64,000 nucleotides of DNA. It comes from a virus. The notes beneath the pieces are model-generated. The model had not been told where the DNA came from. It made no database searches and was given only the letters and a program-made list of their open reading frames with translations. Positions 1 through 64,000 of this stretch are shown one piece after another. Position numbers and translations under genes: made by a program. Every line of letters starts with the position of its first letter. Position 1 is the stretch's first letter. The stretch lies in IMG/VR virus record IMGVR_UViG_3300042387_000725, positions 1 to 64,000 of that record; one strand, given 5' to 3'.

Positions 1-1
1 A

Positions 2-1264
2 AACTCCAGCAGTAGTCTGAACATCAGCAGTAGATCCTCCTCCACCCTTATCAAACCAGTCATTAATAACTAGTTCTCCATCAAGATATAGTCTAGTACC
101 ATCATCTGCTGATGCTGTGATGTACTGTGTTCCAGTATATTGTGGTGTCCAAAGTCCTTGCCACCTTACTTGAAAATCTTCTGTAACAGTTGTAGTTGTT
201 TGAGTAGTTGCAGATACATTGTCAACACCATAGTAATCCCAGTTTGCTGGAATATTTATTGTTGCAATAGTTTTTCCTGCAGGTGCTGTAATTACTTCTT
301 GATGCACATAGTTAGGGTATGTTTCGCTGACATTATGCTGAATACTAAAGTTGCTTGTAGTTCCATCTGTATATGTAACTACGGCATCATGGTCACCATT
401 TTTAGCAAATACCTGAAAACTTGCAGAGGTTGTGTTTGATGGCATAGTTATAAGAGTGTCAGCAGTTGATCCTCTCAGGGTAAGGGAAGGGTCTTGTCCA
501 GGACCAGGGAATCCGATTGATCCAATGTAAACCTGATTATTGTTTGTAGTTGAAACTGGTGTTCCATTTACTGTAATACCTATTGAAGTGTTGAGTGTAT
601 TATTATTAAAAGTTTCAGTAATTGTTGTTGTTCCACCATTGACTGTTGGACCACTACTACCCCATTGTTCATTAATACCATTTGTATCTGTTCCAGTGTA
701 AACTAAATTTCCACCCATTGCAGGAGAGGCATTTGTTCCTGGGTTATGATAAACAGTCATTGTCAAACCAGGACTAGTGTTTGCATTTACTACTGCAGTA
801 GCAGAGTCTACTAAGCCTATATTTGTTCCAACTACTACTGTTTGTGAGTCTACTGCGATCTGAGCAATTTCAACATTTTCTTCAGCCTCAGCAACTAAAA
901 CGGTAGCAGAATCAACTTGAGCCACAGCCACAGTAGCACTATCTACTACTGATTGAGCCTGTAGTATTGAGTCCTGAGCCTGTGTGATAGTGGCTGTAAT
1001 GGTCTCTGTAGGGCTTGTAATGGCTGTTGCTTGGGTCTCTATAAGTGCCGTTGCACTTTCAGCCTGAGTGATTGCAGTCTGTGCTGCCTCTATAATGACT
1101 GTTGAATTTGGTGTTATTACTACCGTAGATGTGTCAGAATATGAAACTTGAACAGTTACCTCATCTGCATGAGCATAGTCTGCTGGAAAAAAAATAAGCC
1201 AAATCCCCACCAAAAAAGCTACTACCCCACTTTTTATGAGGAGTTTTTTAATAGAGGGCCACAT
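2..1264 (-). CDS. Secreted PA14-domain protein (3' end runs off the window; not in the ORF track)
   Basis: Manual translation from ATG at 1264: MWPSIKKLLIKSGVVAFLVGIWLIFFPADYAHA (signal peptide, AHA site), an Ala/Thr/Gln-rich helical segment, then PA14 motifs GLTMTVY...NEQWG and EDFQVRWQG...ASADDGTRLYLDGELVINDW. The frame is open to the window edge. Confidence 0.8.
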   Translation of the reverse strand, partial: MWPSIKKLLIKSGVVAFLVGIWLIFFPADYAHADEVTVQVSYSDTSTVVITPNSTVIIEAAQTAITQAESATALIETQATAITSPTETITATITQAQDSILQAQSVVDSATVAVAQVDSATVLVAEAEENVEIAQIAVDSQTVVVGTNIGLVDSATAVVNANTSPGLTMTVYHNPGTNASPAMGGNLVYTGTDTNGINEQWGSSGPTVNGGTTTITETFNNNTLNTSIGITVNGTPVSTTNNNQVYIGSIGFPGPGQDPSLTLRGSTADTLITMPSNTTSASFQVFAKNGDHDAVVTYTDGTTSNFSIQHNVSETYPNYVHQEVITAPAGKTIATINIPANWDYYGVDNVSATTQTTTTVTEDFQVRWQGLWTPQYTGTQYITASADDGTRLYLDGELVINDWFDKGGGGSTADVQTTAGV

Positions 1265-1287
1265 CCTTTCCGATGTTTAATAGCCCT

Positions 1288-1296
1288 ATTATATCA
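1288..1296 (-). promoter_or_regulatory. Extended -10 promoter TGATATAAT
   Basis: Minus-strand TGnTATAAT just downstream of the terminator and upstream of the PA14 gene. Confidence 0.65.
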
Positions 1297-1308
1297 TTTT
1301 ATAGGCAC

Positions 1309-1336
1309 AAAAAAGGGAGCCAGTTGCCTGACTCCC
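1309..1336 (-). terminator. Rho-independent terminator
   Basis: Minus strand GGGAGTCAG-GCAA-CTGGCTCCC-TTTTTT (GNRA loop, one G-U pair), just after the 564-aa gene. Confidence 0.85.
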
Positions 1337-1352
1337 CTAATTGTTGGATTAT

Positions 1353-3047
1353 TTATGCACGAACCTTCTTCTGGATCTTTACGACCAGTGAAGTAAGTGA
1401 TGTCAACTGCTTCTTAAGTGAAGCAATCAACGATGCAACTTGTGTAGACAATGCTGCTACAGCATCTACTGCTGCCTTAGCTTGTGCTGTTGCTGCTTCT
1501 GCTGCCTTAGTTGCTGACTCTGCTGCAAGAACTGCTGCATCTGCTGCCTTTGCTGCTTCCTTTGCTGCTTCTGAAGCCTTGTTTGTAACCTTTGCTGTTG
1601 CAGATACTTCTACCTGACCAGCAGTTGGAAGAGATGATCCACCCTTTGCAGTTACCTTAACCTCAGTCTCAGTCAATGGCATGAATACCTTGAATGTCTT
1701 AACTGTTGATGTATCTGTTGTTACAGAGACTCCAGTTAGAACATCTGATCCTGAACCAAATGCATATGATGAAGTGATTCCACCTGTAGCAAATAGGTTA
1801 GCATGTGTCTTTGCAGACAATGGGAGACCTGCTGCATCTACTGGTGTTACAGTAATTGTTGCTGCCTCACCTGGAAGATACTCAGCCTTATCAAATTCAA
1901 TCTTGACTGCTGCAAGTGCAGACTCTACACGAACTGGTACTGCAATTGCTGAGATAGTTCCAGACTTAACTGTAACTGCTACTCCACCTGCTGCTACACC
2001 TGTAAGTGTAAATAGGGCTTCTCCGTTAACAATAGTTGCTGCTGTACCTGAGTCAGATACGATTGATGTATTGCTTGAGAAAGCATTTAGCGTTCCTGCT
2101 CCTACTGTTACGCCTGATGCATCGTATGCAACTGCCTTAACTGTTGAAACATTTGCACCTGTTGCGATAACAGTCTTAACTGTAGTTGCAACGATTGAGG
2201 CGATATCGCCGTAGAAGGTTACCTTCTCTGTTGCAATAACTGTGCCTGTAAGAGTTGTAAGAGTAATTGTTCCAACTCCTGCTGTGCCGTCAGCAAAAAC
2301 ACCAATGTGGCTTCCTGAAGGAATTACCAGTGAGCGACCCTGTGCAGAGATAGTCGTAGCATTTGAACCATGACCAATCAAACCTGAACCTGAAACTGTT
2401 GCAAGAATTGACTCTGTTGCATTTCCGCCTGCTGCATTCTTAGGTGTAACAACAATTACTGCTGCTGCATCTGTAGAAGTAGCCTTTGGAGCAAACACAG
2501 AATCATCTGCTGTTGCTGTAGTAACTTCACCACGATTAAGAATTGAAGTTGTTGTTGCTGCAGAAGGTGTAATATCTGCTGCCTTAACTGTTACTGTCCA
2601 TGCAACTGATGGACCTGTTGCTGGGCGAGTTGTTAGAATACGTGCTTCATATGTACCAGCAACTGATGGGGCAACCAATGAAACTGTAAACTTTGCAGTT
2701 ACATATCCTGGTGTACCAACTGTTGAATTAACATCTGCTGAAAGTCCACCTGCTGCAATTGCAACTGTAGATGTTGTTGTTTCAAGCAATGAAAGTGTTG
2801 CTGACTTGTTTGAGCCTGATGGCTGTGCAAAAATAGCAGATAGCACAGTAGCTGTGTCTGCTGCTGTTTCTGAAATAAATGACAATGTAACTACTGCTGT
2901 AGCAGTCTCACCAGCAGTGATTGCATCTGTAGCAGAGTCAATCGTTAGCGTTGGTGCGATTACAGCAGCACTTGTCGGAAGTGCTGACATAACGCCAAAG
3001 GACATTGCTGCAGCGAGTCCTAGGGCAATTTTCTTAAATGAATTCAT
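1353..3047 (-). CDS. Secreted Ala/Thr/Val-rich surface (S-layer/Ig-like) protein with C-terminal coiled coil
   Basis: Signal peptide MNSFKKIALGLAAAMSFGVMSALPTSA; beta-rich repeats resembling Ig-like domains; Ala-rich helix ending in a basic tail (VKIQKKVRA); AAGGAG RBS. Confidence 0.7.
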   Translation of the reverse strand: MNSFKKIALGLAAAMSFGVMSALPTSAAVIAPTLTIDSATDAITAGETATAVVTLSFISETAADTATVLSAIFAQPSGSNKSATLSLLETTTSTVAIAAGGLSADVNSTVGTPGYVTAKFTVSLVAPSVAGTYEARILTTRPATGPSVAWTVTVKAADITPSAATTTSILNRGEVTTATADDSVFAPKATSTDAAAVIVVTPKNAAGGNATESILATVSGSGLIGHGSNATTISAQGRSLVIPSGSHIGVFADGTAGVGTITLTTLTGTVIATEKVTFYGDIASIVATTVKTVIATGANVSTVKAVAYDASGVTVGAGTLNAFSSNTSIVSDSGTAATIVNGEALFTLTGVAAGGVAVTVKSGTISAIAVPVRVESALAAVKIEFDKAEYLPGEAATITVTPVDAAGLPLSAKTHANLFATGGITSSYAFGSGSDVLTGVSVTTDTSTVKTFKVFMPLTETEVKVTAKGGSSLPTAGQVEVSATAKVTNKASEAAKEAAKAADAAVLAAESATKAAEAATAQAKAAVDAVAALSTQVASLIASLKKQLTSLTSLVVKIQKKVRA

Positions 3048-3062
3048 CTTTCTCCTTGTTAG

Positions 3063-4847
3063 TTATATTATGTTTAAATTATCAAGAAAATCCTGAATTT
3101 CTTCTGGAATCTTCTTGTTGTCTAATTCTATCATAGACCTTTGCTTATCTGCAAGTCTAGAGGAAGTAGACCATGTGTGGACATCAATCTCAAGATTGTT
3201 ATCCTTTTGTGTATGTGATATTGCTCCAAAAACGGCTCCGCATACTGCGTCTGCCAAGTCTTTAGATTTCTTTCTAGGGTGATCTACACGATTACCCTTC
3301 ATGATTTTTAGCTCTGACATTTCTTCCAGAAGTAAAGGAATCATGGGCATAGCAACACGCTCTTCATAGATCATCATTGCTAAATCTTCATAATGTTTTT
3401 TTGCAACAGAAACAGTATCAGTTTTAATACCTACAGCCTTTAGTTCTTGCTGAATATCAAATGACTGCCAACGGTCAAATGAAACCATTCCTATATTAAA
3501 CCCTTGTCTACGTAAATTCTGAATCCACTGCTTAACTTCTGATAAATTTACTGGTCCTTCTGCTCGTGGCTCCCACCAAGCAACTGCATCAACTATGACT
3601 ATTGGAGCAACCTGTTCATAATCTTTTATAACCTGAATATTAACCCATTTATCAACATGTGCAATTGCTACTGCACACTTGTCATGCTTTTGTGCAAGGT
3701 CAGCATGGATATAATATGTCTTGTCTGGATCTGGTGTAAATGATTCTTCAAATCTTCTAAAGTTGTCTACAGGATTTCTTAAAGTCATACATTTTTCTAA
3801 CTTATCTTTTTGTTTAAAAAATGCATCTGATGAATAAGTTGGCATACACGCAAAACGCATCATTGCATCTGCAAGGTCTGTATAGAATGCAATCTTAAAA
3901 TCATCAATCTTTCGTGTAGGGTTTACTTCCCACGTAGGCTTCTTAAATGCTAATACCTTTGGTATCTTATAAGAGATAATTGTATCTTCATCCCAAGATA
4001 TATCAAACTGGTTTCCTGGATCATCGTGAGGCAGGTCCTCATTTATTATAAAGGTATATGTCTTTTCAACAGTTTCTTTTTCAGCAATAACAGCTTCATA
4101 TCGTTGAGAAATAAAGTCACCTTGATAACGGGGGAATGAAAGCAAAACAACCTTACCAAGGTCTGGGAAACGAGAATCTACGGTACCACGGAATGCTTTA
4201 TAGATATTGTCTGCAGTCTTGCCCTGCTCATTTCCAGTACCAACCTCACTAGCAAAACCAGAAATTTCATCAAGCACTGCCATAAACAAGTTTAAACCCT
4301 CATGTGATTCACGCTCTGAGTGACCAGAATAAACAGTTACAGATTTATCAAAATCAATTGAGTCTGCTTTAGCATTAAACTTTCCAGCAAACCATGGTGA
4401 TCGTTCAATCTTAGATTTAAAACCTTTAAAGAAAACATTCTTAGCCTGCTGTGCGTTAATAGCAACGTTAATAATATCAATAGCATCTCCTGCAGGCTTG
4501 CCATAGTAGACTGCTGGATCCTTTAGACATAGCAACTTATACACTGTATATGCACAGGCTACTGTAGATACAAAGTCCTTACCGCTACCCTTGCCAAGTT
4601 GCAGAATAATCTCGTTCTTTGTATATTTATTATAGTATTTTGTACCTTCAGCAGACCCGTAAAGTTCTTCAAGATCTTCTTTACGATAGATCTGGCTCAT
4701 TGCTTCAACAATGTCATATTGAATTTCAGACAGCTTTGGCTGTCCTAAATATTCTGGAGACTCAACAAATGTTTTTGCGTCAACAGGCTTTTCAATAAAA
4801 TGATTTTCTTTAAGTACTTCAAAGAAATCATTGAACATCGTGGACAA
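3063..4847 (-). CDS. terL: Terminase large subunit
   Basis: Walker A GKGSGKD, Walker B MAVLDE, RNase H-like YIHADLA, C-terminal DH...SKDLADA. Confidence 0.92.
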   Translation of the reverse strand: MSTMFNDFFEVLKENHFIEKPVDAKTFVESPEYLGQPKLSEIQYDIVEAMSQIYRKEDLEELYGSAEGTKYYNKYTKNEIILQLGKGSGKDFVSTVACAYTVYKLLCLKDPAVYYGKPAGDAIDIINVAINAQQAKNVFFKGFKSKIERSPWFAGKFNAKADSIDFDKSVTVYSGHSERESHEGLNLFMAVLDEISGFASEVGTGNEQGKTADNIYKAFRGTVDSRFPDLGKVVLLSFPRYQGDFISQRYEAVIAEKETVEKTYTFIINEDLPHDDPGNQFDISWDEDTIISYKIPKVLAFKKPTWEVNPTRKIDDFKIAFYTDLADAMMRFACMPTYSSDAFFKQKDKLEKCMTLRNPVDNFRRFEESFTPDPDKTYYIHADLAQKHDKCAVAIAHVDKWVNIQVIKDYEQVAPIVIVDAVAWWEPRAEGPVNLSEVKQWIQNLRRQGFNIGMVSFDRWQSFDIQQELKAVGIKTDTVSVAKKHYEDLAMMIYEERVAMPMIPLLLEEMSELKIMKGNRVDHPRKKSKDLADAVCGAVFGAISHTQKDNNLEIDVHTWSTSSRLADKQRSMIELDNKKIPEEIQDFLDNLNII

Positions 4848-5364
4848 CTGTGATCACTTCTCCTTCTTTTGCAACAGCTGAAAGGCGTTGCATAATAATA
4901 TCACGAACCTCTGGATGGGAAGATGCAATATCTCTTAGGATACCAACAAGAACTTCTTGTCTACGCTCAATCTCAACCATCTCTTCTGCAAGCTCTTTGT
5001 TCTCAAGAAGCCCAGCCTTTTGTAGCATATCAATACGCTTAGACTCAATATCCATAACAAGTTTAATTGCAGCAGTCTTTGCACTAAGATTGTTAGTCAT
5101 TGATGCTTCATCTATAACTTCATAAGATTTTGTAATCAACTTGCTATAGTGAGTATCAGCACCAACCAAGGCTTCTTTGGCACGAGCACGGATTGCTGCA
5201 TTATCAGATGCCATGGCTTTCCACTCATTGATAAGTGTAACAACACGAGTGCGTGGAATATCTAACTCTTTTGAAATTACTGTTGGGTCATTACCCTTGA
5301 GATATTCACTTACAACGGTATTAACTTGATCAAGGTGTTTGACTAGATCTTCTTCAGTTGACAT
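4828..5364 (-). CDS. Probable terminase small subunit (N-terminal HTH, helical)
   Basis: Immediately upstream of and overlapping terL; HTH-like PTVISKELDIPRTRV followed by coiled coil. Confidence 0.6.
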   Translation of the reverse strand: MSTEEDLVKHLDQVNTVVSEYLKGNDPTVISKELDIPRTRVVTLINEWKAMASDNAAIRARAKEALVGADTHYSKLITKSYEVIDEASMTNNLSAKTAAIKLVMDIESKRIDMLQKAGLLENKELAEEMVEIERRQEVLVGILRDIASSHPEVRDIIMQRLSAVAKEGEVITVVHDVQ

Positions 5365-5596
5365 ACTTACCTTCTAGTCTATTAATTTCATCTTTAATAT
5401 AAAAGATTGCCTTCTCTAAATCCTGAATTGTCTTTGCTTCATCTTTAAGTCCAGCTCTCCACAGATACTTAAAAGCATTTCCAATATTGAAATTACGATG
5501 ACGAGTAATCTGAATACATTCAACACCAGAAGGATCTGATGTGTAGTGCATAGGATGGTTAACTTGGTCAACCGTAATGTTTAGATTATTACTCAT
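5354..5596 (-). CDS. DUF3310 / SaV-like protein (T7 gp1.7-like)
   Basis: D.VNHP.HY...ECI...FNIGNAFKYLWRAG.K...DL.KA.FY signature. Confidence 0.85.
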   Translation of the reverse strand: MSNNLNITVDQVNHPMHYTSDPSGVECIQITRHRNFNIGNAFKYLWRAGLKDEAKTIQDLEKAIFYIKDEINRLEGKYVN

Positions 5597-5708
5597 CTTC
5601 TTCCCATTCAAAAGCTTCTGGCAAACCTTTTAGTGCTGTTATAACATAGGTCAGTCCTACTGCACCTGCAACACTTAAACCAATAATAATCTTTTGTACT
5701 TTATTCAT
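5589..5708 (-). CDS. Small membrane protein (39 aa)
   Basis: MNKVQKIIIGLSVAGAVGLTYVITALKG..., one hydrophobic helix and an acidic tail; ATGA overlap with the upstream gene. Confidence 0.55.
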   Translation of the reverse strand: MNKVQKIIIGLSVAGAVGLTYVITALKGLPEAFEWEEDE

Positions 5709-5860
5709 CGTCTTGACTTCCTTAGTCCGAATTTTGCAAGGTATACATAGATTGTTTCTACGCTTGCCCCACATTCTTTAGCAATATCTTCTGGAGACTT
5801 TTTATCAATAACAAACCTCTTGCGAAGCCAAATCTCACTTGTATATAGTTTACCAGCCAT
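5705..5860 (-). CDS. Small HTH DNA-binding protein (51 aa; not in the ORF track)
   Basis: Manual translation MAGKLYTSEIWLRKRFVIDKKSPEDIAKECGASVETIYVYLAKFGLRKSRR; HTH pattern; fills the gap exactly. Confidence 0.75.
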   Translation of the reverse strand: MAGKLYTSEIWLRKRFVIDKKSPEDIAKECGASVETIYVYLAKFGLRKSRR

Positions 5861-5864
5861 AATG

Positions 5865-6440
5865 TTATTTGTCAACCCCTATCGCTTTACCCCAATTACT
5901 AAGAGCCCAATGCCCAATGCCACAGGCATCTGCAACATCGTTATCAGTAATAGTTCTATCATAAATAGTATTTATAAACTTAATTGTTCTTTCTTTTCTA
6001 AGGTTTCTTTCATATGACTTATACCAAGATATTGATTTGCCAGGATTTTGTGAACGGATATATAGTTGCTCATCTTTAGATATCTTCTTGTTACCAATAA
6101 AATTTTGCCAGGTAATAGGTGATACTTTGCCAACAGTTGTGATACCACACATAGCAGCAGCACCTAATAGGGCTCCTTGAACAAGAGCAAGATCAGCAGC
6201 AGTCTTAGGACTATTCATAAATACTGTGTGTTCAATAACAATGGCATCTGCCTTCATTACCGTTTCAAAATATGCTTTAGTTTTCTTAGCTGCATCCCCA
6301 ACTTTTTCGTAAATATCTTTACCTTCAAAGTTTATCTTGCCAACTTCTTTTAACTCTTCACCCGCAAATACAGCAAAGGCAAGACTATTAGTACTAGCAT
6401 CAATAGCACAAATTCTTTCTGGTTTAGTTGTCTTGTTCAT
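5865..6440 (-). CDS. RuvC-like Holliday junction resolvase
   Basis: ICAIDASTNSLAFA, IVIEH and DVADACGI acidic triad. Confidence 0.8.
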   Translation of the reverse strand: MNKTTKPERICAIDASTNSLAFAVFAGEELKEVGKINFEGKDIYEKVGDAAKKTKAYFETVMKADAIVIEHTVFMNSPKTAADLALVQGALLGAAAMCGITTVGKVSPITWQNFIGNKKISKDEQLYIRSQNPGKSISWYKSYERNLRKERTIKFINTIYDRTITDNDVADACGIGHWALSNWGKAIGVDK

Positions 6441-6717
6441 AATCAATAAACCCCTTTATTTGCTTTAACATCTTGTCTACTTCTTTTTTATTAATGTTAC
6501 AATTTTTACAAAATCCAGACTCATTATAGATAGACAACTGTAGTCCACATCCACCAATACATAATCTTTTTTTACCTATTCGTTTTTGTGTACGAGTAAG
6601 ATTATATCTTTCTGCAATTTTTTGTTTTGTTGCTGCATCTCTACAAGCTTCTCCACAGTAAATTTGATAATTTACTTTTGGAATAAATAGAGTTTCACAT
6701 CTGTCACATGGTTTCAC
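6424..6717 (-). CDS. Cys-rich zinc-binding protein
   Basis: CxxC...YCxxxC and CxxxC...CxxC clusters. Confidence 0.6.
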   Translation of the reverse strand: MKPCDRCETLFIPKVNYQIYCGEACRDAATKQKIAERYNLTRTQKRIGKKRLCIGGCGLQLSIYNESGFCKNCNINKKEVDKMLKQIKGFIDYEQDN

Positions 6718-7519
6718 TTAGCCCCTCCAGGGACTTAATTTTAATCACTCCAGCGCCAGCATCAGCACATGCTTGCTGAATAGGACAAGTCTTACATATT
6801 TTTGAGTTAGAGCGATAATTTTTTGTAGGCAATGTCTTTGCTACCCAAGCAGAACGAACATCACGCATCCACTGAAATGCTGCATCAATCCATTGACGAT
6901 AATTATCATCTACTTCAACTGGAAGAACAAGCAGTTCGTGATTGTTTTTATTTTCATAAATCAATACACCCTTCTTCTTGCCAAGTATTTTCATATAAAT
7001 AAGCAATTGAATTAAGTGACCAGTCTTTGGCTTCATAGAGTTCTTACGATACTCAAAACCTTCATTGAGCATTGTTTTGATTTCTCCAACTATTTCTTCG
7101 CCTTCCCATTCAATCATTGCATCGCCATATCCAAAGATTGGTGGATCATCATGTCTAATCTTAAACTCTGTTGTTGGCTGGTTATCATCATCACGATAAA
7201 TCTTTGCCAAACCAGAATTCATCATTGCCTCTTGAATTCTTCCATGAGACAAAGTTCCAGCAGTCATATTAGCTGCACCATAAGCATCAGCATTATCTTC
7301 AAATGTAGCACCCTCAAAAGCAAGATACCAATATCTTGGACACTCTCCATGGCTATAGGAAATTGTTGATGGAGCAAAGGTCTTCTTAGTCTGAAACTTT
7401 GGACCACGATTAATCACATATCCAGACTTAATCTTTTCAATCATAGCCTGTCCATCTAGAAAACTTTGCTTATTAGCCATACTTTTTATCATAACACTCT
7501 GTAGTAAATTTTTAGTCAT
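6704..7519 (-). CDS. Cas4-like PD-(D/E)XK exonuclease
   Basis: N-terminal CPR, GYGD...EIKT, QLLIY and C-terminal CKTCPIQQAC (4-Cys Fe-S staple). Confidence 0.85.
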   Translation of the reverse strand: MTKNLLQSVMIKSMANKQSFLDGQAMIEKIKSGYVINRGPKFQTKKTFAPSTISYSHGECPRYWYLAFEGATFEDNADAYGAANMTAGTLSHGRIQEAMMNSGLAKIYRDDDNQPTTEFKIRHDDPPIFGYGDAMIEWEGEEIVGEIKTMLNEGFEYRKNSMKPKTGHLIQLLIYMKILGKKKGVLIYENKNNHELLVLPVEVDDNYRQWIDAAFQWMRDVRSAWVAKTLPTKNYRSNSKICKTCPIQQACADAGAGVIKIKSLEGLSETM

Positions 7520-7541
7520 TTTTTATCCTTTGTTTTATATA

Positions 7542-7550
7542 AGTATAGCA
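7542..7550 (-). promoter_or_regulatory. Extended -10 promoter TGCTATACT
   Basis: Intergenic, upstream of the Cas4-like gene and its AAAGGA RBS. Confidence 0.6.
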
Positions 7551-7552
7551 GG

Positions 7553-7867
7553 TTAACGCATTATGTATTTAAGTGCTGATACCAAGTTATTAATAGATTC
7601 TGCTGCTGTATAGTAAATATTTTTCTTTGCACGATCATTTTTGTCTACATTTGCCATCCAGGTAGCCTTTAAAGCCATCTTTGCTGCAATTGCCTGTAAT
7701 CTTACAATCTCAATACTGGCTACCTGAGTAGGGATATCTGGCTTAATTATGACCTTTGCAATAAATGTTAGGGCAGTAGTAAGTTCTTCATCCTGCATAT
7801 AGTCTGCAATTTCTGTTAAACCATTCACCATATCTAGTGTTGTTTGCTGTGGTCCTGTTTCAGTCAT
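7553..7867 (-). CDS. Hypothetical helical protein
   Basis: Coupled ORF with GAGGGG RBS; no recognisable motif. Confidence 0.7.
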   Translation of the reverse strand: MTETGPQQTTLDMVNGLTEIADYMQDEELTTALTFIAKVIIKPDIPTQVASIEIVRLQAIAAKMALKATWMANVDKNDRAKKNIYYTAAESINNLVSALKYIMR

Positions 7868-8153
7868 TTTGTTCCCCCTCTGTTAGTTGCTCTAATAGTT
7901 CTACTTCAATTACTGCTAATCTTACTTTAGCATTACCCTCGCCTAAAACAATAAAGATTGCTGGATCATTATGATTTTTTATAGCATCTGTAACAGCTTT
8001 AGCCCATATATCTTTATTTATGGTTATGCCTTTGGGATACTCTTTAAAGTCAACCGTAAAGTTTCTCCAAGTAGCATCACCTTTATGTGTTCCTCTTCCA
8101 GAGTTTTTATGCTGCTTAGCACCAATCCTCTTTGACTCACTTCTTTCGCTCAT
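7860..8153 (-). CDS. Small PD-(D/E)XK nuclease / archaeal-type resolvase-like protein
   Basis: E...SG...KGD...VDFKE pattern. Confidence 0.6.
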   Translation of the reverse strand: MSERSESKRIGAKQHKNSGRGTHKGDATWRNFTVDFKEYPKGITINKDIWAKAVTDAIKNHNDPAIFIVLGEGNAKVRLAVIEVELLEQLTEGEQND

Positions 8154-8316
8154 AATCCTTCTTTGTAAAAATTAATGGAACCCTTGATATGTGCTTGTTC
8201 GTACACATCCAGGTTAATTCCGCAGTTTCAAGCCATAAACGTAAAGATTTTACTTCTTGTTTGCAAGTTTGACAGTGAAACTCACCATTAAAAACTTTAA
8301 ACTTTTCGTTATACAT
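8137..8316 (-). CDS. Small zinc-ribbon protein (59 aa; not in the ORF track)
   Basis: Manual translation MYNEKFKVFNGEFHCQTCKQEV...TWMCTNKHISRV...; CxxC...CxxxH; overlaps both neighbours. Confidence 0.7.
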   Translation of the reverse strand: MYNEKFKVFNGEFHCQTCKQEVKSLRLWLETAELTWMCTNKHISRVPLIFTKKDYERKK

Positions 8317-9322
8317 TCATCAACTTATTCTTTAAAGATTCCTGTAGATCAAGATCTTCTTTAACACGATTGATAAAACCTTCACGTCCTTGTACCTTAG
8401 TTCCATCTTCAAGTTTATACCAGGCTCCTGTACGTTCTACAAGTCCAGCTAACTCTGCAGTGTCAACAAGATCACCAATTGTATCAATGCCAACCTCGTC
8501 ACCTCTGAAATAAAAATCATATTCTCCAGATTGGAAACCAGCAGATGTTTTAGAGAATTGTAATTCCCACTTAATCTTGCGACCAATCTTTTCTTCAATA
8601 AGTTTATCTCCTACCTGAATCTTTCCCTTAATCGCTTGGTTATCTGACTCAGAGGAAAATAACTTAATAACAGTTGAGGAATAAAACTTAGTAGCCTGAC
8701 CACCAGAAGGCTGCTGACTAGTATACATAGCACTGATATTGTTACGAGACTGAGAAATAAGAACAAGCAAAGTTGGCTTAACTTTATTGTTTGCGTAGTT
8801 AAGCATCTTCCACGCATTACTAAAGTCTCTAGACTCAGCACCGATTTGTTTGGTATTCTCAAGTTGCTTAAGTTCATCTGTGTCCTTCTCAAAATAAATA
8901 GCAGGCAGCAGAGATGTAATACTGTCTACAACAATTATATCAACACCAGCATTCATTAGACTTGTGCCAACATCTACCATCTCATTAATAGTACGAGCTT
9001 GTGAGTAAATAAGCTTTGTTGAATCTACCCCAAGCTTTTCAGCCCAATCAGAATCATATGACATTTCTGCATCAATCCATGCACAAACCTTTCCTTCTGC
9101 TTGTGCCTGAGCAATCATCTGAAGGCACATAGAAGACTTTGCAGAGGATTTAGAGCCCCATACAAGAACTTGTCTACCATAAGGTAGGCCACCCTTTAAT
9201 GCTCTGTTAAGGCCAAAGCTAGGTGTTGCTGCATAGTCAACCTTTTGCCCAGTAGCATCACCTAAGCGCTTACGAATACGTGGGTCTAACTGTGCTAATA
9301 CTTCTTCCATTGTTACTGACAT
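8309..9322 (-). CDS. recA: RecA/UvsX-like recombinase
   Basis: GGLPYGR, Walker A variant GSKSSAKS, WIDAE, IIVVDS, GG.A.KFYSS, GAWY. Confidence 0.92.
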   Translation of the reverse strand: MSVTMEEVLAQLDPRIRKRLGDATGQKVDYAATPSFGLNRALKGGLPYGRQVLVWGSKSSAKSSMCLQMIAQAQAEGKVCAWIDAEMSYDSDWAEKLGVDSTKLIYSQARTINEMVDVGTSLMNAGVDIIVVDSITSLLPAIYFEKDTDELKQLENTKQIGAESRDFSNAWKMLNYANNKVKPTLLVLISQSRNNISAMYTSQQPSGGQATKFYSSTVIKLFSSESDNQAIKGKIQVGDKLIEEKIGRKIKWELQFSKTSAGFQSGEYDFYFRGDEVGIDTIGDLVDTAELAGLVERTGAWYKLEDGTKVQGREGFINRVKEDLDLQESLKNKLMNV

Positions 9323-9654
9323 TAAAATCTTACCCCATGCTTTTCTGGTCTAGTCTTGTTGAATTCCGTTTTTTGTTTAAGAATATAATCAAGTGATTCT
9401 CTAGTATACCCTGCTTCAACCATTCCTGCATATAGGTCTAGTGTACGAATAATAATGTCTGCAAATTCCTTAGCAATCTCTTCTCCACCCTTATCTTTAC
9501 GAACAGCCTCCATAACCTCAGTTACTTCTGAGACAATCATCATGCACTGCTTAGCAATAAAAATATCATTAACTGCATCATGATCTTCTGGGCTTCCCCA
9601 AAATCCTTTTTCTACTGCAATTTTGTGCAGGTCAATCGCTAACTGATCAAACAT
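9322..9654 (-). CDS. MazG-like NTP pyrophosphohydrolase
   Basis: SEVTEVMEA...EFADIIIR acidic motif; N..R..KHG end. Confidence 0.85.
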   Translation of the reverse strand: MFDQLAIDLHKIAVEKGFWGSPEDHDAVNDIFIAKQCMMIVSEVTEVMEAVRKDKGGEEIAKEFADIIIRTLDLYAGMVEAGYTRESLDYILKQKTEFNKTRPEKHGVRF

Positions 9655-12600
9655 TTACTACATCCTCCAATATAACTGTTCCGTCTTTAGTTTTACCCAA
9701 AGAAACCTTATAAACATTTCCTTCTTCAATTGTCATGTAAGCCTTAGAAAATGCTGTAGGAAATACAAGAACTGAATGAAGTTCTCTTCCAGCATCTGCC
9801 ACTACAAGGTTTGCCATCTTCTTACCTGCCTTTGTCATACGTGGCTTAAACGAAACTACAAACTGCTCTTCGCCTTTGTATGGTAACTGCTTGTAATTTA
9901 AAAACTTTACTAGTGCATCTTTAGATTCTTTTATACTGTCTGCTGGTATAGCATTTACAATTCTGTTGTCGCTAACAAGAATTAAATATGTTCTACCAGT
10001 TTCAATTGTTGTATTTTCATCATCAAAGATTCCAACACTACCAGTCTTATCTAAGAACTCAACTCTTGACCAACCTTTACCACGCTTAATTGACTTAATC
10101 ATTCCAAGCATAATAAATGATCCAGTCTCTTCATAGTCTTCTGCTTCTTGAATATAAGCATAATAATGTTGTGGAACTGTCATATTAAACTCAGGAAGAT
10201 TTAAATACTCGTAGAGATTTTCTTTAATCTCTTTGTCATTACGTGGGCTGTCTTCAAATGTTGCTGCACCAATGATTCGTAGTGCTTGAAGAGCACGAGA
10301 GTTAACTCCGTTTCCTTTAGTAAAAGTAAACTCCTCAAGTTCAGCGTATGACTTAAAAGGTCTAGCAGCCATGTATCTTTCAGCAATTTTATCGGAGATA
10401 AACTTAATCCCTGACAAACCAAAGCGTATACCCTTGCCTTCAATCTTAAAGTCAATATCTGACTCGTTAATGTGAGGTAGCTTAATGCTGATCCCCATTC
10501 TTTTTGCTTCAATAAGGTACTCAGTACGTGCATCTTTATCCTTCTCATTCTTTAATAGTGAATACATAAACTCTAGTGGGTAGTGATACTTCAGCCATGC
10601 TGTCCAGTAAGATAGTGTTGAGTATGCTACTGCGTGTGACTTATTAAATGAGTACCCTGCGTGGGCCTCAAAATCATGCCATAGATCTAAAGCTTGGTTT
10701 GGCGAAATATACGCAGATGCTCCAGAAACGAATCTATCTTTAAACTCATCAAACTCTTTAGCATCTTTTTTCTTTCCAATGATCTTTCTAACTTTATCTG
10801 CTTCCGACATGGACATACCGCCAAGGTGTACGCATGCTTGCATAACTTGTTCCTGGTAAAGAATACAGCCATAGGTTTCCTCCGTAAATGATTTAAGAAT
10901 CTGGTGCTTATACTCTGGGTTCTGACGACCATGCTTAATAGCAATATAATCTTTTCCAATTGTATTCATAGCACCTGGACGAACTAGAGCATTTGATGCA
11001 GCAAGCTCTTCAAGATTTTTTACACGCATCTTAACAAGAAGGTTTGTGTATGGTGCTGCTTCACACTGGAATACACCTTTTGTATAGCCATCAGATAGCA
11101 TGCTATATACATTAGCATCATCCATATTAATCTTTAATAGGTCAATCTTAGTTCCTTCACGGTCTTTAATAATGTCAATGCAATCTTTAAGTACCGTCAA
11201 AGTTTTTAGACCCAAAGCATCAATCTTAATTAGACCAATGTTTTCAGCCTCACCCATATCAACCGCAACAACAGGAATACGCTCATCACTGCCAGTAACA
11301 GAACGTGTTTCCATTGGTGCGTACCTAAAAATAGGATCTTTACTAGTGACAACACCAGCAGCATGAATGCCAGTACCCTTAATACGTCCACGTAATTGTT
11401 CACCATATACCTCCACCTCTGGATATTTTTCTCTAAACCATTGTGCATTTCTAGATGTACAGTACTCATCCCAAGTATCAATTTGCTTATTTACTTTGTT
11501 TGCATCTGCAAGTGGTATATTCAGTACACGAGAAACATCTTTAACAATATTTTTATCTTTAAACTGTAAGAATGTTGCAATTGAAGCGACATGACGATAT
11601 TGTCTAACTAGATAATCTTTTACCTCATCACGACGATTATCCTGAATGTCAGAATCAATATCTGGAAAGTCATTACGGTCAGGGTTAATGAATCGGAAAA
11701 ACAAAAGACCATGCTTAATTGGATCAATATCTGTTATTCCAAGTGCATAGCAAAGCAATGATCCTGCAGCAGAACCACGACCTGGGCCAACCATAATGCC
11801 TTCTTTTTTTGCCCAGTTAAGCATGCTACGCACAACTAGAAAGTAAGGACCAAAGTTCTTTTCTCCAATAATTTTTAATTCTTCTTCAAGACGGTCAAGA
11901 TATTCTTGATTAGACTCTAGTCCACGCTCAGTTAATCCCTCAATAGCAAGAGTTTTAAGTTCTTGCATAGGCTTCTTATATTGAACTGGAAGCAGATCAA
12001 GTCCAGATTTAATATCGTAGTCTTCAATCTTATCTGCAATCTCAATAGAGCTTATAAACATTTCTTCATCAGTGTGACCTTGTTCTGCCATTGCAGATTT
12101 CATCTCTTCATATGAGAGTAGGTGAATGTCAAAGGTACGAAAAGACATTTGACGGTCTGCACCATATAGATAATCAAGGCGTTCCATCATGTTATCAATC
12201 TTCTTTGATTTATCAAAGGTTGAATCCTTTTGAACTTTACCGTGGGTATTTAGCAGGAGCATCATCTCCTGAATTTCTTTTTGGCTTGTATCTGCATGGT
12301 GACAGTCAGGTGTGACTACAACCTTAACATCAAATGCCTTTGCAAGAGCAACAAGTTCATCATTAATATTCTTTGGGTTGTGTGGCATGAGTTCAATGTA
12401 GAAGTCATCCTTGAAACGATTTTTAAACCATTGAACTTTTTCTTTGGCAAAAGCATACTCTTCATTCTCAATAGCTTTTGCAATCAGTCCACCTTGACAA
12501 GCAGACAAAACAATTAGGCCATCTCCATATTGATCTAGCACTTCAAAGTCAATACGTGGTTTACGATAAAAGCCATCTGTCCATGAAATCTCATTTAGTT

Positions 12601-12922
12601 TATTAAGGTTTTCTAAACCTTTTTGGTTCTTGGCAAGAAGAACTATATGGAAGTAGTTGACATCAAGTGGACCTACCCTTTCGGACTTATCCCTTTTATC
12701 ATGTCTATCTAATGCCAAATAGCCTTCTATGCCAAGAATTGGCTTGATGCCCTTTGCTTTTGCAATTCGGTACAGCTCCCGATGCCCAGATAAGGTTCCG
12801 TGATCTGTGATAGCCAATGCTGGCATACCAAGTTCAACTGCTCGGTCAATATATTCTTCTGGAGTAGCAACACCATCCATCAATGAATAGTGTGTATGGA
12901 CATGCAAGCCTACGTAATTCAC
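9647..12922 (-). CDS. dnaE: DNA polymerase III alpha subunit
   Basis: PHP domain LHVHTHYS..DG and AITDHG, GRGSAAGS, catalytic PDIDSD, HAAG, KIDALGL, GYSFNKSHA, C-terminal OB folds. Confidence 0.96.
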   Translation of the reverse strand: MNYVGLHVHTHYSLMDGVATPEEYIDRAVELGMPALAITDHGTLSGHRELYRIAKAKGIKPILGIEGYLALDRHDKRDKSERVGPLDVNYFHIVLLAKNQKGLENLNKLNEISWTDGFYRKPRIDFEVLDQYGDGLIVLSACQGGLIAKAIENEEYAFAKEKVQWFKNRFKDDFYIELMPHNPKNINDELVALAKAFDVKVVVTPDCHHADTSQKEIQEMMLLLNTHGKVQKDSTFDKSKKIDNMMERLDYLYGADRQMSFRTFDIHLLSYEEMKSAMAEQGHTDEEMFISSIEIADKIEDYDIKSGLDLLPVQYKKPMQELKTLAIEGLTERGLESNQEYLDRLEEELKIIGEKNFGPYFLVVRSMLNWAKKEGIMVGPGRGSAAGSLLCYALGITDIDPIKHGLLFFRFINPDRNDFPDIDSDIQDNRRDEVKDYLVRQYRHVASIATFLQFKDKNIVKDVSRVLNIPLADANKVNKQIDTWDEYCTSRNAQWFREKYPEVEVYGEQLRGRIKGTGIHAAGVVTSKDPIFRYAPMETRSVTGSDERIPVVAVDMGEAENIGLIKIDALGLKTLTVLKDCIDIIKDREGTKIDLLKINMDDANVYSMLSDGYTKGVFQCEAAPYTNLLVKMRVKNLEELAASNALVRPGAMNTIGKDYIAIKHGRQNPEYKHQILKSFTEETYGCILYQEQVMQACVHLGGMSMSEADKVRKIIGKKKDAKEFDEFKDRFVSGASAYISPNQALDLWHDFEAHAGYSFNKSHAVAYSTLSYWTAWLKYHYPLEFMYSLLKNEKDKDARTEYLIEAKRMGISIKLPHINESDIDFKIEGKGIRFGLSGIKFISDKIAERYMAARPFKSYAELEEFTFTKGNGVNSRALQALRIIGAATFEDSPRNDKEIKENLYEYLNLPEFNMTVPQHYYAYIQEAEDYEETGSFIMLGMIKSIKRGKGWSRVEFLDKTGSVGIFDDENTTIETGRTYLILVSDNRIVNAIPADSIKESKDALVKFLNYKQLPYKGEEQFVVSFKPRMTKAGKKMANLVVADAGRELHSVLVFPTAFSKAYMTIEEGNVYKVSLGKTKDGTVILEDVVNV

Positions 12923-12930
12923 CTAGGCGA

Positions 12931-13584
12931 TTACCAATCCATGTTTGTGGATGTAGTGCCTGGTGTGTCAAAGCCTAGATAAAAGGCTTCTTGTTCAGCA
13001 TAAGGAATCTTGTTGAGTGCCTTCTCTAGTGGGAATGGTTCAACTGTTGCCCAATCAAATGGTTCCTTATCTGGACCACCTGGAATAAGTGTGTATGATG
13101 TTTCAGTTCCCTGACCATTACGCTTCACCTTCCAAGTAAGATTTGAAATACTGCCTGTCTCCAGTGCATATTCACGAATAGTATTAAATGCAGATTGCTT
13201 GCTAACACCCATTGACCAAATAGCCACATATGGTGCTTCAATGCCGTCATCTACAAGTACATTGCAATAGAAGCGAAGACGTGCTCTCCAGCCAGCCTTT
13301 GGATCCTTGCGGTGCATCTCTTCTGCCCAGTCACGACCTTCTGTATCCATTGTGTCTACAGCCTTACGCTTATAGTCCTTTGGATTTGTGTGCTCTGAAA
13401 CTACAAGAGCAAGACCACGATCTGCATTATAGTTTGCTGAGTCTTCGTCAAGTTCTTCAATAAAGCGAATCTTTACTGACTGTCCATCAGCAAGCTTGAG
13501 CCAACGAACCTTGCTGCCTGTGCCTTCATACTTGGGCTTATCTACCAATGCGTTGATATTTTTTAGTCCCTTTACAATAGCCAT
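12931..13584 (-). CDS. Single-stranded DNA-binding protein (gp32-like OB fold)
   Basis: WLKL.DG..VKIRF, KVKRNGQG.ET.Y, acidic/aromatic C-terminus; position between primase and DnaE. Confidence 0.7.
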   Translation of the reverse strand: MAIVKGLKNINALVDKPKYEGTGSKVRWLKLADGQSVKIRFIEELDEDSANYNADRGLALVVSEHTNPKDYKRKAVDTMDTEGRDWAEEMHRKDPKAGWRARLRFYCNVLVDDGIEAPYVAIWSMGVSKQSAFNTIREYALETGSISNLTWKVKRNGQGTETSYTLIPGGPDKEPFDWATVEPFPLEKALNKIPYAEQEAFYLGFDTPGTTSTNMDW

Positions 13585-13613
13585 TTTATTTTCTCCTATA
13601 TGTTTGTTATGTT

Positions 13614-14540
13614 TTATTTTAGCATGGCGATGATTGAATTGTCAAACTGGAACTCCAACCTTTTAATTGCCTCATCATCCATGTCGCCTATGTCTTTATA
13701 TTTTTTATCTAGCTGTATTACTGTAACAAGGTGGCCTAGTTTTTCAACTAGTTTATCTTTCATGATAGATCCAGCCTCATCATTATCTGCAACAAGCACA
13801 ACATTGTTGAAGTACTTTTCTAACAGTTTAATCTGTGATACAGATACGTTAGCACCCAGTGTTGCAACTGCTGGGAAACCTACTTGATCCAGTCTGATAG
13901 CATCAAATGATGATTCAACTACATAGACTGTTGTTGATGTTTTAACTCTGTGCAAGTTAAAAAGAATTTTACTCTTTGGAAGTCCTGGAGTATTTTTAAA
14001 ATCTTTACCTTCAACTGTTCTTGCAACAAAACCAATACACATTCCGTCTGGAGTGGCCATTGGTATTGTGACTGAATCTTGTTTTTCTGAATAGCCTAGA
14101 TTAAATTTTATCACAGAATCTTTTGTAATGCTGCGACCTTCAAAATATCTCATTGCCCTTGGTGATTCAAGTGCCTGATTATTTAATCTTTTAATTAGTA
14201 GTTCATCATACTGAACAAAATCTGCTGGAGCATATAAAGCTTTATCAATTACAGAAGATATATTTAATTCTTGCTCTTTGCTTTTAATATAGCGAACTGC
14301 CTCAAAGTATGTTCTATTTGACATAAACATAATTAGTTCAACTAGATTTTTAGTTACTTGACAGCCAAAGCAAAAGAACAATCCAGATTCTTTTGAAACT
14401 TCTCCTGCAGGTGTTCTATTATTATTGTGATAAGGACAAAAGATAATAAAGTCAGAGCCAAACTCTGCTTCAATGTCAATGCCTGCACCATTTAGCACAC
14501 GACGAATTTGATCTTCTGAATATATATCTTTACTTGCCAT
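13614..14540 (-). CDS. DNA primase (CHC2 zinc finger + TOPRIM)
   Basis: CPYH...FFCFGC, VVESSFDA, ADND..G, KDIGD; start moved to MASKDIY, which overlaps the helicase stop. Confidence 0.9.
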   Translation of the reverse strand: MASKDIYSEDQIRRVLNGAGIDIEAEFGSDFIIFCPYHNNNRTPAGEVSKESGLFFCFGCQVTKNLVELIMFMSNRTYFEAVRYIKSKEQELNISSVIDKALYAPADFVQYDELLIKRLNNQALESPRAMRYFEGRSITKDSVIKFNLGYSEKQDSVTIPMATPDGMCIGFVARTVEGKDFKNTPGLPKSKILFNLHRVKTSTTVYVVESSFDAIRLDQVGFPAVATLGANVSVSQIKLLEKYFNNVVLVADNDEAGSIMKDKLVEKLGHLVTVIQLDKKYKDIGDMDDEAIKRLEFQFDNSIIAMLK

Positions 14541-15753
14541 CTTCAAAATCCTTGTATCTGTAATAACCTTTATCAAAATCACACTGCACCAAGAAGTCTC
14601 CCATAAAACCATTACGGTTCTTTCTAAATGCACATTCAATAATGTCAGAGTTTGTTCCACGACCTAATGCAAGCACCCAGTCAGCATCATAAGCAATCTG
14701 TCTAGACCATGCAGTTTGAGCCAATGTAGGCACTGTAGAAAGGTCTTTAACGTCATCTGGTGTAGCAGAGGAGATAGCAATAATAGGAACCTCTTCACTA
14801 ATAGCCATTAGCTTTAGCTCACGAGAAAGATTTTTCATCTTTACCGTTTCATTATCTGCCTTTTGATTTGGATTCATAAGTTGAAGATAATCTACTACAA
14901 CGAAGTCAGGCTTGTACTGGTCAATCTTTCCACGAATAACTGATGGTGTTACTTCTCCACCACTATCATTTGAGATAATGTGAAATGGTGGACGACCATC
15001 TAATTTAGATGCATGCCACTTCTTCATCATTTCAAGTTCTACTTCACCATTTGATAATTTACGATGTGACCATAGGCCCTCTCCCATAATTGTGTATGCT
15101 CTATTACGAACTTCTGTCTCGCTCATTTCAAGGGATATGATTAATGGTGTCTTGCCTTGCTTCCATGCTTGCACTGCAAAGTATAGAGCCATCCATGACT
15201 TTCCAATACCTGGGTATGCAAGGAATACTCCTAGTTGTCCTGGCATGATTCCAGATGGTAGATAGTTATCAAAACCTGGCAATCCAGTCTTAATACCTCT
15301 ATGTCCAGCAGCCTGATCTGCTTTTACTTGTTCAAAGTAAGCAATTGCAGAATCAATATCTGTTGCATCAATATCACGAATAGCAGAAGTGTTTTTCTTT
15401 AATTCAGATGTTTTTGTAATTAGCTCTTCAAGTGCTGTAACTCCTTGTCCAGACTGAACTTCTCCAGCAGCAGAGCGCAAAATATCTTTTAGGCTATCAT
15501 TAAGATATTCTGTTTGTAATTCTTCTAAGTGATGTTTTGTTGCTCCAACACCTGCAACAGGAGTGAAGTCTCTAAACTTTTCTACAACTAATGATGTTGG
15601 TGGAACTGTTCCATTATTTTCTGCATACAGTCTAATGAAGTTCCATAAATCATTATGAGTTCTCATGAGTGTTTCTACATTTGCCTGTAGTAATACGTGC
15701 AGTTGCTTATCTTCAAGTACCGCAGATATTACCTTAGCTTCTGTATTATTCAC
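14530..15753 (-). CDS. dnaB: Replicative DnaB-like helicase
   Basis: AYPGIGKS, SLEM, VVVDYLQL, QIAYDAD, KNRNG. Confidence 0.93.
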   Translation of the reverse strand: MNNTEAKVISAVLEDKQLHVLLQANVETLMRTHNDLWNFIRLYAENNGTVPPTSLVVEKFRDFTPVAGVGATKHHLEELQTEYLNDSLKDILRSAAGEVQSGQGVTALEELITKTSELKKNTSAIRDIDATDIDSAIAYFEQVKADQAAGHRGIKTGLPGFDNYLPSGIMPGQLGVFLAYPGIGKSWMALYFAVQAWKQGKTPLIISLEMSETEVRNRAYTIMGEGLWSHRKLSNGEVELEMMKKWHASKLDGRPPFHIISNDSGGEVTPSVIRGKIDQYKPDFVVVDYLQLMNPNQKADNETVKMKNLSRELKLMAISEEVPIIAISSATPDDVKDLSTVPTLAQTAWSRQIAYDADWVLALGRGTNSDIIECAFRKNRNGFMGDFLVQCDFDKGYYRYKDFEDGK

Positions 15754-16054
15754 TTAACCACTCTTTCGCTTTTAATCTTAGTTCTGCTCTTTGTTTAATG
15801 TCTTCTTCTACTTCTAGTTTACCATTAAGAATTTTTTCTGCATTGTATGCAAAGTAATTCCAGTTAGGGTCCTGTGCAATACTAAAGTAATACTCTAGCA
15901 AATCGTAGCACTGTGACACCCCATATGATTCAATGAGTCCATCTGCAGCCCACTGTTCAACGTTTAGATTGATATTAGACTTACGCTCATATCGTTGCGT
16001 ATAAAATTTATTGTAGCGACTGAGCAAAGCCATTCGGTCTTTGCGATCAGCCAT
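15746..16054 (-). CDS. Hypothetical protein (replication module)
   Basis: Translationally coupled ORF upstream of the helicase. Confidence 0.7.
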   Translation of the reverse strand: MADRKDRMALLSRYNKFYTQRYERKSNINLNVEQWAADGLIESYGVSQCYDLLEYYFSIAQDPNWNYFAYNAEKILNGKLEVEEDIKQRAELRLKAKEWLSE

Positions 16055-16263
16055 TAGCCTTCAGAAGCTTCTTCTTGTGCTTCCTTAATCTTTTCTGTAA
16101 GCTTGTCTTCTACAAACTTATAGACACGATTAAAAGCCTGGTCTACTGTTTCTCCATTACGTGCACTATCTGAAACACCAAGGTCAAGTCTTAATGATTG
16201 AAAGTTTCCTAGATTAAGAGTATAGCCAAGTGTTACATTTACTTTAGTTGAATCGTTTTCCAT
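16054..16263 (-). CDS. Conserved small phage protein
   Basis: V.LGYTLNLGNFQSLRLD motif; coupled ORF. Confidence 0.7.
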   Translation of the reverse strand: MENDSTKVNVTLGYTLNLGNFQSLRLDLGVSDSARNGETVDQAFNRVYKFVEDKLTEKIKEAQEEASEG

Positions 16264-16281
16264 TACCCACCCATTTCTATT

Positions 16282-16824
16282 TTAAATATTCTCAGACCAG
16301 ACTGGAATATATCTTCCATCTTCTGTTCTCGTATATGTAAGTATACCGTCTCCCATTCGCCGTGTCAATTCTTGGCTTGTAGGAGTCATATTATTTGTTA
16401 TTAATTTGTCTTTTCTTGGTTGTCCAATATGTATAGTAGAAAGTATAGCACGTATATCCCTTACCATGCTTTCTGAATAATAAGATCTTATTTGCCAACC
16501 ACGAACACCATCTAATCTTGCTCCAACTGGTGGAGGTATTACTCCATTTTTTATTAGCTTAGGCATATATTTTCTATGACGATTAACTAACTTAGCAGTC
16601 TCTGTAACAGTATATGCTCTTTCTCTATTTTTTCTAAAATCAGAACGCATGCATGTTTCTAAACGATCTTTTGTTATATTATAAACAGAAACTAATCCAG
16701 TAGATCTTGAGCTATGGTGAAGCCTAACCAAGTCTCCATTTAAAAACCATATTTTTTGATTACCTTTAATTACAGCGTCGTTATTGTAAGCTTCACTCTG
16801 GATAATTCCTTTGCCAGTAGCCAT
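16282..16824 (-). CDS. MerR-like HTH DNA-binding protein
   Basis: AYTVTETAKLVNRH...GVIPPP...RSYYSE pattern. Confidence 0.65.
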   Translation of the reverse strand: MATGKGIIQSEAYNNDAVIKGNQKIWFLNGDLVRLHHSSRSTGLVSVYNITKDRLETCMRSDFRKNRERAYTVTETAKLVNRHRKYMPKLIKNGVIPPPVGARLDGVRGWQIRSYYSESMVRDIRAILSTIHIGQPRKDKLITNNMTPTSQELTRRMGDGILTYTRTEDGRYIPVWSENI

Positions 16825-16958
16825 CTGCCTTTTTCACTTTCTGTAGGTGGATGAAAAAAAGATCTTAGTCCACAAGAAATGCAGTATGTTTCTATATGCA
16901 TAACGCTTGTATACTGTCTATCAACAAATACTCTTCCTTTACATTTGATGCAAGTCAT
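16770..16958 (-). CDS. Small zinc-ribbon protein
   Basis: CIKCKG...CISCG. Confidence 0.6.
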   Translation of the reverse strand: MTCIKCKGRVFVDRQYTSVMHIETYCISCGLRSFFHPPTESEKGRWLLAKELSRVKLTITTL

Positions 16959-16973
16959 GTTTTTACTTTATCC

Positions 16974-17414
16974 TTAGTTTGGAATTCCAACAATGACTAA
17001 ATGTACAGCTAAAGATAAGTCTCCAGAAGATCCAAATCTTACAACTCCTTCAACTCTTGAAGTTGTTACCGTTTTTAAAATAACATTTACATTTTGCCCT
17101 GCTGGTGTCTGGCCAATATTTACTGCTGTTGCTGAAACAATTGGAGCATACTTAAAATCACTAAAGTCATATGTGAATGTTTTTTCATTTCCAGAAGACA
17201 CTGTTGAGTTATTTGCAACCTCAACATATCCTCCGATAACTCTAGTCTCAGATGTTTTAATGTTTTGTTTTCCAGCACTAACTGTATCAATTGTTGTATA
17301 GTTATATGTTGCTGAAGATATTTGAGTAGACAAATCATTAACTGCATCAACTAAACTATACAGATATGTAACATCAAGAGGTTGCCCTCTTTCTGGTAAA
17401 GGTACTTTAGCCAT
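16974..17414 (-). CDS. Small tail-associated protein (H-type lectin/gp53-like C-terminal fold)
   Basis: F...F...P.V.AT...VT...V..V.VG beta pattern; AGGAG RBS; own promoter at 17432-17440. Confidence 0.45.
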   Translation of the reverse strand: MAKVPLPERGQPLDVTYLYSLVDAVNDLSTQISSATYNYTTIDTVSAGKQNIKTSETRVIGGYVEVANNSTVSSGNEKTFTYDFSDFKYAPIVSATAVNIGQTPAGQNVNVILKTVTTSRVEGVVRFGSSGDLSLAVHLVIVGIPN

Positions 17415-17432
17415 AATTTTCTCCTATTTTCA

Positions 17433-17858
17433 TTATACCAAAGATTCTATTCCTGAATCATAGATCTGAAGATTTTCGTTTAACTCTTTTTTGGAAGATT
17501 CCACCTGAATAATTACACGAATATTAATTGTACCAGTATTGATAACAGAATATGTATGTATTGGAGACGTTCCATGATAAACTGGAGTTGAAGAATCAAA
17601 ACCAACAAATACATCATATTTTGGCCTATTAACTTCATCCCCCCAAACAATTGTAGTTATTGCAGGTGAGACATTGATTGCCCCAGATACGGTGACAATA
17701 GAATCGTCTATAACTAAATTTATTGGAGACCACTGTGAAGTTCTATTTTTATCCTCAGAGATTATTCTATATTTAAAAATATATGAAAGGCTATCAAAAG
17801 CTATTGCAGGAAGGCTTTGTTTTTTTATAATTACTTTTTTAATTCCTTTATCTGCCAT
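17433..17858 (-). CDS. Putative minor tail protein
   Basis: Coupled to the tail-tip operon; beta-rich. Confidence 0.55.
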   Translation of the reverse strand: MADKGIKKVIIKKQSLPAIAFDSLSYIFKYRIISEDKNRTSQWSPINLVIDDSIVTVSGAINVSPAITTIVWGDEVNRPKYDVFVGFDSSTPVYHGTSPIHTYSVINTGTINIRVIIQVESSKKELNENLQIYDSGIESLV

Positions 17859-19030
17859 TATGAAACAGTTCCCCCAGATACGTCTACAGAAAATCTAAAC
17901 TCAATATAATTGTTAGTGTTTGGACTTTTAACAACAGTAGATGCACTTGAATTTTGAATAACTGAATATCCTGTTAATCCATATAGAGGATTAACTGTTC
18001 CAATATTTTCTAGTCTAAGCGAGTCTAAAGATACATAAAAATTTCCAGTTGGGGTTTCTGAGTTGTTGTTTCTTTCAAGAACACAAGCATATATTTTAAC
18101 AACAGTAACAGCATTCCATGTAAAGTTTGGACTTGTAATAAGCTCTTGTAGTTGTTTTTTAACAACAAAATATCTTTCTGTAGAAAAATCATACTCTCCA
18201 CCACTAGAATCATCTACAACTTCTGCTTCAAATCTTGCAAATTCTGCATTTTGAGATTCTGTTGATGCAAACTCAATTAATACTCTTACCGCTTCTGGCG
18301 TTTGTATTGATTCTCCATCTCTATTTACCAAAGAAAAAGCCAGTCTTAGCTCATCCACTGGTGAGTTTCTTGTAAAATCAAGAGTTGTTCCAGTTAGATG
18401 TATGTGATTTGAGCCAGACTCTACAACAAATGTATTTTGAGAATCTCCGCTTTCTTCACTTAGAGTTATATTTGATTCATCTCCAGCTATCAAAATTACA
18501 TTATTTAAAAATCTTGAAGGCTCATACCTTTCAAATCTTGGAGACTTAGAAAATATTGGATTGTCTGCTGTAGCTTGAAAAACAGGGACAGGAATTGAAA
18601 TAATATTGTTGTTTGCAGGAGCATCAAGTGCTGCTAAGTAAGTAGCAAGTCCTGATACTGAATTTTCAGCATGGTATTGCCAATTTTCTGTTTGTGTAAA
18701 GGCAAATATAGTTTTGCTATCATATGATCCAGCAGAAGGATTTGATCCTGCGGAATATAGACCTACCTCTGTTATCTCATATCTTTCTTCTGTAGGTAAT
18801 TCTGCGGTAAGAACAATTTTATCCATACCGTTTTCATTTACAAAACCTCTTGAAGATATTGGAACACGAAACATTTCAAAGTCCAAATTTGTTTTTGTGG
18901 AATAATCACCAACAATATCTCCAGTAGCAAATGGCTTTGCCCCGCAGCCAACAGCTATATAGGATGCAAAAGCTGGAGCCTGTCCAAGAAGATATTTAGC
19001 AATAATATTTTTGCCAGTATTAGTTATCAT
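17858..19030 (-). CDS. Putative minor tail/baseplate protein
   Basis: MITNTGKNIIAKYL...YIAVGCG...ITEVGL pattern like tail-collar N-termini; position after the hub. Confidence 0.6.
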   Translation of the reverse strand: MITNTGKNIIAKYLLGQAPAFASYIAVGCGAKPFATGDIVGDYSTKTNLDFEMFRVPISSRGFVNENGMDKIVLTAELPTEERYEITEVGLYSAGSNPSAGSYDSKTIFAFTQTENWQYHAENSVSGLATYLAALDAPANNNIISIPVPVFQATADNPIFSKSPRFERYEPSRFLNNVILIAGDESNITLSEESGDSQNTFVVESGSNHIHLTGTTLDFTRNSPVDELRLAFSLVNRDGESIQTPEAVRVLIEFASTESQNAEFARFEAEVVDDSSGGEYDFSTERYFVVKKQLQELITSPNFTWNAVTVVKIYACVLERNNNSETPTGNFYVSLDSLRLENIGTVNPLYGLTGYSVIQNSSASTVVKSPNTNNYIEFRFSVDVSGGTVS

Positions 19031-19830
19031 TATTCGTACTCTCCAAGATTCGCTTCATATATTGTACCATTTAAAGTTATCTGAGTTTCTACTTGCTCAT
19101 CATCATTAAGATTAATAAGCTCAATAACTAAGTCACCATTTTCTTCCAGATAGACATTTTTACCATTTGCGCCATTTCCTTGGTTTGGAATTTTGTCTTC
19201 TAGTTTTATTGAAAATCCAGCAAAATACTTATCAGATGTCTGCTGTAGTCCAAGTATGTTATTGGGGTTGTACTGTTGCTGAATGCTTGATAAATTTTTA
19301 ATTGGCTGATATATAATTTTTTGCCCATTAACAATATCTGATCTAACTATACTTATTAATTCTTGGCCACCAATATTTTCAAATATTAAATCAGACATTA
19401 CCTCAATTGGTACAGCCTCTTCATCAAATAAAATAATGTCTGGTGTTGCAGTTTTTATTGCTGGCGGTGGTGAAAAGGAAGGAATATTGTTATTTTGAGG
19501 AACATAAGGTGTTGCACTTACTGTAGCTGATTTTAGATCTGGCTCTGGCTCTACCTGCTTTGGTGGCGCAGGAGGGCCATAGTGTCCTTGTTTTGGTGAT
19601 TCACTCGCTGCTTGATTTGCTGCGGCAGCTTTTGCCCAAGGTGTATCTGAACCAAATTGCGAATTTGATCCTGATGTACTTGGTGTACTAGTAGAGGGAG
19701 CTGACTTTGTTGCTGGCGGTGGTGTAGGAGGACCGTAGTGTGCTTGCTTTGGTGATTCACTCGTTGGTTGATTTGCAGCAACTGCTTTTGCCCATGGAGT
19801 ATTTGAACCAAACTGAGAGTCTCTAGGCAT
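19030..19830 (-). CDS. Tail-region protein with duplicated Pro/Ser-rich N-terminal repeat
   Basis: Two copies of SQFGS[ND]TPWAKA.AANQ..SESPKQ.HYGPP; globular C-terminus (IKTATPDIILFD...LIFENIGGQELI). Confidence 0.7.
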   Translation of the reverse strand: MPRDSQFGSNTPWAKAVAANQPTSESPKQAHYGPPTPPPATKSAPSTSTPSTSGSNSQFGSDTPWAKAAAANQAASESPKQGHYGPPAPPKQVEPEPDLKSATVSATPYVPQNNNIPSFSPPPAIKTATPDIILFDEEAVPIEVMSDLIFENIGGQELISIVRSDIVNGQKIIYQPIKNLSSIQQQYNPNNILGLQQTSDKYFAGFSIKLEDKIPNQGNGANGKNVYLEENGDLVIELINLNDDEQVETQITLNGTIYEANLGEYE

Positions 19831-19831
19831 C

Positions 19832-22800
19832 TTAAACCTCCGCCAGGTATACAGTCATGTCTGGGCCACTTATGCTTCTTGAATATTCAATGTTATATAC
19901 AACATACTTTTCTTCTAAAGAAGCAACCAAATCTACACCATCATTATTTTTATAGTTTATGTTCACAATATCTCCTAGTTGAATTGTAGGTGTTGAAAAA
20001 ATTTTTACTCCAATTGATTTTCTTGGAACCATTGTTTTATTAATTATCCACCCCATAAGGTTTTCTGCATCATCTTCTGTTTGAATGTATGGTGTGTCTA
20101 ATGTAAACTCATTATTTCCATGGATCATTCTACTTAACTTTATATTATCAAATTTTTCTTTTTCAACTAGTGAAGAAGTTATTGTGGATGATGAGTCTAA
20201 TTGTGGATTTGAGAGATTTCCTTTTTTCTTAAAGTATTCATCTACTGTCAACTCATGTGTTGTATCCTGTGTAAAAGTAATTCCTTGTATTCTTAAATAG
20301 TTTCCAGTTGTCTCATCAAGGTTTAATGCTGTATCTGTAGCATTGAATATTAAAAACTCTGCTCCATAAGAATCTGCATAAAATCCTGATGTGGTATAAC
20401 CTTTTAGTCTGTTAAATGTTGGAGAAATTTGAGCATATAATGCTGGATATGCTCTGTCATATTTAATATCAAAATAAGAACACTCTCTCATTATTGAACC
20501 AAACTCGTCAAAATAAATATTATATTTTGGTGGCTGTTGAGCACTTATTCCAGAAAGATATGTTGATTGAACAACTCCACTTAAAGCATATTTTCTAAAT
20601 GACTCATTAAGGTTTATCTCATTATCTCCAAATAGTCCAGTGGACTTAATAAATCTTTTAGACTCTTCAGTCTCTCCAAACACCTTTGAAATTGGAGTAG
20701 AAACAGATGCTACTGTATTTTGTGAATAATTTTGTGATATAGCATATATGTTTTCAAACATACATCTAGATGATCCACGAACAAATGGTGCCATATTATT
20801 ATAGATTGGCAACGGATCTGGATCATCAACTATCTTAATTAGCTTACCATTAATATATAAATAAAATCTTCTAGTCTTTCCAATATTTTCATATTCAACA
20901 GCTAAATCATATACAGTTGTATTTTCTTCTCCTGCTGATCTATATTGACCTGTAAATCTTCCATCGTCTACAATTATTTTTGCAAGTCCGCCGTAAAGCT
21001 TAATTGGAATTGCATCATTATTTGATGCATCTTTTTTAACCTTATAAAACACAACATTGTTAATTGATATATTTGAATTACCTGATTTATCTAATTTTAG
21101 ATATGATTCTATGTTTTCTTCTGTTAGCGCAGCTATTTCAAAATAATAACCATTGTTTGTTTCTGGATTTAACATTACAGCTAAACCTCCAGAACTACCT
21201 CCAATGCTTACATTTTGATTTGGTTGAGTTCCTGGAACTTGATAATAAGGTACGCTTCCATTTGGTGTTTGTCCACGATTTTCATTATTTTCAATTTTAC
21301 CAATAATTCTCATTCTTGTTCCAAAATGCTTATAAGCACTATTAAGTTCTTTATATACATAAGAAACAAGATTGATTGGTGTTTCTAATACTGTAAATGA
21401 TGGTCCATTTATAACCAATGCAGATGATTGTATTGTTGCAGATTCAGTTGAAACTTTATTATTGTTTGAAGTTTCTGATGAATGGCTTGATGCCATAAAG
21501 TTTTTTATAGTACCGCTTCTGGATGCTAATCTTGCTTTTGTGTTATTTACACCTGCTGCACCAACAACAGTTTGTGGCAAAGAAATATCTTCTAAAAGAG
21601 TTGTTGTGAACAAATAATTACTTTTCATTTCACACCCTCTAACATATTCATTGTTAGACCAGTATGGACTTATTCCTGCATTATGCGAAGCAATAGTAGT
21701 TCCAAACTGAGCACGACCATGTTGATATACTGGACCATTTTGTAGACGAGTAATTCCATCAACTGTTTCATAGTATGGCTCAGAGTATATTCTTACAAGT
21801 CCTGTAGGATAAATTTTTCCATTAAATGGAATTGACTTAAAGTAGTTTTGGTATTCCTGATTATTTGTAATCCATACATTGCTACTTCCTTGACGATGTG
21901 TATTTCTCCACTCTTGAATTCTTTTTGCTTTTTCTTCTTCTTTGATGGCCCCAGATAAAACTAACGAATCTAAGTTATCAATAAAATTTGTTGGAGCAAG
22001 TCTTCCAGGCAAAACTATGCTTGGATTTTTATCTGAAAGTGTTCCATCTTTATTAATGTCATACCAAATTGGAAGAGTAACATTAAACTGTGCAGCATCA
22101 AATTTAATAACTTCTCCATTAGAATAAAAATATCCCTGATACCTACTAAGCCAATAAACATTTTCTCCTAAATCAATAACATTATTAGTTATCTTGTGAT
22201 TAACTACTGATGGTGGAGTAGAAGATAAATCTGAGTTTAATGGCAATGCTGCAAGCATATAGCTACTTTGTTTTGATGCAATCTCATTAACTGTTTTAAC
22301 AGAATCTGTTCCTGCTACTTCCCACAAAAGCGATGGTTTATAGATCCAGGTTTTTTCTTTATCTATCATTGATCCTTGACGAATTGAGCCATAAGACTTT
22401 TGAATATATCTTGTTGTATAGTTAATTTTTCCATTATTATAAATTTTTTTATTTTCTGATGCAATACTTAGAATATTAGGCAAAGCCCCAGATGTTTGGT
22501 TCTCTACAATTCCATCTAGAGCTTGGTTATTTGATCCTGTTAAAGTCATAGATATGTCTCTAGTATATGGCGCTGATGGAAGCATATAGTTTTTACTCAT
22601 TACAATAAAATTATTATATTCATCAAAGAACATTGCACTCTGAGTTGATATAGCTAATTGACTTAATACTTCAGCAACATTTTGATCAGGTGCAACAAAA
22701 AAATATGGGATTATTGGTTCTGGTTCATTTAATGCTCTATAAAATGAATAGTTGCTAAATCCTATGTAGTCTAATAGAAGACTAATGGCGTAACTAATAG

Positions 22801-24496
22801 ATACCTGTGTTACTAGCATTTTTGGTGCTGGCATAGATTCTAAGAAAAAATAAAAATCTCTTAGTTCAATCTCTAATGTTCCAGCAGTAACATTTGCTTG
22901 TGGAAATCCTTCAGAATATAAAGTTTTAATTGGAACCCAGTAATCAAATTCATTTACATTTAGTATCTTTTCATAAAAATTAAACTTAATGTTTTTACGA
23001 ATATATTTATAAACTATACTTAAGTCATTATTTTCATTAAATGCTTGATCATCATCAAACAAAGAAATTCTTCCAGTTGAAGCTAAAAGTTGTCCAACTG
23101 GCAAAGATGAACTAGACAAGTCTGCAAGATTTTTCTTAACACTATATTCAATTACTTTATCAGATACATCTACTACTAGTCTTGGTGACATTTCAATAAG
23201 ATCAAATGTTGCATCAAACTTATTCATTCTTTCTACTACTATTCTTAGGCCAAGAATTTCCTGAAACTCTCTATAAAATATTTTTTTATTACCATTTTTT
23301 AAAAATGACGATGGGTTTGTTAAATCTGTCACAAACGATGTTTTATTATTTATTTGTTCACTGCCAAGAAGCCAGCCGTAGTCTGGAGTAAATGATTCAT
23401 ATTCTTTGGTTATATTATTCCAAATATGATATTCTCCAACACTTTGTTCATTTTCAATAACTAAATATGCATATCCATGAATAGATACGGTTGGCAATAA
23501 AGAGCTAGAAGAAAAAGTTTCTGCCACTACAAAACTTTCTTTAAATTTGTCTGGTATATTTTTTATTCCATATTGTAACTCAACATATCCATCATGACTA
23601 ATAATTGGAGTAGAGTCTTCACGTGTATTATTTTCATTAAAAGTATAAGCATCTGTCCAGCTTGTTCCATCTAAATACTGTATTTTCCATCTTGTTGGAG
23701 TTGCTTTATTTGTATTGCCAAAAAATGGATCTTCAAAAGTTTTTGTTTTATCTGTAAATGGGCCAAGATTAATATCACCAACATGTGTTTGCATTTTAAC
23801 TATTAACCTATTTGCAGGAACACTATTTTTGTATACTACAAATGGAACTGCATCATCTATGTAGTAGTTTCCATTTACTGGAATCTTTGCAATACCACGT
23901 TCTGAATTTAAAGGTATACCATTCTTAATAGTTGGCGGATCAGTATTATTATCATCAGTAAAAGTTGGACTAAATCCATAAGCTATTGGACCATTGGTAT
24001 ATACATACTTATACATAGTTTCTGTTCTATAGGATGTCCAATATTTAAATTGGTCATCTCTTGCTGGCATATAATATCTAGGCCTTCTTGCAAGATTAGC
24101 ACCAGAGTTAGATAAATATTTTCCTTTAAAGAACGCAGCTTTATTTATTCCAGACCGTGGTCTAAATGGCTTAACACAATCTTCCAAAGAATATATAAGT
24201 TTATTTTTTTCTTTTACTGATGTAAATAATTGAGGAGTTCCATCATTTTTAAATCCACCATCAATGGTAACATCAGCATCTGTTGCTCCTGTATAGTAAT
24301 AACCAGTATCTGAATTATCAAAAGTATTAGGAAGTGTTAGGAACTGTGAATTAACTTCTTGTGGTCTATATCTATAGTTTCCAATCTTAGATATGTTGTC
24401 TGGCATATTCATGTTCCACTCTGCAAGCACAAGTGACTGTAACTGAATAGTTGGAGAAGACTCTAAATGTGTTTTTAATTCGTTACTTACAAACAC
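19832..24496 (-). CDS. Large tail tip / hub protein (1554 aa)
   Basis: Follows TMP and Dit; FFDEYNN hub-like motif; C-terminal YIQT..DA...P.IQLGDIV. Confidence 0.75.
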   Translation of the reverse strand: MFVSNELKTHLESSPTIQLQSLVLAEWNMNMPDNISKIGNYRYRPQEVNSQFLTLPNTFDNSDTGYYYTGATDADVTIDGGFKNDGTPQLFTSVKEKNKLIYSLEDCVKPFRPRSGINKAAFFKGKYLSNSGANLARRPRYYMPARDDQFKYWTSYRTETMYKYVYTNGPIAYGFSPTFTDDNNTDPPTIKNGIPLNSERGIAKIPVNGNYYIDDAVPFVVYKNSVPANRLIVKMQTHVGDINLGPFTDKTKTFEDPFFGNTNKATPTRWKIQYLDGTSWTDAYTFNENNTREDSTPIISHDGYVELQYGIKNIPDKFKESFVVAETFSSSSLLPTVSIHGYAYLVIENEQSVGEYHIWNNITKEYESFTPDYGWLLGSEQINNKTSFVTDLTNPSSFLKNGNKKIFYREFQEILGLRIVVERMNKFDATFDLIEMSPRLVVDVSDKVIEYSVKKNLADLSSSSLPVGQLLASTGRISLFDDDQAFNENNDLSIVYKYIRKNIKFNFYEKILNVNEFDYWVPIKTLYSEGFPQANVTAGTLEIELRDFYFFLESMPAPKMLVTQVSISYAISLLLDYIGFSNYSFYRALNEPEPIIPYFFVAPDQNVAEVLSQLAISTQSAMFFDEYNNFIVMSKNYMLPSAPYTRDISMTLTGSNNQALDGIVENQTSGALPNILSIASENKKIYNNGKINYTTRYIQKSYGSIRQGSMIDKEKTWIYKPSLLWEVAGTDSVKTVNEIASKQSSYMLAALPLNSDLSSTPPSVVNHKITNNVIDLGENVYWLSRYQGYFYSNGEVIKFDAAQFNVTLPIWYDINKDGTLSDKNPSIVLPGRLAPTNFIDNLDSLVLSGAIKEEEKAKRIQEWRNTHRQGSSNVWITNNQEYQNYFKSIPFNGKIYPTGLVRIYSEPYYETVDGITRLQNGPVYQHGRAQFGTTIASHNAGISPYWSNNEYVRGCEMKSNYLFTTTLLEDISLPQTVVGAAGVNNTKARLASRSGTIKNFMASSHSSETSNNNKVSTESATIQSSALVINGPSFTVLETPINLVSYVYKELNSAYKHFGTRMRIIGKIENNENRGQTPNGSVPYYQVPGTQPNQNVSIGGSSGGLAVMLNPETNNGYYFEIAALTEENIESYLKLDKSGNSNISINNVVFYKVKKDASNNDAIPIKLYGGLAKIIVDDGRFTGQYRSAGEENTTVYDLAVEYENIGKTRRFYLYINGKLIKIVDDPDPLPIYNNMAPFVRGSSRCMFENIYAISQNYSQNTVASVSTPISKVFGETEESKRFIKSTGLFGDNEINLNESFRKYALSGVVQSTYLSGISAQQPPKYNIYFDEFGSIMRECSYFDIKYDRAYPALYAQISPTFNRLKGYTTSGFYADSYGAEFLIFNATDTALNLDETTGNYLRIQGITFTQDTTHELTVDEYFKKKGNLSNPQLDSSSTITSSLVEKEKFDNIKLSRMIHGNNEFTLDTPYIQTEDDAENLMGWIINKTMVPRKSIGVKIFSTPTIQLGDIVNINYKNNDGVDLVASLEEKYVVYNIEYSRSISGPDMTVYLAEV

Positions 24497-24497
24497 A

Positions 24498-25145
24498 TTA
24501 AACCTCTTCCAGCGTTACTGAAATATTCCAAAGGTCATGGTTGTTTGCTCCACGCTTTACAACGGTATAGCTAAAATCTGATATGTAAACTTGAATTATC
24601 TGATTATATTCTGCAAGATGCTTATATGCAGCATCTGAATCTTCTTCTGTTGGACCAAAATTATTATATTTATCATATGCTAGATACATCCAAAATGGTC
24701 CTGGATGACTCTCATACCAATCAAGAATCTCTGCTCCTCCAGCCCCACCATCTGATGTATATTCATTTTGTGATCTTGCATTGGGAGATAGCCCTGTTTC
24801 TGTATCATACATTGCTGAACCATTATAAGATCTTGATGGAAGCATATTCCATGAAACTGACATACTTAACTTATCTGCAATATGATAGGAACGCATTCTT
24901 CCATTAATGGTTCTTTGACGCTGTTCAATTCTTTGATTGGTAAATTGCATTTCTGATCTATTGTGGTCTGAAAGCACTATAAACTGATCTAGAATACTTT
25001 GGTCATCTTCATCAGTGTCTACCCCTACTTCAAGGCCTGTGGGCACGTAGAGGCCGTCAGAGAGGGTCCCTGAGTTGTTTGCCCAGAGGATTGCTTGTGG
25101 ACGAGAATATCTACGTCTTCCGCTTAGGTATGCACCAGTAGCCAT
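24498..25145 (-). CDS. Distal tail (Dit-like) protein
   Basis: Directly after the TMP; RTING.MR and W.ISV.LEEV ends. Confidence 0.65.
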   Translation of the reverse strand: MATGAYLSGRRRYSRPQAILWANNSGTLSDGLYVPTGLEVGVDTDEDDQSILDQFIVLSDHNRSEMQFTNQRIEQRQRTINGRMRSYHIADKLSMSVSWNMLPSRSYNGSAMYDTETGLSPNARSQNEYTSDGGAGGAEILDWYESHPGPFWMYLAYDKYNNFGPTEEDSDAAYKHLAEYNQIIQVYISDFSYTVVKRGANNHDLWNISVTLEEV

Positions 25146-28100
25146 TATATGCTTCTCCCCCTTATTCTCTGTGAATCAATATTTTTTATTTCTTTCATAA
25201 CTGATCTTGCAATATCATTAGCGTTTGAGCTAGACCCATTAATATTAAATCCTAAAGTATAATTATACACTGCCGTTGAGCTATTATCCATTGATGTAGA
25301 ATTATTAAGTACTGGAACATTTATTGATCTAGGCCCTCCTAGCATTGATGGATACTTTGACTCGTTTAATGACTGAAGCATTGGGCCTGCTGCACTTGCT
25401 GCATATTTATTAACTATAAACTCTCCAGGGGTGAGCATGGCTGGAACTGTATCGGTGCCACGAGCAAATCCACCTGCTGCAAAATACTTAGGAACTAGTC
25501 CACCCCTAGACATCTTACCTACCTTACTTGATGCAGCAGCTAAAGCCCAAGGAGTATTTGAGCCAAACTGGGAGTTGTTTCCTGAAGTACCAGACTTTGG
25601 CTTAGATAGCGCTGCTGCTGCCTGGGCCCAAGGAGTGTTTGATCCAAATTGAGAGTTACTTCCTGAAGTACCAGATGTTGTTCCAGATGATGTTCCAGAA
25701 GAGTTTGTTACTACATTATGAACTGTAGTAACTTCTCTATCTAAAGAAGCTATAGCTGCAGCGATTCCTTCTGCATTTGCTAATTGCTTAATTAAAGTAC
25801 TGTTATATTTTATTCCTGCTGCATCTGCTAAGCCTATTAATTCTTCTTGGTCAGCAATTTGTTGTTTTGTTTGCCCAGCATAAATAGCTCCATCTTTTAG
25901 CTTTTGAGCTTCTGATTCTAGTGCAGCTATTTTTCTTTGAGTTGCTTCTATTTGCCCCTCAATAGTTTTTTTCTGTGCTTCAAGAGTTAGTAGAGTTGTA
26001 TTTTCAATAACACTAATCTGATATTGTAAATCTTTATTTTCCTTTTCAAGTTTATTTCTTCCAAGTCCTGCAATGGTTGCATCACGACTTGCTGTTAATC
26101 CATTTTTTAATCCAGCCAAAGCAGATTGAGCTTGTTGATCTCTTGCTTCTTGTACTGCTGCTGCTGCTGCAGATATATCTCCACGAGTAATTGCATCTGC
26201 AATAGTCATTCTTTGTTTTTGTACATTTGCAATATCTTGATTTATTGTTTCAATTTTTTCTAATGCTGCTATTTGTGTATCATATTTTTCATTAACAATA
26301 TCTTCTTGTCTTGATATTGCTTCAAGAGCAAAACTATTTGCATCAATTCTTGCACGTAGTGGATCAAGTTGAGATTTTGTAACTTCATCAATTTTATCGT
26401 TTATAGATTGAAGAGAATCTTCTTGAGATTTTAATGCATCATTTTCTTTCTTTAGTTTTGGTGCAAAATCTATATCAATTAACTTTTCACGAAGAGCTAT
26501 TAAAGCTGATGTACGTTCTACAAGAGACTTAAACTTTTCTTCTTCTGTCTGAAGAGATGTTTCAAAATCAAGTTTAGCAGTTCTATCCTGCATCGTAACT
26601 GTAATAATCTTATTAAGGTCTTCTGCTTGCAGTTTTCCATTTTTTACATTTTTAATAAATTGTTGTGCAAAAGAAGGATCATCAAAAATATTTTTAATTT
26701 CTTCTGCATTTAACCCTAGATCTTTTAATACTGGAACTATAGCAGTAAACTGCCTTGTATAGTCTCTGTCTGCACGTAGCTCTGTAAGCTTACTCTTAAC
26801 CAATGCTGCATCAGTTTCCTTAATTAACTTAATTAACTCTTTCCATTTTTTAGTTCCAACTTTTGTAGAGTTTATTCCTGCTGCTAGTATTGGATCTTTT
26901 GCTATTGCAAATGCTTTTCCTGCTGCAACTCCAGCATTTCTTAGAGTGCTGTAAGCTTTTGTTGTACCAACCATCTCTTTTCTTTGTTGCTTTAATTGTT
27001 CAATTGCTAGTTGAAATGGGCTTTTTTCTTTTGTGGTTGTATTTGTTGTTTCAAAAGGTTTTGTAGCAACAACTTGACTTGCAATGGCATCAGTAACAAG
27101 TCTGTATTTTTCTAGTTCTGCTTTTGCTGCTGCTATTTTAGCTGGATTCTTTGACATTAAGTCTGTAAAAATACTTTGAGCAACAGATGCATTAACCAAA
27201 GAAGCTCTTAACAATAACATCTTTGTATCATAGTCTGTTATGCCAGCAGCTGCTTTAGCAAACTCAGGATTTAAATTAGTCATGATCTTATCCATCAACA
27301 TCATTCCTACGGTTCCTTGAGGAATGGTATTTGATATCTCTGCCATCTTTTTATTATATTCGTCTGCTTTAATTGTTTGATTTCCAAATGCTGTAGTTAG
27401 CCCAGCAAAGGTGTTAGCAAGTGCTGCAGATGAAATGTTTAATTGTTTTTGCTGCTCTTTTGTTAATTCCATTTTAGATGTAGCAGTAGCACCTGCAGTC
27501 ATATTATCTGATATTGGTAAAGGAATTATCTTTCCTTTAAATGCTTTATTAAGTCCTTTTGTTACATCTTTTGCTAAATCTACTACAGCCTTTTTGCCTG
27601 ATTCGCTAGTAAGGTCAATCTTTTTAAATTTTAATGCAACATCTGTTTTACCAGCTTCTTCACCTAAAGCATCAATATAAGTTTTAATAGCCTCATCTGT
27701 AAAACCTTGTCCACTTAAGTCTAAAGCAATAGCATTAAAAGCAATTTCTGCCTCTCCTACTGTTGCCTGCTTAATTGCTTTAATTTCATTTTTATATTTA
27801 TCTAAAAATTCTTGACTGCTTCTTAATTCATCTACAGCAGTTTGCTCTTTAGCGTCAAGCTGATTAGCGCTGACTCTTGCTCCAGAGCCTGCTCTTGCTG
27901 TAGGTGTTTGACCTAACAAGTCTGCTAAAATTTTAACCTTATCTTTTGATAAAGTCATTGCTTTTGCAAGCCCCTCAGCAGCAAATGCTGCTTGATCGCT
28001 TCTGTGCTTAAGGAACTTAAATGCTCCATAAGCTGCTACAACTGCTGTTGTTGCTAGGCCTATTGGACCAAGAAACTTTGTAATCCCAAGTCCAAGTCTT

Positions 28101-31100
28101 GCTATATTACCCATTAAACCAGACTTTCCAACAAGTCCAGGCATTGCAGCAATTCCTCCACCACCCTTAGCCATCTTCATTGCACTTGAAGCAATTGATA
28201 ATCTTGTCGCAACTAACTCTGCCATTTTTGTTTGTGTTAGTAGTTGTGTAACAGACATTAGTCCAAACAATAGTCCAGAGAACTTCATTACCTGTTGAGA
28301 AACGGTACCCATTGTTCCGCCAAACATAGAGCCAGCACCTGCAAGAGATGTCAGTGCAAAGGTTCCACCCATCAATCCTTTATTAAGCTGGTCCATTCTT
28401 TGATTCATGACCTGCATCTTGGTAGCTTGTTCTTTTACCTTGCTTCTCATCATGTCTTCTTGATAAGCCATTGATAGTAATGCTGGATCAGATATTGCTA
28501 TACCTCTTGATAAAGGAGATCCCTGTGGTACTGATACTCTACGTGCTCCAGACTTACGTACTCCAGACTGAGTTCCACCTGTTGCAGCTGTACCAAGTTG
28601 TTCTCCAGACCTTTGGACATCATCAACCTTGCTATCCATTCCAACTTCAAGTCCACGACCAATATCTTGGCCAACCTTTATAGCCTTTTTTGAAGGAGAC
28701 TTGGTTTCTGCTCCTATTGCAATTCCCTCTATTGTATATTGTCCTACATCAATTCCAGCTTTACGTGCTTCTTCTACAACCTTTTTAGACATTAACTTAA
28801 TGTCACCAACATATGCATCAAGCATCTTCTTTGTTTCTTTACTTAATTTTGAGTACATTTCTTTAATTGCTGCAGCATCTCTCATGCCTGCTTCTTGTGC
28901 TGCCTTTGTTGTAAACTTTCCTCCTTGCTGAGTAGGAAAACGTCCTGGCAATTGTTCTTGTACTACTTTATTAACTTTTCTTCTATTTGTTGAAGAGTTA
29001 TACGCTCCTCTAAATTGAGTTCTTCCGCCAGTTTTTACTGCACCAAACTGCTCTTTCATTGCTCCAGGTTTTCTTAGTTCTTCACGAGCAGCTCTAACTT
29101 GTTCATTTGTTTTTGCGACAACATCATATGCGTCTTGTGTTATTTTATTAATTTCTTCTGCGGTAACAGTTGTTTGATCCTTTAAGCCGTCTATTCCTTT
29201 TTCAAACTCTTTTGCTAAATCTTTAACTGCAATCTCTAGCTCTTCTGGAGAAGCACCAGCCTCTTGCATCTTAACAAGCAATGGAGCATTATATGCACCA
29301 GCACCAGACACTGCTTCCTGTTTAAATAATTCTGTTGATGCTCTTTTACCTGAGCCAACTTCTCCAATTGCTTGATTAAGGTCTGAACTTTGAACTACAA
29401 CTTCATTTGAAAATACATCAAACGCATGCTCTAGTCCATCTTGAACTGAAGCAATTAATGTATTAATAGTATCTTTAACGCTTTGAGTTTGTGTTTTAGC
29501 AAATTCTAGTAATTCTGATCCAGTCATTTTCATTGCTGGAGCGAAATGTCCTAACTCATAAGAATCTTGAAGCCTAAACGCCTTGTCTCCACCAACAATT
29601 CCAGCTCTCTTAAATCCAGGTATGTTTCCAGAAATAAGTCCTTCAACTATTCCAGGATACTTTTTAACTATTTCTGCAGAAATAATTGCTTCTCCATTAG
29701 AAGCCATAATTGGAACTGAGTCAGAGGTTGGCCCTCCAGGTCCTGAAATTATTCCCCCCTGTGCAAACTTCTTTGCTCCTGTTCCTGGCATCATCATTCC
29801 AGGATTAGCTCTAGCAAAGTTTGCCGATGCTACTGCTGCCGAAGAATATGCTGCTATAAGTTTTTGTATTGCTGCTGCTTCTGCCGTAAAGGTTTGTGTT
29901 AATGTTGCGTGTGTCTGATTAAGAGAGTGAGCTGCTGCTGCAGCATCTAGCTGCTCCATTGTCATGTACTGAGTTTGTTCGCCAAGTATTTGAGACTGAC
30001 CAGTTAATCTTTGATACCCGTTACGAAGTGTCATAAATAGTTTAATTATATTTGCAACACCGTTGGCAAGCAAACCAAACGTCATAAGTAGTACTGGACC
30101 TACCGCTCCAATTCCAACAGTTAAAAGTGTTATTACTTTTTTAGTTCCATCTGAAAGATTTGCAAACTTTTCAAGTATATTTGCAACAAACTCAACAATT
30201 GGAGTTACTGCCTCTAGAAATGCTTTTCCTACAGGAATGATGGCAACTTTAAGATCTTCAACTGTTTTCTTAAATTTATTCATTGCTGATTCTGCAGTTT
30301 GACCTAATTCTTTTTCAGATAGCGAAGAAAGTTCTTCTACTGATGAATTTGCCAAACCAAGAACTCTTGCAGCTTGATTTCCTTCTTTGGTTACGTTTGC
30401 AAACAATGCTGATAGACGTGCAAACTGGAACTTGCCAAACATCTGCTCAATAACCTGGGCCCTGTTAAGTGGATCTAGTGCATTAAGCGCATTAGCAAAT
30501 TCAATAACTGTTGCTTTAAGATCACCCTTATTATTCTCAACAATTGCAGTTGCATTAATTCCAAAAGACTTAAGCATTGCACTTGCTTTACCTGTTGGAT
30601 TAATTAAAGAAGCAAGACCAGACTTTAATGCGTTTGCTCCTTCTGATGCATTAATTCCACCTTCTTTCATTGCTGCCATAAAAAATGCTAAGTCTTTAAC
30701 ATCTCCACCAAGTTGCTGGATTACTGGCGCTACCTTTGGAATAGCAGTAGTAATATCATCAAGTGATACAACTGTTTGGTTTTCTACTGCGTTAAGGAAG
30801 TTAATAGAATCTGCAAGTTTTGCAGAAGACATTCCAAAAGCATTTTGTAAAGAGATAGTAGTTTCAAGAGCCTGCTGACTTTCAATTTGTCCAAGAATAG
30901 AAAGACGTGTTGCTTCTGTTGTTTGTCTTTGAAGATCTAAACCTGAAAAACCTGCTGCAGCAGCATCTGCTGCTAATCCAACAGTAGTAGATACAGCAAC
31001 TCCATATTTAGTAAACTGCTTACCAAGCTCTGTAATATTTGCTAAGGCTTGTTCTGTTTCTTCAGCTGGAGTAAATAAGTCTCCGTATACCTTTTTAAAC

Positions 31101-31762
31101 TTAATCGCTTGAGCTTCCATGTCCATAAAAGATTTTGCTGCTGCTGTTCCAACAGCCATAAGTGGAAGGGTAAAACCAACCATAAGCTGACGACCAGCCC
31201 ACTGAGTATTTTTACCAAAGTTAAGAAGGTTAGTAGAGCCCTGCTTCATTAGCTGATTAAAGAGTGCCTGCTTCTGTGCTGCTAACTGAACCTGTGTTGC
31301 ATAATCAGACATATCAAGCTTAGTAGGCATAATGGCCATTGCTTGCATTGCACCGTTTGTATCACGGCCCATCTTGATATACTGAGTTTGTAGCTTCTTT
31401 ACACGTTCTTCTGCTACCCTGCCAATTGTGTCAAACTCAGATTTAAATAGACGACCAAAGGTTTTAGTAGATGCTCCAGCATAACGGAAATACTCCCGCA
31501 TTGAGAACTTATTTTTTTCTAATGAATTTGTAAAAGATTCTGCAGAAGTTTTTACTGTTCGCATCTCAGCAGTGAGTCCACTGATTGCGTTAATACTATT
31601 TAAAAGATTTTTTTGCAAACCTCTTTGTGCGATAGCTGCAGATTCACTTGATTTGGCTACTGAGGTGTGGAACTGAGAGATTTGTCTTTGCAGTGACTTA
31701 AGTTGCGTCAGTGCATTAGACGAATCAATATTAATGTCAATATTAGCATTAACATCAGCCAT
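25145..31762 (-). CDS. Tape measure protein (2205 aa)
   Basis: Long Ala/Lys-rich helical protein with a TP901-type TMP core, hydrophobic segments, GPG..TSDSVP..ASNGE and GTDTVPAMLTPGEF motifs. Confidence 0.93.
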   Translation of the reverse strand: MADVNANIDINIDSSNALTQLKSLQRQISQFHTSVAKSSESAAIAQRGLQKNLLNSINAISGLTAEMRTVKTSAESFTNSLEKNKFSMREYFRYAGASTKTFGRLFKSEFDTIGRVAEERVKKLQTQYIKMGRDTNGAMQAMAIMPTKLDMSDYATQVQLAAQKQALFNQLMKQGSTNLLNFGKNTQWAGRQLMVGFTLPLMAVGTAAAKSFMDMEAQAIKFKKVYGDLFTPAEETEQALANITELGKQFTKYGVAVSTTVGLAADAAAAGFSGLDLQRQTTEATRLSILGQIESQQALETTISLQNAFGMSSAKLADSINFLNAVENQTVVSLDDITTAIPKVAPVIQQLGGDVKDLAFFMAAMKEGGINASEGANALKSGLASLINPTGKASAMLKSFGINATAIVENNKGDLKATVIEFANALNALDPLNRAQVIEQMFGKFQFARLSALFANVTKEGNQAARVLGLANSSVEELSSLSEKELGQTAESAMNKFKKTVEDLKVAIIPVGKAFLEAVTPIVEFVANILEKFANLSDGTKKVITLLTVGIGAVGPVLLMTFGLLANGVANIIKLFMTLRNGYQRLTGQSQILGEQTQYMTMEQLDAAAAAHSLNQTHATLTQTFTAEAAAIQKLIAAYSSAAVASANFARANPGMMMPGTGAKKFAQGGIISGPGGPTSDSVPIMASNGEAIISAEIVKKYPGIVEGLISGNIPGFKRAGIVGGDKAFRLQDSYELGHFAPAMKMTGSELLEFAKTQTQSVKDTINTLIASVQDGLEHAFDVFSNEVVVQSSDLNQAIGEVGSGKRASTELFKQEAVSGAGAYNAPLLVKMQEAGASPEELEIAVKDLAKEFEKGIDGLKDQTTVTAEEINKITQDAYDVVAKTNEQVRAAREELRKPGAMKEQFGAVKTGGRTQFRGAYNSSTNRRKVNKVVQEQLPGRFPTQQGGKFTTKAAQEAGMRDAAAIKEMYSKLSKETKKMLDAYVGDIKLMSKKVVEEARKAGIDVGQYTIEGIAIGAETKSPSKKAIKVGQDIGRGLEVGMDSKVDDVQRSGEQLGTAATGGTQSGVRKSGARRVSVPQGSPLSRGIAISDPALLSMAYQEDMMRSKVKEQATKMQVMNQRMDQLNKGLMGGTFALTSLAGAGSMFGGTMGTVSQQVMKFSGLLFGLMSVTQLLTQTKMAELVATRLSIASSAMKMAKGGGGIAAMPGLVGKSGLMGNIARLGLGITKFLGPIGLATTAVVAAYGAFKFLKHRSDQAAFAAEGLAKAMTLSKDKVKILADLLGQTPTARAGSGARVSANQLDAKEQTAVDELRSSQEFLDKYKNEIKAIKQATVGEAEIAFNAIALDLSGQGFTDEAIKTYIDALGEEAGKTDVALKFKKIDLTSESGKKAVVDLAKDVTKGLNKAFKGKIIPLPISDNMTAGATATSKMELTKEQQKQLNISSAALANTFAGLTTAFGNQTIKADEYNKKMAEISNTIPQGTVGMMLMDKIMTNLNPEFAKAAAGITDYDTKMLLLRASLVNASVAQSIFTDLMSKNPAKIAAAKAELEKYRLVTDAIASQVVATKPFETTNTTTKEKSPFQLAIEQLKQQRKEMVGTTKAYSTLRNAGVAAGKAFAIAKDPILAAGINSTKVGTKKWKELIKLIKETDAALVKSKLTELRADRDYTRQFTAIVPVLKDLGLNAEEIKNIFDDPSFAQQFIKNVKNGKLQAEDLNKIITVTMQDRTAKLDFETSLQTEEEKFKSLVERTSALIALREKLIDIDFAPKLKKENDALKSQEDSLQSINDKIDEVTKSQLDPLRARIDANSFALEAISRQEDIVNEKYDTQIAALEKIETINQDIANVQKQRMTIADAITRGDISAAAAAVQEARDQQAQSALAGLKNGLTASRDATIAGLGRNKLEKENKDLQYQISVIENTTLLTLEAQKKTIEGQIEATQRKIAALESEAQKLKDGAIYAGQTKQQIADQEELIGLADAAGIKYNSTLIKQLANAEGIAAAIASLDREVTTVHNVVTNSSGTSSGTTSGTSGSNSQFGSNTPWAQAAAALSKPKSGTSGNNSQFGSNTPWALAAASSKVGKMSRGGLVPKYFAAGGFARGTDTVPAMLTPGEFIVNKYAASAAGPMLQSLNESKYPSMLGGPRSINVPVLNNSTSMDNSSTAVYNYTLGFNINGSSSNANDIARSVMKEIKNIDSQRIRGRSI

Positions 31763-31784
31763 TTAGTTCCACACCTCTTTTAAG

Positions 31785-32114
31785 TTATTCAGCCATAGTT
31801 ACGCCAAGAACGTCTGAAACTTCAGCAAGTTTAATTCCTGATGCTGCTTCTACGATCTTGTAAACTGTTGGAAGATCTACGATTTCCTCAAGTTTTTCTA
31901 CGTCTTCTGAGAGTTCTGGCTTGTACTGCTTCATTGCAATCTGAACACATTCCATAAGAATGTCCATAGACTTTTCATTGTTTTCCGCCACTGCTCCCAC
32001 ACCCTCAAACTTCTTCATAAACGGACGAAGTAGAGAGATTTTTAGAGGACGTACTGTAATTTTTGTGCCATCAATTAACGTGAGGGTCGTGCCCTCATGT
32101 GTAGTTGTTGCCAT
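31785..32114 (-). CDS. Tail assembly chaperone, G-like (short paralog)
   Basis: Between tail tube and TMP; aligns along its length with the N-terminal half of 32164-32856; AGGAGG RBS. Confidence 0.75.
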   Translation of the reverse strand: MATTTHEGTTLTLIDGTKITVRPLKISLLRPFMKKFEGVGAVAENNEKSMDILMECVQIAMKQYKPELSEDVEKLEEIVDLPTVYKIVEAASGIKLAEVSDVLGVTMAE

Positions 32115-32140
32115 TGTTCCTCCTATATAGGTTAATGTTA

Positions 32141-32149
32141 ATTATAGCA
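32141..32149 (-). promoter_or_regulatory. Extended -10 promoter TGCTATAAT
   Basis: In the 49-nt gap between the two chaperone genes. Confidence 0.65.
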
Positions 32150-32163
32150 CGTTCAGGCTTATT

Positions 32164-32856
32164 TTAAGTTAAATTCTCATACTCTAGGCCAAGTCCAATT
32201 CCAAACCCTGCTTTTTCAGCATTATATCCCTGCAATGCTAAAATATCATTACTGTCTCCAGTTGCACCACGACTAAATACTCTAGCCTTCATGTCTTCCC
32301 ACTCTTTTTGTCCTTTGCCAGATTCAGAGTTAGATTCTAGGTCAACTCCTTGAATAGCAGCCAAAAACTTTTTCTCTTCGTAATCTAGTTCTCTTTTACT
32401 TGATAACGTAATCATTAACTCTGGCATAGACAAAGACTCTTCTAGTTCTTTATAATCTTTCCATATTCCCAGCAAAAATACTTCAGATTCAATTTTTGCT
32501 AAGTCTAAATCAAGCCAGGATGACCCACTATCTGTTGCTTGATCCTTTACGGGTTCTTCTGACTTTTGATTTATTTTTATGCCTGCAGATACATCTAAAA
32601 CCTTATATATGGTTGGCATATCAATGTTATCTTCTATATCTGATTTATTTTTAGATATTTGTGGATAAAACTGTTTCATTGCTATTCTTACGCATTCAAC
32701 TAAAAAATCAATTGCCTCATCATCATTTTTAGATTTTTTTACATCTTCAAATGATTCCATGAATTCACGTAAATATTTTATTTTTAATGGAACTATTTCC
32801 AATTCTGTTCCATCAATTAGTTTTACATTTTTGCTTTGATATACAGTTGTTGCCAT
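32164..32856 (-). CDS. Tail assembly chaperone, GT-like (G domain + T-like extension)
   Basis: N-terminal half is paralogous to 31785-32114; C-terminal half has W.DY.ELEESLSMPEL, like T-type chaperone segments. Confidence 0.7.
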   Translation of the reverse strand: MATTVYQSKNVKLIDGTELEIVPLKIKYLREFMESFEDVKKSKNDDEAIDFLVECVRIAMKQFYPQISKNKSDIEDNIDMPTIYKVLDVSAGIKINQKSEEPVKDQATDSGSSWLDLDLAKIESEVFLLGIWKDYKELEESLSMPELMITLSSKRELDYEEKKFLAAIQGVDLESNSESGKGQKEWEDMKARVFSRGATGDSNDILALQGYNAEKAGFGIGLGLEYENLT

Positions 32857-32865
32857 AATCTTTCT

Positions 32866-32874
32866 ATTCTATCA
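32866..32874 (-). promoter_or_regulatory. Extended -10 promoter TGATAGAAT (near-leaderless)
   Basis: Between the terminator and the ATG at 32856 (9-nt gap, no SD). Confidence 0.55.
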
Positions 32875-32881
32875 CAAAAAC

Positions 32882-32907
32882 AAAAAACCCACCTAGTTAA
32901 AGGTGGG
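32882..32907 (-). terminator. Rho-independent terminator after the tail tube gene
   Basis: Minus strand CCCACCT-TTAACT-AGGTGGG-TTTTTT. Confidence 0.85.
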
Positions 32908-32931
32908 CCTTTGTATTAATCTAATTATAGA

Positions 32932-33573
32932 TTATGACTGTCCGTATGTGCGATCTACGATCTTACCATATGAACCAGATGTATCCTCTGGAAGAAGACG
33001 GAAAGAAACTTCAAACATTGAAGCCTCATCACGCTTTGCAGATACTGTAACATTCTCAATTGAGAGTGCACGGTAAGCAGTGTAAACACGCTCTACTGTG
33101 TCAGCTGTTAGAGGATTACCTGTTCCTGGACCAACTGCTACGATACCACGCTCTACAGGAACGTCGCCAATATCTCCAGCGGAAAGATTTAGTTCCCGTC
33201 CTGTAGATGCTGCCTTGTTTCCTGAGATTTCTTCTTCTTGGTATGCCAATGCAACAAGTAGGTTTTCAAGTGTTGCTTCAGCAAATGCTGTTGCCATATT
33301 AACTTGCATACCCTGCTTGTATAGTCTTGCAACGTCAAGAATCTGATCTACCTGAACTTCACCAAAATCTGGCTGGAACTGTAGTTCCAAACCATTCATT
33401 GTGTATCCTACGTTAGTGTAGGAATTTGATGCTGGTGATGTTGAGAGTGTATCCTTAAAAGATTCACTTGAATCAAAATCTTCAATAGTTGCAGGAGTTA
33501 GTGTTGTATCAGCAATAAAAAGTGCTGCTGCTCCAACAATGATGTTATTTGATGTACCACGGCTATATGCCAT
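32932..33573 (-). CDS. Major tail tube protein
   Basis: NIIVGAA.LF, VGYT..G, AEATLENL, F.V.FR motifs; strong AAGGAG RBS; followed by a terminator. Confidence 0.85.
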   Translation of the reverse strand: MAYSRGTSNNIIVGAAALFIADTTLTPATIEDFDSSESFKDTLSTSPASNSYTNVGYTMNGLELQFQPDFGEVQVDQILDVARLYKQGMQVNMATAFAEATLENLLVALAYQEEEISGNKAASTGRELNLSAGDIGDVPVERGIVAVGPGTGNPLTADTVERVYTAYRALSIENVTVSAKRDEASMFEVSFRLLPEDTSGSYGKIVDRTYGQS

Positions 33574-33655
33574 ATTTTATCTCCTTTATGAAAGTTATAT
33601 TAAGTTGTCTTGCAATGTACGGCGTTTGTTTCCTCAGACTAAATTATACAGCCTT

Positions 33656-34201
33656 TTATGTATATCTAGAATTTGGCTCAGTTTTGACGTGATAGTCATA
33701 TTCTACAATAATCTTATTTACAAATAATGTTCTTGCTGAGGCTAGTTCTGCCACATCCCTGCTCTCGTCTGCCTGATATACCCTTGTATTATGGAAAAAA
33801 ATGTTAGGGGATTCAAGATTTGCTATGGACCAAGAATTGACATCTTGGGCTGAAGAGTCTTCACGATCTAAGGCGCTTGATATTACTCTTACTGAGTCTA
33901 TGAGCTTAGCCACATCTGTAGAGTAAATAAAATATATCAACTGCTCTCTTTTGTGAGCATAAAATGGTGTTGGACGAAATCTCATCAGTCTGTCATAAAC
34001 TATTAGTATAGGGCTATCTGTTTGTCTAATTGAAACGTTGTCATTATATAAGTCTTCAATATTGGTTGGAAATTGTGCAGGAACCATTGGGCTAGGACTG
34101 AGTAAATCGGCATCCGCAACTAATCCATGGAATGCTAGTTCTGAAAGAATGTATCCGTTTATTAGTGCTGGTGGAAATCCAGTATCTGTTGCTATAGTCA
34201 T
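33656..34201 (-). CDS. Putative tail terminator
   Basis: Position directly upstream of the tail tube gene; size. Confidence 0.55.
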   Translation of the reverse strand: MTIATDTGFPPALINGYILSELAFHGLVADADLLSPSPMVPAQFPTNIEDLYNDNVSIRQTDSPILIVYDRLMRFRPTPFYAHKREQLIYFIYSTDVAKLIDSVRVISSALDREDSSAQDVNSWSIANLESPNIFFHNTRVYQADESRDVAELASARTLFVNKIIVEYDYHVKTEPNSRYT

Positions 34202-34205
34202 AATG

Positions 34206-34883
34206 TTATTCTACACCAATTGTTGCATTTGTTATCCACTTAAACCCTGTTTCAACACCCTTGCTTTTACCCATTCTTGAACCAGCCTTAAAGTTATTTT
34301 TATAAATAGTTGGCTTTTTAATATAGTCATATAGCCCTGAAGCTTTTAAAAATGATTGTTTAAAGTATCTACTCATAAACTCATCAACTGCTGACTCAAA
34401 GCTCCCATAAACTTCATTTCCTCCAGGAGATTCTACAGTTATTGGCCTTCTTGTAAACACCTCTCCACTTGGACCGTTAAATCTTAACACACCTGATCTT
34501 TTTGGAGAAATAGTAACTGGTATTCCTTCTTCCATAATTTTTGCTTTATTATAAAATGGTGTATTCATATTTTCTGAAACACTTCTTGATTGAGTAAAAG
34601 TAGAATTAACTGAAAGCCCCAGGTTGCTAACTTTATGCGTTAAATTAAATAGTCTTGATCCTGGACTACCAGTTTTATTCCATTCATAAACGTGATGCAA
34701 GGCGTTTGGATTTGATCTTGCTTGGACATCAACATATTGACCTAAAGCTTCAATAACTCCTATGCCTAATTTATTAAAGAATATTTTTTTGCCACGTTCT
34801 ACTCCATCTAAAAAACCAAAAGAATAATTTACTATATTATTTAGTTGAGCATTAATTGATCTAGAGTTGGCTGTAATTATCAT
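34206..34883 (-). CDS. Putative neck / tail-completion protein
   Basis: Synteny; LHHVYEW...RLF and KA.IME.G motifs. Confidence 0.55.
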   Translation of the reverse strand: MIITANSRSINAQLNNIVNYSFGFLDGVERGKKIFFNKLGIGVIEALGQYVDVQARSNPNALHHVYEWNKTGSPGSRLFNLTHKVSNLGLSVNSTFTQSRSVSENMNTPFYNKAKIMEEGIPVTISPKRSGVLRFNGPSGEVFTRRPITVESPGGNEVYGSFESAVDEFMSRYFKQSFLKASGLYDYIKKPTIYKNNFKAGSRMGKSKGVETGFKWITNATIGVE

Positions 34884-35332
34884 TAGTCGCCTACCGTTTG
34901 ATTTTCGGTTCTGCGCCAAAGCATTTTATAATATTCTATTGAACCAAAGGCACCAGTAAACGGTTCTACTGTTGCTATTTCATAGATTGTTCCTCTGCCA
35001 GATCTTGGTCCAGCAGTTTCTATATAAATTATGCGATCACTTGAATCTCTTATGTTTGTTATTAATATATTGGTAATAGCATTACCTGAGTTGTTTGATG
35101 AAAATCTTGGGTCATTCTGTGTTCTTGCAATAAGTTTATTTTCATACTGTAAAAAGGTTTCTGGCTTAATGTCTTCACTTCCTGCTCCACCAACAGATGT
35201 AGCATTGCATGCAATTGTTCTATCAAATACCCAATCTTTTTTAGGCTGTCCATATTCACCTTGTGTGATTATTGGAAAGTATATGTCTGCTTTCATTGGA
35301 AACATAAAAGTTGTAGTATCACAAGTCATCAC
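34883..35332 (-). CDS. Putative head-closure (stopper) protein
   Basis: Synteny; beta-rich, 149 aa, YG...K.W. Confidence 0.55.
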   Translation of the reverse strand: MMTCDTTTFMFPMKADIYFPIITQGEYGQPKKDWVFDRTIACNATSVGGAGSEDIKPETFLQYENKLIARTQNDPRFSSNNSGNAITNILITNIRDSSDRIIYIETAGPRSGRGTIYEIATVEPFTGAFGSIEYYKMLWRRTENQTVGD

Positions 35333-36318
35333 TATAAAACTCCAGGACGAACTATGTTGTTTACATACTTAGACAAAATCTTGTCTACAATAATGTTTCC
35401 AGTACCTTCCATCATTCTCTTGTCATATTCAATCTTAAACTGATCTGTACTATAGTTCTTAACATATCTCTTGTAATAGTCTAATTTTCCACATTTAATG
35501 TCATCAATTAAAAGTGCTGTTGCATCTTGAATATCAATAGGTACCACTGGATATCCAACCTCTAGCAAAAATACATAGTCTGCTCCTGAAGGAAATCCAA
35601 CCCCTGGAGTTATTGTTTGAGTATTTCCACTGTCTTCTGTGTCAAATATTCCATAGGAGTCTGAACTACCTAGAGGAATTCTAAGTGGGCTTCTCTCTGC
35701 TCTATTAATTGAATCTATTGCTGTTACTGGATCTTTTGTTATTGCTGACTTATCAGTAGTTATAATATAGTTGTATTCCCCAAGTATTGGGCCATCAGGA
35801 TTTGCTATGTCATAAACTAGTTTTGAATTTTCATATGCTCTAACAATTTTATGTGTTCTATCCCAAAGAGGTATGTAGTCTGTTTGTTGTCCAACAACCT
35901 CTAAAAATTTTCTAGAATAATAAAAACCACCAACAATTGAATCAATAATTGCTCTAGCTAAAGATTCATGTTGTGTATATTCTTTTATTTCTGTAGCACT
36001 AGTTCCAAGTGTATTTGGATTAACGTATGGTCTTTCAATCTGTAGGTTATCTTCAACAACAATGTTTCCACGATCTGCTAATACATTTCCACTTTCCATC
36101 AAATCTTCATATATCTTTACAGAGTATGACTTATCATATTTAACAAAATCTTCTCCAAGAGAATATACTATCTTGGCATTAGAGTTAGAGGTTACATACT
36201 CAACTAACTCTGACTGTTCTAGAACGTCATCAATAACTAGTATGTATCCTGTGTTAGCCTCTGGGACATTATATGTAACAGAAAGGGGATATGGTGGAAG
36301 ACGAAGAATTACTGACAT
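35332..36318 (-). CDS. Head-tail adaptor/connector protein
   Basis: AR.IID...GY..VP.DI..A...L and TGN..VD.IL..Y motifs of gp15/gp6-like adaptors. Confidence 0.7.
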   Translation of the reverse strand: MSVILRLPPYPLSVTYNVPEANTGYILVIDDVLEQSELVEYVTSNSNAKIVYSLGEDFVKYDKSYSVKIYEDLMESGNVLADRGNIVVEDNLQIERPYVNPNTLGTSATEIKEYTQHESLARAIIDSIVGGFYYSRKFLEVVGQQTDYIPLWDRTHKIVRAYENSKLVYDIANPDGPILGEYNYIITTDKSAITKDPVTAIDSINRAERSPLRIPLGSSDSYGIFDTEDSGNTQTITPGVGFPSGADYVFLLEVGYPVVPIDIQDATALLIDDIKCGKLDYYKRYVKNYSTDQFKIEYDKRMMEGTGNIIVDKILSKYVNNIVRPGVL

Positions 36319-36671
36319 TATTGTTTACCGTAGTATGAGGCTACTTCTTCAGGTGGTGCTATTCTGACCAACCTGTGGGATAACCACTTTTCCGATGCCT
36401 CCTTTGAGACGATGTTATATCCTACCTTTAAAGCCCCTAGATTATCCATGTGTAGGTTTCTATCTGAATATAGGGCTACTTTATCTGTCAAGTCACTTGA
36501 CTTGCCTGCTTTTTCTACTACCTCTTTTGGTTTTGGTGGAATCCAACTAGCCAAAATCTCTAAAATCTCAAGTTTAGTATTTGCTTCAAATAGTTCAATA
36601 TTATTTTTCTTTGCATATGCTTTAAGTGCCATGACAGTTTTGCCTGATAATTCTTCTATTGTTAGAGTCAT
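36318..36671 (-). CDS. Rho-N/HeH-like domain protein
   Basis: LSGKTVMALKAYAKKNNI......KLEILEIL helix-extended-helix pattern; own promoter at 36694-36702. Confidence 0.6.
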   Translation of the reverse strand: MTLTIEELSGKTVMALKAYAKKNNIELFEANTKLEILEILASWIPPKPKEVVEKAGKSSDLTDKVALYSDRNLHMDNLGALKVGYNIVSKEASEKWLSHRLVRIAPPEEVASYYGKQ

Positions 36672-36705
36672 AATTCTCCTATCCTCATTTGTAATTATAC
36701 CAGAA

Positions 36706-36740
36706 TAAAGAAAAAGGAGGGCAGCTTTAAACTGCCCTCC
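36706..36740 (-). terminator. Rho-independent terminator after the capsid gene
   Basis: Minus strand GGAGGGCAG-TTTAAAG-CTGCCCTCC-TTTTTCTTT. Confidence 0.88.
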
Positions 36741-36759
36741 CTTATACTTATTTTAGGAA

Positions 36760-37911
36760 TTATGAGTCTGCAGAGTCTGCATCAACGAATGCAACTGCAT
36801 CTAGCTCTTCCCATTGTGTACCAAAACGTACGAAGACTGTGTATTCTACAGTATCCTTCTTTGGCTTGTATTCACGGTTAACAGTGATGTCACGCTGGAA
36901 GCCCCATACACGGTTCTGTGGGAATGTAAGATCTACATATCCTGCAGGGTAGTAAGGAACTTCAAGAACATCTACTCCTAGTACACGAGTTGTGCGTGTG
37001 TTTCCGAGAGTCTGTGCTGTTCCATCAAGGTATGCCTGACGGTTTGCCTGTGTGCTTCCTGGAGTCTGTCCAGCAAGTGCTTCTGCTACTGCATCAGCCA
37101 ATGTACCGTTATTCTTTACGATACCAGCGAATGCATCAGTACCTGCGTAGAACTTAAGGTTTGACTTAAGTGCACGGTACTTACGTGGCATTGCCAAAAG
37201 CAATCCCTGCATAACAGATGTTGTAAACTCATTGTTTGCAACTGTTGCAGCATACTCGTGTGCGTCGCTTCCGACTGTTCCACGTGTCTGCTTGATAAAT
37301 CCAGGCATGATTGAAAGGAATGCGTTATCTCCTGAGCCTACACCGTTAATAGCAAGGTCTTCAAGGTCATTAGCAAAAGCATTTGTCATCAAGCGAACTA
37401 GACGATCTTCAAGGGCTGCACCCTCAATGTTATCTTCTAGTGATTCTGTAGCAACTTCCCAGTCAAGACGAATCTTTTTGGTTGTAAGTTCTACCTTTGT
37501 AAATGTTGCGCCAACGTTGGTGTAATCTGGTGCTCCCTGTGCTGCTGCACGAATAACACGCTCTCCAACGTTTACCTTCTCAATTTCCATTGTGTTGGCT
37601 CGCATTGTAACTCTACGTCCATCTTTAGCGAGAACGGTTGCGTCCCACACGTAATCAATAAAACGACGTGCCTGCTCAGGTGCTAGAATACCACCAGCGA
37701 CTCCAGTCGGATTTACTGCGTTTGGGCCAGATGTTGATCCAAATGCTGCTGTAGCAGTGTTACCTAGCTGATCTCCAACAGACTGTGCTGCAGAGTCCAA
37801 ACCAGTTGCACCACCAATACCTCCAGATACGAATGCACCCTGAGAGTTAATCTCATTGCCTGCTCCGCCTGATCCTGGATAGTTTTTTTCTATATTTGTT
37901 GATTCTGACAT
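36760..37911 (-). CDS. Major capsid protein (HK97 fold)
   Basis: GGIL.PEQARRFID, ESLEDNIEG, FANDLEDLAING; AGGAGGTG RBS; followed by a terminator. Confidence 0.92.
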   Translation of the reverse strand: MSESTNIEKNYPGSGGAGNEINSQGAFVSGGIGGATGLDSAAQSVGDQLGNTATAAFGSTSGPNAVNPTGVAGGILAPEQARRFIDYVWDATVLAKDGRRVTMRANTMEIEKVNVGERVIRAAAQGAPDYTNVGATFTKVELTTKKIRLDWEVATESLEDNIEGAALEDRLVRLMTNAFANDLEDLAINGVGSGDNAFLSIMPGFIKQTRGTVGSDAHEYAATVANNEFTTSVMQGLLLAMPRKYRALKSNLKFYAGTDAFAGIVKNNGTLADAVAEALAGQTPGSTQANRQAYLDGTAQTLGNTRTTRVLGVDVLEVPYYPAGYVDLTFPQNRVWGFQRDITVNREYKPKKDTVEYTVFVRFGTQWEELDAVAFVDADSADS

Positions 37912-37938
37912 ATTGTTCACCTCCTAGTGATATATACC

Positions 37939-39234
37939 TTAGTTAAATAGGTCGGAATTTGTGAGGAAACGTCCGCCCCATAGGGATTTTTGAATCACTT
38001 CTGGTGATTCCTGAACGATCTCGCCTAGATCGCCAGACTTTCGGAAAGCAGTATCTGCTTCTACAGCATCTACTCTCTTTCCAAACTCATTAAATGTCCC
38101 CTTAGCATCGGCAACTTCTGCCTTAACTGTTTCTAGAGACTTTGTTAGTGCTGCTACCTGGTCATTAATAGACTTAACGGTTGCAGCTAGATCGCCAAAG
38201 GCATTAGTAAGAGAAGAATTAATTTCTGAAATTGCTTTTGCAAACTCTTCATTAACTTGAATAGCAGCTGCTGCCACTACTTCTTCTGCTTTCTGTACTT
38301 CAACTGCTGCTTCTGCAACAGAAGAATCTGCACCACCGTCAACTGATTTTTCAACTGCTGACTCTTCAGCAACTGTTTCAGCAACTACAGGTGTTTCAAC
38401 AACATCTGCTGGTTGTGCCTCTGGAGCAACCTCTGCAACTTCAACTGCAACATCTGCTGTTGCTTCTGTTGATTCTGTCATTTGATTTACCTCCTTAGTA
38501 ATCTTAATTGTACTAATGCCTTTAGCACTATCAACTAAGAATTTTATCATTTGTGTTTTTTCAGTATCTGCTTTTTCAACAAAACCTATATTTGACATTG
38601 GGTCTCCAGTTATAGGACTAATCTCTGATTCGTTTTCAGATGCAATAACTATTCCTGACTCCTTGTCATAAAAAATATTCTCTAAGACTGTTTCGTCTCC
38701 CTTAATAATATCTACTCCATCAACCTTTTCAATAGACATGATATTTGCAAACTGATTTGCTGGAGAGTCTACAAGACTTAGTTCAACTAAATCGTACTGC
38801 TTAATTACTCTAATTTTTTTATCTGCTTTTTCATCATAGGCATCATCCCACTTATTCATTCTTCCCCCAATTGAAAAACCAGTCAAAGTTCCATCAAGAA
38901 CTTTTTCCCATGTATCTTGTGCACCCTTTGAAACATATGCTGATACAAAAACGCCCTTATAAAACTTCTTTGATTCTGGATCAAAATATTTATCTTCTTT
39001 AAAATCTACCATTTTGCCAACTGCTAATGGTTGGTGCATCTCTCTTATGTTGCCACGGAACTTTGCAAATGCATCCATAGACGCTTCAGCTGTTACAATG
39101 TCGTCTTGCTTATCTAGGTTGTCAAGTGATGCAAACCCTGATACAATACGACGTTCTTTGTCTACTTTTGTGAGTGGCATAGATAAGCGAACGGTGTCGC
39201 CTTCTGTTACCCAATGAGCTTTATTTATCAACAT
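37939..39234 (-). CDS. Prohead protease fused to scaffold
   Basis: VSGFAS...D.Q.D, REMH, GFSIGG, ELSLVDSPAN (HK97-type protease), then an acidic Ala/Glu/Val-rich region and coiled coil; internal AAGGAGG + ATG (MTES, ~38481) suggests a nested scaffold start. Confidence 0.88.
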   Translation of the reverse strand: MLINKAHWVTEGDTVRLSMPLTKVDKERRIVSGFASLDNLDKQDDIVTAEASMDAFAKFRGNIREMHQPLAVGKMVDFKEDKYFDPESKKFYKGVFVSAYVSKGAQDTWEKVLDGTLTGFSIGGRMNKWDDAYDEKADKKIRVIKQYDLVELSLVDSPANQFANIMSIEKVDGVDIIKGDETVLENIFYDKESGIVIASENESEISPITGDPMSNIGFVEKADTEKTQMIKFLVDSAKGISTIKITKEVNQMTESTEATADVAVEVAEVAPEAQPADVVETPVVAETVAEESAVEKSVDGGADSSVAEAAVEVQKAEEVVAAAAIQVNEEFAKAISEINSSLTNAFGDLAATVKSINDQVAALTKSLETVKAEVADAKGTFNEFGKRVDAVEADTAFRKSGDLGEIVQESPEVIQKSLWGGRFLTNSDLFN

Positions 39235-39274
39235 AGCCTTTCTATTATATCATTATGTTTATAGTTTTTCTCAA

Positions 39275-40891
39275 CTATTGAGATGATCTACCTTCACCCT
39301 GTGGATTTCTTCCAGCCACGGTTGTTGTAGAGTCTGAGTTATTATTTCTTCTCTCTGCATCCCGTGAACGATTGCCAGCAAGATTTGCCCTGCTGTCAGT
39401 TGCTTGTCTTGGACTCATTTGGAAAGGCTCATCACCGTCCTGTCTTTGTGGCAAGTCAATCATTTCACGAGCTTCATTTGGAGTGATTACCTGGGTCTTT
39501 ACAAACCTTTCAATAATCTGAGATTGTGCGATTTCATCAGTTAAGGTTAACTCATTAAATCTGAGCTCTAATATATCTGTTTTTTCTTTAATAATTTTAT
39601 TTACTATTTTTTCAAGATGTTTTTGTGCTGGACGAGATACCTGCTCTTTAAAGGTACGATCTTGTGATAAGGCTGCTGCTGATCCACCAGCATCAGAGCC
39701 ACCCAGTTTAGACATTGGTACCTGGTGAGCAATTAAAATATCATCTCTATTCTGCTTGCGATATTCTTTAAATGAACCATCTTGGATTCCATTTTCAATA
39801 GGCTCCATCTTGAACTCTACCTTGTTGCCATCTGAATCTCCAGGAAGAGGGATGTAAAGAGTTCTGTGTGATTGTGCTTTTAGTCCTGTTTGTAAGAATC
39901 TAAACATTTTGTCTTCAGCATCCCCTGAAAGTTTTGCACCCTTTAGAGTTACAACATATCTTGGAACTGCCTTATTTTCAAAGTAATCAATGTTGTATTG
40001 TGATGCTAACTGGTCTCCAATAAGGGATGGCATAGCAGCCATAATGTCTGGAATTCCATAAAATGTATTTAGTGGAGAATATTCCTTAAGGTGAATAATT
40101 TCATTTGGACGAGCATCAGTTCCCATTGGATTTTGATTTTTAGCACCAAAGTTTCTAAAGTAAACAACCTTCTGTCCAATTATCTGAACAAATCCATCAC
40201 GCAAACGACGAACACGAACAGTGGTTGCTGGAATATGACCAACGTATCCAATTTCTCCTGTAACTGTTCTTCCTATTTCAATAAAACCATTTCCTGTTGC
40301 TTGAAGATCTGTATAAACTTTTTCCATTGTTTTTGTAAAACTATCATCATCATTTAAGTTTTCTAGCCAGTCACGTAATTCAATCTTCATTCTTTCAATA
40401 CGACGACGAGCACGAGCTACAGACTCTTTATCTTCATTTGTTTCAAATCTTAACATTGTTCTATCTGTTAGATCAAAGCGATATCCAAGACCAACAACAT
40501 TTTCCACCTTAGCATCAATAGCTGCATGGTTAGCAAAAGATGTGTCATAAAAGTTAGCCAACTCATACATGTTATATGGTGGAGTGATTACATCAAATAG
40601 TCCATATCCATTACGATATACAGTTCCAGGATTAATTTGTTTTGATGATGCATCTACACCACTTGGGGTAACTCTGGCAGAATCTAAATACTGCTGATTT
40701 GTTTCTGGACTATTTACTGATCCAACATATTTAGCAAGATTGCGAGTTGTTCTACGACGGAAGTTTTGATCAAGACCACTATAATCTTTTAGCATATCCC
40801 AAGACTTATTAAATGGATCTTGTGACTTAAAGATATTCTCTTCTTTTTTTTGTGTATTTAATCCTACATTAATATATTCTTGATCACTCAT
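39275..40891 (-). CDS. Portal protein (HK97/PBSX-like)
   Basis: TGNGFIE, EIIH.K...FYGIP, YFEN.AVP, ITPNEAR. Confidence 0.9.
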   Translation of the reverse strand: MSDQEYINVGLNTQKKEENIFKSQDPFNKSWDMLKDYSGLDQNFRRRTTRNLAKYVGSVNSPETNQQYLDSARVTPSGVDASSKQINPGTVYRNGYGLFDVITPPYNMYELANFYDTSFANHAAIDAKVENVVGLGYRFDLTDRTMLRFETNEDKESVARARRRIERMKIELRDWLENLNDDDSFTKTMEKVYTDLQATGNGFIEIGRTVTGEIGYVGHIPATTVRVRRLRDGFVQIIGQKVVYFRNFGAKNQNPMGTDARPNEIIHLKEYSPLNTFYGIPDIMAAMPSLIGDQLASQYNIDYFENKAVPRYVVTLKGAKLSGDAEDKMFRFLQTGLKAQSHRTLYIPLPGDSDGNKVEFKMEPIENGIQDGSFKEYRKQNRDDILIAHQVPMSKLGGSDAGGSAAALSQDRTFKEQVSRPAQKHLEKIVNKIIKEKTDILELRFNELTLTDEIAQSQIIERFVKTQVITPNEAREMIDLPQRQDGDEPFQMSPRQATDSRANLAGNRSRDAERRNNNSDSTTTVAGRNPQGEGRSSQ

Positions 40892-41279
40892 CCATTGCAC
40901 CTCTACCATACTTGTCTAATGTTTGCTTTGCTGCATCCCACGCACCTAAGTCATTCATGCTTGGAATTAAACCATTTATCATTCTTTCCTTTTGTTCGGA
41001 ATACTCTTCTTCACTAATTCTATGAAGTCCTGGAACGAATGTAGCCGTACCTTCTCCATCATCTCCATGGTGCATTGCTGCTTTTCTTAGTTCTGCAATC
41101 TTAGAAATATCTCCACGTTCAGCTGGGATATTTAAAACTGATCCAGTTCCATCTGTAAACCATGAACCATCTGCTTTTTTATATACGTACAATCCCCAGT
41201 CATAATGCTTCTCAATTACCTTTCGGCGGACATTTTGTACGTAGGGTTTACCAGTTTCTGGGTTAATTAGTGATTCCAT
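40884..41279 (-). CDS. Conserved hypothetical protein upstream of the portal
   Basis: ORF overlapping the portal start; TGATATACT at 41287-41295 implies a leaderless start. Confidence 0.65.
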   Translation of the reverse strand: MESLINPETGKPYVQNVRRKVIEKHYDWGLYVYKKADGSWFTDGTGSVLNIPAERGDISKIAELRKAAMHHGDDGEGTATFVPGLHRISEEEYSEQKERMINGLIPSMNDLGAWDAAKQTLDKYGRGAMDE

Positions 41280-41297
41280 AACCATAAGTATATCAGA

Positions 41298-44200
41298 CTA
41301 TACTGGTGTCAGTACACTAGTTTGCCACTCTATATCAGTATATATTTTTAGCTTTTCTGGCTGATAGACTAAGCCTTCTCCATCATCAATAATAATCTTA
41401 TTAGTTCCAATATATGTTTTATATATATCTGTTGGATTAATCCCATAAAATTCTGTTGATTCTAATATAAGAACCTCGTCCCAGCTAAAGTTATTGTCCC
41501 AAAATAACCAGTCAAAAGTCTCTAGCCCATCAGTTAAGACTTTTATCCAAGGTCTTTGAGTACTACTTTCAATTTCTCTTAAGCTGCTTCCTTGGTAATA
41601 AGAAATGTTATTAAATAAAAGTGGCCCAGTTATGTTAATGCTTCCAAGATAGGAATCAACTCTTAATGGCGATGCAAAAGAAATTCCTATGGATGCCCAC
41701 TCCCTTAATGACAAAACTGGTCGCTTTACAAGGTTTCCATTTAAATAAAAAGATAATCCGTTATATTCAATACCATTTTGATTTAATGCATAAATAGTTC
41801 CTCTATCTCCAACAGAGCTATTAGCTTTTAAGTAAAACTTTATAGTTTGTTTATCTTTATAATTAATTTCAAATACTTCTATTGGATTTTGAGGAAAAAC
41901 ATTTTTATCATATCTAGCCCATATCTGCATAGCACTGACGCTATATACGTTTGACATCTCTTTATTAATTGGTAAAGATAGACCACGATTTTCTAGAGGA
42001 TTAAATTCTCCACGAACCGCTATTCCAGAGTTTTCAGTTAAATACAGGTATGGTGTACTTTCTTTATAAATGCTAAATGGATTTTTTGCTTTATAGTTGT
42101 AATAAATTCCAGTTTTTTTGTATGGGAAAAGATCTACACCAAATCTAGTACCAACTGGATTTGATGAATTATCATTAAATGATTGAGATGCTATTTGCAA
42201 TGTATTTAATGACAATGGCTTTGTTAATATTCCACGACTATTAAACTCAAGACTATAAACTATTGCAATAGAGTTAAAGTCTGTAGTTTTATTTGGATAT
42301 ACTAATGTATTATTTAGTATTTCAAATCTAGTTGTTAGCCAATCTTCATTATTATTAACATCAATAACCTTGTACTCATTTAATTCTTGTTGATTTGTAA
42401 ATGGTATTGGATTGTTTGCACCATCTACTATAGGTTGAAAAGTTATATAGCTTTTAATTTGAGAGTTTTCTGTATTATAATAAAGATCAGAAGAGCCTTG
42501 ACTTTCTACCAGACTGGTTACTGCTGGGTATCCAACATTAAACTGTAAGAAGTCTAAGTCATAAAAAATTTCTCCTTCTTTATTTCTCACAAATTGTGCA
42601 AAATATGATAATGGAAGATAGTCTTCCCAATATCCTGCAACTCCAATATCTAGAAAATATTTATCGTAGGCTATAGAAGGCAACAACGTATAGCTTGCTG
42701 TATAGTCAATTAGATCTTGTCCATTATCTATAAAAACAAATCCTTCATCATCAAAATTATCAACATTCTTTGTAGAATTTAATTCAGTAGAAAAGCCAAT
42801 AGAATATACCTTTCCAGTAAATGAGTACTGTCCAGTGTTATCTCCAGCAACATACATTTTTAAATTATTAGTATTCCCAAAAAATGAAGAAACATTATTT
42901 CCAAATCTATTAGATATTTTATTTATGTCAAACCCAACTGAAAATAATGTATTTGAGCCAATTTCATCTGTTGTGTGCAGAACCTCATTTATTCCATTAT
43001 AGTTTAATGAATATTCAATTACATCATTATTTTTAAGTATTAAAAAGTAATCACTGTTTAGTTCGTTATATATTTTAAATAATATTTGATCTGAAGAAAG
43101 ATCGCTTATGCTAAAAACTCCATAGAGGCTATGTAGTTCACTTGATAACAAATTAAATTTTGGAAAGTTTATATATGAGTTTATACTATTCCAAGTATTA
43201 TTTGGTCTAAATGATAAAAATTGATTATCAATAAGTGCTCCAGAGTCGCTCTCTTGTATATTTTTGTTATCATTATATAGATTCTGAATAGTCTTATTTC
43301 CTATTGATATTTCTGGTAAAGAATATTCTGGAGTTCTTAAGCTTGTTGTTGTTGTTGATAAATTATCAAAACTTCCTTGATCCCATTTTGCAAAATCTGG
43401 ATAATTATAGTTTACACTATAGTTGGCAAATGGATAATCTATAAAAGCTGTTGTTCCATTATAAGATGAGTTAATGCTTTCTGGAGAGGCAACACCTTGT
43501 CCATAAACCCATCTTCTCTTTGCAACAATCGTTGGTACTTGATATGAATATATAGCAACACAGTCAATTTCAATTTCGCATATATTTTCAGATGAGGCAA
43601 AATAAATCCAGTCTTGATTTTTCCCAAGCTCATCTAATTCATTTGGAAGTACTAAGTCATCTGTATTAAATGATAAAGAAATTACCTGTTCCCCATTTAA
43701 TAACAATGATGCAGAATTTTTAATTATACGAAGATGAATTAGCATTGGTCTAGACCACTCTGAAACAAAATATGACGCAAAGTTATTATTTATTACAACT
43801 GTTAAAAATCCATTTTCAACATATATTCCATCATCAGAATTAATTGGTCCAAAAATTTTAAATGGTGAAGATGTAGTTGAATTTATTCTTGCCCAAAATT
43901 CAACTGTATAATCGTTATACTGTCCTTTTTTATTTAAAAATCCTTTACCTGGAAGTATTAGCTGCGGAATATCATTTGGTATTAATTTTGTTACACCACT
44001 TGCTCCATAAACCAAAGGCATACTAGTATTTTTGCAAGTAAGTTTGTTATTGTCAATAATGTAATATCCTGAATCTTCTGCAATTCCATAAGCTTGAGCC
44101 TCTACAGCTTCTGATCCACCGTATACAGAAACATCACCTGGTATAGTAATCTTATTAATACCATAGGAATTTGTATTAAACTCTTCATTCAGTTGGCCTA

Positions 44201-44765
44201 AAGTGATTCCATTAATATAGAATGAATTTTCTGATGGTAAAGATGAGCCTTCAATCACTGTTACTTTTATGACTAATCTTAGTTCTGCATCAATGTTTGG
44301 TGTTTCAAATGTTTCAGATAAAAATGCCCATTTCCCATAGAATGTAGTTGTAAAGGTTTTAAGAACTTGAACTACTGACTCAGTATCTGGATCAGTATAT
44401 TCATATCCAATTGATATGCTTTGCAAAAAGTTGCTATCTGAGTATATGTATGCTCCTATTGCAAATGTTGACGAGTCTAATAAATCGCTCAAATTAATAA
44501 TATCTGAACTAATTAAAGATGCTTCTGTTGTATTTTCAGAAGGTACGTCTACTTCAAGCAGTGTTACTACGCTATCTGGAAATGGCTCTTTTATGTATTC
44601 TGTTTGTAAAGATGTTGATCCATTATCTACAGTCCAAGAATTTACAATATTTCTTTGCTGTTCAGAAATTAAACCAATATAGTCAACCTTATCATCTAAT
44701 GCCCAAAGAACTAGCGGGTGTTCCGAATAAATCTTTTCAGCATACAGGTTTGATGGGTTAGACAT
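41298..44765 (-). CDS. Large virion protein with lectin/LamG-like beta-sandwich domains (1155 aa)
   Basis: SEHPLVLWALDD, YTVEFW, LLLNGEQV concanavalin-like motifs; Asn/Ile-rich. Confidence 0.6.
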   Translation of the reverse strand: MSNPSNLYAEKIYSEHPLVLWALDDKVDYIGLISEQQRNIVNSWTVDNGSTSLQTEYIKEPFPDSVVTLLEVDVPSENTTEASLISSDIINLSDLLDSSTFAIGAYIYSDSNFLQSISIGYEYTDPDTESVVQVLKTFTTTFYGKWAFLSETFETPNIDAELRLVIKVTVIEGSSLPSENSFYINGITLGQLNEEFNTNSYGINKITIPGDVSVYGGSEAVEAQAYGIAEDSGYYIIDNNKLTCKNTSMPLVYGASGVTKLIPNDIPQLILPGKGFLNKKGQYNDYTVEFWARINSTTSSPFKIFGPINSDDGIYVENGFLTVVINNNFASYFVSEWSRPMLIHLRIIKNSASLLLNGEQVISLSFNTDDLVLPNELDELGKNQDWIYFASSENICEIEIDCVAIYSYQVPTIVAKRRWVYGQGVASPESINSSYNGTTAFIDYPFANYSVNYNYPDFAKWDQGSFDNLSTTTTSLRTPEYSLPEISIGNKTIQNLYNDNKNIQESDSGALIDNQFLSFRPNNTWNSINSYINFPKFNLLSSELHSLYGVFSISDLSSDQILFKIYNELNSDYFLILKNNDVIEYSLNYNGINEVLHTTDEIGSNTLFSVGFDINKISNRFGNNVSSFFGNTNNLKMYVAGDNTGQYSFTGKVYSIGFSTELNSTKNVDNFDDEGFVFIDNGQDLIDYTASYTLLPSIAYDKYFLDIGVAGYWEDYLPLSYFAQFVRNKEGEIFYDLDFLQFNVGYPAVTSLVESQGSSDLYYNTENSQIKSYITFQPIVDGANNPIPFTNQQELNEYKVIDVNNNEDWLTTRFEILNNTLVYPNKTTDFNSIAIVYSLEFNSRGILTKPLSLNTLQIASQSFNDNSSNPVGTRFGVDLFPYKKTGIYYNYKAKNPFSIYKESTPYLYLTENSGIAVRGEFNPLENRGLSLPINKEMSNVYSVSAMQIWARYDKNVFPQNPIEVFEINYKDKQTIKFYLKANSSVGDRGTIYALNQNGIEYNGLSFYLNGNLVKRPVLSLREWASIGISFASPLRVDSYLGSINITGPLLFNNISYYQGSSLREIESSTQRPWIKVLTDGLETFDWLFWDNNFSWDEVLILESTEFYGINPTDIYKTYIGTNKIIIDDGEGLVYQPEKLKIYTDIEWQTSVLTPV

Positions 44766-44800
44766 TTTGCTCCTTAGCCTTAATTATAGCAGGGCAAACC

Positions 44801-46831
44801 TTAATATAGTTTAATCTCACATGCATCTGTGCTGCAATATGCTTCACCCTGTGCTTCAAGATTTTCAACTCCATCATAAATAGCAGACCAGTCAATCTTA
44901 CCAATTATTCCAACATATGCGTTGTATTCTTCTCTTGTGATTTCAGTATAAGGTTGCTGAGGATATGTTTGATTTCCCATTGGAAGGAATGATACTGCTT
45001 TTAGCTGTCCTTCGTACATATGAAGGGCAGGAGCAATAAACTTGGCCTCAGTTTCTTTATCAAATGAAAGTGTCACAGAAACACCATTATCTGACCAGTA
45101 CTTCTGAGCAGTTGCTGCCAAACCAATTTTCTCAAATAGACTAACATTTTTTTCAGCACGTGGGTGACCAGACGCTACTGGGAAATACACTACTTGAGTA
45201 TTTGCTGATACTAAATCTCTTTCAATTTTATATCCCGCTGCTTTAAACAAATGAAGCATTGGATCTTGGTCTCCAAAACGAATAGCACGAAGATAGAATG
45301 CTCCTCCTGGGCCCCAGTGAACCCCTGGAGTTGCACCAGACAGTAGTGATACAGATCCTGATGGCTTAACGGTTGTCACACGAATTGACTCACGAACACA
45401 TAGCCATTCTGAATATTGCTTGTCATAGCTACGAATCTTTTTGTATCCTTCATCCATCCACTCACGAGTTATTGGCAAACCATTTTTATCAGCAAATGAG
45501 GCAATTCCTGTAAGGGATGTACCAATACGACGATTACGCTGCATAATTCCGTTTGTAGTTGGCCAGTGTGTTGGAAGAAGTGTTACAGTCTTTCCGTAAA
45601 GATATGCAAACTTCAATGTCTTAAGAAAGTCTTCCTTAGAATCATGACGATTTAGGTGAACTTCTACAAGAGTACAAAGTTCGTACGATTCCAATGGCTG
45701 CTCTGCACAAGGATTAAAGCCCATTACACGATAGTCTTTTCCGTCTGCAGGATCAGCAAGGCGACCATAATTACGAGCAACATCAAGCCAAATAAAACCT
45801 GGCTCTCCGTTATCTTTAATAAGGTCTACGTAGTCTTCATACTTTGTTCCGACTGTTGCAGAGATAGAGTTATTACTCATCCATGCCCAACCTGGTTTTT
45901 CTGGATCATATGAGTTACGTTCTGGAAATACTTCTGGATTCTTAAGATTAATAAAGTCTTCATCTTCTGGAGTACCAAGTGCTAGTGTTGCAGAACGACG
46001 AACATTTCCAGAAACAACACATGTTCCAATAAGATTAATGATATCTGTAATTGCACGTGAGTCAAGGTTTTCCCCTGCTCTTCCTCCAATTACTTTATCA
46101 ATTCTATTATGTAAATCAATTAGTGGTTGTGGTCCAGATGCTACTCCGCCAAACCCCTTAATTGGTGCACCTAATGGGCGAATCTCAGAATAATCAAACT
46201 TTTGAATATTTTGATTTTGACGAAGGTATGAGTTTAAAAGCATTTTTACTGACTCTACCCAGCCTTCACGAGTATCAGGAATAACATAGGTATTTACAGG
46301 CTCTGTAGGGCTGTAGATAGGCATTTCTTTATCTTGACCTAATGTATCAAACCCTACTCCAATACCCAGCATAAGGGCATCCATAACCCACGAGAACAGG
46401 GCTCCTGGGTCATTGCGGTCAATATCTCTAGTAGATACCATTGCACAGTTTTGAAGGGCTGCAGAGTTACGCTTCTCCATAGTCATAGGAGTTCCAAATG
46501 TCCACATACCACGACCTGGGGGTGTCCACTTTAATTCAAACATTCTTTGAAAGGCTTCTTGTGCTGACTTCTGTGCCTTATTATCATTCCAAGGCAAACG
46601 ATTCTCTTTGGCATGGTTCTTCTGTACTGAGTACATTCCTTCAATTACACGCTTACAAACCTCATGCCATCTTTCTTTTGTTCCATCTTCCTTCACACGG
46701 GAATATGTACGAATAAACGTAATTTCTCCAAGTGAGTTAGATCCTGCATCTTGATATCCAAACGGAGCTGGAAGTGTTGAATATTTATTTACAAAATCTT
46801 CTGTTAAACGAAAAGAAAATATATCTGACAT
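44801..46831 (-). CDS. nrdJ: Class II (adenosylcobalamin-dependent) ribonucleoside-triphosphate reductase
   Basis: RTYSR, PPGRG, NCA, GNVRRSA, NPCAEQ...CTL, TTVKPSG, C-terminal CSTDAC. Confidence 0.92.
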   Translation of the reverse strand: MSDIFSFRLTEDFVNKYSTLPAPFGYQDAGSNSLGEITFIRTYSRVKEDGTKERWHEVCKRVIEGMYSVQKNHAKENRLPWNDNKAQKSAQEAFQRMFELKWTPPGRGMWTFGTPMTMEKRNSAALQNCAMVSTRDIDRNDPGALFSWVMDALMLGIGVGFDTLGQDKEMPIYSPTEPVNTYVIPDTREGWVESVKMLLNSYLRQNQNIQKFDYSEIRPLGAPIKGFGGVASGPQPLIDLHNRIDKVIGGRAGENLDSRAITDIINLIGTCVVSGNVRRSATLALGTPEDEDFINLKNPEVFPERNSYDPEKPGWAWMSNNSISATVGTKYEDYVDLIKDNGEPGFIWLDVARNYGRLADPADGKDYRVMGFNPCAEQPLESYELCTLVEVHLNRHDSKEDFLKTLKFAYLYGKTVTLLPTHWPTTNGIMQRNRRIGTSLTGIASFADKNGLPITREWMDEGYKKIRSYDKQYSEWLCVRESIRVTTVKPSGSVSLLSGATPGVHWGPGGAFYLRAIRFGDQDPMLHLFKAAGYKIERDLVSANTQVVYFPVASGHPRAEKNVSLFEKIGLAATAQKYWSDNGVSVTLSFDKETEAKFIAPALHMYEGQLKAVSFLPMGNQTYPQQPYTEITREEYNAYVGIIGKIDWSAIYDGVENLEAQGEAYCSTDACEIKLY

Positions 46832-46859
46832 TTTAAACCTTTCAAAGTTAAATTAAGCT

Positions 46860-46899
46860 GAGTACTTCATGTTTTCTGAAGTAGTCTCTAAGTATAACA
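46860..46899 (-). promoter_or_regulatory. nrdJ promoter (TGTTATACT) with an inverted repeat at the predicted start site
   Basis: TGTTATACT at 46891-46899, followed by TACTTCA-N7-TGAAGTA. Confidence 0.55.
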
Positions 46900-46979
46900 C
46901 AACTTTTGTTTTATTTTAAGCACAAAATAAAAAGTCTAAATGATTACATGATAGTAGAGCTTTAGATTTACAATAGTTG

Positions 46980-47648
46980 TTATCTAAACATTGTATTATT
47001 TATATGGCTAATGTTTATACTATTTACATTAAAATGTTTAGGCAATGATGATACCCACAAAATAGACTGAGCAAGATCATTTGCGGTCAGTGCATCATTT
47101 TTCTTTTCTGCCTGAGTATCAATTGTTCCAGGACATATCTCAGTAATCTTAATGCCATATGCTGGAAACTCTAGTCTCATTGTTTCCAATAATCCAATTT
47201 CTCCCCTTTTAGCATTTGTATAGTTACCGCCACCAGGATAGGGAACGTTTCCACCTATTGATGTTACAAAAATTATTGTTGGAGAATTTGATCTTTGCAT
47301 ACAAGGTACAAATAGCTGAGAAATATACATTGGGCCAGTTACGTTTATGTCATAAGCTCTTCTAAAGTTTTCTGGAGTTTCATTAATAATTTGTGTTGGC
47401 CCAGCTCCTCCACCTGCATTATTTACTAAAAGATCAAGCGTAATGTCTTTGTATTTTTCAAAGAATAACTCTATGGCTTTTGAGTCTGTTATATCTAGTT
47501 GATAAACCTCAACGTTATCAGATACAAGATCAGATACCTTAGATAGGTCTCTTGAAACAGCAATAACCTTGTAACCATTTTCAGATAGTAGTTTTACTGT
47601 TTCTAGTCCAACGCCCTTGCTTGCCCCAGTTACAATTGCTGTTTTCAA
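46980..47648 (-). CDS. Short-chain dehydrogenase/reductase (YdfG-like)
   Basis: TGASKGVG, NNAG, catalytic S and YTNAK, ICPG. Confidence 0.9.
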   Translation of the reverse strand: MKTAIVTGASKGVGLETVKLLSENGYKVIAVSRDLSKVSDLVSDNVEVYQLDITDSKAIELFFEKYKDITLDLLVNNAGGGAGPTQIINETPENFRRAYDINVTGPMYISQLFVPCMQRSNSPTIIFVTSIGGNVPYPGGGNYTNAKRGEIGLLETMRLEFPAYGIKITEICPGTIDTQAEKKNDALTANDLAQSILWVSSLPKHFNVNSINISHINNTMFR

Positions 47649-48383
47649 TTACATACTCTGATTTTTATTAATGTCCATATTGTTATGAATCCAATGGCCA
47701 GGTATCATATACTTAACCCCAGATTTTACAATATGGGCTGTATGAAAATACGGTGGAAATGCTGGAAATATAATAACACTATTTTCTTTTGGCTTTAGCC
47801 CAAAATCAATTGCTTTATTTTCAACAGATATATCATAGTCTAAATCTACAGCTGGTGCTGATCCTTTAGAAAAACCGTCAGCACTAGTCCATCCTCCATC
47901 ATAATCCTTTAACTGGAAAGATATTTCTCCGCCTTCACAGTCATCATTTAGATACATAACTAGAGAGTATCTTAAAGTTTTGTCTCCATCTAGTTGGTCA
48001 AAATGTGCACCCATTCCCATTCCAGTGTTGTATTTCTTTATATTAAAGGTTGGAAAAAGTCTTGGCTCATCAAAATCACCCAATGAAGAAGCATAGTCCT
48101 TACATACATTGTACATTGTAGTCATGATAGCGTCATATATATATTTGCTTTTTTCCGCTACCTCACCAGTAAGGTTATTTATCGCATTGATGTCAAAAGT
48201 TTTTGTCTCTCCATAAATAAAAGTTTTATCGTTAGAAGAAGTCCAGGGATTCCAAACGTTTACCCCTGACTCTGTGTATTGCTCAAGAGTATCTAACTCT
48301 TTCCATACTTTTTTAAAAGTATCAAAGTCTTCAATAGCATCAGTGTAGTAGTATACTTTTGGGTCTAGTTTTTCTTTATTCAT
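47649..48383 (-). CDS. 2OG-Fe(II) oxygenase, prolyl-4-hydroxylase-like
   Basis: HFD...YLNDD.EGGE...H....SGVKY. Confidence 0.88.
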   Translation of the reverse strand: MNKEKLDPKVYYYTDAIEDFDTFKKVWKELDTLEQYTESGVNVWNPWTSSNDKTFIYGETKTFDINAINNLTGEVAEKSKYIYDAIMTTMYNVCKDYASSLGDFDEPRLFPTFNIKKYNTGMGMGAHFDQLDGDKTLRYSLVMYLNDDCEGGEISFQLKDYDGGWTSADGFSKGSAPAVDLDYDISVENKAIDFGLKPKENSVIIFPAFPPYFHTAHIVKSGVKYMIPGHWIHNNMDINKNQSM

Positions 48384-48394
48384 ATTTTTCTCCT

Positions 48395-49054
48395 CTAGTA
48401 CTTGTTATTAACGTAAAAATCTTTTACTTTTATAAAGGCTGTAATGACATGTCTTATTGGACCATCCCCCACATGCTTTACTCCATGCTCATGTTCTGGG
48501 TCACCTGGAAAAACAAGCAATGACCCTGGTTTTGGTCTTAACGTGATGTCAAAATTTTTAAAGAAAAGTTCTCCATCAGAATAATTTTCATTAATATATA
48601 GGATTGCAGCATATCTAATAGATGGGTCTGTGTCTTGATCCACATGAGATTTTAATTCAACACCAGTTTGCATTCTTTGTATAGTTCCCATGCCACCTAC
48701 TATTAAATTTTCATCTGCTCTTTTAACTAAATCTTGTATTCTTTCTTGAAGTACTCTAGCTATATCATATTGCTGAATTTCAAGAATTTTATCATCCCAT
48801 CCTTTAGTAACTTCATATTTGCCTTCATCAACTAGCTTTTGAACATCCGTTGTACCAAATTTTTCTAAACAAAACTCAGCCAAACTTTTCTGATAAGCAA
48901 CGTGCCACTCTGTTTCTTCTGTGGAGTTAATTATGTCTAATACTTGATGCAGTTCTTCTTTAGAGATAAAATCTTCTACTAGCAAAATGCTATCTGAAAT
49001 ATCTACAACGCTATAGTTGTCCTCAATAAGTTCTTTTCTTAAGAAACTACTCAT
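48395..49054 (-). CDS. 2OG-Fe(II) oxygenase, prolyl-4-hydroxylase-like
   Basis: HVD...YINE.Y.DGE.FF...HGV...RH. Confidence 0.88.
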   Translation of the reverse strand: MSSFLRKELIEDNYSVVDISDSILLVEDFISKEELHQVLDIINSTEETEWHVAYQKSLAEFCLEKFGTTDVQKLVDEGKYEVTKGWDDKILEIQQYDIARVLQERIQDLVKRADENLIVGGMGTIQRMQTGVELKSHVDQDTDPSIRYAAILYINENYSDGELFFKNFDITLRPKPGSLLVFPGDPEHEHGVKHVGDGPIRHVITAFIKVKDFYVNNKY

Positions 49055-49805
49055 TGCGATTTAACTCCTCTATCTTATACTTATTACCATCTTTATCTAT
49101 TTTATAGCCCTTTTTAATAAGGTCCTGCCACTCTGCTCTTTCAATCTCTTGCTGTTCTCTTGTTGCTTTCATTTCTGCTGCCCAAGCATCTCTTAGCTCT
49201 TGCGGATAAGCATCTTCTTCTCTGTCATCCCAGAATGAACCTATGGTGTATCTTACTCCGCTTTCAATTAAAGTAACTTCATGCATATTGTTAAAGCCAC
49301 CGTCAAAGACAGCAAGCATTCCAACTTTTGGCTCAATTTCTATTTCTTGTCCTGGGAATCTTAATAGTCCACCTTTAAAATTATCATTTAGATAAAGGAA
49401 CCCAGCATATCTACTTCTTGTAAATGCGCCAGAGTTTCCTTCAGCATCAGTATTGTCTGAGTGTACTCTTGCGTATGCTCCAGGTTCCCATTTTTGTGTG
49501 TGATATCCAATTTTACAAATTGTTTTTGGATCAAGATCGTGAACTGAAGCAATTGCTTCTGGCATTGTTTTTTCAATGTCTGAAAAAATAGTTGGAGATA
49601 ATCCAGCATCAAGTACCTCTTGATCGTTATCTTGTGGAAGAACAGAAGAATATGATTCATAAAATGAAATAGGCATCCATGACAACTTTCCACCTTCTGC
49701 TTGAGCATCAAGTGCCTGAATCATTTTTTTACAATCTTCATCACTAATAAAGTTTTCATAAATAACAATATCTTTTGTGATTCTTTTTTTATTGTTTAGA
49801 TTCAT
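49047..49805 (-). CDS. 2OG-Fe(II) oxygenase, prolyl-4-hydroxylase-like
   Basis: HSD...YLND.F.GG...HEV...GVRY. Confidence 0.88.
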   Translation of the reverse strand: MNLNNKKRITKDIVIYENFISDEDCKKMIQALDAQAEGGKLSWMPISFYESYSSVLPQDNDQEVLDAGLSPTIFSDIEKTMPEAIASVHDLDPKTICKIGYHTQKWEPGAYARVHSDNTDAEGNSGAFTRSRYAGFLYLNDNFKGGLLRFPGQEIEIEPKVGMLAVFDGGFNNMHEVTLIESGVRYTIGSFWDDREEDAYPQELRDAWAAEMKATREQQEIERAEWQDLIKKGYKIDKDGNKYKIEELNRNE

Positions 49806-50668
49806 TTTATCCTTCTTTCTTTGTCAGCGCTAATTTTATTTGGATTATCTAGTCTAAATTCTTCTATAATAGATGGTTGCATTTCTGCCCAAACTTCTTT
49901 ACCAAACTCTTTTTCTTTTTCAAACCACTCAGGACTGCCTACAGAATATTTCATCCAATACATTCTAGAAAGATACTTGTTTGCTCCCGTTGCAGGCATT
50001 ACGCCATGTATGTAAACAGATCCATTTTTTGTTAATACATCTGGGTGACCTGATGGGAAAATCAAAAAATCTCCAGCCTTTGGCTTATACATGTATGCTT
50101 CACCATCAACAATAAAGTCTATCTCTCCACCTTCATAGTCGTCATTAAAATAACAAAGAGCAGTTATTGCAAACTTATACCCTGGACTTGTTATTGGCTC
50201 ACGAATATAATCAGAATGATAGGTCATTGCTAGTGGGTCTTCAATATCTGTTTTATATCTTGCTATAGATGGTCCAGTCATTTGCCATTCTTCCATAAGT
50301 TGACCATTATTTGCTAATACCGTTTTTGTTTTGTCAAGTTCTATACCATTACGTAAAGCATAGTCTTCAGTAGCTAAATAAAAATTTTTAAAAAGTTCAA
50401 GGATTGCAAGCTTTTGAAGTTCTTGTTTTTCTGTTTTTGTTTCTATTTCCTCAATTAAGTCAATTCTTAAATTAGATTGGTAACCCTTAAACATAGGACT
50501 TAAATATTCTCCGAAATGAGCCCATTGAGTCCATGGACTAAAAATACCATCTTCTTCTCCTGTAGAATTTTTTAACAACTCATAGGTTTGTTCTATATTC
50601 TTAAAAAGATTTTTATATACAAATATTTTAGGATATATTTCAATGGCTTCTAAAGTATTTTGACTCAT
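49802..50668 (-). CDS. 2OG-Fe(II) oxygenase, prolyl-4-hydroxylase-like
   Basis: HSD...YFNDDYEGGE...HGV...KY; start moved to MSQNT (ATGA overlap). Confidence 0.88.
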   Translation of the reverse strand: MSQNTLEAIEIYPKIFVYKNLFKNIEQTYELLKNSTGEEDGIFSPWTQWAHFGEYLSPMFKGYQSNLRIDLIEEIETKTEKQELQKLAILELFKNFYLATEDYALRNGIELDKTKTVLANNGQLMEEWQMTGPSIARYKTDIEDPLAMTYHSDYIREPITSPGYKFAITALCYFNDDYEGGEIDFIVDGEAYMYKPKAGDFLIFPSGHPDVLTKNGSVYIHGVMPATGANKYLSRMYWMKYSVGSPEWFEKEKEFGKEVWAEMQPSIIEEFRLDNPNKISADKERRIK

Positions 50669-51345
50669 GGCTTTCTGTCTCCTGTATGTGCCGTAATTTC
50701 CCAAAAAAATGGACATGTAAATCTTAATCCACTTTTTATTTCACTTACTCCATGGATATAGTTTTTATCTCCTGGGAAAAAATAAGCAGCACCTTTCTTA
50801 GGTTTAAATTGCACACCTTGCAGAGGAAAATATAATTCTCCCCCTTCATAATCATCATTTAAATAAAACAAACTTGAAAGATCATAGTTTGGAAAATCAT
50901 TTGGAAGTCCAGCATCTGGTCCTTCATGAAGTTCTTTGTCTGCATGAGGCTTTTGAAATTGCCCTGGAAGCCATTTAACAATTGTAGTTCCAGTTGGTAC
51001 AACTTCTACCTTATAAAAATCTTCAACAATTGGTTTTAGTCTTTGAAATAAACCAGCTATAACTGGGGCAATTCTAGGATCATTTTTGTCAAGACTAGGA
51101 GTTGTTGCTACTCTATCTTTCCAGTAGTCTGAGTCATATACAACAGTGCCGTTTTCATTTACATGGCTTTGTGTTACATCCCAGATAGTTAGAGATTTTG
51201 CTGCTTTTTCTAAAAACTCAATCTCTTCTTCAGTCATGAAGTTTTCTAGCTCTACAATCATGTCTTTGCTGTCTCCAAACCATCCAGATGGGGTTATTGA
51301 CGGAGATCTTTTTACTACTGTATATTCATCTTTGTTTTGTTCCAT
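50665..51345 (-). CDS. 2OG-Fe(II) oxygenase, prolyl-4-hydroxylase-like
   Basis: HAD...YLNDDYEGGE.YF...HGV...GLRF. Confidence 0.88.
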   Translation of the reverse strand: MEQNKDEYTVVKRSPSITPSGWFGDSKDMIVELENFMTEEEIEFLEKAAKSLTIWDVTQSHVNENGTVVYDSDYWKDRVATTPSLDKNDPRIAPVIAGLFQRLKPIVEDFYKVEVVPTGTTIVKWLPGQFQKPHADKELHEGPDAGLPNDFPNYDLSSLFYLNDDYEGGELYFPLQGVQFKPKKGAAYFFPGDKNYIHGVSEIKSGLRFTCPFFWEITAHTGDRKP

Positions 51346-51347
51346 TT

Positions 51348-52070
51348 TTATATTATATCATCCTTCGTATTATCTATTACTCCAAGCTTTATGGTTTTAG
51401 CCTCATGGCTACCCAAAGATTCACCTTTTTCATTTACTGCATTTCTATACCAGTCTGTCCATTTTCCTACCTTGTTAATTTCTTGTGCTGCATCTCCATA
51501 AGATTTATTTGCTGCTTGTTTTTTTCCATCTGGATCCGTGTATTTGTTAATTTGAATAACAGTATTATTTAAGCTTGTTAAAGAGATAGGAATTATTGTT
51601 GCAAGTGGGGTTCCTGCCTTTATTGTTGTAATTTTATTTGCTGCTTTTGCTTTTGCTTTAATTGCTAATGGCAGAGGATTGTCATAAAAAGATGTACTTA
51701 TAACGTTAGACATAGTTTCAAACTCGTCGCTATAATAATTGACTGGATTTATTGTAATAATGCTAAAATTTTCTTCTGTTCTAAAGTATAGACCAGTATC
51801 AAAACTTATTGATGACTGACCTCTTCCAGAATAAGCTCTATCTGGTCCAAAAACTTTTACATTGTCTGGACGCTCACTATTGATCCCATCCCACTCAAAA
51901 CATACATCTTGTTTACAAAAAATACTCCAACCAATTGAATTTGCCTGTGTTACAGGAAAACAATGGTATGCATGTTTTTCTGATGAGACATCCATCCAGT
52001 CTCTCTTAATAGACATAGGAGAAATATCAAATAAAGAGTGTGAGTCTTTTTCAATTATAACATTTATCAT
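51348..52070 (-). CDS. DUF6065-like protein
   Basis: RDWM...HAYHCFPVTQAN..GW...I.AGTPLA.IIP...WYR pattern (family name from recall). Confidence 0.6.
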   Translation of the reverse strand: MINVIIEKDSHSLFDISPMSIKRDWMDVSSEKHAYHCFPVTQANSIGWSIFCKQDVCFEWDGINSERPDNVKVFGPDRAYSGRGQSSISFDTGLYFRTEENFSIITINPVNYYSDEFETMSNVISTSFYDNPLPLAIKAKAKAANKITTIKAGTPLATIIPISLTSLNNTVIQINKYTDPDGKKQAANKSYGDAAQEINKVGKWTDWYRNAVNEKGESLGSHEAKTIKLGVIDNTKDDII

Positions 52071-52726
52071 TAGTCTGCCTCTGCGCTATACATTTCTGGA
52101 GTATGAAACTTTTTACTGTAATCAAGCATTGTAACAATAGAGTACTTGAGTCCAGATGTTACTGGCATTGCCTGATGAGGATACATGTAGTTTGATGGAA
52201 ACACAAAAAGATCTCCTGCTTCTGGCTTAACCTTTAGGTTTTGAAGTCTAAAGAATAACTCTCCACCCTCATAGTCATCATTTGGATATCCTACAAGTGA
52301 TACAGTACAGTTATATGAGAATCCATGATCATGGTGTTCCATAAAGTGCTGTCCTGGACCATACTTAATAAAATTAAATGCTTCCCAATATTTTAGGTTA
52401 TGAATATTGTGCATCTTGCAATAGTCTTCTACTACTGGAGACTTAACATCGTATAGATCTTGCCATAGTGACTGAAGGTTTAAGCTTGTTTCACTTGTAT
52501 CATTTTCAATGTCTGTTTTCTTGAACTTAAAATCATTGCAATCTCTGTAGTCTGGCATTAATTGTTTATATCCAACATAGGCAGGCTGCCAACTGTATCC
52601 AGTCGTATCTCCTACTGGCTTAAGGTTTTCTTCAATTCTTTTAATTACTTCAATTTCTTTTTTAATTACACCTTTGTAACAGAATATTCCATTTCCAAGA
52701 TTTTGTTTTTCTGTCCACGTTTGCAT
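52070..52726 (-). CDS. 2OG-Fe(II) oxygenase, prolyl-4-hydroxylase-like
   Basis: HHD...NDDYEGGE...FPS...H.A.PV.SG.KY. Confidence 0.88.
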   Translation of the reverse strand: MQTWTEKQNLGNGIFCYKGVIKKEIEVIKRIEENLKPVGDTTGYSWQPAYVGYKQLMPDYRDCNDFKFKKTDIENDTSETSLNLQSLWQDLYDVKSPVVEDYCKMHNIHNLKYWEAFNFIKYGPGQHFMEHHDHGFSYNCTVSLVGYPNDDYEGGELFFRLQNLKVKPEAGDLFVFPSNYMYPHQAMPVTSGLKYSIVTMLDYSKKFHTPEMYSAEAD

Positions 52727-52800
52727 TTATTGCTCCCTCTTTATATTTTTAGACTATATTGCTATCTAACAGTTTACCATATTTATAGCAATTATATTTA

Positions 52801-53736
52801 TTATTCCTTCCAAACTGCATGAACACAGCTTGTGCAAAAATTTTCATAAGAATTTTTAATCATATTTTTGCGTTCTTGGCTTTCCCATATTTCCTTTATT
52901 GGCTTTTCATTAATATTAGCAAATATTGTTTCAAACTCATAGTCATTGCAGCATAAGAATACATCTCCATTAGCATTTATATGTATCCAATCTTCAGTCC
53001 TACTTCCCATATTATTGCAGCCAATAACCTTGCCCTTTTTATTTATTTTATTTTTCATTATTTTACGAGTATCTAAATTTCCTGCTCTGTCAACTAAAGA
53101 TATATTTGGAAATATTCTAATTTCTGGGAATGACTCTTTCATTTGCTTAAGAGCAATTGCTGTATCTCCAGTATTATCATCTAAATTTATTTCAGGAGCA
53201 TTTTCCAATAACTCTGTATATCTAAGTGAACTTTGGTTAATTCCATTAACTTGCATTGAAATTTTTTCAACAGGAAAATTATCTATAGCGTATCTAATGT
53301 TGTCCATAACTCTTTGGTGCATTTTTTCAGGTTTACCTGTCATTTTTGACCAGGTAGCAGCATCAGCGGAAGGTGTATTAAAGTGGATTAAATCAACTAC
53401 ATCACTATATTCTTTGATAATGTCCATCTTTTCTTTTGTTAATGGAGAACCATTTGTTAGTACAACTGTTCTAACTCCATGCTCTCTAAACAAATCAAGC
53501 ATTTCTTTAAAATGCTCATAAAGCAAAACTTCGTTATAGTGTGCTGTATAAATAAAAGAAAACTGTGGATCTACAAAATCTCCAATACCAGCCTTTAGCT
53601 GTTCAAGAATAGACCTAATTGTTTCAATAGACATGGTTTTTCTACCAATTGCTGGGTTTCCATCATATGCTACAGGACAAAACCAACAACCAAGATTACA
53701 CAAACCATTAGGATCTAATTGAACTAACTTTATCAC
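52801..53736 (-). CDS. Radical SAM protein with SPASM/Twitch domain
   Basis: CNLGCWFC (CxxxCxxC), TNG, C-terminal C...I..NGDV.LCC.D...C..C. Confidence 0.88.
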   Translation of the reverse strand: MIKLVQLDPNGLCNLGCWFCPVAYDGNPAIGRKTMSIETIRSILEQLKAGIGDFVDPQFSFIYTAHYNEVLLYEHFKEMLDLFREHGVRTVVLTNGSPLTKEKMDIIKEYSDVVDLIHFNTPSADAATWSKMTGKPEKMHQRVMDNIRYAIDNFPVEKISMQVNGINQSSLRYTELLENAPEINLDDNTGDTAIALKQMKESFPEIRIFPNISLVDRAGNLDTRKIMKNKINKKGKVIGCNNMGSRTEDWIHINANGDVFLCCNDYEFETIFANINEKPIKEIWESQERKNMIKNSYENFCTSCVHAVWKE

Positions 53737-53747
53737 ATTGTTACCAT

Positions 53748-54515
53748 CTATCTATATTCTCTTCTTGACCATACTTTATTTTTATATATACCGCCATCTG
53801 GTTGACGATAAAATTTTGAATTATCAACCATATTACCATATATCTCTGATTGATTCAAAATCTCTATATTATGATCCCAGTTTTCTCTTTTAAATGGCAA
53901 AATCTGAAGATACGGAGTTCCTGCTGGAATTGTTCCTTCCCAACCATCTGCAATAAAAAATGGAAAACTTCCAAGAAGATGAACTTTATCTGAATCAACA
54001 ACACCAGTGGTATTTAAAAATGGAAGATCAAATCTATTCATTGGTGTCATGAATAGTGCACTATATCCTTCTGGTAGTTTTAATCCCCAGTCAGCAGACC
54101 ATGCAAAATGATACTTGTAGTATCCATGCGGATGTTCAAACTGTGGCATAGGAGGTCTCTGAGTACAAAAGTCTTGATACTTAGAGTCTTCAATCTTTAC
54201 ATTAATTATACCCTGCGAGTTTTTAAAAAATGTTAAGTCACAAGGGGTTTTAAAAACATATCCAGTTGAAAATGCATCCATGATTGCAGGACATGCTTTC
54301 CATGTTGGAATCTTTCCATAATCATCAGTAGTTCCCTCTTTTGGAAATGGACAAACCTCTTTTGGCGCTTTATAGTATTCCCCATTTGGCATCTTTGCAA
54401 ATCTATCTGCATCTTTGTACCAGTCTGGAATTTCTTTTTGTGTTGGAACAGGAACAGAAATACTTTCTTTATTTAGCCATGGCCTATAAGATTTAAATGT
54501 AGCTATTAGTGACAC
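53748..54515 (-). CDS. DUF6065-like protein
   Basis: P.WYK...TWKACPA..D....GY...PEGYS.LF..P.N...GVVD.D...I.AGTP..QILPFKRE. Confidence 0.6.
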   Translation of the reverse strand: MSLIATFKSYRPWLNKESISVPVPTQKEIPDWYKDADRFAKMPNGEYYKAPKEVCPFPKEGTTDDYGKIPTWKACPAIMDAFSTGYVFKTPCDLTFFKNSQGIINVKIEDSKYQDFCTQRPPMPQFEHPHGYYKYHFAWSADWGLKLPEGYSALFMTPMNRFDLPFLNTTGVVDSDKVHLLGSFPFFIADGWEGTIPAGTPYLQILPFKRENWDHNIEILNQSEIYGNMVDNSKFYRQPDGGIYKNKVWSRREYR

Positions 54516-55243
54516 TACTTATGACCTAGCTCGTTAATATCTGTCATTACCACAACACAGTACTTTGTACCTGACTTCATCGGAAGAGATGCATGCTCAT
54601 AAATATAGTTTGAAGGAAATACTGCTATATCTCCAACTCTTGGTGTATGAACATAGTTGTCTAGTCTTGGGAACTTTATTTCTCCACCTTCGTAATCATC
54701 ATTAATATAGATTACTGCAGATACTGTGCAATTGTAGGCTGGACCATGATCAGCATGAATATTAAAGTGTGTTCCTTCTCCTTCATACTTTACAAAATTA
54801 AATGCTTCATAATAAACAACATTGATTCCCCAGTATGCAGCGTAATCATCAATGCAGTACTTTAATTTTTGATAGATCTCTTCATGAAGATCTAAAAGTT
54901 CTGAGTTTGTTTCATCTCTTGGTCCTAAGTTTTCCTGCTTGTACTTAAAGTCTACACAGTCTCTAGCCTTCTTGATAGGAGTTGTAGAATTAGTTACCTG
55001 AGCTTCTGACCATTTATGTTTTTTGTCACCAGACAGATTTGACTCAAGAATATTTATGTATCTATCAGCATCTGCTTTAGAAAATGTATCATGATATACA
55101 TGCAGGCCTAATCCAAGATTCTCAGCGACAATGCCATCTTTGAGCTGTCGTGGAGGGATTCTGTTTGATGCTGTTTCTGATCTATCTTTAGTAAACCAGT
55201 AGTTTGAGTTTTCATCTTGTACTTGTAAGTTATTATATTCCAT
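54515..55243 (-). CDS. 2OG-Fe(II) oxygenase, prolyl-4-hydroxylase-like
   Basis: HAD...YINDDYEGGE...FPS...H.S.P..SG.KY. Confidence 0.88.
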   Translation of the reverse strand: MEYNNLQVQDENSNYWFTKDRSETASNRIPPRQLKDGIVAENLGLGLHVYHDTFSKADADRYINILESNLSGDKKHKWSEAQVTNSTTPIKKARDCVDFKYKQENLGPRDETNSELLDLHEEIYQKLKYCIDDYAAYWGINVVYYEAFNFVKYEGEGTHFNIHADHGPAYNCTVSAVIYINDDYEGGEIKFPRLDNYVHTPRVGDIAVFPSNYIYEHASLPMKSGTKYCVVVMTDINELGHK

Positions 55244-56042
55244 TTGTTTCTCCCTTTTTTTCTGTTAAATTTAATTGCTTAGCCATATATTTTTTAGTTA
55301 AATACCCAATTAAAGTATTTTCTTGTGGAGTAGAAGACATGCTTGGAATTTCTACCTGATGTCTTTTCCAAGAAGAAGAAAATAAAGATACAGCAACACT
55401 ATTACGTATTAATTTTTTACTATATTCAAAACTTATTGGATCTAAAAAGCTATCTATATGTGAATACCTTATTGGATTAAACACACTCTCTTCTTTGGCA
55501 AAACTTGTTAAATTGTTTTTTTCAATTATTTTTGTAAGTAGCTCTGGACCATTTGCAATTTGATCCTTTTGTGATCCATTTGGTATAAAAACAAAATTAT
55601 CAATTAATTCATTTAAAATCTTTTTATCATTTATATACAAAATACCATTGCCAATTCTTACTGGCTCTTTTGCTGGGTAAGGCTTGTCTATAAGAAATCC
55701 AAAAAGATATGGTTCTGGATCTGGCCACTCATCTTTTAAACAGACGGAATCAGAATCTGTCCAAATAAGATTTGTGTTTTTTAACATATGCAATCTAAAG
55801 AAATCAGCAAACTGTGCATGCCCACCTCCAAAGAGTTCATTATCAAATTTTGTTAGAAATATATCTTTTTCTAATACAATTTCATTGGCATCTTTTTTTA
55901 TGGCACCCTCTGGTACCTCAATAGACATATCATATAAATATATATTTAGTTCATGTCCATGATAAATATATGAATTCCATGAGAGTTGCTGTAACAATGT
56001 TGGTTTATTTCCAAACCACAATGTACCAAACTTTAAACCCAT
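55233..56042 (-). CDS. GT32-like (Gly_transf_sug/OCH1) DxD glycosyltransferase
   Basis: TLWFG...LS..S....GH...LY, DANEI, FADFFR, IWTDSD, GPELLT. Confidence 0.8.
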   Translation of the reverse strand: MGLKFGTLWFGNKPTLLQQLSWNSYIYHGHELNIYLYDMSIEVPEGAIKKDANEIVLEKDIFLTKFDNELFGGGHAQFADFFRLHMLKNTNLIWTDSDSVCLKDEWPDPEPYLFGFLIDKPYPAKEPVRIGNGILYINDKKILNELIDNFVFIPNGSQKDQIANGPELLTKIIEKNNLTSFAKEESVFNPIRYSHIDSFLDPISFEYSKKLIRNSVAVSLFSSSWKRHQVEIPSMSSTPQENTLIGYLTKKYMAKQLNLTEKKGETNGI

Positions 56043-56101
56043 AAGTTTATGCCCCAATCTTATTTAATCAATCATACCATATAGTTGATTTATAAGAATA
56101 A

Positions 56102-56383
56102 TTATTTATTTTTTAATGTATTTAGTTCGTCTTCTAGTTTTTCTATTTTTTGCATTAAGATCTTTAAAACTTCTACTGCATAAACAGAAAGAATGTCATA
56201 CCTAAGAGCCATAGGCTTATCTTCTTTATCTAAGATAACCATATACTTTAAAGAGTCTACCTCATTAACCTCTTCTGCTATATATCCTAGTTGCCTAATA
56301 TTTTTAGGATCATTATTATATATCCAGGTTACTGGGTTTAAAGCTTGTATGGCTTTTTCAAAATCAATTTCAGTTGACCCCAT
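56102..56383 (-). CDS. Stand-alone C-terminal part of a peptidase S74 intramolecular chaperone domain
   Basis: I.ALNPVTW.Y...GYIAEEV...LRY...coiled coil; lacks the S-x-x-R-x-K start; own AAGGGG RBS. Confidence 0.75.
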   Translation of the reverse strand: MGSTEIDFEKAIQALNPVTWIYNNDPKNIRQLGYIAEEVNEVDSLKYMVILDKEDKPMALRYDILSVYAVEVLKILMQKIEKLEDELNTLKNK

Positions 56384-56401
56384 GTTATTTAACTACCCCT
56401 T

Positions 56402-57250
56402 TTATGAATTGATGTTTACAACCCTCATTATACTGTGCTTAAACCTCGCAGATGAGTATCCAAATCTTGGGAAGAACGGGAAGAATGGAGGGAAGAACGG
56501 TGGGAAGAACGGTGGGAAGAACGGTGGGAAGAACGGGAAGAAAGGTGGGAAGAACGGTGGGAAGAACGGGAAGAACGGGAAGAAAGGTGGGAAAAATGGA
56601 GGGAAGAACGGGAAGAATGGTGGGAAAAATGGAGGGAAAAATGGTGGAGTTGTTGTAATAGAACCAGAAGCATCTGAAGTTTCAGAATTTCCATTAGCAT
56701 TTGTTGCATAAACTGTGTATGTCTGAGAAGTGCCACCTTCTTGAGCTACTGCAGCGCTTAGAGTTGATCCTGATACTGTTGCTCCCTTAGAATCAGAAGA
56801 TGCCCAAGTATATCCAGTAATCGCAGAACCACCATTTGCTGGGGCAGACCAAGAAACGTTATCTTGATTAACCTGTGTAGTTACAGTTGGTGCTGAAGGT
56901 TTAGCTGGAACTGTTGTTGCAGTAATTGAAGCAGATTCTGACGAAGCAGTAGATGTTCCTGCAGCATTTGTTGCTGTTACTGTAAATGTATAGGCAGTAT
57001 TAGATTGAAGACCAGTTACAGTGACTGGAGAAGTTGCACCAGTACCTGTAAAACCTCCAGGAGATGAGGTAGCTGTAAAAGATGTGGCTGCAGGAGAAAG
57101 TGCTGGTAGAGAGAAAGAAACAGTTGCTGCACCATTATTAAATGCTCGTGCAGTTCCAACATTTGTTGCTGTAACATCTGTTGGAGCTAATGGTTCTAAG
57201 AAGTCATTTGATGCCTGAGACTTCTTACCCGCTTTTTTCCCTGCTGCCAT
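56402..57250 (-). CDS. FN3-domain protein with a 60-aa (P)PFF tract and an S74-type cleavage motif
   Basis: Two FN3 domains (GLQSNTAYTFTVTATN; W.AP.NGGS.ITGY), P/F-only tract, then RFGY-SSARFKHSI; AGGAG RBS. Confidence 0.85.
   Translation of the reverse strand: MAAGKKAGKKSQASNDFLEPLAPTDVTATNVGTARAFNNGAATVSFSLPALSPAATSFTATSSPGGFTGTGATSPVTVTGLQSNTAYTFTVTATNAAGTSTASSESASITATTVPAKPSAPTVTTQVNQDNVSWSAPANGGSAITGYTWASSDSKGATVSGSTLSAAVAQEGGTSQTYTVYATNANGNSETSDASGSITTTPPFFPPFFPPFFPFFPPFFPPFFPFFPFFPPFFPPFFPFFPPFFPPFFPPFFPPFFPFFPRFGYSSARFKHSIMRVVNINS
56468..56647 (-). repeat. Coding PPFF/PFF tandem repeat (11 PPFF + 5 PFF)
   Basis: 12- and 9-nt units with synonymous variation. Confidence 0.95.
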
Positions 57251-57272
57251 TTTTATCTCCTAGTTTATTGTA

Positions 57273-58652
57273 TTACGCTGTTAAATCGCCGTAGACAACC
57301 CAAGTATTTTCTGCTCTTTTGAAAAGAGTTGCAGATGACCACTGAGTTCTTAGCTTTAATCCTGGTGTTGCATTTACTGTTACTCCTACTGCTCCTGCAA
57401 TTGTAACCTGTCCTGTTCCCGTCTGAAGAATATCTAGTGATGTTCCGATTGGGTATGCAATTGTTGCATTTAGAGGAATTGTTAATGTAAGTGCTGAAGA
57501 GGATCCCATTTCAATTAAATCATCTCTGTGATCCAATGTTGAAAGTGTGTATGAAGCAGTCTTTTGAGTAATAGGTGTTAAAGAGTCTACCTTTAATCCA
57601 AGGCTAGTTGTTACTGTTCCTGCAAAATCAGCGTCGTCTCCGAGTGCTGCAGCAAGTTCATTAAGAGTATTAAGTGCTGCTGGTGCGCTATCAAGAACTG
57701 CATTTACCTGAGCAGTTGCATCTGCAATTGCTTCTGTCTTAGCAGTTTCAATCGCTGTAGCCTGTGCGGTTGACACTGGCTTATCTGCATCTGCTGTGTT
57801 ATCAACATTTCCAAGCCCTACATCCGCTTTTACAATCCCTACTGGAGATGTAATTGTTTTATTTGTTAAAGTTTGTGTTCCAGTTGTTGTAACTAGTATG
57901 CTAGTGTCTGCAATGCCGTGTACGTTTGTTGTATCATCATTGTGTGTTGTAACATATCCAGATGCTGTTGATTCTGCTTCTGATTTAGCAGTTGCAACAT
58001 TTGATGTAGTTGCAAGAACTGAAGTATCTGCAATACCATGAACGTTTGTTGTGTCGTTATTGTGTGTTGTTACTGCTCCATCTGCATATGTCTTTGTTGC
58101 TACTGTGCTATCAATATCAAACTGATCTGTGTCTGCATTCCAGTCAATTCCTGTTCCTGCAAGTTCTGACTGATCAACTGTTGCATTTCCAACTGCAGTT
58201 CCAACATACTCTTCCATACCATCTTGTGTTACGAGAACTGAGGTGTCAGTAATTCCATGAACGTTTGTTGTGTCGTTATTATGTGTTGTTACTGCGCTAT
58301 TTGTAAAAGACTGAGTTGCAAGGTCTGCCGTATTAGCAATTCCGTGAATATCTGTTGTATCAGATTGGTGATTAGATAGGTTTGTTGCTACTGTTGAGAA
58401 AAAGTTTGGATCATCATTTATTGCTGCTGCAAGCTCATTTAGAGTATCAAGTGCTCCTGGTGCTCCAGCAATAAGGTTAGATATTGAGTCACTATCTGAG
58501 AAGTATGAGAGGTCTGACCAGTGGTTAGTTCCATCACCAATCTTAAACTTATTTGTGTCTGTTTCGTATCCAATTTCTGCTACGTTTAGAATTGGATCTG
58601 CAGAGGTCCACTGAGAAGCAGTTCCTCTGCGCTGTTGCATTCTTGTTGCCAT
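57273..58652 (-). CDS. Fibre protein with Mtd-N-type N-terminus and His repeats
   Basis: QQRRGT..QW...PIL...EIG.ETDT.KFKIGDG; two AP..L.TL.ELA.A motifs; four H..DTT..HGI.[DN]T repeats. Confidence 0.8.
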   Translation of the reverse strand: MATRMQQRRGTASQWTSADPILNVAEIGYETDTNKFKIGDGTNHWSDLSYFSDSDSISNLIAGAPGALDTLNELAAAINDDPNFFSTVATNLSNHQSDTTDIHGIANTADLATQSFTNSAVTTHNNDTTNVHGITDTSVLVTQDGMEEYVGTAVGNATVDQSELAGTGIDWNADTDQFDIDSTVATKTYADGAVTTHNNDTTNVHGIADTSVLATTSNVATAKSEAESTASGYVTTHNDDTTNVHGIADTSILVTTTGTQTLTNKTITSPVGIVKADVGLGNVDNTADADKPVSTAQATAIETAKTEAIADATAQVNAVLDSAPAALNTLNELAAALGDDADFAGTVTTSLGLKVDSLTPITQKTASYTLSTLDHRDDLIEMGSSSALTLTIPLNATIAYPIGTSLDILQTGTGQVTIAGAVGVTVNATPGLKLRTQWSSATLFKRAENTWVVYGDLTA

Positions 58653-58692
58653 TTTTATACTCCTCTAGTATTTGTATATTATATCAGACAAT

Positions 58693-59145
58693 TTAGTTAA
58701 AATTATCTATTGCTTCTCCACCAACCCATGTGGCTTCCCATGAATTAGTATTGTATTGTCCAGCACTTACCAAATACCCTGGCTCATCATATGAACCACC
58801 ACTGACGAAAACACTTGCAATTAAACCATTTCCATCAATAGATGTATCGTGAATGTGGTCTTGCAAAACTTCTGAATCCTCAAGAGTTGCAATAGCAATC
58901 CACTGAGAACTATAGTAAACATGAACTCTTTCGGTTATGGTGTCAAACCATAAATCTCCATTTTCTGGAGATACTGGAGGGGTATCAGAAACATCAATTC
59001 CTCCAGCTACACTATCTACATAGTCTTTAGTTGCTGCGTGTGTACCTAATGTAGGATTTGATACTGTTACTGTACCGCCAAAAGATCCACCAAGGGCAAC
59101 GCTTAACCCATTTTTAACTTTAAAGTCTTTGTTTACCGTTGCCAC
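58693..59145 (-). CDS. Small fibre/appendage protein
   Basis: MATVNKDFKVKNGL N-terminus, HAATK.YVD and P..GDLWFD fibre motifs. Confidence 0.7.
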   Translation of the reverse strand: MATVNKDFKVKNGLSVALGGSFGGTVTVSNPTLGTHAATKDYVDSVAGGIDVSDTPPVSPENGDLWFDTITERVHVYYSSQWIAIATLEDSEVLQDHIHDTSIDGNGLIASVFVSGGSYDEPGYLVSAGQYNTNSWEATWVGGEAIDNFN

Positions 59146-59165
59146 TTAGTGTCTCCTTTAGTTAA

Positions 59166-61013
59166 TTATGCTAGTAGTGTTCCGAAAACAGTAACTGTTG
59201 AATTGTTTTCAGTAGTTGTTACATCAATATTTACGTAAGTCATTCCAGAAGGAGTACTTATTCTTGGCGCAATGGACATAAGCGGACCATTGGTTGAGAT
59301 ATTTGCATATTCTGTAATTGCTACGTTATTTGATGAATCTAATGTTAGTAATACTTCTGAAACTTCTGAATGAGAAGCAGTTGAGGTTTTTACTAACAGT
59401 TTAGCACTTCTGCCTTGCGATACATTCCATGAAAGTGGTGTTACAGTTTGCGGTACAGAAATTTCTGTTCGCTGACCTGCAACCTGCTTAGTAACTCCAT
59501 CAATAGTAACAGAAGCTGGAGTAATTGGAGATCCATTTATTGCATCTAGTGCTCTCTGGGTTGTAAAGTAGAGGTTTGAAGTACCTTCTGTTAGATCATC
59601 AGTATCAGAATCTGCTACACCGTTTTCTGCGGTGATTACAAGAGTTCCAGCATTATCAGTAATTGTGATATTTGTCTTATCTGCATTAACCAATACATCT
59701 CTTACTCTTTGTGATGTGAAGTACTGGTTTGTTGAACCTTCTTCAATATCGTCTGAGTCAAGTTGTGATGCATCTACTGCAATTTCGCCTGTTCCGTTAT
59801 TGTAACTAATTGCATTTCCTGCAGATAGTGATTGACGAGCACGAGCCTGTGTGAAGTACTCGTTTGTACCTTCAGCAATATCTGAAGTTGTAAGTGCATC
59901 TGCGTATGCCTCTGCATCTTCAAGAGCCTGTGCTGCTGCACCTGCTACATCGTATGCTGCTGATGTTGCGTCAAGTGCTCTTTGGTTTGTGAAGTATAGT
60001 CGTGAAGCATCTTCTGCAACATCTGCTGTGTCAAGACCAGTTACAGAAATTGTTACTCCAGTAATGTCAATGTTGTCGCCTGCAGTTAATGTATCTTGCT
60101 TGCCTGCTGCAATGTCTTGAAGATCACCAATAACATCTGGATTATCATCAAGTGCTGCTGCCAACTCATTAAGAGTATTGAGAAGATCAGGTGCTCCATC
60201 TACAAGTGCTGCTACTGCTGCGTCTGCATATGCAGTTGTTGCAACCTGTGTAGAGTTAGTTCCTGGTGCTGCTGTTGGGGCAGTAGGTGTACCAGTTAGT
60301 GCTGGTGAAGCCAGTGGCGCCTTATCATCAAGTTGATTTTGAATGTTAGATGTTACACCATCAAGGTATGCAATTTCAGTGGTATCAATAGTAATACCTC
60401 CTGCTCCACCACCAATTAGAAATGTTGGGTCCTGAATAGTCTTATTAGAAAGTGTCTGTTGGGCGCTTGTACCTACAACATTTCCATCTCCTACCACAAG
60501 TCCATGAACACCTGAAGAAGCGTTTGTGTGGCTATCAAGGTTGTCTTGAACATCTTCTGCTGCGCCGTTTGCATCGTACCAATCATCTACTATTGGACGA
60601 TCTACAACAATTTGACCACTTACAATTTCAAGACCTACTCCAAGGTCTGCAGAAATTGTTCCCTGTGAGTATGTGATTCCATCTCCACCTGAAAGGTGTG
60701 AATCAACTCTTGCTGTTGTAAAGTACTGGTTTGTTACACCTTCTTCAATGTCTGCTGTTGTAAGTGCATCAATTGCTGAAGTAATATCACCATCTCTTGC
60801 AATATCTGAACCTGCTGCAATTGTAAGTTCTCCAGCAGTTACTGTAAAGTCATCGCTATCAACAGATGTGATAAGTGTTTCTCCGCCAATGAGGTCAAGA
60901 ATGTATTCGTCTCCAGCGCCTTCTGTAAGAATGTTTTCGCCGTTGATTGTACCTGTTTGACCTTCAACTACCAGGCCATTTTTAATTTTAAAATCTTTAT
61001 TTACTGTTGCCAT
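59166..61013 (-). CDS. Repeat-containing fibre protein (615 aa)
   Basis: MATVNKDFKIKNGL; five D[IVL].E....YFT..R repeats; KAPLASP.LTGTPTAPT and AP..LNTL.ELA motifs. Confidence 0.8.
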   Translation of the reverse strand: MATVNKDFKIKNGLVVEGQTGTINGENILTEGAGDEYILDLIGGETLITSVDSDDFTVTAGELTIAAGSDIARDGDITSAIDALTTADIEEGVTNQYFTTARVDSHLSGGDGITYSQGTISADLGVGLEIVSGQIVVDRPIVDDWYDANGAAEDVQDNLDSHTNASSGVHGLVVGDGNVVGTSAQQTLSNKTIQDPTFLIGGGAGGITIDTTEIAYLDGVTSNIQNQLDDKAPLASPALTGTPTAPTAAPGTNSTQVATTAYADAAVAALVDGAPDLLNTLNELAAALDDNPDVIGDLQDIAAGKQDTLTAGDNIDITGVTISVTGLDTADVAEDASRLYFTNQRALDATSAAYDVAGAAAQALEDAEAYADALTTSDIAEGTNEYFTQARARQSLSAGNAISYNNGTGEIAVDASQLDSDDIEEGSTNQYFTSQRVRDVLVNADKTNITITDNAGTLVITAENGVADSDTDDLTEGTSNLYFTTQRALDAINGSPITPASVTIDGVTKQVAGQRTEISVPQTVTPLSWNVSQGRSAKLLVKTSTASHSEVSEVLLTLDSSNNVAITEYANISTNGPLMSIAPRISTPSGMTYVNIDVTTTENNSTVTVFGTLLA

Positions 61014-61029
61014 TTTTTATCTCCTTTGT

Positions 61030-61476
61030 CTATGCCTTCAAGCCCATACGTGCATAACGTACGGTTATAGGGGTTTGTCCAGCTACTGGTGTCACAGTGA
61101 GGGCAACTGTGTCGCTGACCCTGGAGACGCTAATGGTGCCAATATTCCCATCGTTGTCAATTGTTCCATATTCGCTAACCGATACATTTGTACCGTCAAC
61201 GAGGATTGTCATTTCTGTGGCATAAAACTTATTTGCGCCAGCAGAAGTCTTTTTAATGGAGATGATATATTTAACCATTCTCCATACTGTTGCATCAAAA
61301 TTATCAATGACTGTTGCATTCTCAATTCCAGTGATTGTATTTTCGTTATTACCAGCAGAACCTAAATCTGTTGACTGCGCTGCTGTTGTGTCAATAAGGT
61401 TTTCGTAGTCAGTTTGACTTGGACGATCACCAGTTTGGAAGTAAGTCTTCAAACTTGATAATGATAATTTTGCCAT
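61030..61476 (-). CDS. Small virion protein sharing a C-terminal domain with the 615-aa fibre
   Basis: LK.YFQTGDRP...Y..LID N-terminus; R..KY...E......V..SEYG.I aligns with RSAKL...SE.....VAITEYA.I of 59166-61013. Confidence 0.65.
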   Translation of the reverse strand: MAKLSLSSLKTYFQTGDRPSQTDYENLIDTTAAQSTDLGSAGNNENTITGIENATVIDNFDATVWRMVKYIISIKKTSAGANKFYATEMTILVDGTNVSVSEYGTIDNDGNIGTISVSRVSDTVALTVTPVAGQTPITVRYARMGLKA

Positions 61477-61506
61477 GTCTGTATTATAACATAATTATTT
61501 ATACAA

Positions 61507-61731
61507 TTAAATGATGTAGTTTGAGAACCCAATTATTTGGATTCCAATTCCTGGAGGGTTTGAAGAAGAAAACCCTTCAATCATTACAGTACTGATTTTA
61601 ACCCTAAATGGAAGTATAGACTCAACCCTAGTAAGTGGTGCAGAATATTCTATTTGTGTTATTGGATAATTAACGGCATTAGGAATTGCTACCCTCTTAC
61701 TGTAATCGTCAATAATTACAGCAGTTGCCAT
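61507..61731 (-). CDS. Small hypothetical protein
   Basis: Coupled ORF; PPGIGIQIIG ending. Confidence 0.55.
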   Translation of the reverse strand: MATAVIIDDYSKRVAIPNAVNYPITQIEYSAPLTRVESILPFRVKISTVMIEGFSSSNPPGIGIQIIGFSNYII

Positions 61732-62135
61732 TAGTCAGTTACATCCTCAATAACTATCATTCTACCCTGACAAACTGTCCAGACTCTATCAGCATCACTT
61801 AGCTCAACATCAAATACGTCACCAGTACGAAGTTGAATTGTCTGAGCAGATGTTAGAGAAACAGTAAATTCACCAATTTCATCATTTGGAGTTGGACCTG
61901 GAACAACAGTAAAAATAGTTCCAGCAGAGTCTTGATCTATGTTATTTTGAATATCTGGACGACGGAACTCACAGCGAATATCCCAGTCCTCAATAATCAG
62001 TGGATCTTTATTATCGTCCGTTGTATAAACTCTAAATGCTGCTGTGTCGCCTTTAACTACCGTCCAACTTACCATTGGTGGTCGTAATCCAACATCGTAA
62101 GAACTCTTTGATTCTTGTCCTCTATAAGTAGCCAT
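61731..62135 (-). CDS. Ig-like / BppU-N-like structural protein
   Basis: VVKGDT...L....T..L.....FDVE.......G pattern; start moved to MATYR downstream of TGGTATAAT (62145-62153). Confidence 0.55.
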   Translation of the reverse strand: MATYRGQESKSSYDVGLRPPMVSWTVVKGDTAAFRVYTTDDNKDPLIIEDWDIRCEFRRPDIQNNIDQDSAGTIFTVVPGPTPNDEIGEFTVSLTSAQTIQLRTGDVFDVELSDADRVWTVCQGRMIVIEDVTD

Positions 62136-62196
62136 AGTATTTCTATTATACCACCTTGAATTATAACAAAATGATAACAATATAAAAAAATGTCAA

Positions 62197-62256
62197 GAAT
62201 TTGCTTTTGAAGGCAAATTCGTGTTATACTTAGATTATGCTACCAACAGGTAGCAT
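62197..62256 (+). promoter_or_regulatory. Promoter of the lytic transglycosylase, with a palindrome over -35 and a 5' hairpin
   Basis: TTGCTT (62201) - 18 nt - TATACT with extended TG; GAATTTGC-N8-GCAAATTC; ATGCTACC-AACA-GGTAGCAT; AGGAGG RBS. Confidence 0.65.
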
Positions 62257-62280
62257 TTGTTCTCTAGGAGGTATTTTACA

Positions 62281-62829
62281 ATGAGAGAAGCAAATGTTTG
62301 GTTAGGGGTTTTATTGTTGGTCATTAGTAGTGCCATTTTTTCTGGTAATGCTAGTGCAACTAATGAAAACAACCTTTTGACTAAGAAATCTATGGAAACC
62401 TCTGCCACCCAAAAGGTGGCTTTTTTGGTTTCTAAAGAGCAAAAACTTGAAAAGTACGAAAATGCTCACGCTTTGACTGATGAGCAACTAGTTGAAATGT
62501 TATCGGCTGTAGGCTTTACTGGAAAATCTTTAAGGACTGCTTGTGCAATTGCTAAAGCAGAATCTAATGGTCGTCCACTAGCCTTCAATGGTAATACTAA
62601 AACTGGCGATAGCTCCTATGGCGTATTTCAAATAAATATGCTTGGGAAACTTGGATCAGATCGTAGGGAGAAATTTGAGCTAGATGCAAATGCTGATTTA
62701 CTAAATCCAGTAACTAATGCACAGATTGCCCTACATATGACTAAGGGTGGAGAAGACTGGTCATCATGGAGTTCCTTAAATGGAAAGCGGTACCTAGAGT
62801 GGTACAACAAATATCCATGTAAAAAATAA
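62281..62829 (+). CDS. Secreted lytic transglycosylase (lysozyme-like)
   Basis: Signal peptide (ASA site); AIAKAES catalytic Glu, SYGVFQIN, L.NP..N, W..W; AGGAGG before the ATG at 62281. Confidence 0.85.
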   Translation: MREANVWLGVLLLVISSAIFSGNASATNENNLLTKKSMETSATQKVAFLVSKEQKLEKYENAHALTDEQLVEMLSAVGFTGKSLRTACAIAKAESNGRPLAFNGNTKTGDSSYGVFQINMLGKLGSDRREKFELDANADLLNPVTNAQIALHMTKGGEDWSSWSSLNGKRYLEWYNKYPCKK

Positions 62830-62843
62830 AGTTAAATAAAAAT

Positions 62844-62877
62844 ACCCCCCTTGGATATTTTCCTTGGGGGGTTTTTT
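62844..62877. terminator. Probable bidirectional terminator between convergent genes
   Basis: CCCCCC-TT-GGA...TCC-TT-GGGGGG flanked by a T-run on the plus strand and an A-rich run upstream. Confidence 0.7.
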
Positions 62878-62900
62878 ATGCTGCTTTTAAAATTTGTAGA

Positions 62901-63959
62901 TTAGTATCCTCCATATGAGAATCTTGGGAAGAATGGGAAGAACGGCGGAAAGAATGGAGGGAAGAATGGAGGGAAGAACGGCGGAAAGAATGGAGGGAAG
63001 AACGGTGGGAAAAATGGTGGGAAGAATGGAAAGAACGGAAAGAATGGTGGGAAAAATGGTGAGGTAACCACGAGATTAGATGGATCTGAAGTTGGAGAAT
63101 TTCCAATTGCATTTGTAGCATAAACGGTATATGTTTGTGAAGTATTAACTTCTTGATCAACTTCAACTGATAGCGTTGTTCCAGAAACTGTACCAGTCTT
63201 ACCGTCAGAAGATGCCCAGGTGTAACCAGTAATTGTAGATCCACCGTTTGCTGGAGCAATCCAAGAAACGATATCTTTAGATGATCCTGTTGTTACTGTT
63301 GGTGCTGCTGGTTTAGCTGGAACGGATGTGTCTGTAACATAAGGTTCGCTTGCAGAACTAAACAATCCAGATCCATTGGCATTATTTGCACAAATAGTAA
63401 AAGTATAAGATGTTCCTCCATTAAATGCACCAGTGGCAGTTAATGGACTATTTATTCCTGCCTGAGTTGTTATTGATACAGAAGGAGATGAAGCAATGGT
63501 ATAACCTGTTATTTCGCTTCCTCCAGATTCTGGGGGAGTAAATGTTAAGCTTACTACTGTATTGCTAACTTTAGTTGGTACACCAATGGTTGGAGTTCCT
63601 GGAACAGTAGTTGCTAGAATTGAATTAGAACTTATACTTGGTAGATAAGAACTTCCAAGTGAGCTATTTCCTTTTGATGTAAAAGTATATGAAGTATTAG
63701 ACTGTAATCCTGTAATTGTTAATGGTGAAGAACCTGTTGCTGTAAATGATCCTGGATCTGATGTTACCGTATAGCTTGTAGCTGGACCACCTGTTCCTGG
63801 AGCAGCTAAAGAAATAGTAGCAGATCCATCATTAAATGGACGATTTGTACCAACATTTGTTGCAGTTGGAACTGCTCCGTCTGGAAGATCATTTATTGGG
63901 GTAGTGTACTGTATCTTTCTTAATAATAAGCTTAGTAAAGATACTTTTGAAATTGTCAT
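62901..63959 (-). CDS. FN3-domain protein with a 45-aa (P)PFF tract
   Basis: Three FN3 domains, the first and last clearly paralogous to those of 56402-57250; ends PFFPRFSYGGY. Confidence 0.85.
   Translation of the reverse strand: MTISKVSLLSLLLRKIQYTTPINDLPDGAVPTATNVGTNRPFNDGSATISLAAPGTGGPATSYTVTSDPGSFTATGSSPLTITGLQSNTSYTFTSKGNSSLGSSYLPSISSNSILATTVPGTPTIGVPTKVSNTVVSLTFTPPESGGSEITGYTIASSPSVSITTQAGINSPLTATGAFNGGTSYTFTICANNANGSGLFSSASEPYVTDTSVPAKPAAPTVTTGSSKDIVSWIAPANGGSTITGYTWASSDGKTGTVSGTTLSVEVDQEVNTSQTYTVYATNAIGNSPTSDPSNLVVTSPFFPPFFPFFPFFPPFFPPFFPPFFPPFFPPFFPPFFPPFFPFFPRFSYGGY
62925..63059 (-). repeat. Coding PPFF/PFF tandem repeat (8 PPFF + 4 PFF)
   Basis: 12- and 9-nt units with synonymous variation. 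Confidence 0.95.
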
Positions 63960-63962
63960 TGT

Positions 63963-64000
63963 TTAAGAAAGTTCTGATCCATATGCTGCAAAAGATATAT
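63963..64000 (-). CDS. 3' end of an upstream gene (partial)
   Basis: Reads ...ISFAAYGSELS* and stops 3 nt before the next ATG. Confidence 0.5.
   Translation of the reverse strand, partial: ISFAAYGSELS

Follow-up and report, generated by a model that had tools for sequence, protein, structure and literature searches.

A gene module of uncultured lake phages that places Pro/Phe-repeat FN3 proteins beside an array of prolyl-hydroxylase-like oxygenases

INTRODUCTION

The closest known viral system is that of chlorovirus PBCV-1, for which Eriksson et al. reportedly described in 1999 a prolyl 4-hydroxylase (P4H) together with the virus's own Pro-rich repeat ORFs. The phage locus analyzed here would resemble it in combining virus-encoded P4H-type 2OG oxygenases with proline-rich repeat proteins of the same virus, which are candidate substrates here, and a profile of its seven oxygenase paralogs matches a structure listed just as "Prolyl 4-hydroxylase" (5c5t, E 2.3e-8). 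PBCV-1 has one enzyme and PAPK-type repeats, whereas here seven to ten tandem paralogs and DUF6065 genes accompany a repeat of only Pro and Phe, in a bacteriophage.

The relevant passages of Iyer, Abhiman, de Souza, and Aravind (2010, PMC2938197) describe in Synechococcus phage Syn9 a tandem dioxygenase array in which at least five families are mixed with halogenases, and propose a secondary-metabolite role for it. They also report bacterial dioxygenase/sulfotransferase operons that co-encode tail-collar or collagen-like proteins, with the in silico prediction that such fiber-like proteins undergo hydroxylation followed by additional modification. The present locus shares with Syn9, as portrayed in those passages, a tandem phage array of classical 2OG dioxygenases with unassigned substrate. 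It differs in having a single family (PF13640), located behind a fiber-region gene and accompanied by a co-varying candidate substrate motif.

In the Skp1 pathway of Dictyostelium and Toxoplasma, according to the sections of PMC3515798 that bear on it, the prolyl 4-hydroxylase PhyA is followed by the GlcNAc-transferase Gnt1, for which hydroxylated Skp1 is the substrate. Relatives of our phage likewise pair a P4H-like gene with a PF11397 GlcNAc-transferase gene, as in that cytoplasmic pathway, where the P4H makes Hyp and the transferase glycosylates it. Unlike the Skp1 pathway, the genome record studied here has a GT32-like glycosyltransferase and no PF11397 homolog, and the candidate target is a polymer rather than one proline of a globular protein.

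RESULTS

Gene content and layout of the locus

The window, a stretch of 64,000 nucleotides (positions 1 to 64,000 of IMG/VR record IMGVR_UViG_3300042387_000725), comes from a lake-phage family whose members are abundant, uncultured, and ~110 kb in genome size. Gene content, gene order, and catalytic residues were read directly from the genome, and the co-variation of repeat class and array from its relatives. The features are as follows.

62901..63959, minus strand: second FN3 protein, 352 aa, three fn3 stretches (pattern search; Pfam fn3, E 7.1e-16)
56402..57250, minus strand: FN3 protein with P/F tract, 282 aa (Pfam fn3, E 2.8e-9)
56102..56383, minus strand: 93-aa ORF, rest of Peptidase_S74 (intramolecular chaperone) domain (Pfam, E 7.1e-6)
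55233..56057, minus strand: GT-A type glycosyltransferase, GT32-like (Pfam Gb3_synth, E 4.1e-5; TDSDS motif)
54515..55243, minus strand: P4H-like 2OG-Fe(II) oxygenase 1, 242 aa (PF13640, E 1.5e-10; triad)
53748..54515, minus strand: DUF6065-like protein, 255 aa (BLASTP to 51348-52070, E 2e-4)
52801..53736, minus strand: radical SAM/SPASM enzyme (rSAM), 311 aa, CNLGCWFC (Radical_SAM, E 7e-14; SPASM, E 1.6e-11)
52070..52726, minus strand: P4H-like oxygenase 2, 218 aa (PF13640, E 8e-13)
51348..52070, minus strand: DUF6065 protein, 240 aa (PF19541, E 7.1e-25)
50665..51345, minus strand: P4H-like oxygenase 3, 226 aa (PF13640, E 1.3e-8)
49802..50716, minus strand: P4H-like oxygenase 4, 304 aa (PF13640, E 8.8e-8)
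49047..49805, minus strand: P4H-like oxygenase 5, 252 aa (PF13640, E 1.6e-8)
48395..49054, minus strand: P4H-like oxygenase 6, 219 aa (PF13640, E 1.5e-10)
47649..48383, minus strand: P4H-like oxygenase 7, 244 aa (PF13640, E 2.5e-8; alignment)
46980..47648, minus strand: short-chain dehydrogenase/reductase (SDR), 222 aa, last array gene (adh_short, E 1.7e-41)
44801..46831, minus strand: class II (B12-type) ribonucleotide reductase (RNR) (Pfam; synteny)

The first-pass annotation had described a cluster in one orientation with no unrelated gene between its members, and every gene it listed is present on the minus strand. From 57250 to 46980 the genes are closely packed, neighbors between the FN3 and SDR genes overlapping by up to 52 nt or standing at most 74 nt apart. 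The RNR gene, 148 nt from the SDR gene, is the conserved downstream border of a variable slot and lies outside the system. The array has the orientation of the late structural genes and is directly behind them. Contigs from three other lake-metagenome studies span the rSAM, glycosyltransferase, and S74 junctions with zero letter differences; every bridging contig breaks inside the P/F tract, so the exact tract length is without independent confirmation. The stretch was not found in any RNA run searched.

Two tract proteins and a split S74 chaperone

The tract of the 282-aa FN3 protein is pure P/F (residues 202 to 260, 59 aa) and consists of 11 PPFF and 5 PFF units. This gene had been said to end in 60 P/F residues; the composition stands, but the tract measures 59 aa and the gene does not end in it, since 22 further residues follow. 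This tail presumably resembles the first strand of the S74 chaperone domain, and we take the Ser...Arg-x-Lys stub that ends the protein to be of the kind that begins S74 domains; when the stops were read through, the Pfam S74 match did not extend onto the tail. The second FN3 protein has a 44-aa (P)PFF tract (residues 301 to 344) and the C-terminal end PRFSYGGY. A search of one collection of papers turned up no publication on PPFF tracts.

The S74 fragment noticed earlier is a separate ORF, in frame with the 282-aa FN3 gene after two stops (TAA and TAG), and scores 26.7 bits against a cut-off of 22, over profile positions 18 to 52 only. It thereby resembles the C-terminal intramolecular chaperone of endosialidases and tail fibers, except that the domain is here in two ORFs with two stop codons between them. 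The split is common to relatives L052 and L081, each S74 ORF having its own start codon. A split chaperone of this kind suggests that the first tract protein may be trimerized and, by predicted self-cleavage, trimmed at its C terminus.

Seven prolyl-hydroxylase-like oxygenases

All seven oxygenases exceed the PF13640 cut-off (33.4 to 49.6 bits against 27). In the alignment, HxD...H and a later K/R are kept in 7/7, in agreement with the intact triads first reported; oxygenase 7 has a ~30-aa insert between the HxD-carrying strand and the distal-His strand. Compared with solved structures, the seven-paralog profile best matched B. anthracis P4H (E 7.5e-13), prolyl 3-hydroxylase 1 (E 8.5e-10), and P4H 5c5t; the first three distinct matches are thus named prolyl 4- or 3-hydroxylases (top five rows, three of which are one Bacillus P4H). 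Next came a PKHD-type hydroxylase (3dkq, E 1.9e-6), EGLN1, P4H-TM, and LH3. Oxygenase 2 also matched B. anthracis P4H in the PDB (E 7.1e-5). The genome record holds three more P4H-like genes elsewhere, at ~69.1, 85.3, and 86.7 kb. Both genes first called DUF6065-like keep that assignment: one matches PF19541, and the other (53748-54515), which has no Pfam match, is linked to it by BLASTP and shows language-model features at 0.97 to DUF6065-bearing viral clusters in the atlas.

Repeat class and array co-vary across relatives

Related phage loci yielded 107 non-redundant FN3-family rows, 90 of them informative. Class A comprises Pro-rich repeats (PPFF/PFF; Pro fraction at least 0.36) and class B aromatic repeats with a single Pro (for example FSPFGVFG; Pro fraction no higher than 0.21). 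At least three P4H-like ORFs lay downstream in 61/61 informative class A rows, versus 0 to 2 in 29/29 class B rows. In complete slots, the numbers were 6 to 9 in 33 class A rows and 0 in 21 class B rows; six class B rows had 1 or 2 P4H-like genes nearby. The SDR gene was present in 32 of the 47 class A rows whose slot was complete versus 0/35 class B rows (per FN3-gene row, duplicates kept). Reverse sampling with oxygenase 3 found an upstream P/F tract in 26/26 new loci whose upstream sequence was 7 kb or longer and in 15/17 where it was 4 to 7 kb.

The co-occurrence across related phages to which the first-pass annotation had pointed is thus borne out in 90 of 90 informative rows, a pattern that may be one linked evolutionary event. 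The AU test did not reject a single origin of class B (p-AU 0.588, the constrained tree exceeding the free quick tree by 9.15 lnL units), and because class B is therefore compatible with one clade, the perfect 2x2 table may reflect one event. Well-supported branches force only one class change, and since the tract adjoins the enzyme slot, a single recombination could exchange both.

Such a single origin would also suit a lineage-specific oxygenase array that merely occupies the variable slot between fiber module and RNR gene and acts on host or small-molecule targets (translation factors, ribosomal proteins, metabolites) rather than on the tract, an account that we consider rather unlikely. 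The same oxygenase family is multi-copy among auxiliary genes of cyanomyoviruses: homologs of oxygenase 2 were found in 309 phage records, most of them from cyanomyoviruses, and in the one such genome tested, ACG-2014f, the homolog is in the auxiliary-gene region near nrdA/B and no FFPPFF-coding tract was found. Pertinent passages of the literature give no substrate and propose DNA repair or 2OG control (PMC3037559) or secondary-metabolite synthesis (PMC2938197). Unrelated cassettes also occupy the class B slot, and the three P4H-like genes elsewhere in the genome point the same way. A His-rich paralog family is present in 23/30 class B rows, 2/77 class A rows, and 0/126 ORFs of the window's genome; Sulfotransfer_2 and Asp_Arg_Hydrox (AspH-like) genes also occur in class B slots. 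However, an auxiliary array sits poorly with zero exceptions among the 90 rows, with the concordant reverse sampling, with its co-oriented, closely packed position behind the late structural genes, and with the P4H-like gene next to a PF11397 transferase gene inside the relatives' fiber module. The tract-array pairing also persists despite frequent exchange of the intervening module. Between tract and enzymes, C-terminal modules of class A were Cys-rich in 29 cases, long in 14, an S74 stub in 3, and short or absent in 26, and those of class B were long in 22, Cys-rich in 1, and short or absent in 4; this variation within both classes suggests that the module separating tract and array has been exchanged.

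Larger fiber-like proteins encoded ~30 kb away from the array also carry P/F tracts, in keeping with a tract substrate; their records hold 6 or 13 PF13640 genes each, and one record represents a more distant lineage (40% MCP identity). Several large fiber-like proteins use the tracts as internal linkers, as would be expected if the P/F tract were an unmodified hydrophobic linker or stalk and the enzymes modified another virion protein, which we judge improbable. P4H enzymes classically act on collagen-type repeats, and one candidate is encoded in the same genome:

Genome 66165-66881, outside the window, 9 kb upstream: collagen-like fiber protein, ~13 G-X-Y triplets

This protein shares 44% identity with an L016 protein that matches Pfam Collagen, and the passages of Iyer et al. 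on bacterial operons predicted collagen-like/tail-collar substrates for co-encoded dioxygenases (PMC2938197). It has only about two X-Pro-Gly sites, however, and its gene is not adjacent to the array. Moreover, it has homologs in class A as well as in class B (the latter in L064 and L110), so it fails to explain a class-specific array.

Glycosyltransferase, radical SAM enzyme, and SDR

The TDSDS motif and Gb3_synth match agree with the DxD GT32-like glycosyltransferase first proposed, and the Pfam matches with its radical SAM/SPASM and SDR calls. The glycosyltransferase weakly matches Legionella SetA in the PDB (E 0.006) and was found in 3/172 sources scanned (the window, L052, and L081). The rSAM gene is inserted into the oxygenase array of the window and located elsewhere in relatives, which have a separate operon of a P4H-like gene (E 4e-20), rSAM, a PF11397 GlcNAc-transferase (E 3.2e-35), and an NAD-dependent epimerase. 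P4H-like and PF11397 genes are adjacent within the relatives' fiber module, and L153 has both with rSAM absent. We take PF11397 to be the Gnt1 family.

The glycosyltransferase, rSAM enzyme, SDR, and some oxygenases might instead make an unusual virion or host-surface glycan or a small molecule, independently of tract proline hydroxylation. The sole solved-structure match of rSAM with E below 0.01 is BtrN (E 1.7e-7), presumably a sugar/aminocyclitol dehydrogenase; a glycosyltransferase and the epimerase flank rSAM in relatives; and many sugar or ketoacyl reductase models match the SDR. Yet the BtrN match covers the radical SAM core only (residues 3 to 110) of a gene that also has a full SPASM domain, prolyl-hydroxylase-type enzymes dominate the array, and 20/21 rSAM loci have a P4H-like gene within ~1.3 kb upstream, which leaves a tract-independent sugar pathway a doubtful account.

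The first-pass annotation had gone further, likening the locus to a RiPP cluster in which the tract becomes an extensin-like polymer, possibly cross-linked, with rSAM/SPASM as the enzyme to be considered. Peptides are a frequent target of SPASM enzymes, a Cys-rich knot ends the tract protein in many relatives, and weak NCBIfam matches included DynA, CbpB, and AmcB, all far below cut-offs. We nevertheless find this full version highly improbable. As candidate substrate the locus has an FN3 structural protein of 282 aa; no leader/core peptide, protease, or exporter gene was found in the cluster, and Pfam detected in rSAM only Radical_SAM and SPASM, with no RRE-type domain. In relatives, rSAM lies between the P4H-like gene and the glycosyltransferase and epimerase genes, and it is missing from 28/35 class A rows with at least 9 kb upstream, including 14/20 with Cys-rich tails. 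The window's two tract proteins, on inspection of their sequences, lack a Cys-rich tail, and neither Ser-Pro(n) nor Tyr cross-link motifs are present in the tract, which leaves the extensin analogy unsupported.

DISCUSSION

The module in the window is one member of a module that recurs across this lake-phage family. Its core consists of the FN3-P/F fiber-region proteins, seven oxygenases, two DUF6065 genes, and the SDR, to which the glycosyltransferase and rSAM are added in the window's genome. Our best reading, held tentatively, is that the P/F tract and the prolyl-hydroxylase array are a substrate and its modifying enzymes. This part of the earlier interpretation, a candidate P4H substrate that is possibly then glycosylated, is supported though not proven by the co-variation, the structure matches, and the P4H-like/PF11397 adjacency, whereas its RiPP, cross-link, and extensin details find no support here.

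Substrate identity, chemistry, and timing are what we infer. Late in infection, the oxygenases would add hydroxyl groups to prolines, and perhaps at other positions, in the (P)PFF tracts, which are very hydrophobic; both tract proteins (56402-57250 and 62901-63959) would be targets, perhaps in trans. Hydroxylation would render the tract soluble and stiff, and would provide attachment points for sugars from the glycosyltransferase; the SDR and rSAM would more probably take part in sugar tailoring than in peptide cross-linking. The first tract protein would be trimerized through the split S74 chaperone and its C terminus trimmed.

Further points count against the tract as substrate. It is hard to see why a polymer of two letters should need seven to ten different hydroxylases, (P)PFF is to our knowledge no known P4H recognition motif, and the window's genome record has no homolog of the PF11397 transferase or the epimerase. 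Because seven P4H-like enzymes sit directly behind its gene, the adjacent P/F polymer is nevertheless a testable candidate substrate for such phage oxygenase arrays.

Gene content and order of the array

The source record is an 89,155-bp IMG/VR virus rated 82% complete, and the window is its first 64 kb. Terminase, DnaB, UvsX, capsid protein, protease, and portal were identified by PHROGs. Fiber-like genes, one with an Mtd_N domain, occupy the minus strand between 64.7 and 57.3 kb and are followed by the tract/oxygenase array and then by a class II ribonucleotide reductase (RNR) gene. The array genes are packed, with gaps or overlaps of no more than 74 nt. All genes listed for this region in the first-pass annotation were located, namely the FN3 gene with its (P)PFF Pro/Phe repeat (hereafter, the tract), an S74 piece, a GT32-like glycosyltransferase, seven PF13640 oxygenases (oxygenases 1 to 7), a radical SAM/SPASM enzyme (rSAM), and an SDR. 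Two DUF6065-like genes had also been described; one was recognized at Pfam level and the second only as a weaker relative. The FN3 gene had been read as ending in 60 Pro and Phe residues, and a pure tract does exist, 59 residues long as assembled, but 22 residues come after it.

46980-57250, minus strand: the array
51348-52070, minus strand: DUF6065 gene
53748-54515, minus strand: DUF6065-like gene, weaker relative
55233-56057, minus strand: GT32-like glycosyltransferase
56402-57250, minus strand: first tract protein, 282 aa, tract at 56468-56650
62257-62829, plus strand: sole plus-strand gene of the fiber block, 190 aa with a hydrophobic N-terminus, by look a putative lysozyme/transglycosylase-like protein
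62901-63959, minus strand: second tract protein, 352 aa, with three fn3 stretches, a 44-aa tract (62925-63059), and a C-terminal PRFSYGGY

Contigs from three other lake-metagenome studies bridge the rSAM/DUF6065-like junction, the oxygenase 2/rSAM junction, and the junctions from oxygenase 1 through the glycosyltransferase to the S74 piece with zero differing letters. All of these contigs break within the tract, and its 59-residue length thus comes from the assembly of this record. Sigma-70-type promoter-like sites (65 versus 66.8 expected) and terminator-like sites (9 versus 11.0 expected) occurred at chance level, and a search for RNA data containing the window stretch found none. Terminator-like hairpins lie at the start of and within the plus-strand gene at 62257-62829.

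Tract proteins

The first tract consists of 11 PPFF and 5 PFF units only. Its Phe codons are TTC 29 times and TTT 3 times, and CCG supplies 9 of its 27 Pro codons; the second tract has 18 TTC, 6 TTT, and CCG at 6 of 20 Pro codons. Genome-wide usage is the opposite, with 893 TTT versus 191 TTC and CCG at only 25 of 1,022 Pro codons. Pro codons also differ from unit to unit within the tract. We infer that the pattern is the one expected if selection acts on the protein and disfavors homopolymer runs, and not that of a newly expanded DNA repeat; the reversed bias may arise because runs of T and C are avoided. The first-pass annotation had likened the product to an extensin. With PPFF and PFF units only, the tract has no Ser-Pro(3-5) glycomodules and no Tyr cross-link motifs, and that likeness was not upheld.

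The S74 piece is encoded by its own 93-aa ORF, which covers positions 18 to 52 of the Peptidase_S74 profile and lies beyond two in-frame stops. When the stops were read through as X, the Pfam match stayed off the 22-residue stub of the tract protein. A split S74, each with its own start codon, was also found in L052 and L081, two related uncultured phage loci, and the S74 piece and GT32-like transferase were present only in the window and these two loci.

The oxygenases resemble peptidyl-prolyl hydroxylases

All seven oxygenases scored 33.4 to 49.6 bits against PF13640 (cut-off, 27). Their alignment shows an invariant HxD...H triad (H131, D133, and H184 as numbered in oxygenase 2), and a Lys or Arg follows later in all seven. 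A profile built from the alignment matched, among solved structures, a Bacillus anthracis prolyl 4-hydroxylase (P4H; 7.5e-13), prolyl 3-hydroxylase 1 (8.5e-10), and the P4H 5c5t (2.3e-8), followed by a PKHD-type hydroxylase (1.9e-6), EGLN1, P4H-TM, and LH3. These matches support a predicted peptidyl-prolyl hydroxylase-like assignment; with PKHD-type enzymes also matching, they do not fix the subfamily.

Oxygenase 2 matches 309 phage records, with 29 to 37% identity among the 40 matches listed, and the oxygenase family is multi-copy in cyanomyoviruses. These matches carry names such as "2OG-Fe(II) oxygenase," "PiuC," and "ferrochelatase." In ACG-2014f the homolog is among auxiliary genes near nrdA/B, and a search of that genome for an FFPPFF-coding tract found none, so elsewhere the oxygenase family acts on other substrates or on substrates of another sequence.

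Three more P4H-like genes lie outside the window in the same genome, at 69049-69852, 85085-85828, and 86180-86854. The first has an N-terminal Cys/His motif, C-x-C...C-D-x-x-H, which we take to be of the CDGSH iron-sulfur type.

DUF6065 genes

The gene at 51348-52070 scored 88.3 bits against PF19541 (cut-off, 26.6). The one at 53748-54515 fell under that cut-off and is tied to DUF6065 by a BLASTP match (E 2e-4) and by atlas features. A profile of the DUF6065 alignment had no match among solved structures. The idea that DUF6065 is a further oxygenase was rejected, as its alignment has no His triad. Genes named "ferrochelatase" are described beside phage oxygenases in two papers (PMC9599517 and PMC3037559). 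Equating that partner with DUF6065 was also rejected; in cyanophage records, the gene so named matches oxygenase 2 itself.

A scan of genome contigs for DUF6065 gave only 5 phage-like contigs in metagenome-assembled genomes (MAGs) of four taxa. These contigs (L297-L301) sit in bins of Flavobacteriales, Luteolibacter, Acidimicrobiaceae, and Beijerinckiaceae lake MAGs, which looks like mis-binning; the bins give no information on the host or on a bacterial context.

Relatives and repeat classes of the FN3 tract protein

Megablast of the 10.3-kb stretch found no near relatives in isolated phages, tblastn of rSAM and DUF6065 against isolated phages gave no matches, and the FN3 protein had one weak match there. 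The two FN3 queries retrieved 324 and 299 IMG/VR relatives, and 80 of each were used. Members of the family have FN3 domains, then an aromatic/proline repeat, and then a variable C-terminal module, which may be missing or take the form of a Cys-rich knot, of a long domain (about 160 to 230 aa), or of an S74 stub. The long domain looks Hint-like only in its N-terminal Cys and C-terminal HN motifs; Pfam and solved-structure searches gave no confirmation of this identity. Two repeat classes can be told apart, with no intermediates: class A (PPFF, PFF, PPYF, and PPGFFA) has a Pro fraction of at least 0.36, and class B (FSFxPFGxFG, TPYAF, and similar) of at most 0.21.

Pro/Phe tracts also form internal linkers between folded domains of fiber-like proteins in three loci (L214 5085-6062, L200 7673-10552, and L213 5801-10498), and the L214 protein has a He_PIG Ig-like domain as well. 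In L198, from a more distant phage lineage, a 1232-aa protein (6605-10300) carries C..WS.WS.C repeats, presumably thrombospondin type 1-like, followed by a Pro/Phe tail.

Repeat class and oxygenase array co-vary

An HMM of the seven paralogs was used to score ORFs from the FN3 gene to the RNR gene (the slot, complete if RNR was reached) or to the end of the locus. Removal of rows (one FN3-family gene each) that were identical in the N-terminal region and repeat, or that had fewer than 150 aa before the repeat, left 107 (77 class A and 30 class B). Rows that reached RNR or extended at least 4 kb past the FN3 gene were counted as informative (n = 90); the other 17 (16 class A and 1 class B) did not extend far enough to be scored. 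At least three P4H-like ORFs were present in all 61 informative class A rows, and 0 to 2 in all 29 class B rows. The 33 complete class A slots (6.7-9.6 kb) held six such ORFs in 6 rows, seven in 22, eight in 3, and nine in 2, and the 21 complete class B slots (0.8-5.0 kb) held zero. The proposed co-occurrence of tract and array across relatives thus held, with no exception in 90 informative rows. Reverse sampling by oxygenase 3 added 72 new loci. A same-strand tract was found in 26 of 26 with at least 7 kb upstream and in 15 of 17 with 4 to 7 kb; the two exceptions extend only 4.0 to 4.3 kb, and the tract lies 3.4 to 6.6 kb away in the other oxygenase 3 loci.

In a quick FN3 tree, repeat class changes six times, of which supported branches force only one. 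Holding class B as one clade raised the log-likelihood by 9.15 units over that of the free quick tree (p-AU 0.588). Since the AU test does not reject a single class B clade, the idea of several independent co-transitions was dropped, and one event may explain the whole co-variation table. The tract adjoins the slot, so a single recombination could move both. The main rival explanation treats the array as an island with host-directed or metabolic functions that occupies a variable slot; we judge it less likely than hydroxylation of the tracts by the array, but worth keeping in view. The module between tract and enzymes has been swapped often in both classes, and the tract/array pairing was never broken. 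Some tracts lie far from an array, as tails or internal linkers of fiber-like proteins of 326 to 1566 aa. Among such records that are at least 52% complete, L198 has 6 PF13640 genes, L200 has 6, and L213 has 13, and in L198 and L200 some 30 kb separates the array from the tract protein. Two short tract-bearing fragments (26% and 8% complete) have no PF13640 gene. One of these records belongs to a more distant lineage, with 40% capsid identity versus 75 to 76% in close relatives. The frequent module exchange, together with tracts distant from the array, argues for more than linkage.

Class B slots carry other putative modification genes

A His-rich family, whose members are about 215 aa long and share invariant His and Asp residues, occurs in 1 to 4 copies in 23 of the 30 class B rows and also in 2 of the 77 class A rows; the 126 ORFs of this genome include no member. 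The invariant residues are H131, D132, H133, H142, and H181, and copies are in tandem; examples, among others, are as follows.

L055 11331-12616: His-rich family
L031 7374-9280: His-rich family
L088 13546-16302: His-rich family

None of 20 members had a Pfam match, the family had no match among solved structures, and hhalign against the P4H-like profile was negative, with a probability of about 1%. The only lead, from a language model, is to PF13759. Sulfotransfer_2 and Asp_Arg_Hydrox (AspH-like) genes occur in some class B slots, and a DUF6065-like gene in 9 of the 21 complete ones. In L064 (10997-12504), L114 (11280-12513), and L111 (2916-4125), Sulfotransfer_2/Asp_Arg_Hydrox genes directly follow FN3 proteins whose aromatic repeats contain Tyr, Asn, or Ser. 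The sulfotransferase and AspH-like genes echo hydroxylation-then-sulfation operons predicted in Iyer et al. 2010 (PMC2938197). Two repeat chemistries, each with its own cassette, would fit a substrate-plus-tailoring system and two alternative islands equally.

Radical SAM and glycosyltransferase genes

The rSAM (311 aa) contains the CxxxCxxC motif as CNLGCWFC and matches PF04055 (Radical_SAM, E 7.2e-14) and PF13186 (SPASM, E 1.6e-11); against NCBIfam it hit no equivalog at its cut-off. Its sole solved-structure match with E below 0.01 is BtrN, over the radical SAM core alone. In 20 of 21 loci of relatives, a P4H-like gene lies at most about 1.3 kb upstream of rSAM. Where examined, the operon in relatives comprises a P4H-like gene (PF13640, E 4e-20), rSAM, a PF11397 "Glycosyltransferase (GlcNAc)" gene (E 3.2e-35), and an NAD-dependent epimerase gene, and is located 7 to 9 kb upstream of the tract gene, within the fiber module (L016 9333-11847). 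L153 lacks rSAM but carries both the P4H-like gene and the PF11397 gene. In the window's genome, rSAM has been relocated into the main array, and a GT32-like transferase (PF04572, 24.2 bits versus a cut-off of 22.3), with a Gb3_synth/GT32 region and TDSDS as its DxD motif, stands in place of PF11397.

The first-pass annotation had considered peptide cross-linking by rSAM and an analogy to a RiPP cluster. Of the 35 class A rows scored over at least 9 kb of upstream sequence, 28 lack rSAM, including 14 of the 20 with Cys-rich tails, and with BtrN the only solved match, a peptide cross-linker appears the less likely role. From its gene neighborhood, rSAM is instead probably tied to the hydroxylase/glycosylation module and may act on the sugar. 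The RiPP analogy was not supported either: the candidate substrates are FN3 structural proteins of 282 and 352 aa and not a short leader/core precursor, rSAM carries no RRE/PqqD-type domain (Pfam, Radical_SAM and SPASM only), and no separate gene for such a domain lies in 46980-57250.

We take PF11397 to be the family of Gnt1, the GlcNAc-transferase that acts on Skp1 hydroxyproline. A PF11397-like gene is present in 24 loci; by row, it was seen in 8 of 42 class A rows with at least 9 kb upstream (duplicates not removed) and in 0 of 29 class B rows. In the Skp1 pathway, hydroxyproline formation is followed by GlcNAc addition (PMC3515798). The Skp1-type pair of P4H and PF11397 genes is present in relatives but absent from the window's 89-kb record (82% complete), in which tblastn found no PF11397 homolog and the epimerase is likewise missing. 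By analogy, this pairing is the best independent hint that phage P4H-like enzymes may make hydroxyproline on a protein that is later glycosylated.

Interpretation and significance

These comparisons are best read as hydroxylation of the (P)PFF tracts by the array, perhaps with glycosylation as well. We hold this reading tentatively, as somewhat short of probable, since a single linked event may underlie the comparative evidence. The RiPP, cross-link, and extensin parts of the first-pass annotation are not supported. Outside the window, at 66165-66881 of the same genome, is a collagen-like fiber protein with about 13 G-X-Y triplets that shares 44% identity with a Pfam Collagen protein from L016 and is a possible alternative P4H substrate.

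A broader version would have the fibers carry a previously unknown, post-translationally built polymer, with repeat and cassette swapped together; taken whole, we regard it as doubtful. A cassette would convert an aromatic/proline repeat on FN3 or other fiber proteins. P4H-type arrays with DUF6065, glycosyltransferase, and rSAM genes would serve (P)PFF tracts, and their counterpart for FxFxPFG-type tracts would be His-rich putative oxygenases with AspH-like and sulfotransferase genes. The joint swap would act as a host-range or adhesion module. If true, this would supply the first substrate for large phage 2OG-oxygenase arrays.

Tandem 2OG/Fe(II) oxygenases are among the commonest aquatic-phage genes without an assigned role, and we know of no substrate for them. 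The closest experimental precedent is reportedly the P4H of PBCV-1 (A085R), with that virus's own Pro-rich repeats. Multiple 2OG-Fe(II) oxygenases are reported in 14 of 16 cyanomyoviruses, where the roles proposed for them are speculative (Sullivan et al. 2010, PMC3037559). For Syn9, which has ten tandem dioxygenases, secondary-metabolite synthesis was proposed, and in bacterial dioxygenase/sulfotransferase operons, co-encoded tail-collar or collagen-like proteins were predicted as substrates (Iyer et al. 2010, PMC2938197). A literature search for "PPFF" with "bacteriophage" found nothing relevant. New relative to these systems is a specific, predicted Pro/Phe polymer on fiber-region proteins that co-varies with a one-family P4H-like array.

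If the substrate reading fails, the arrays of this abundant lake phage family would have to be regarded as host-directed auxiliary genes. If it is true, bacteriophages would hydroxylate, and perhaps glycosylate, their own fiber proteins. A new Pro/Phe structural polymer would be defined, together with a set of prolyl hydroxylases, possibly of differing regio-specificities, that could serve peptide and collagen engineering.
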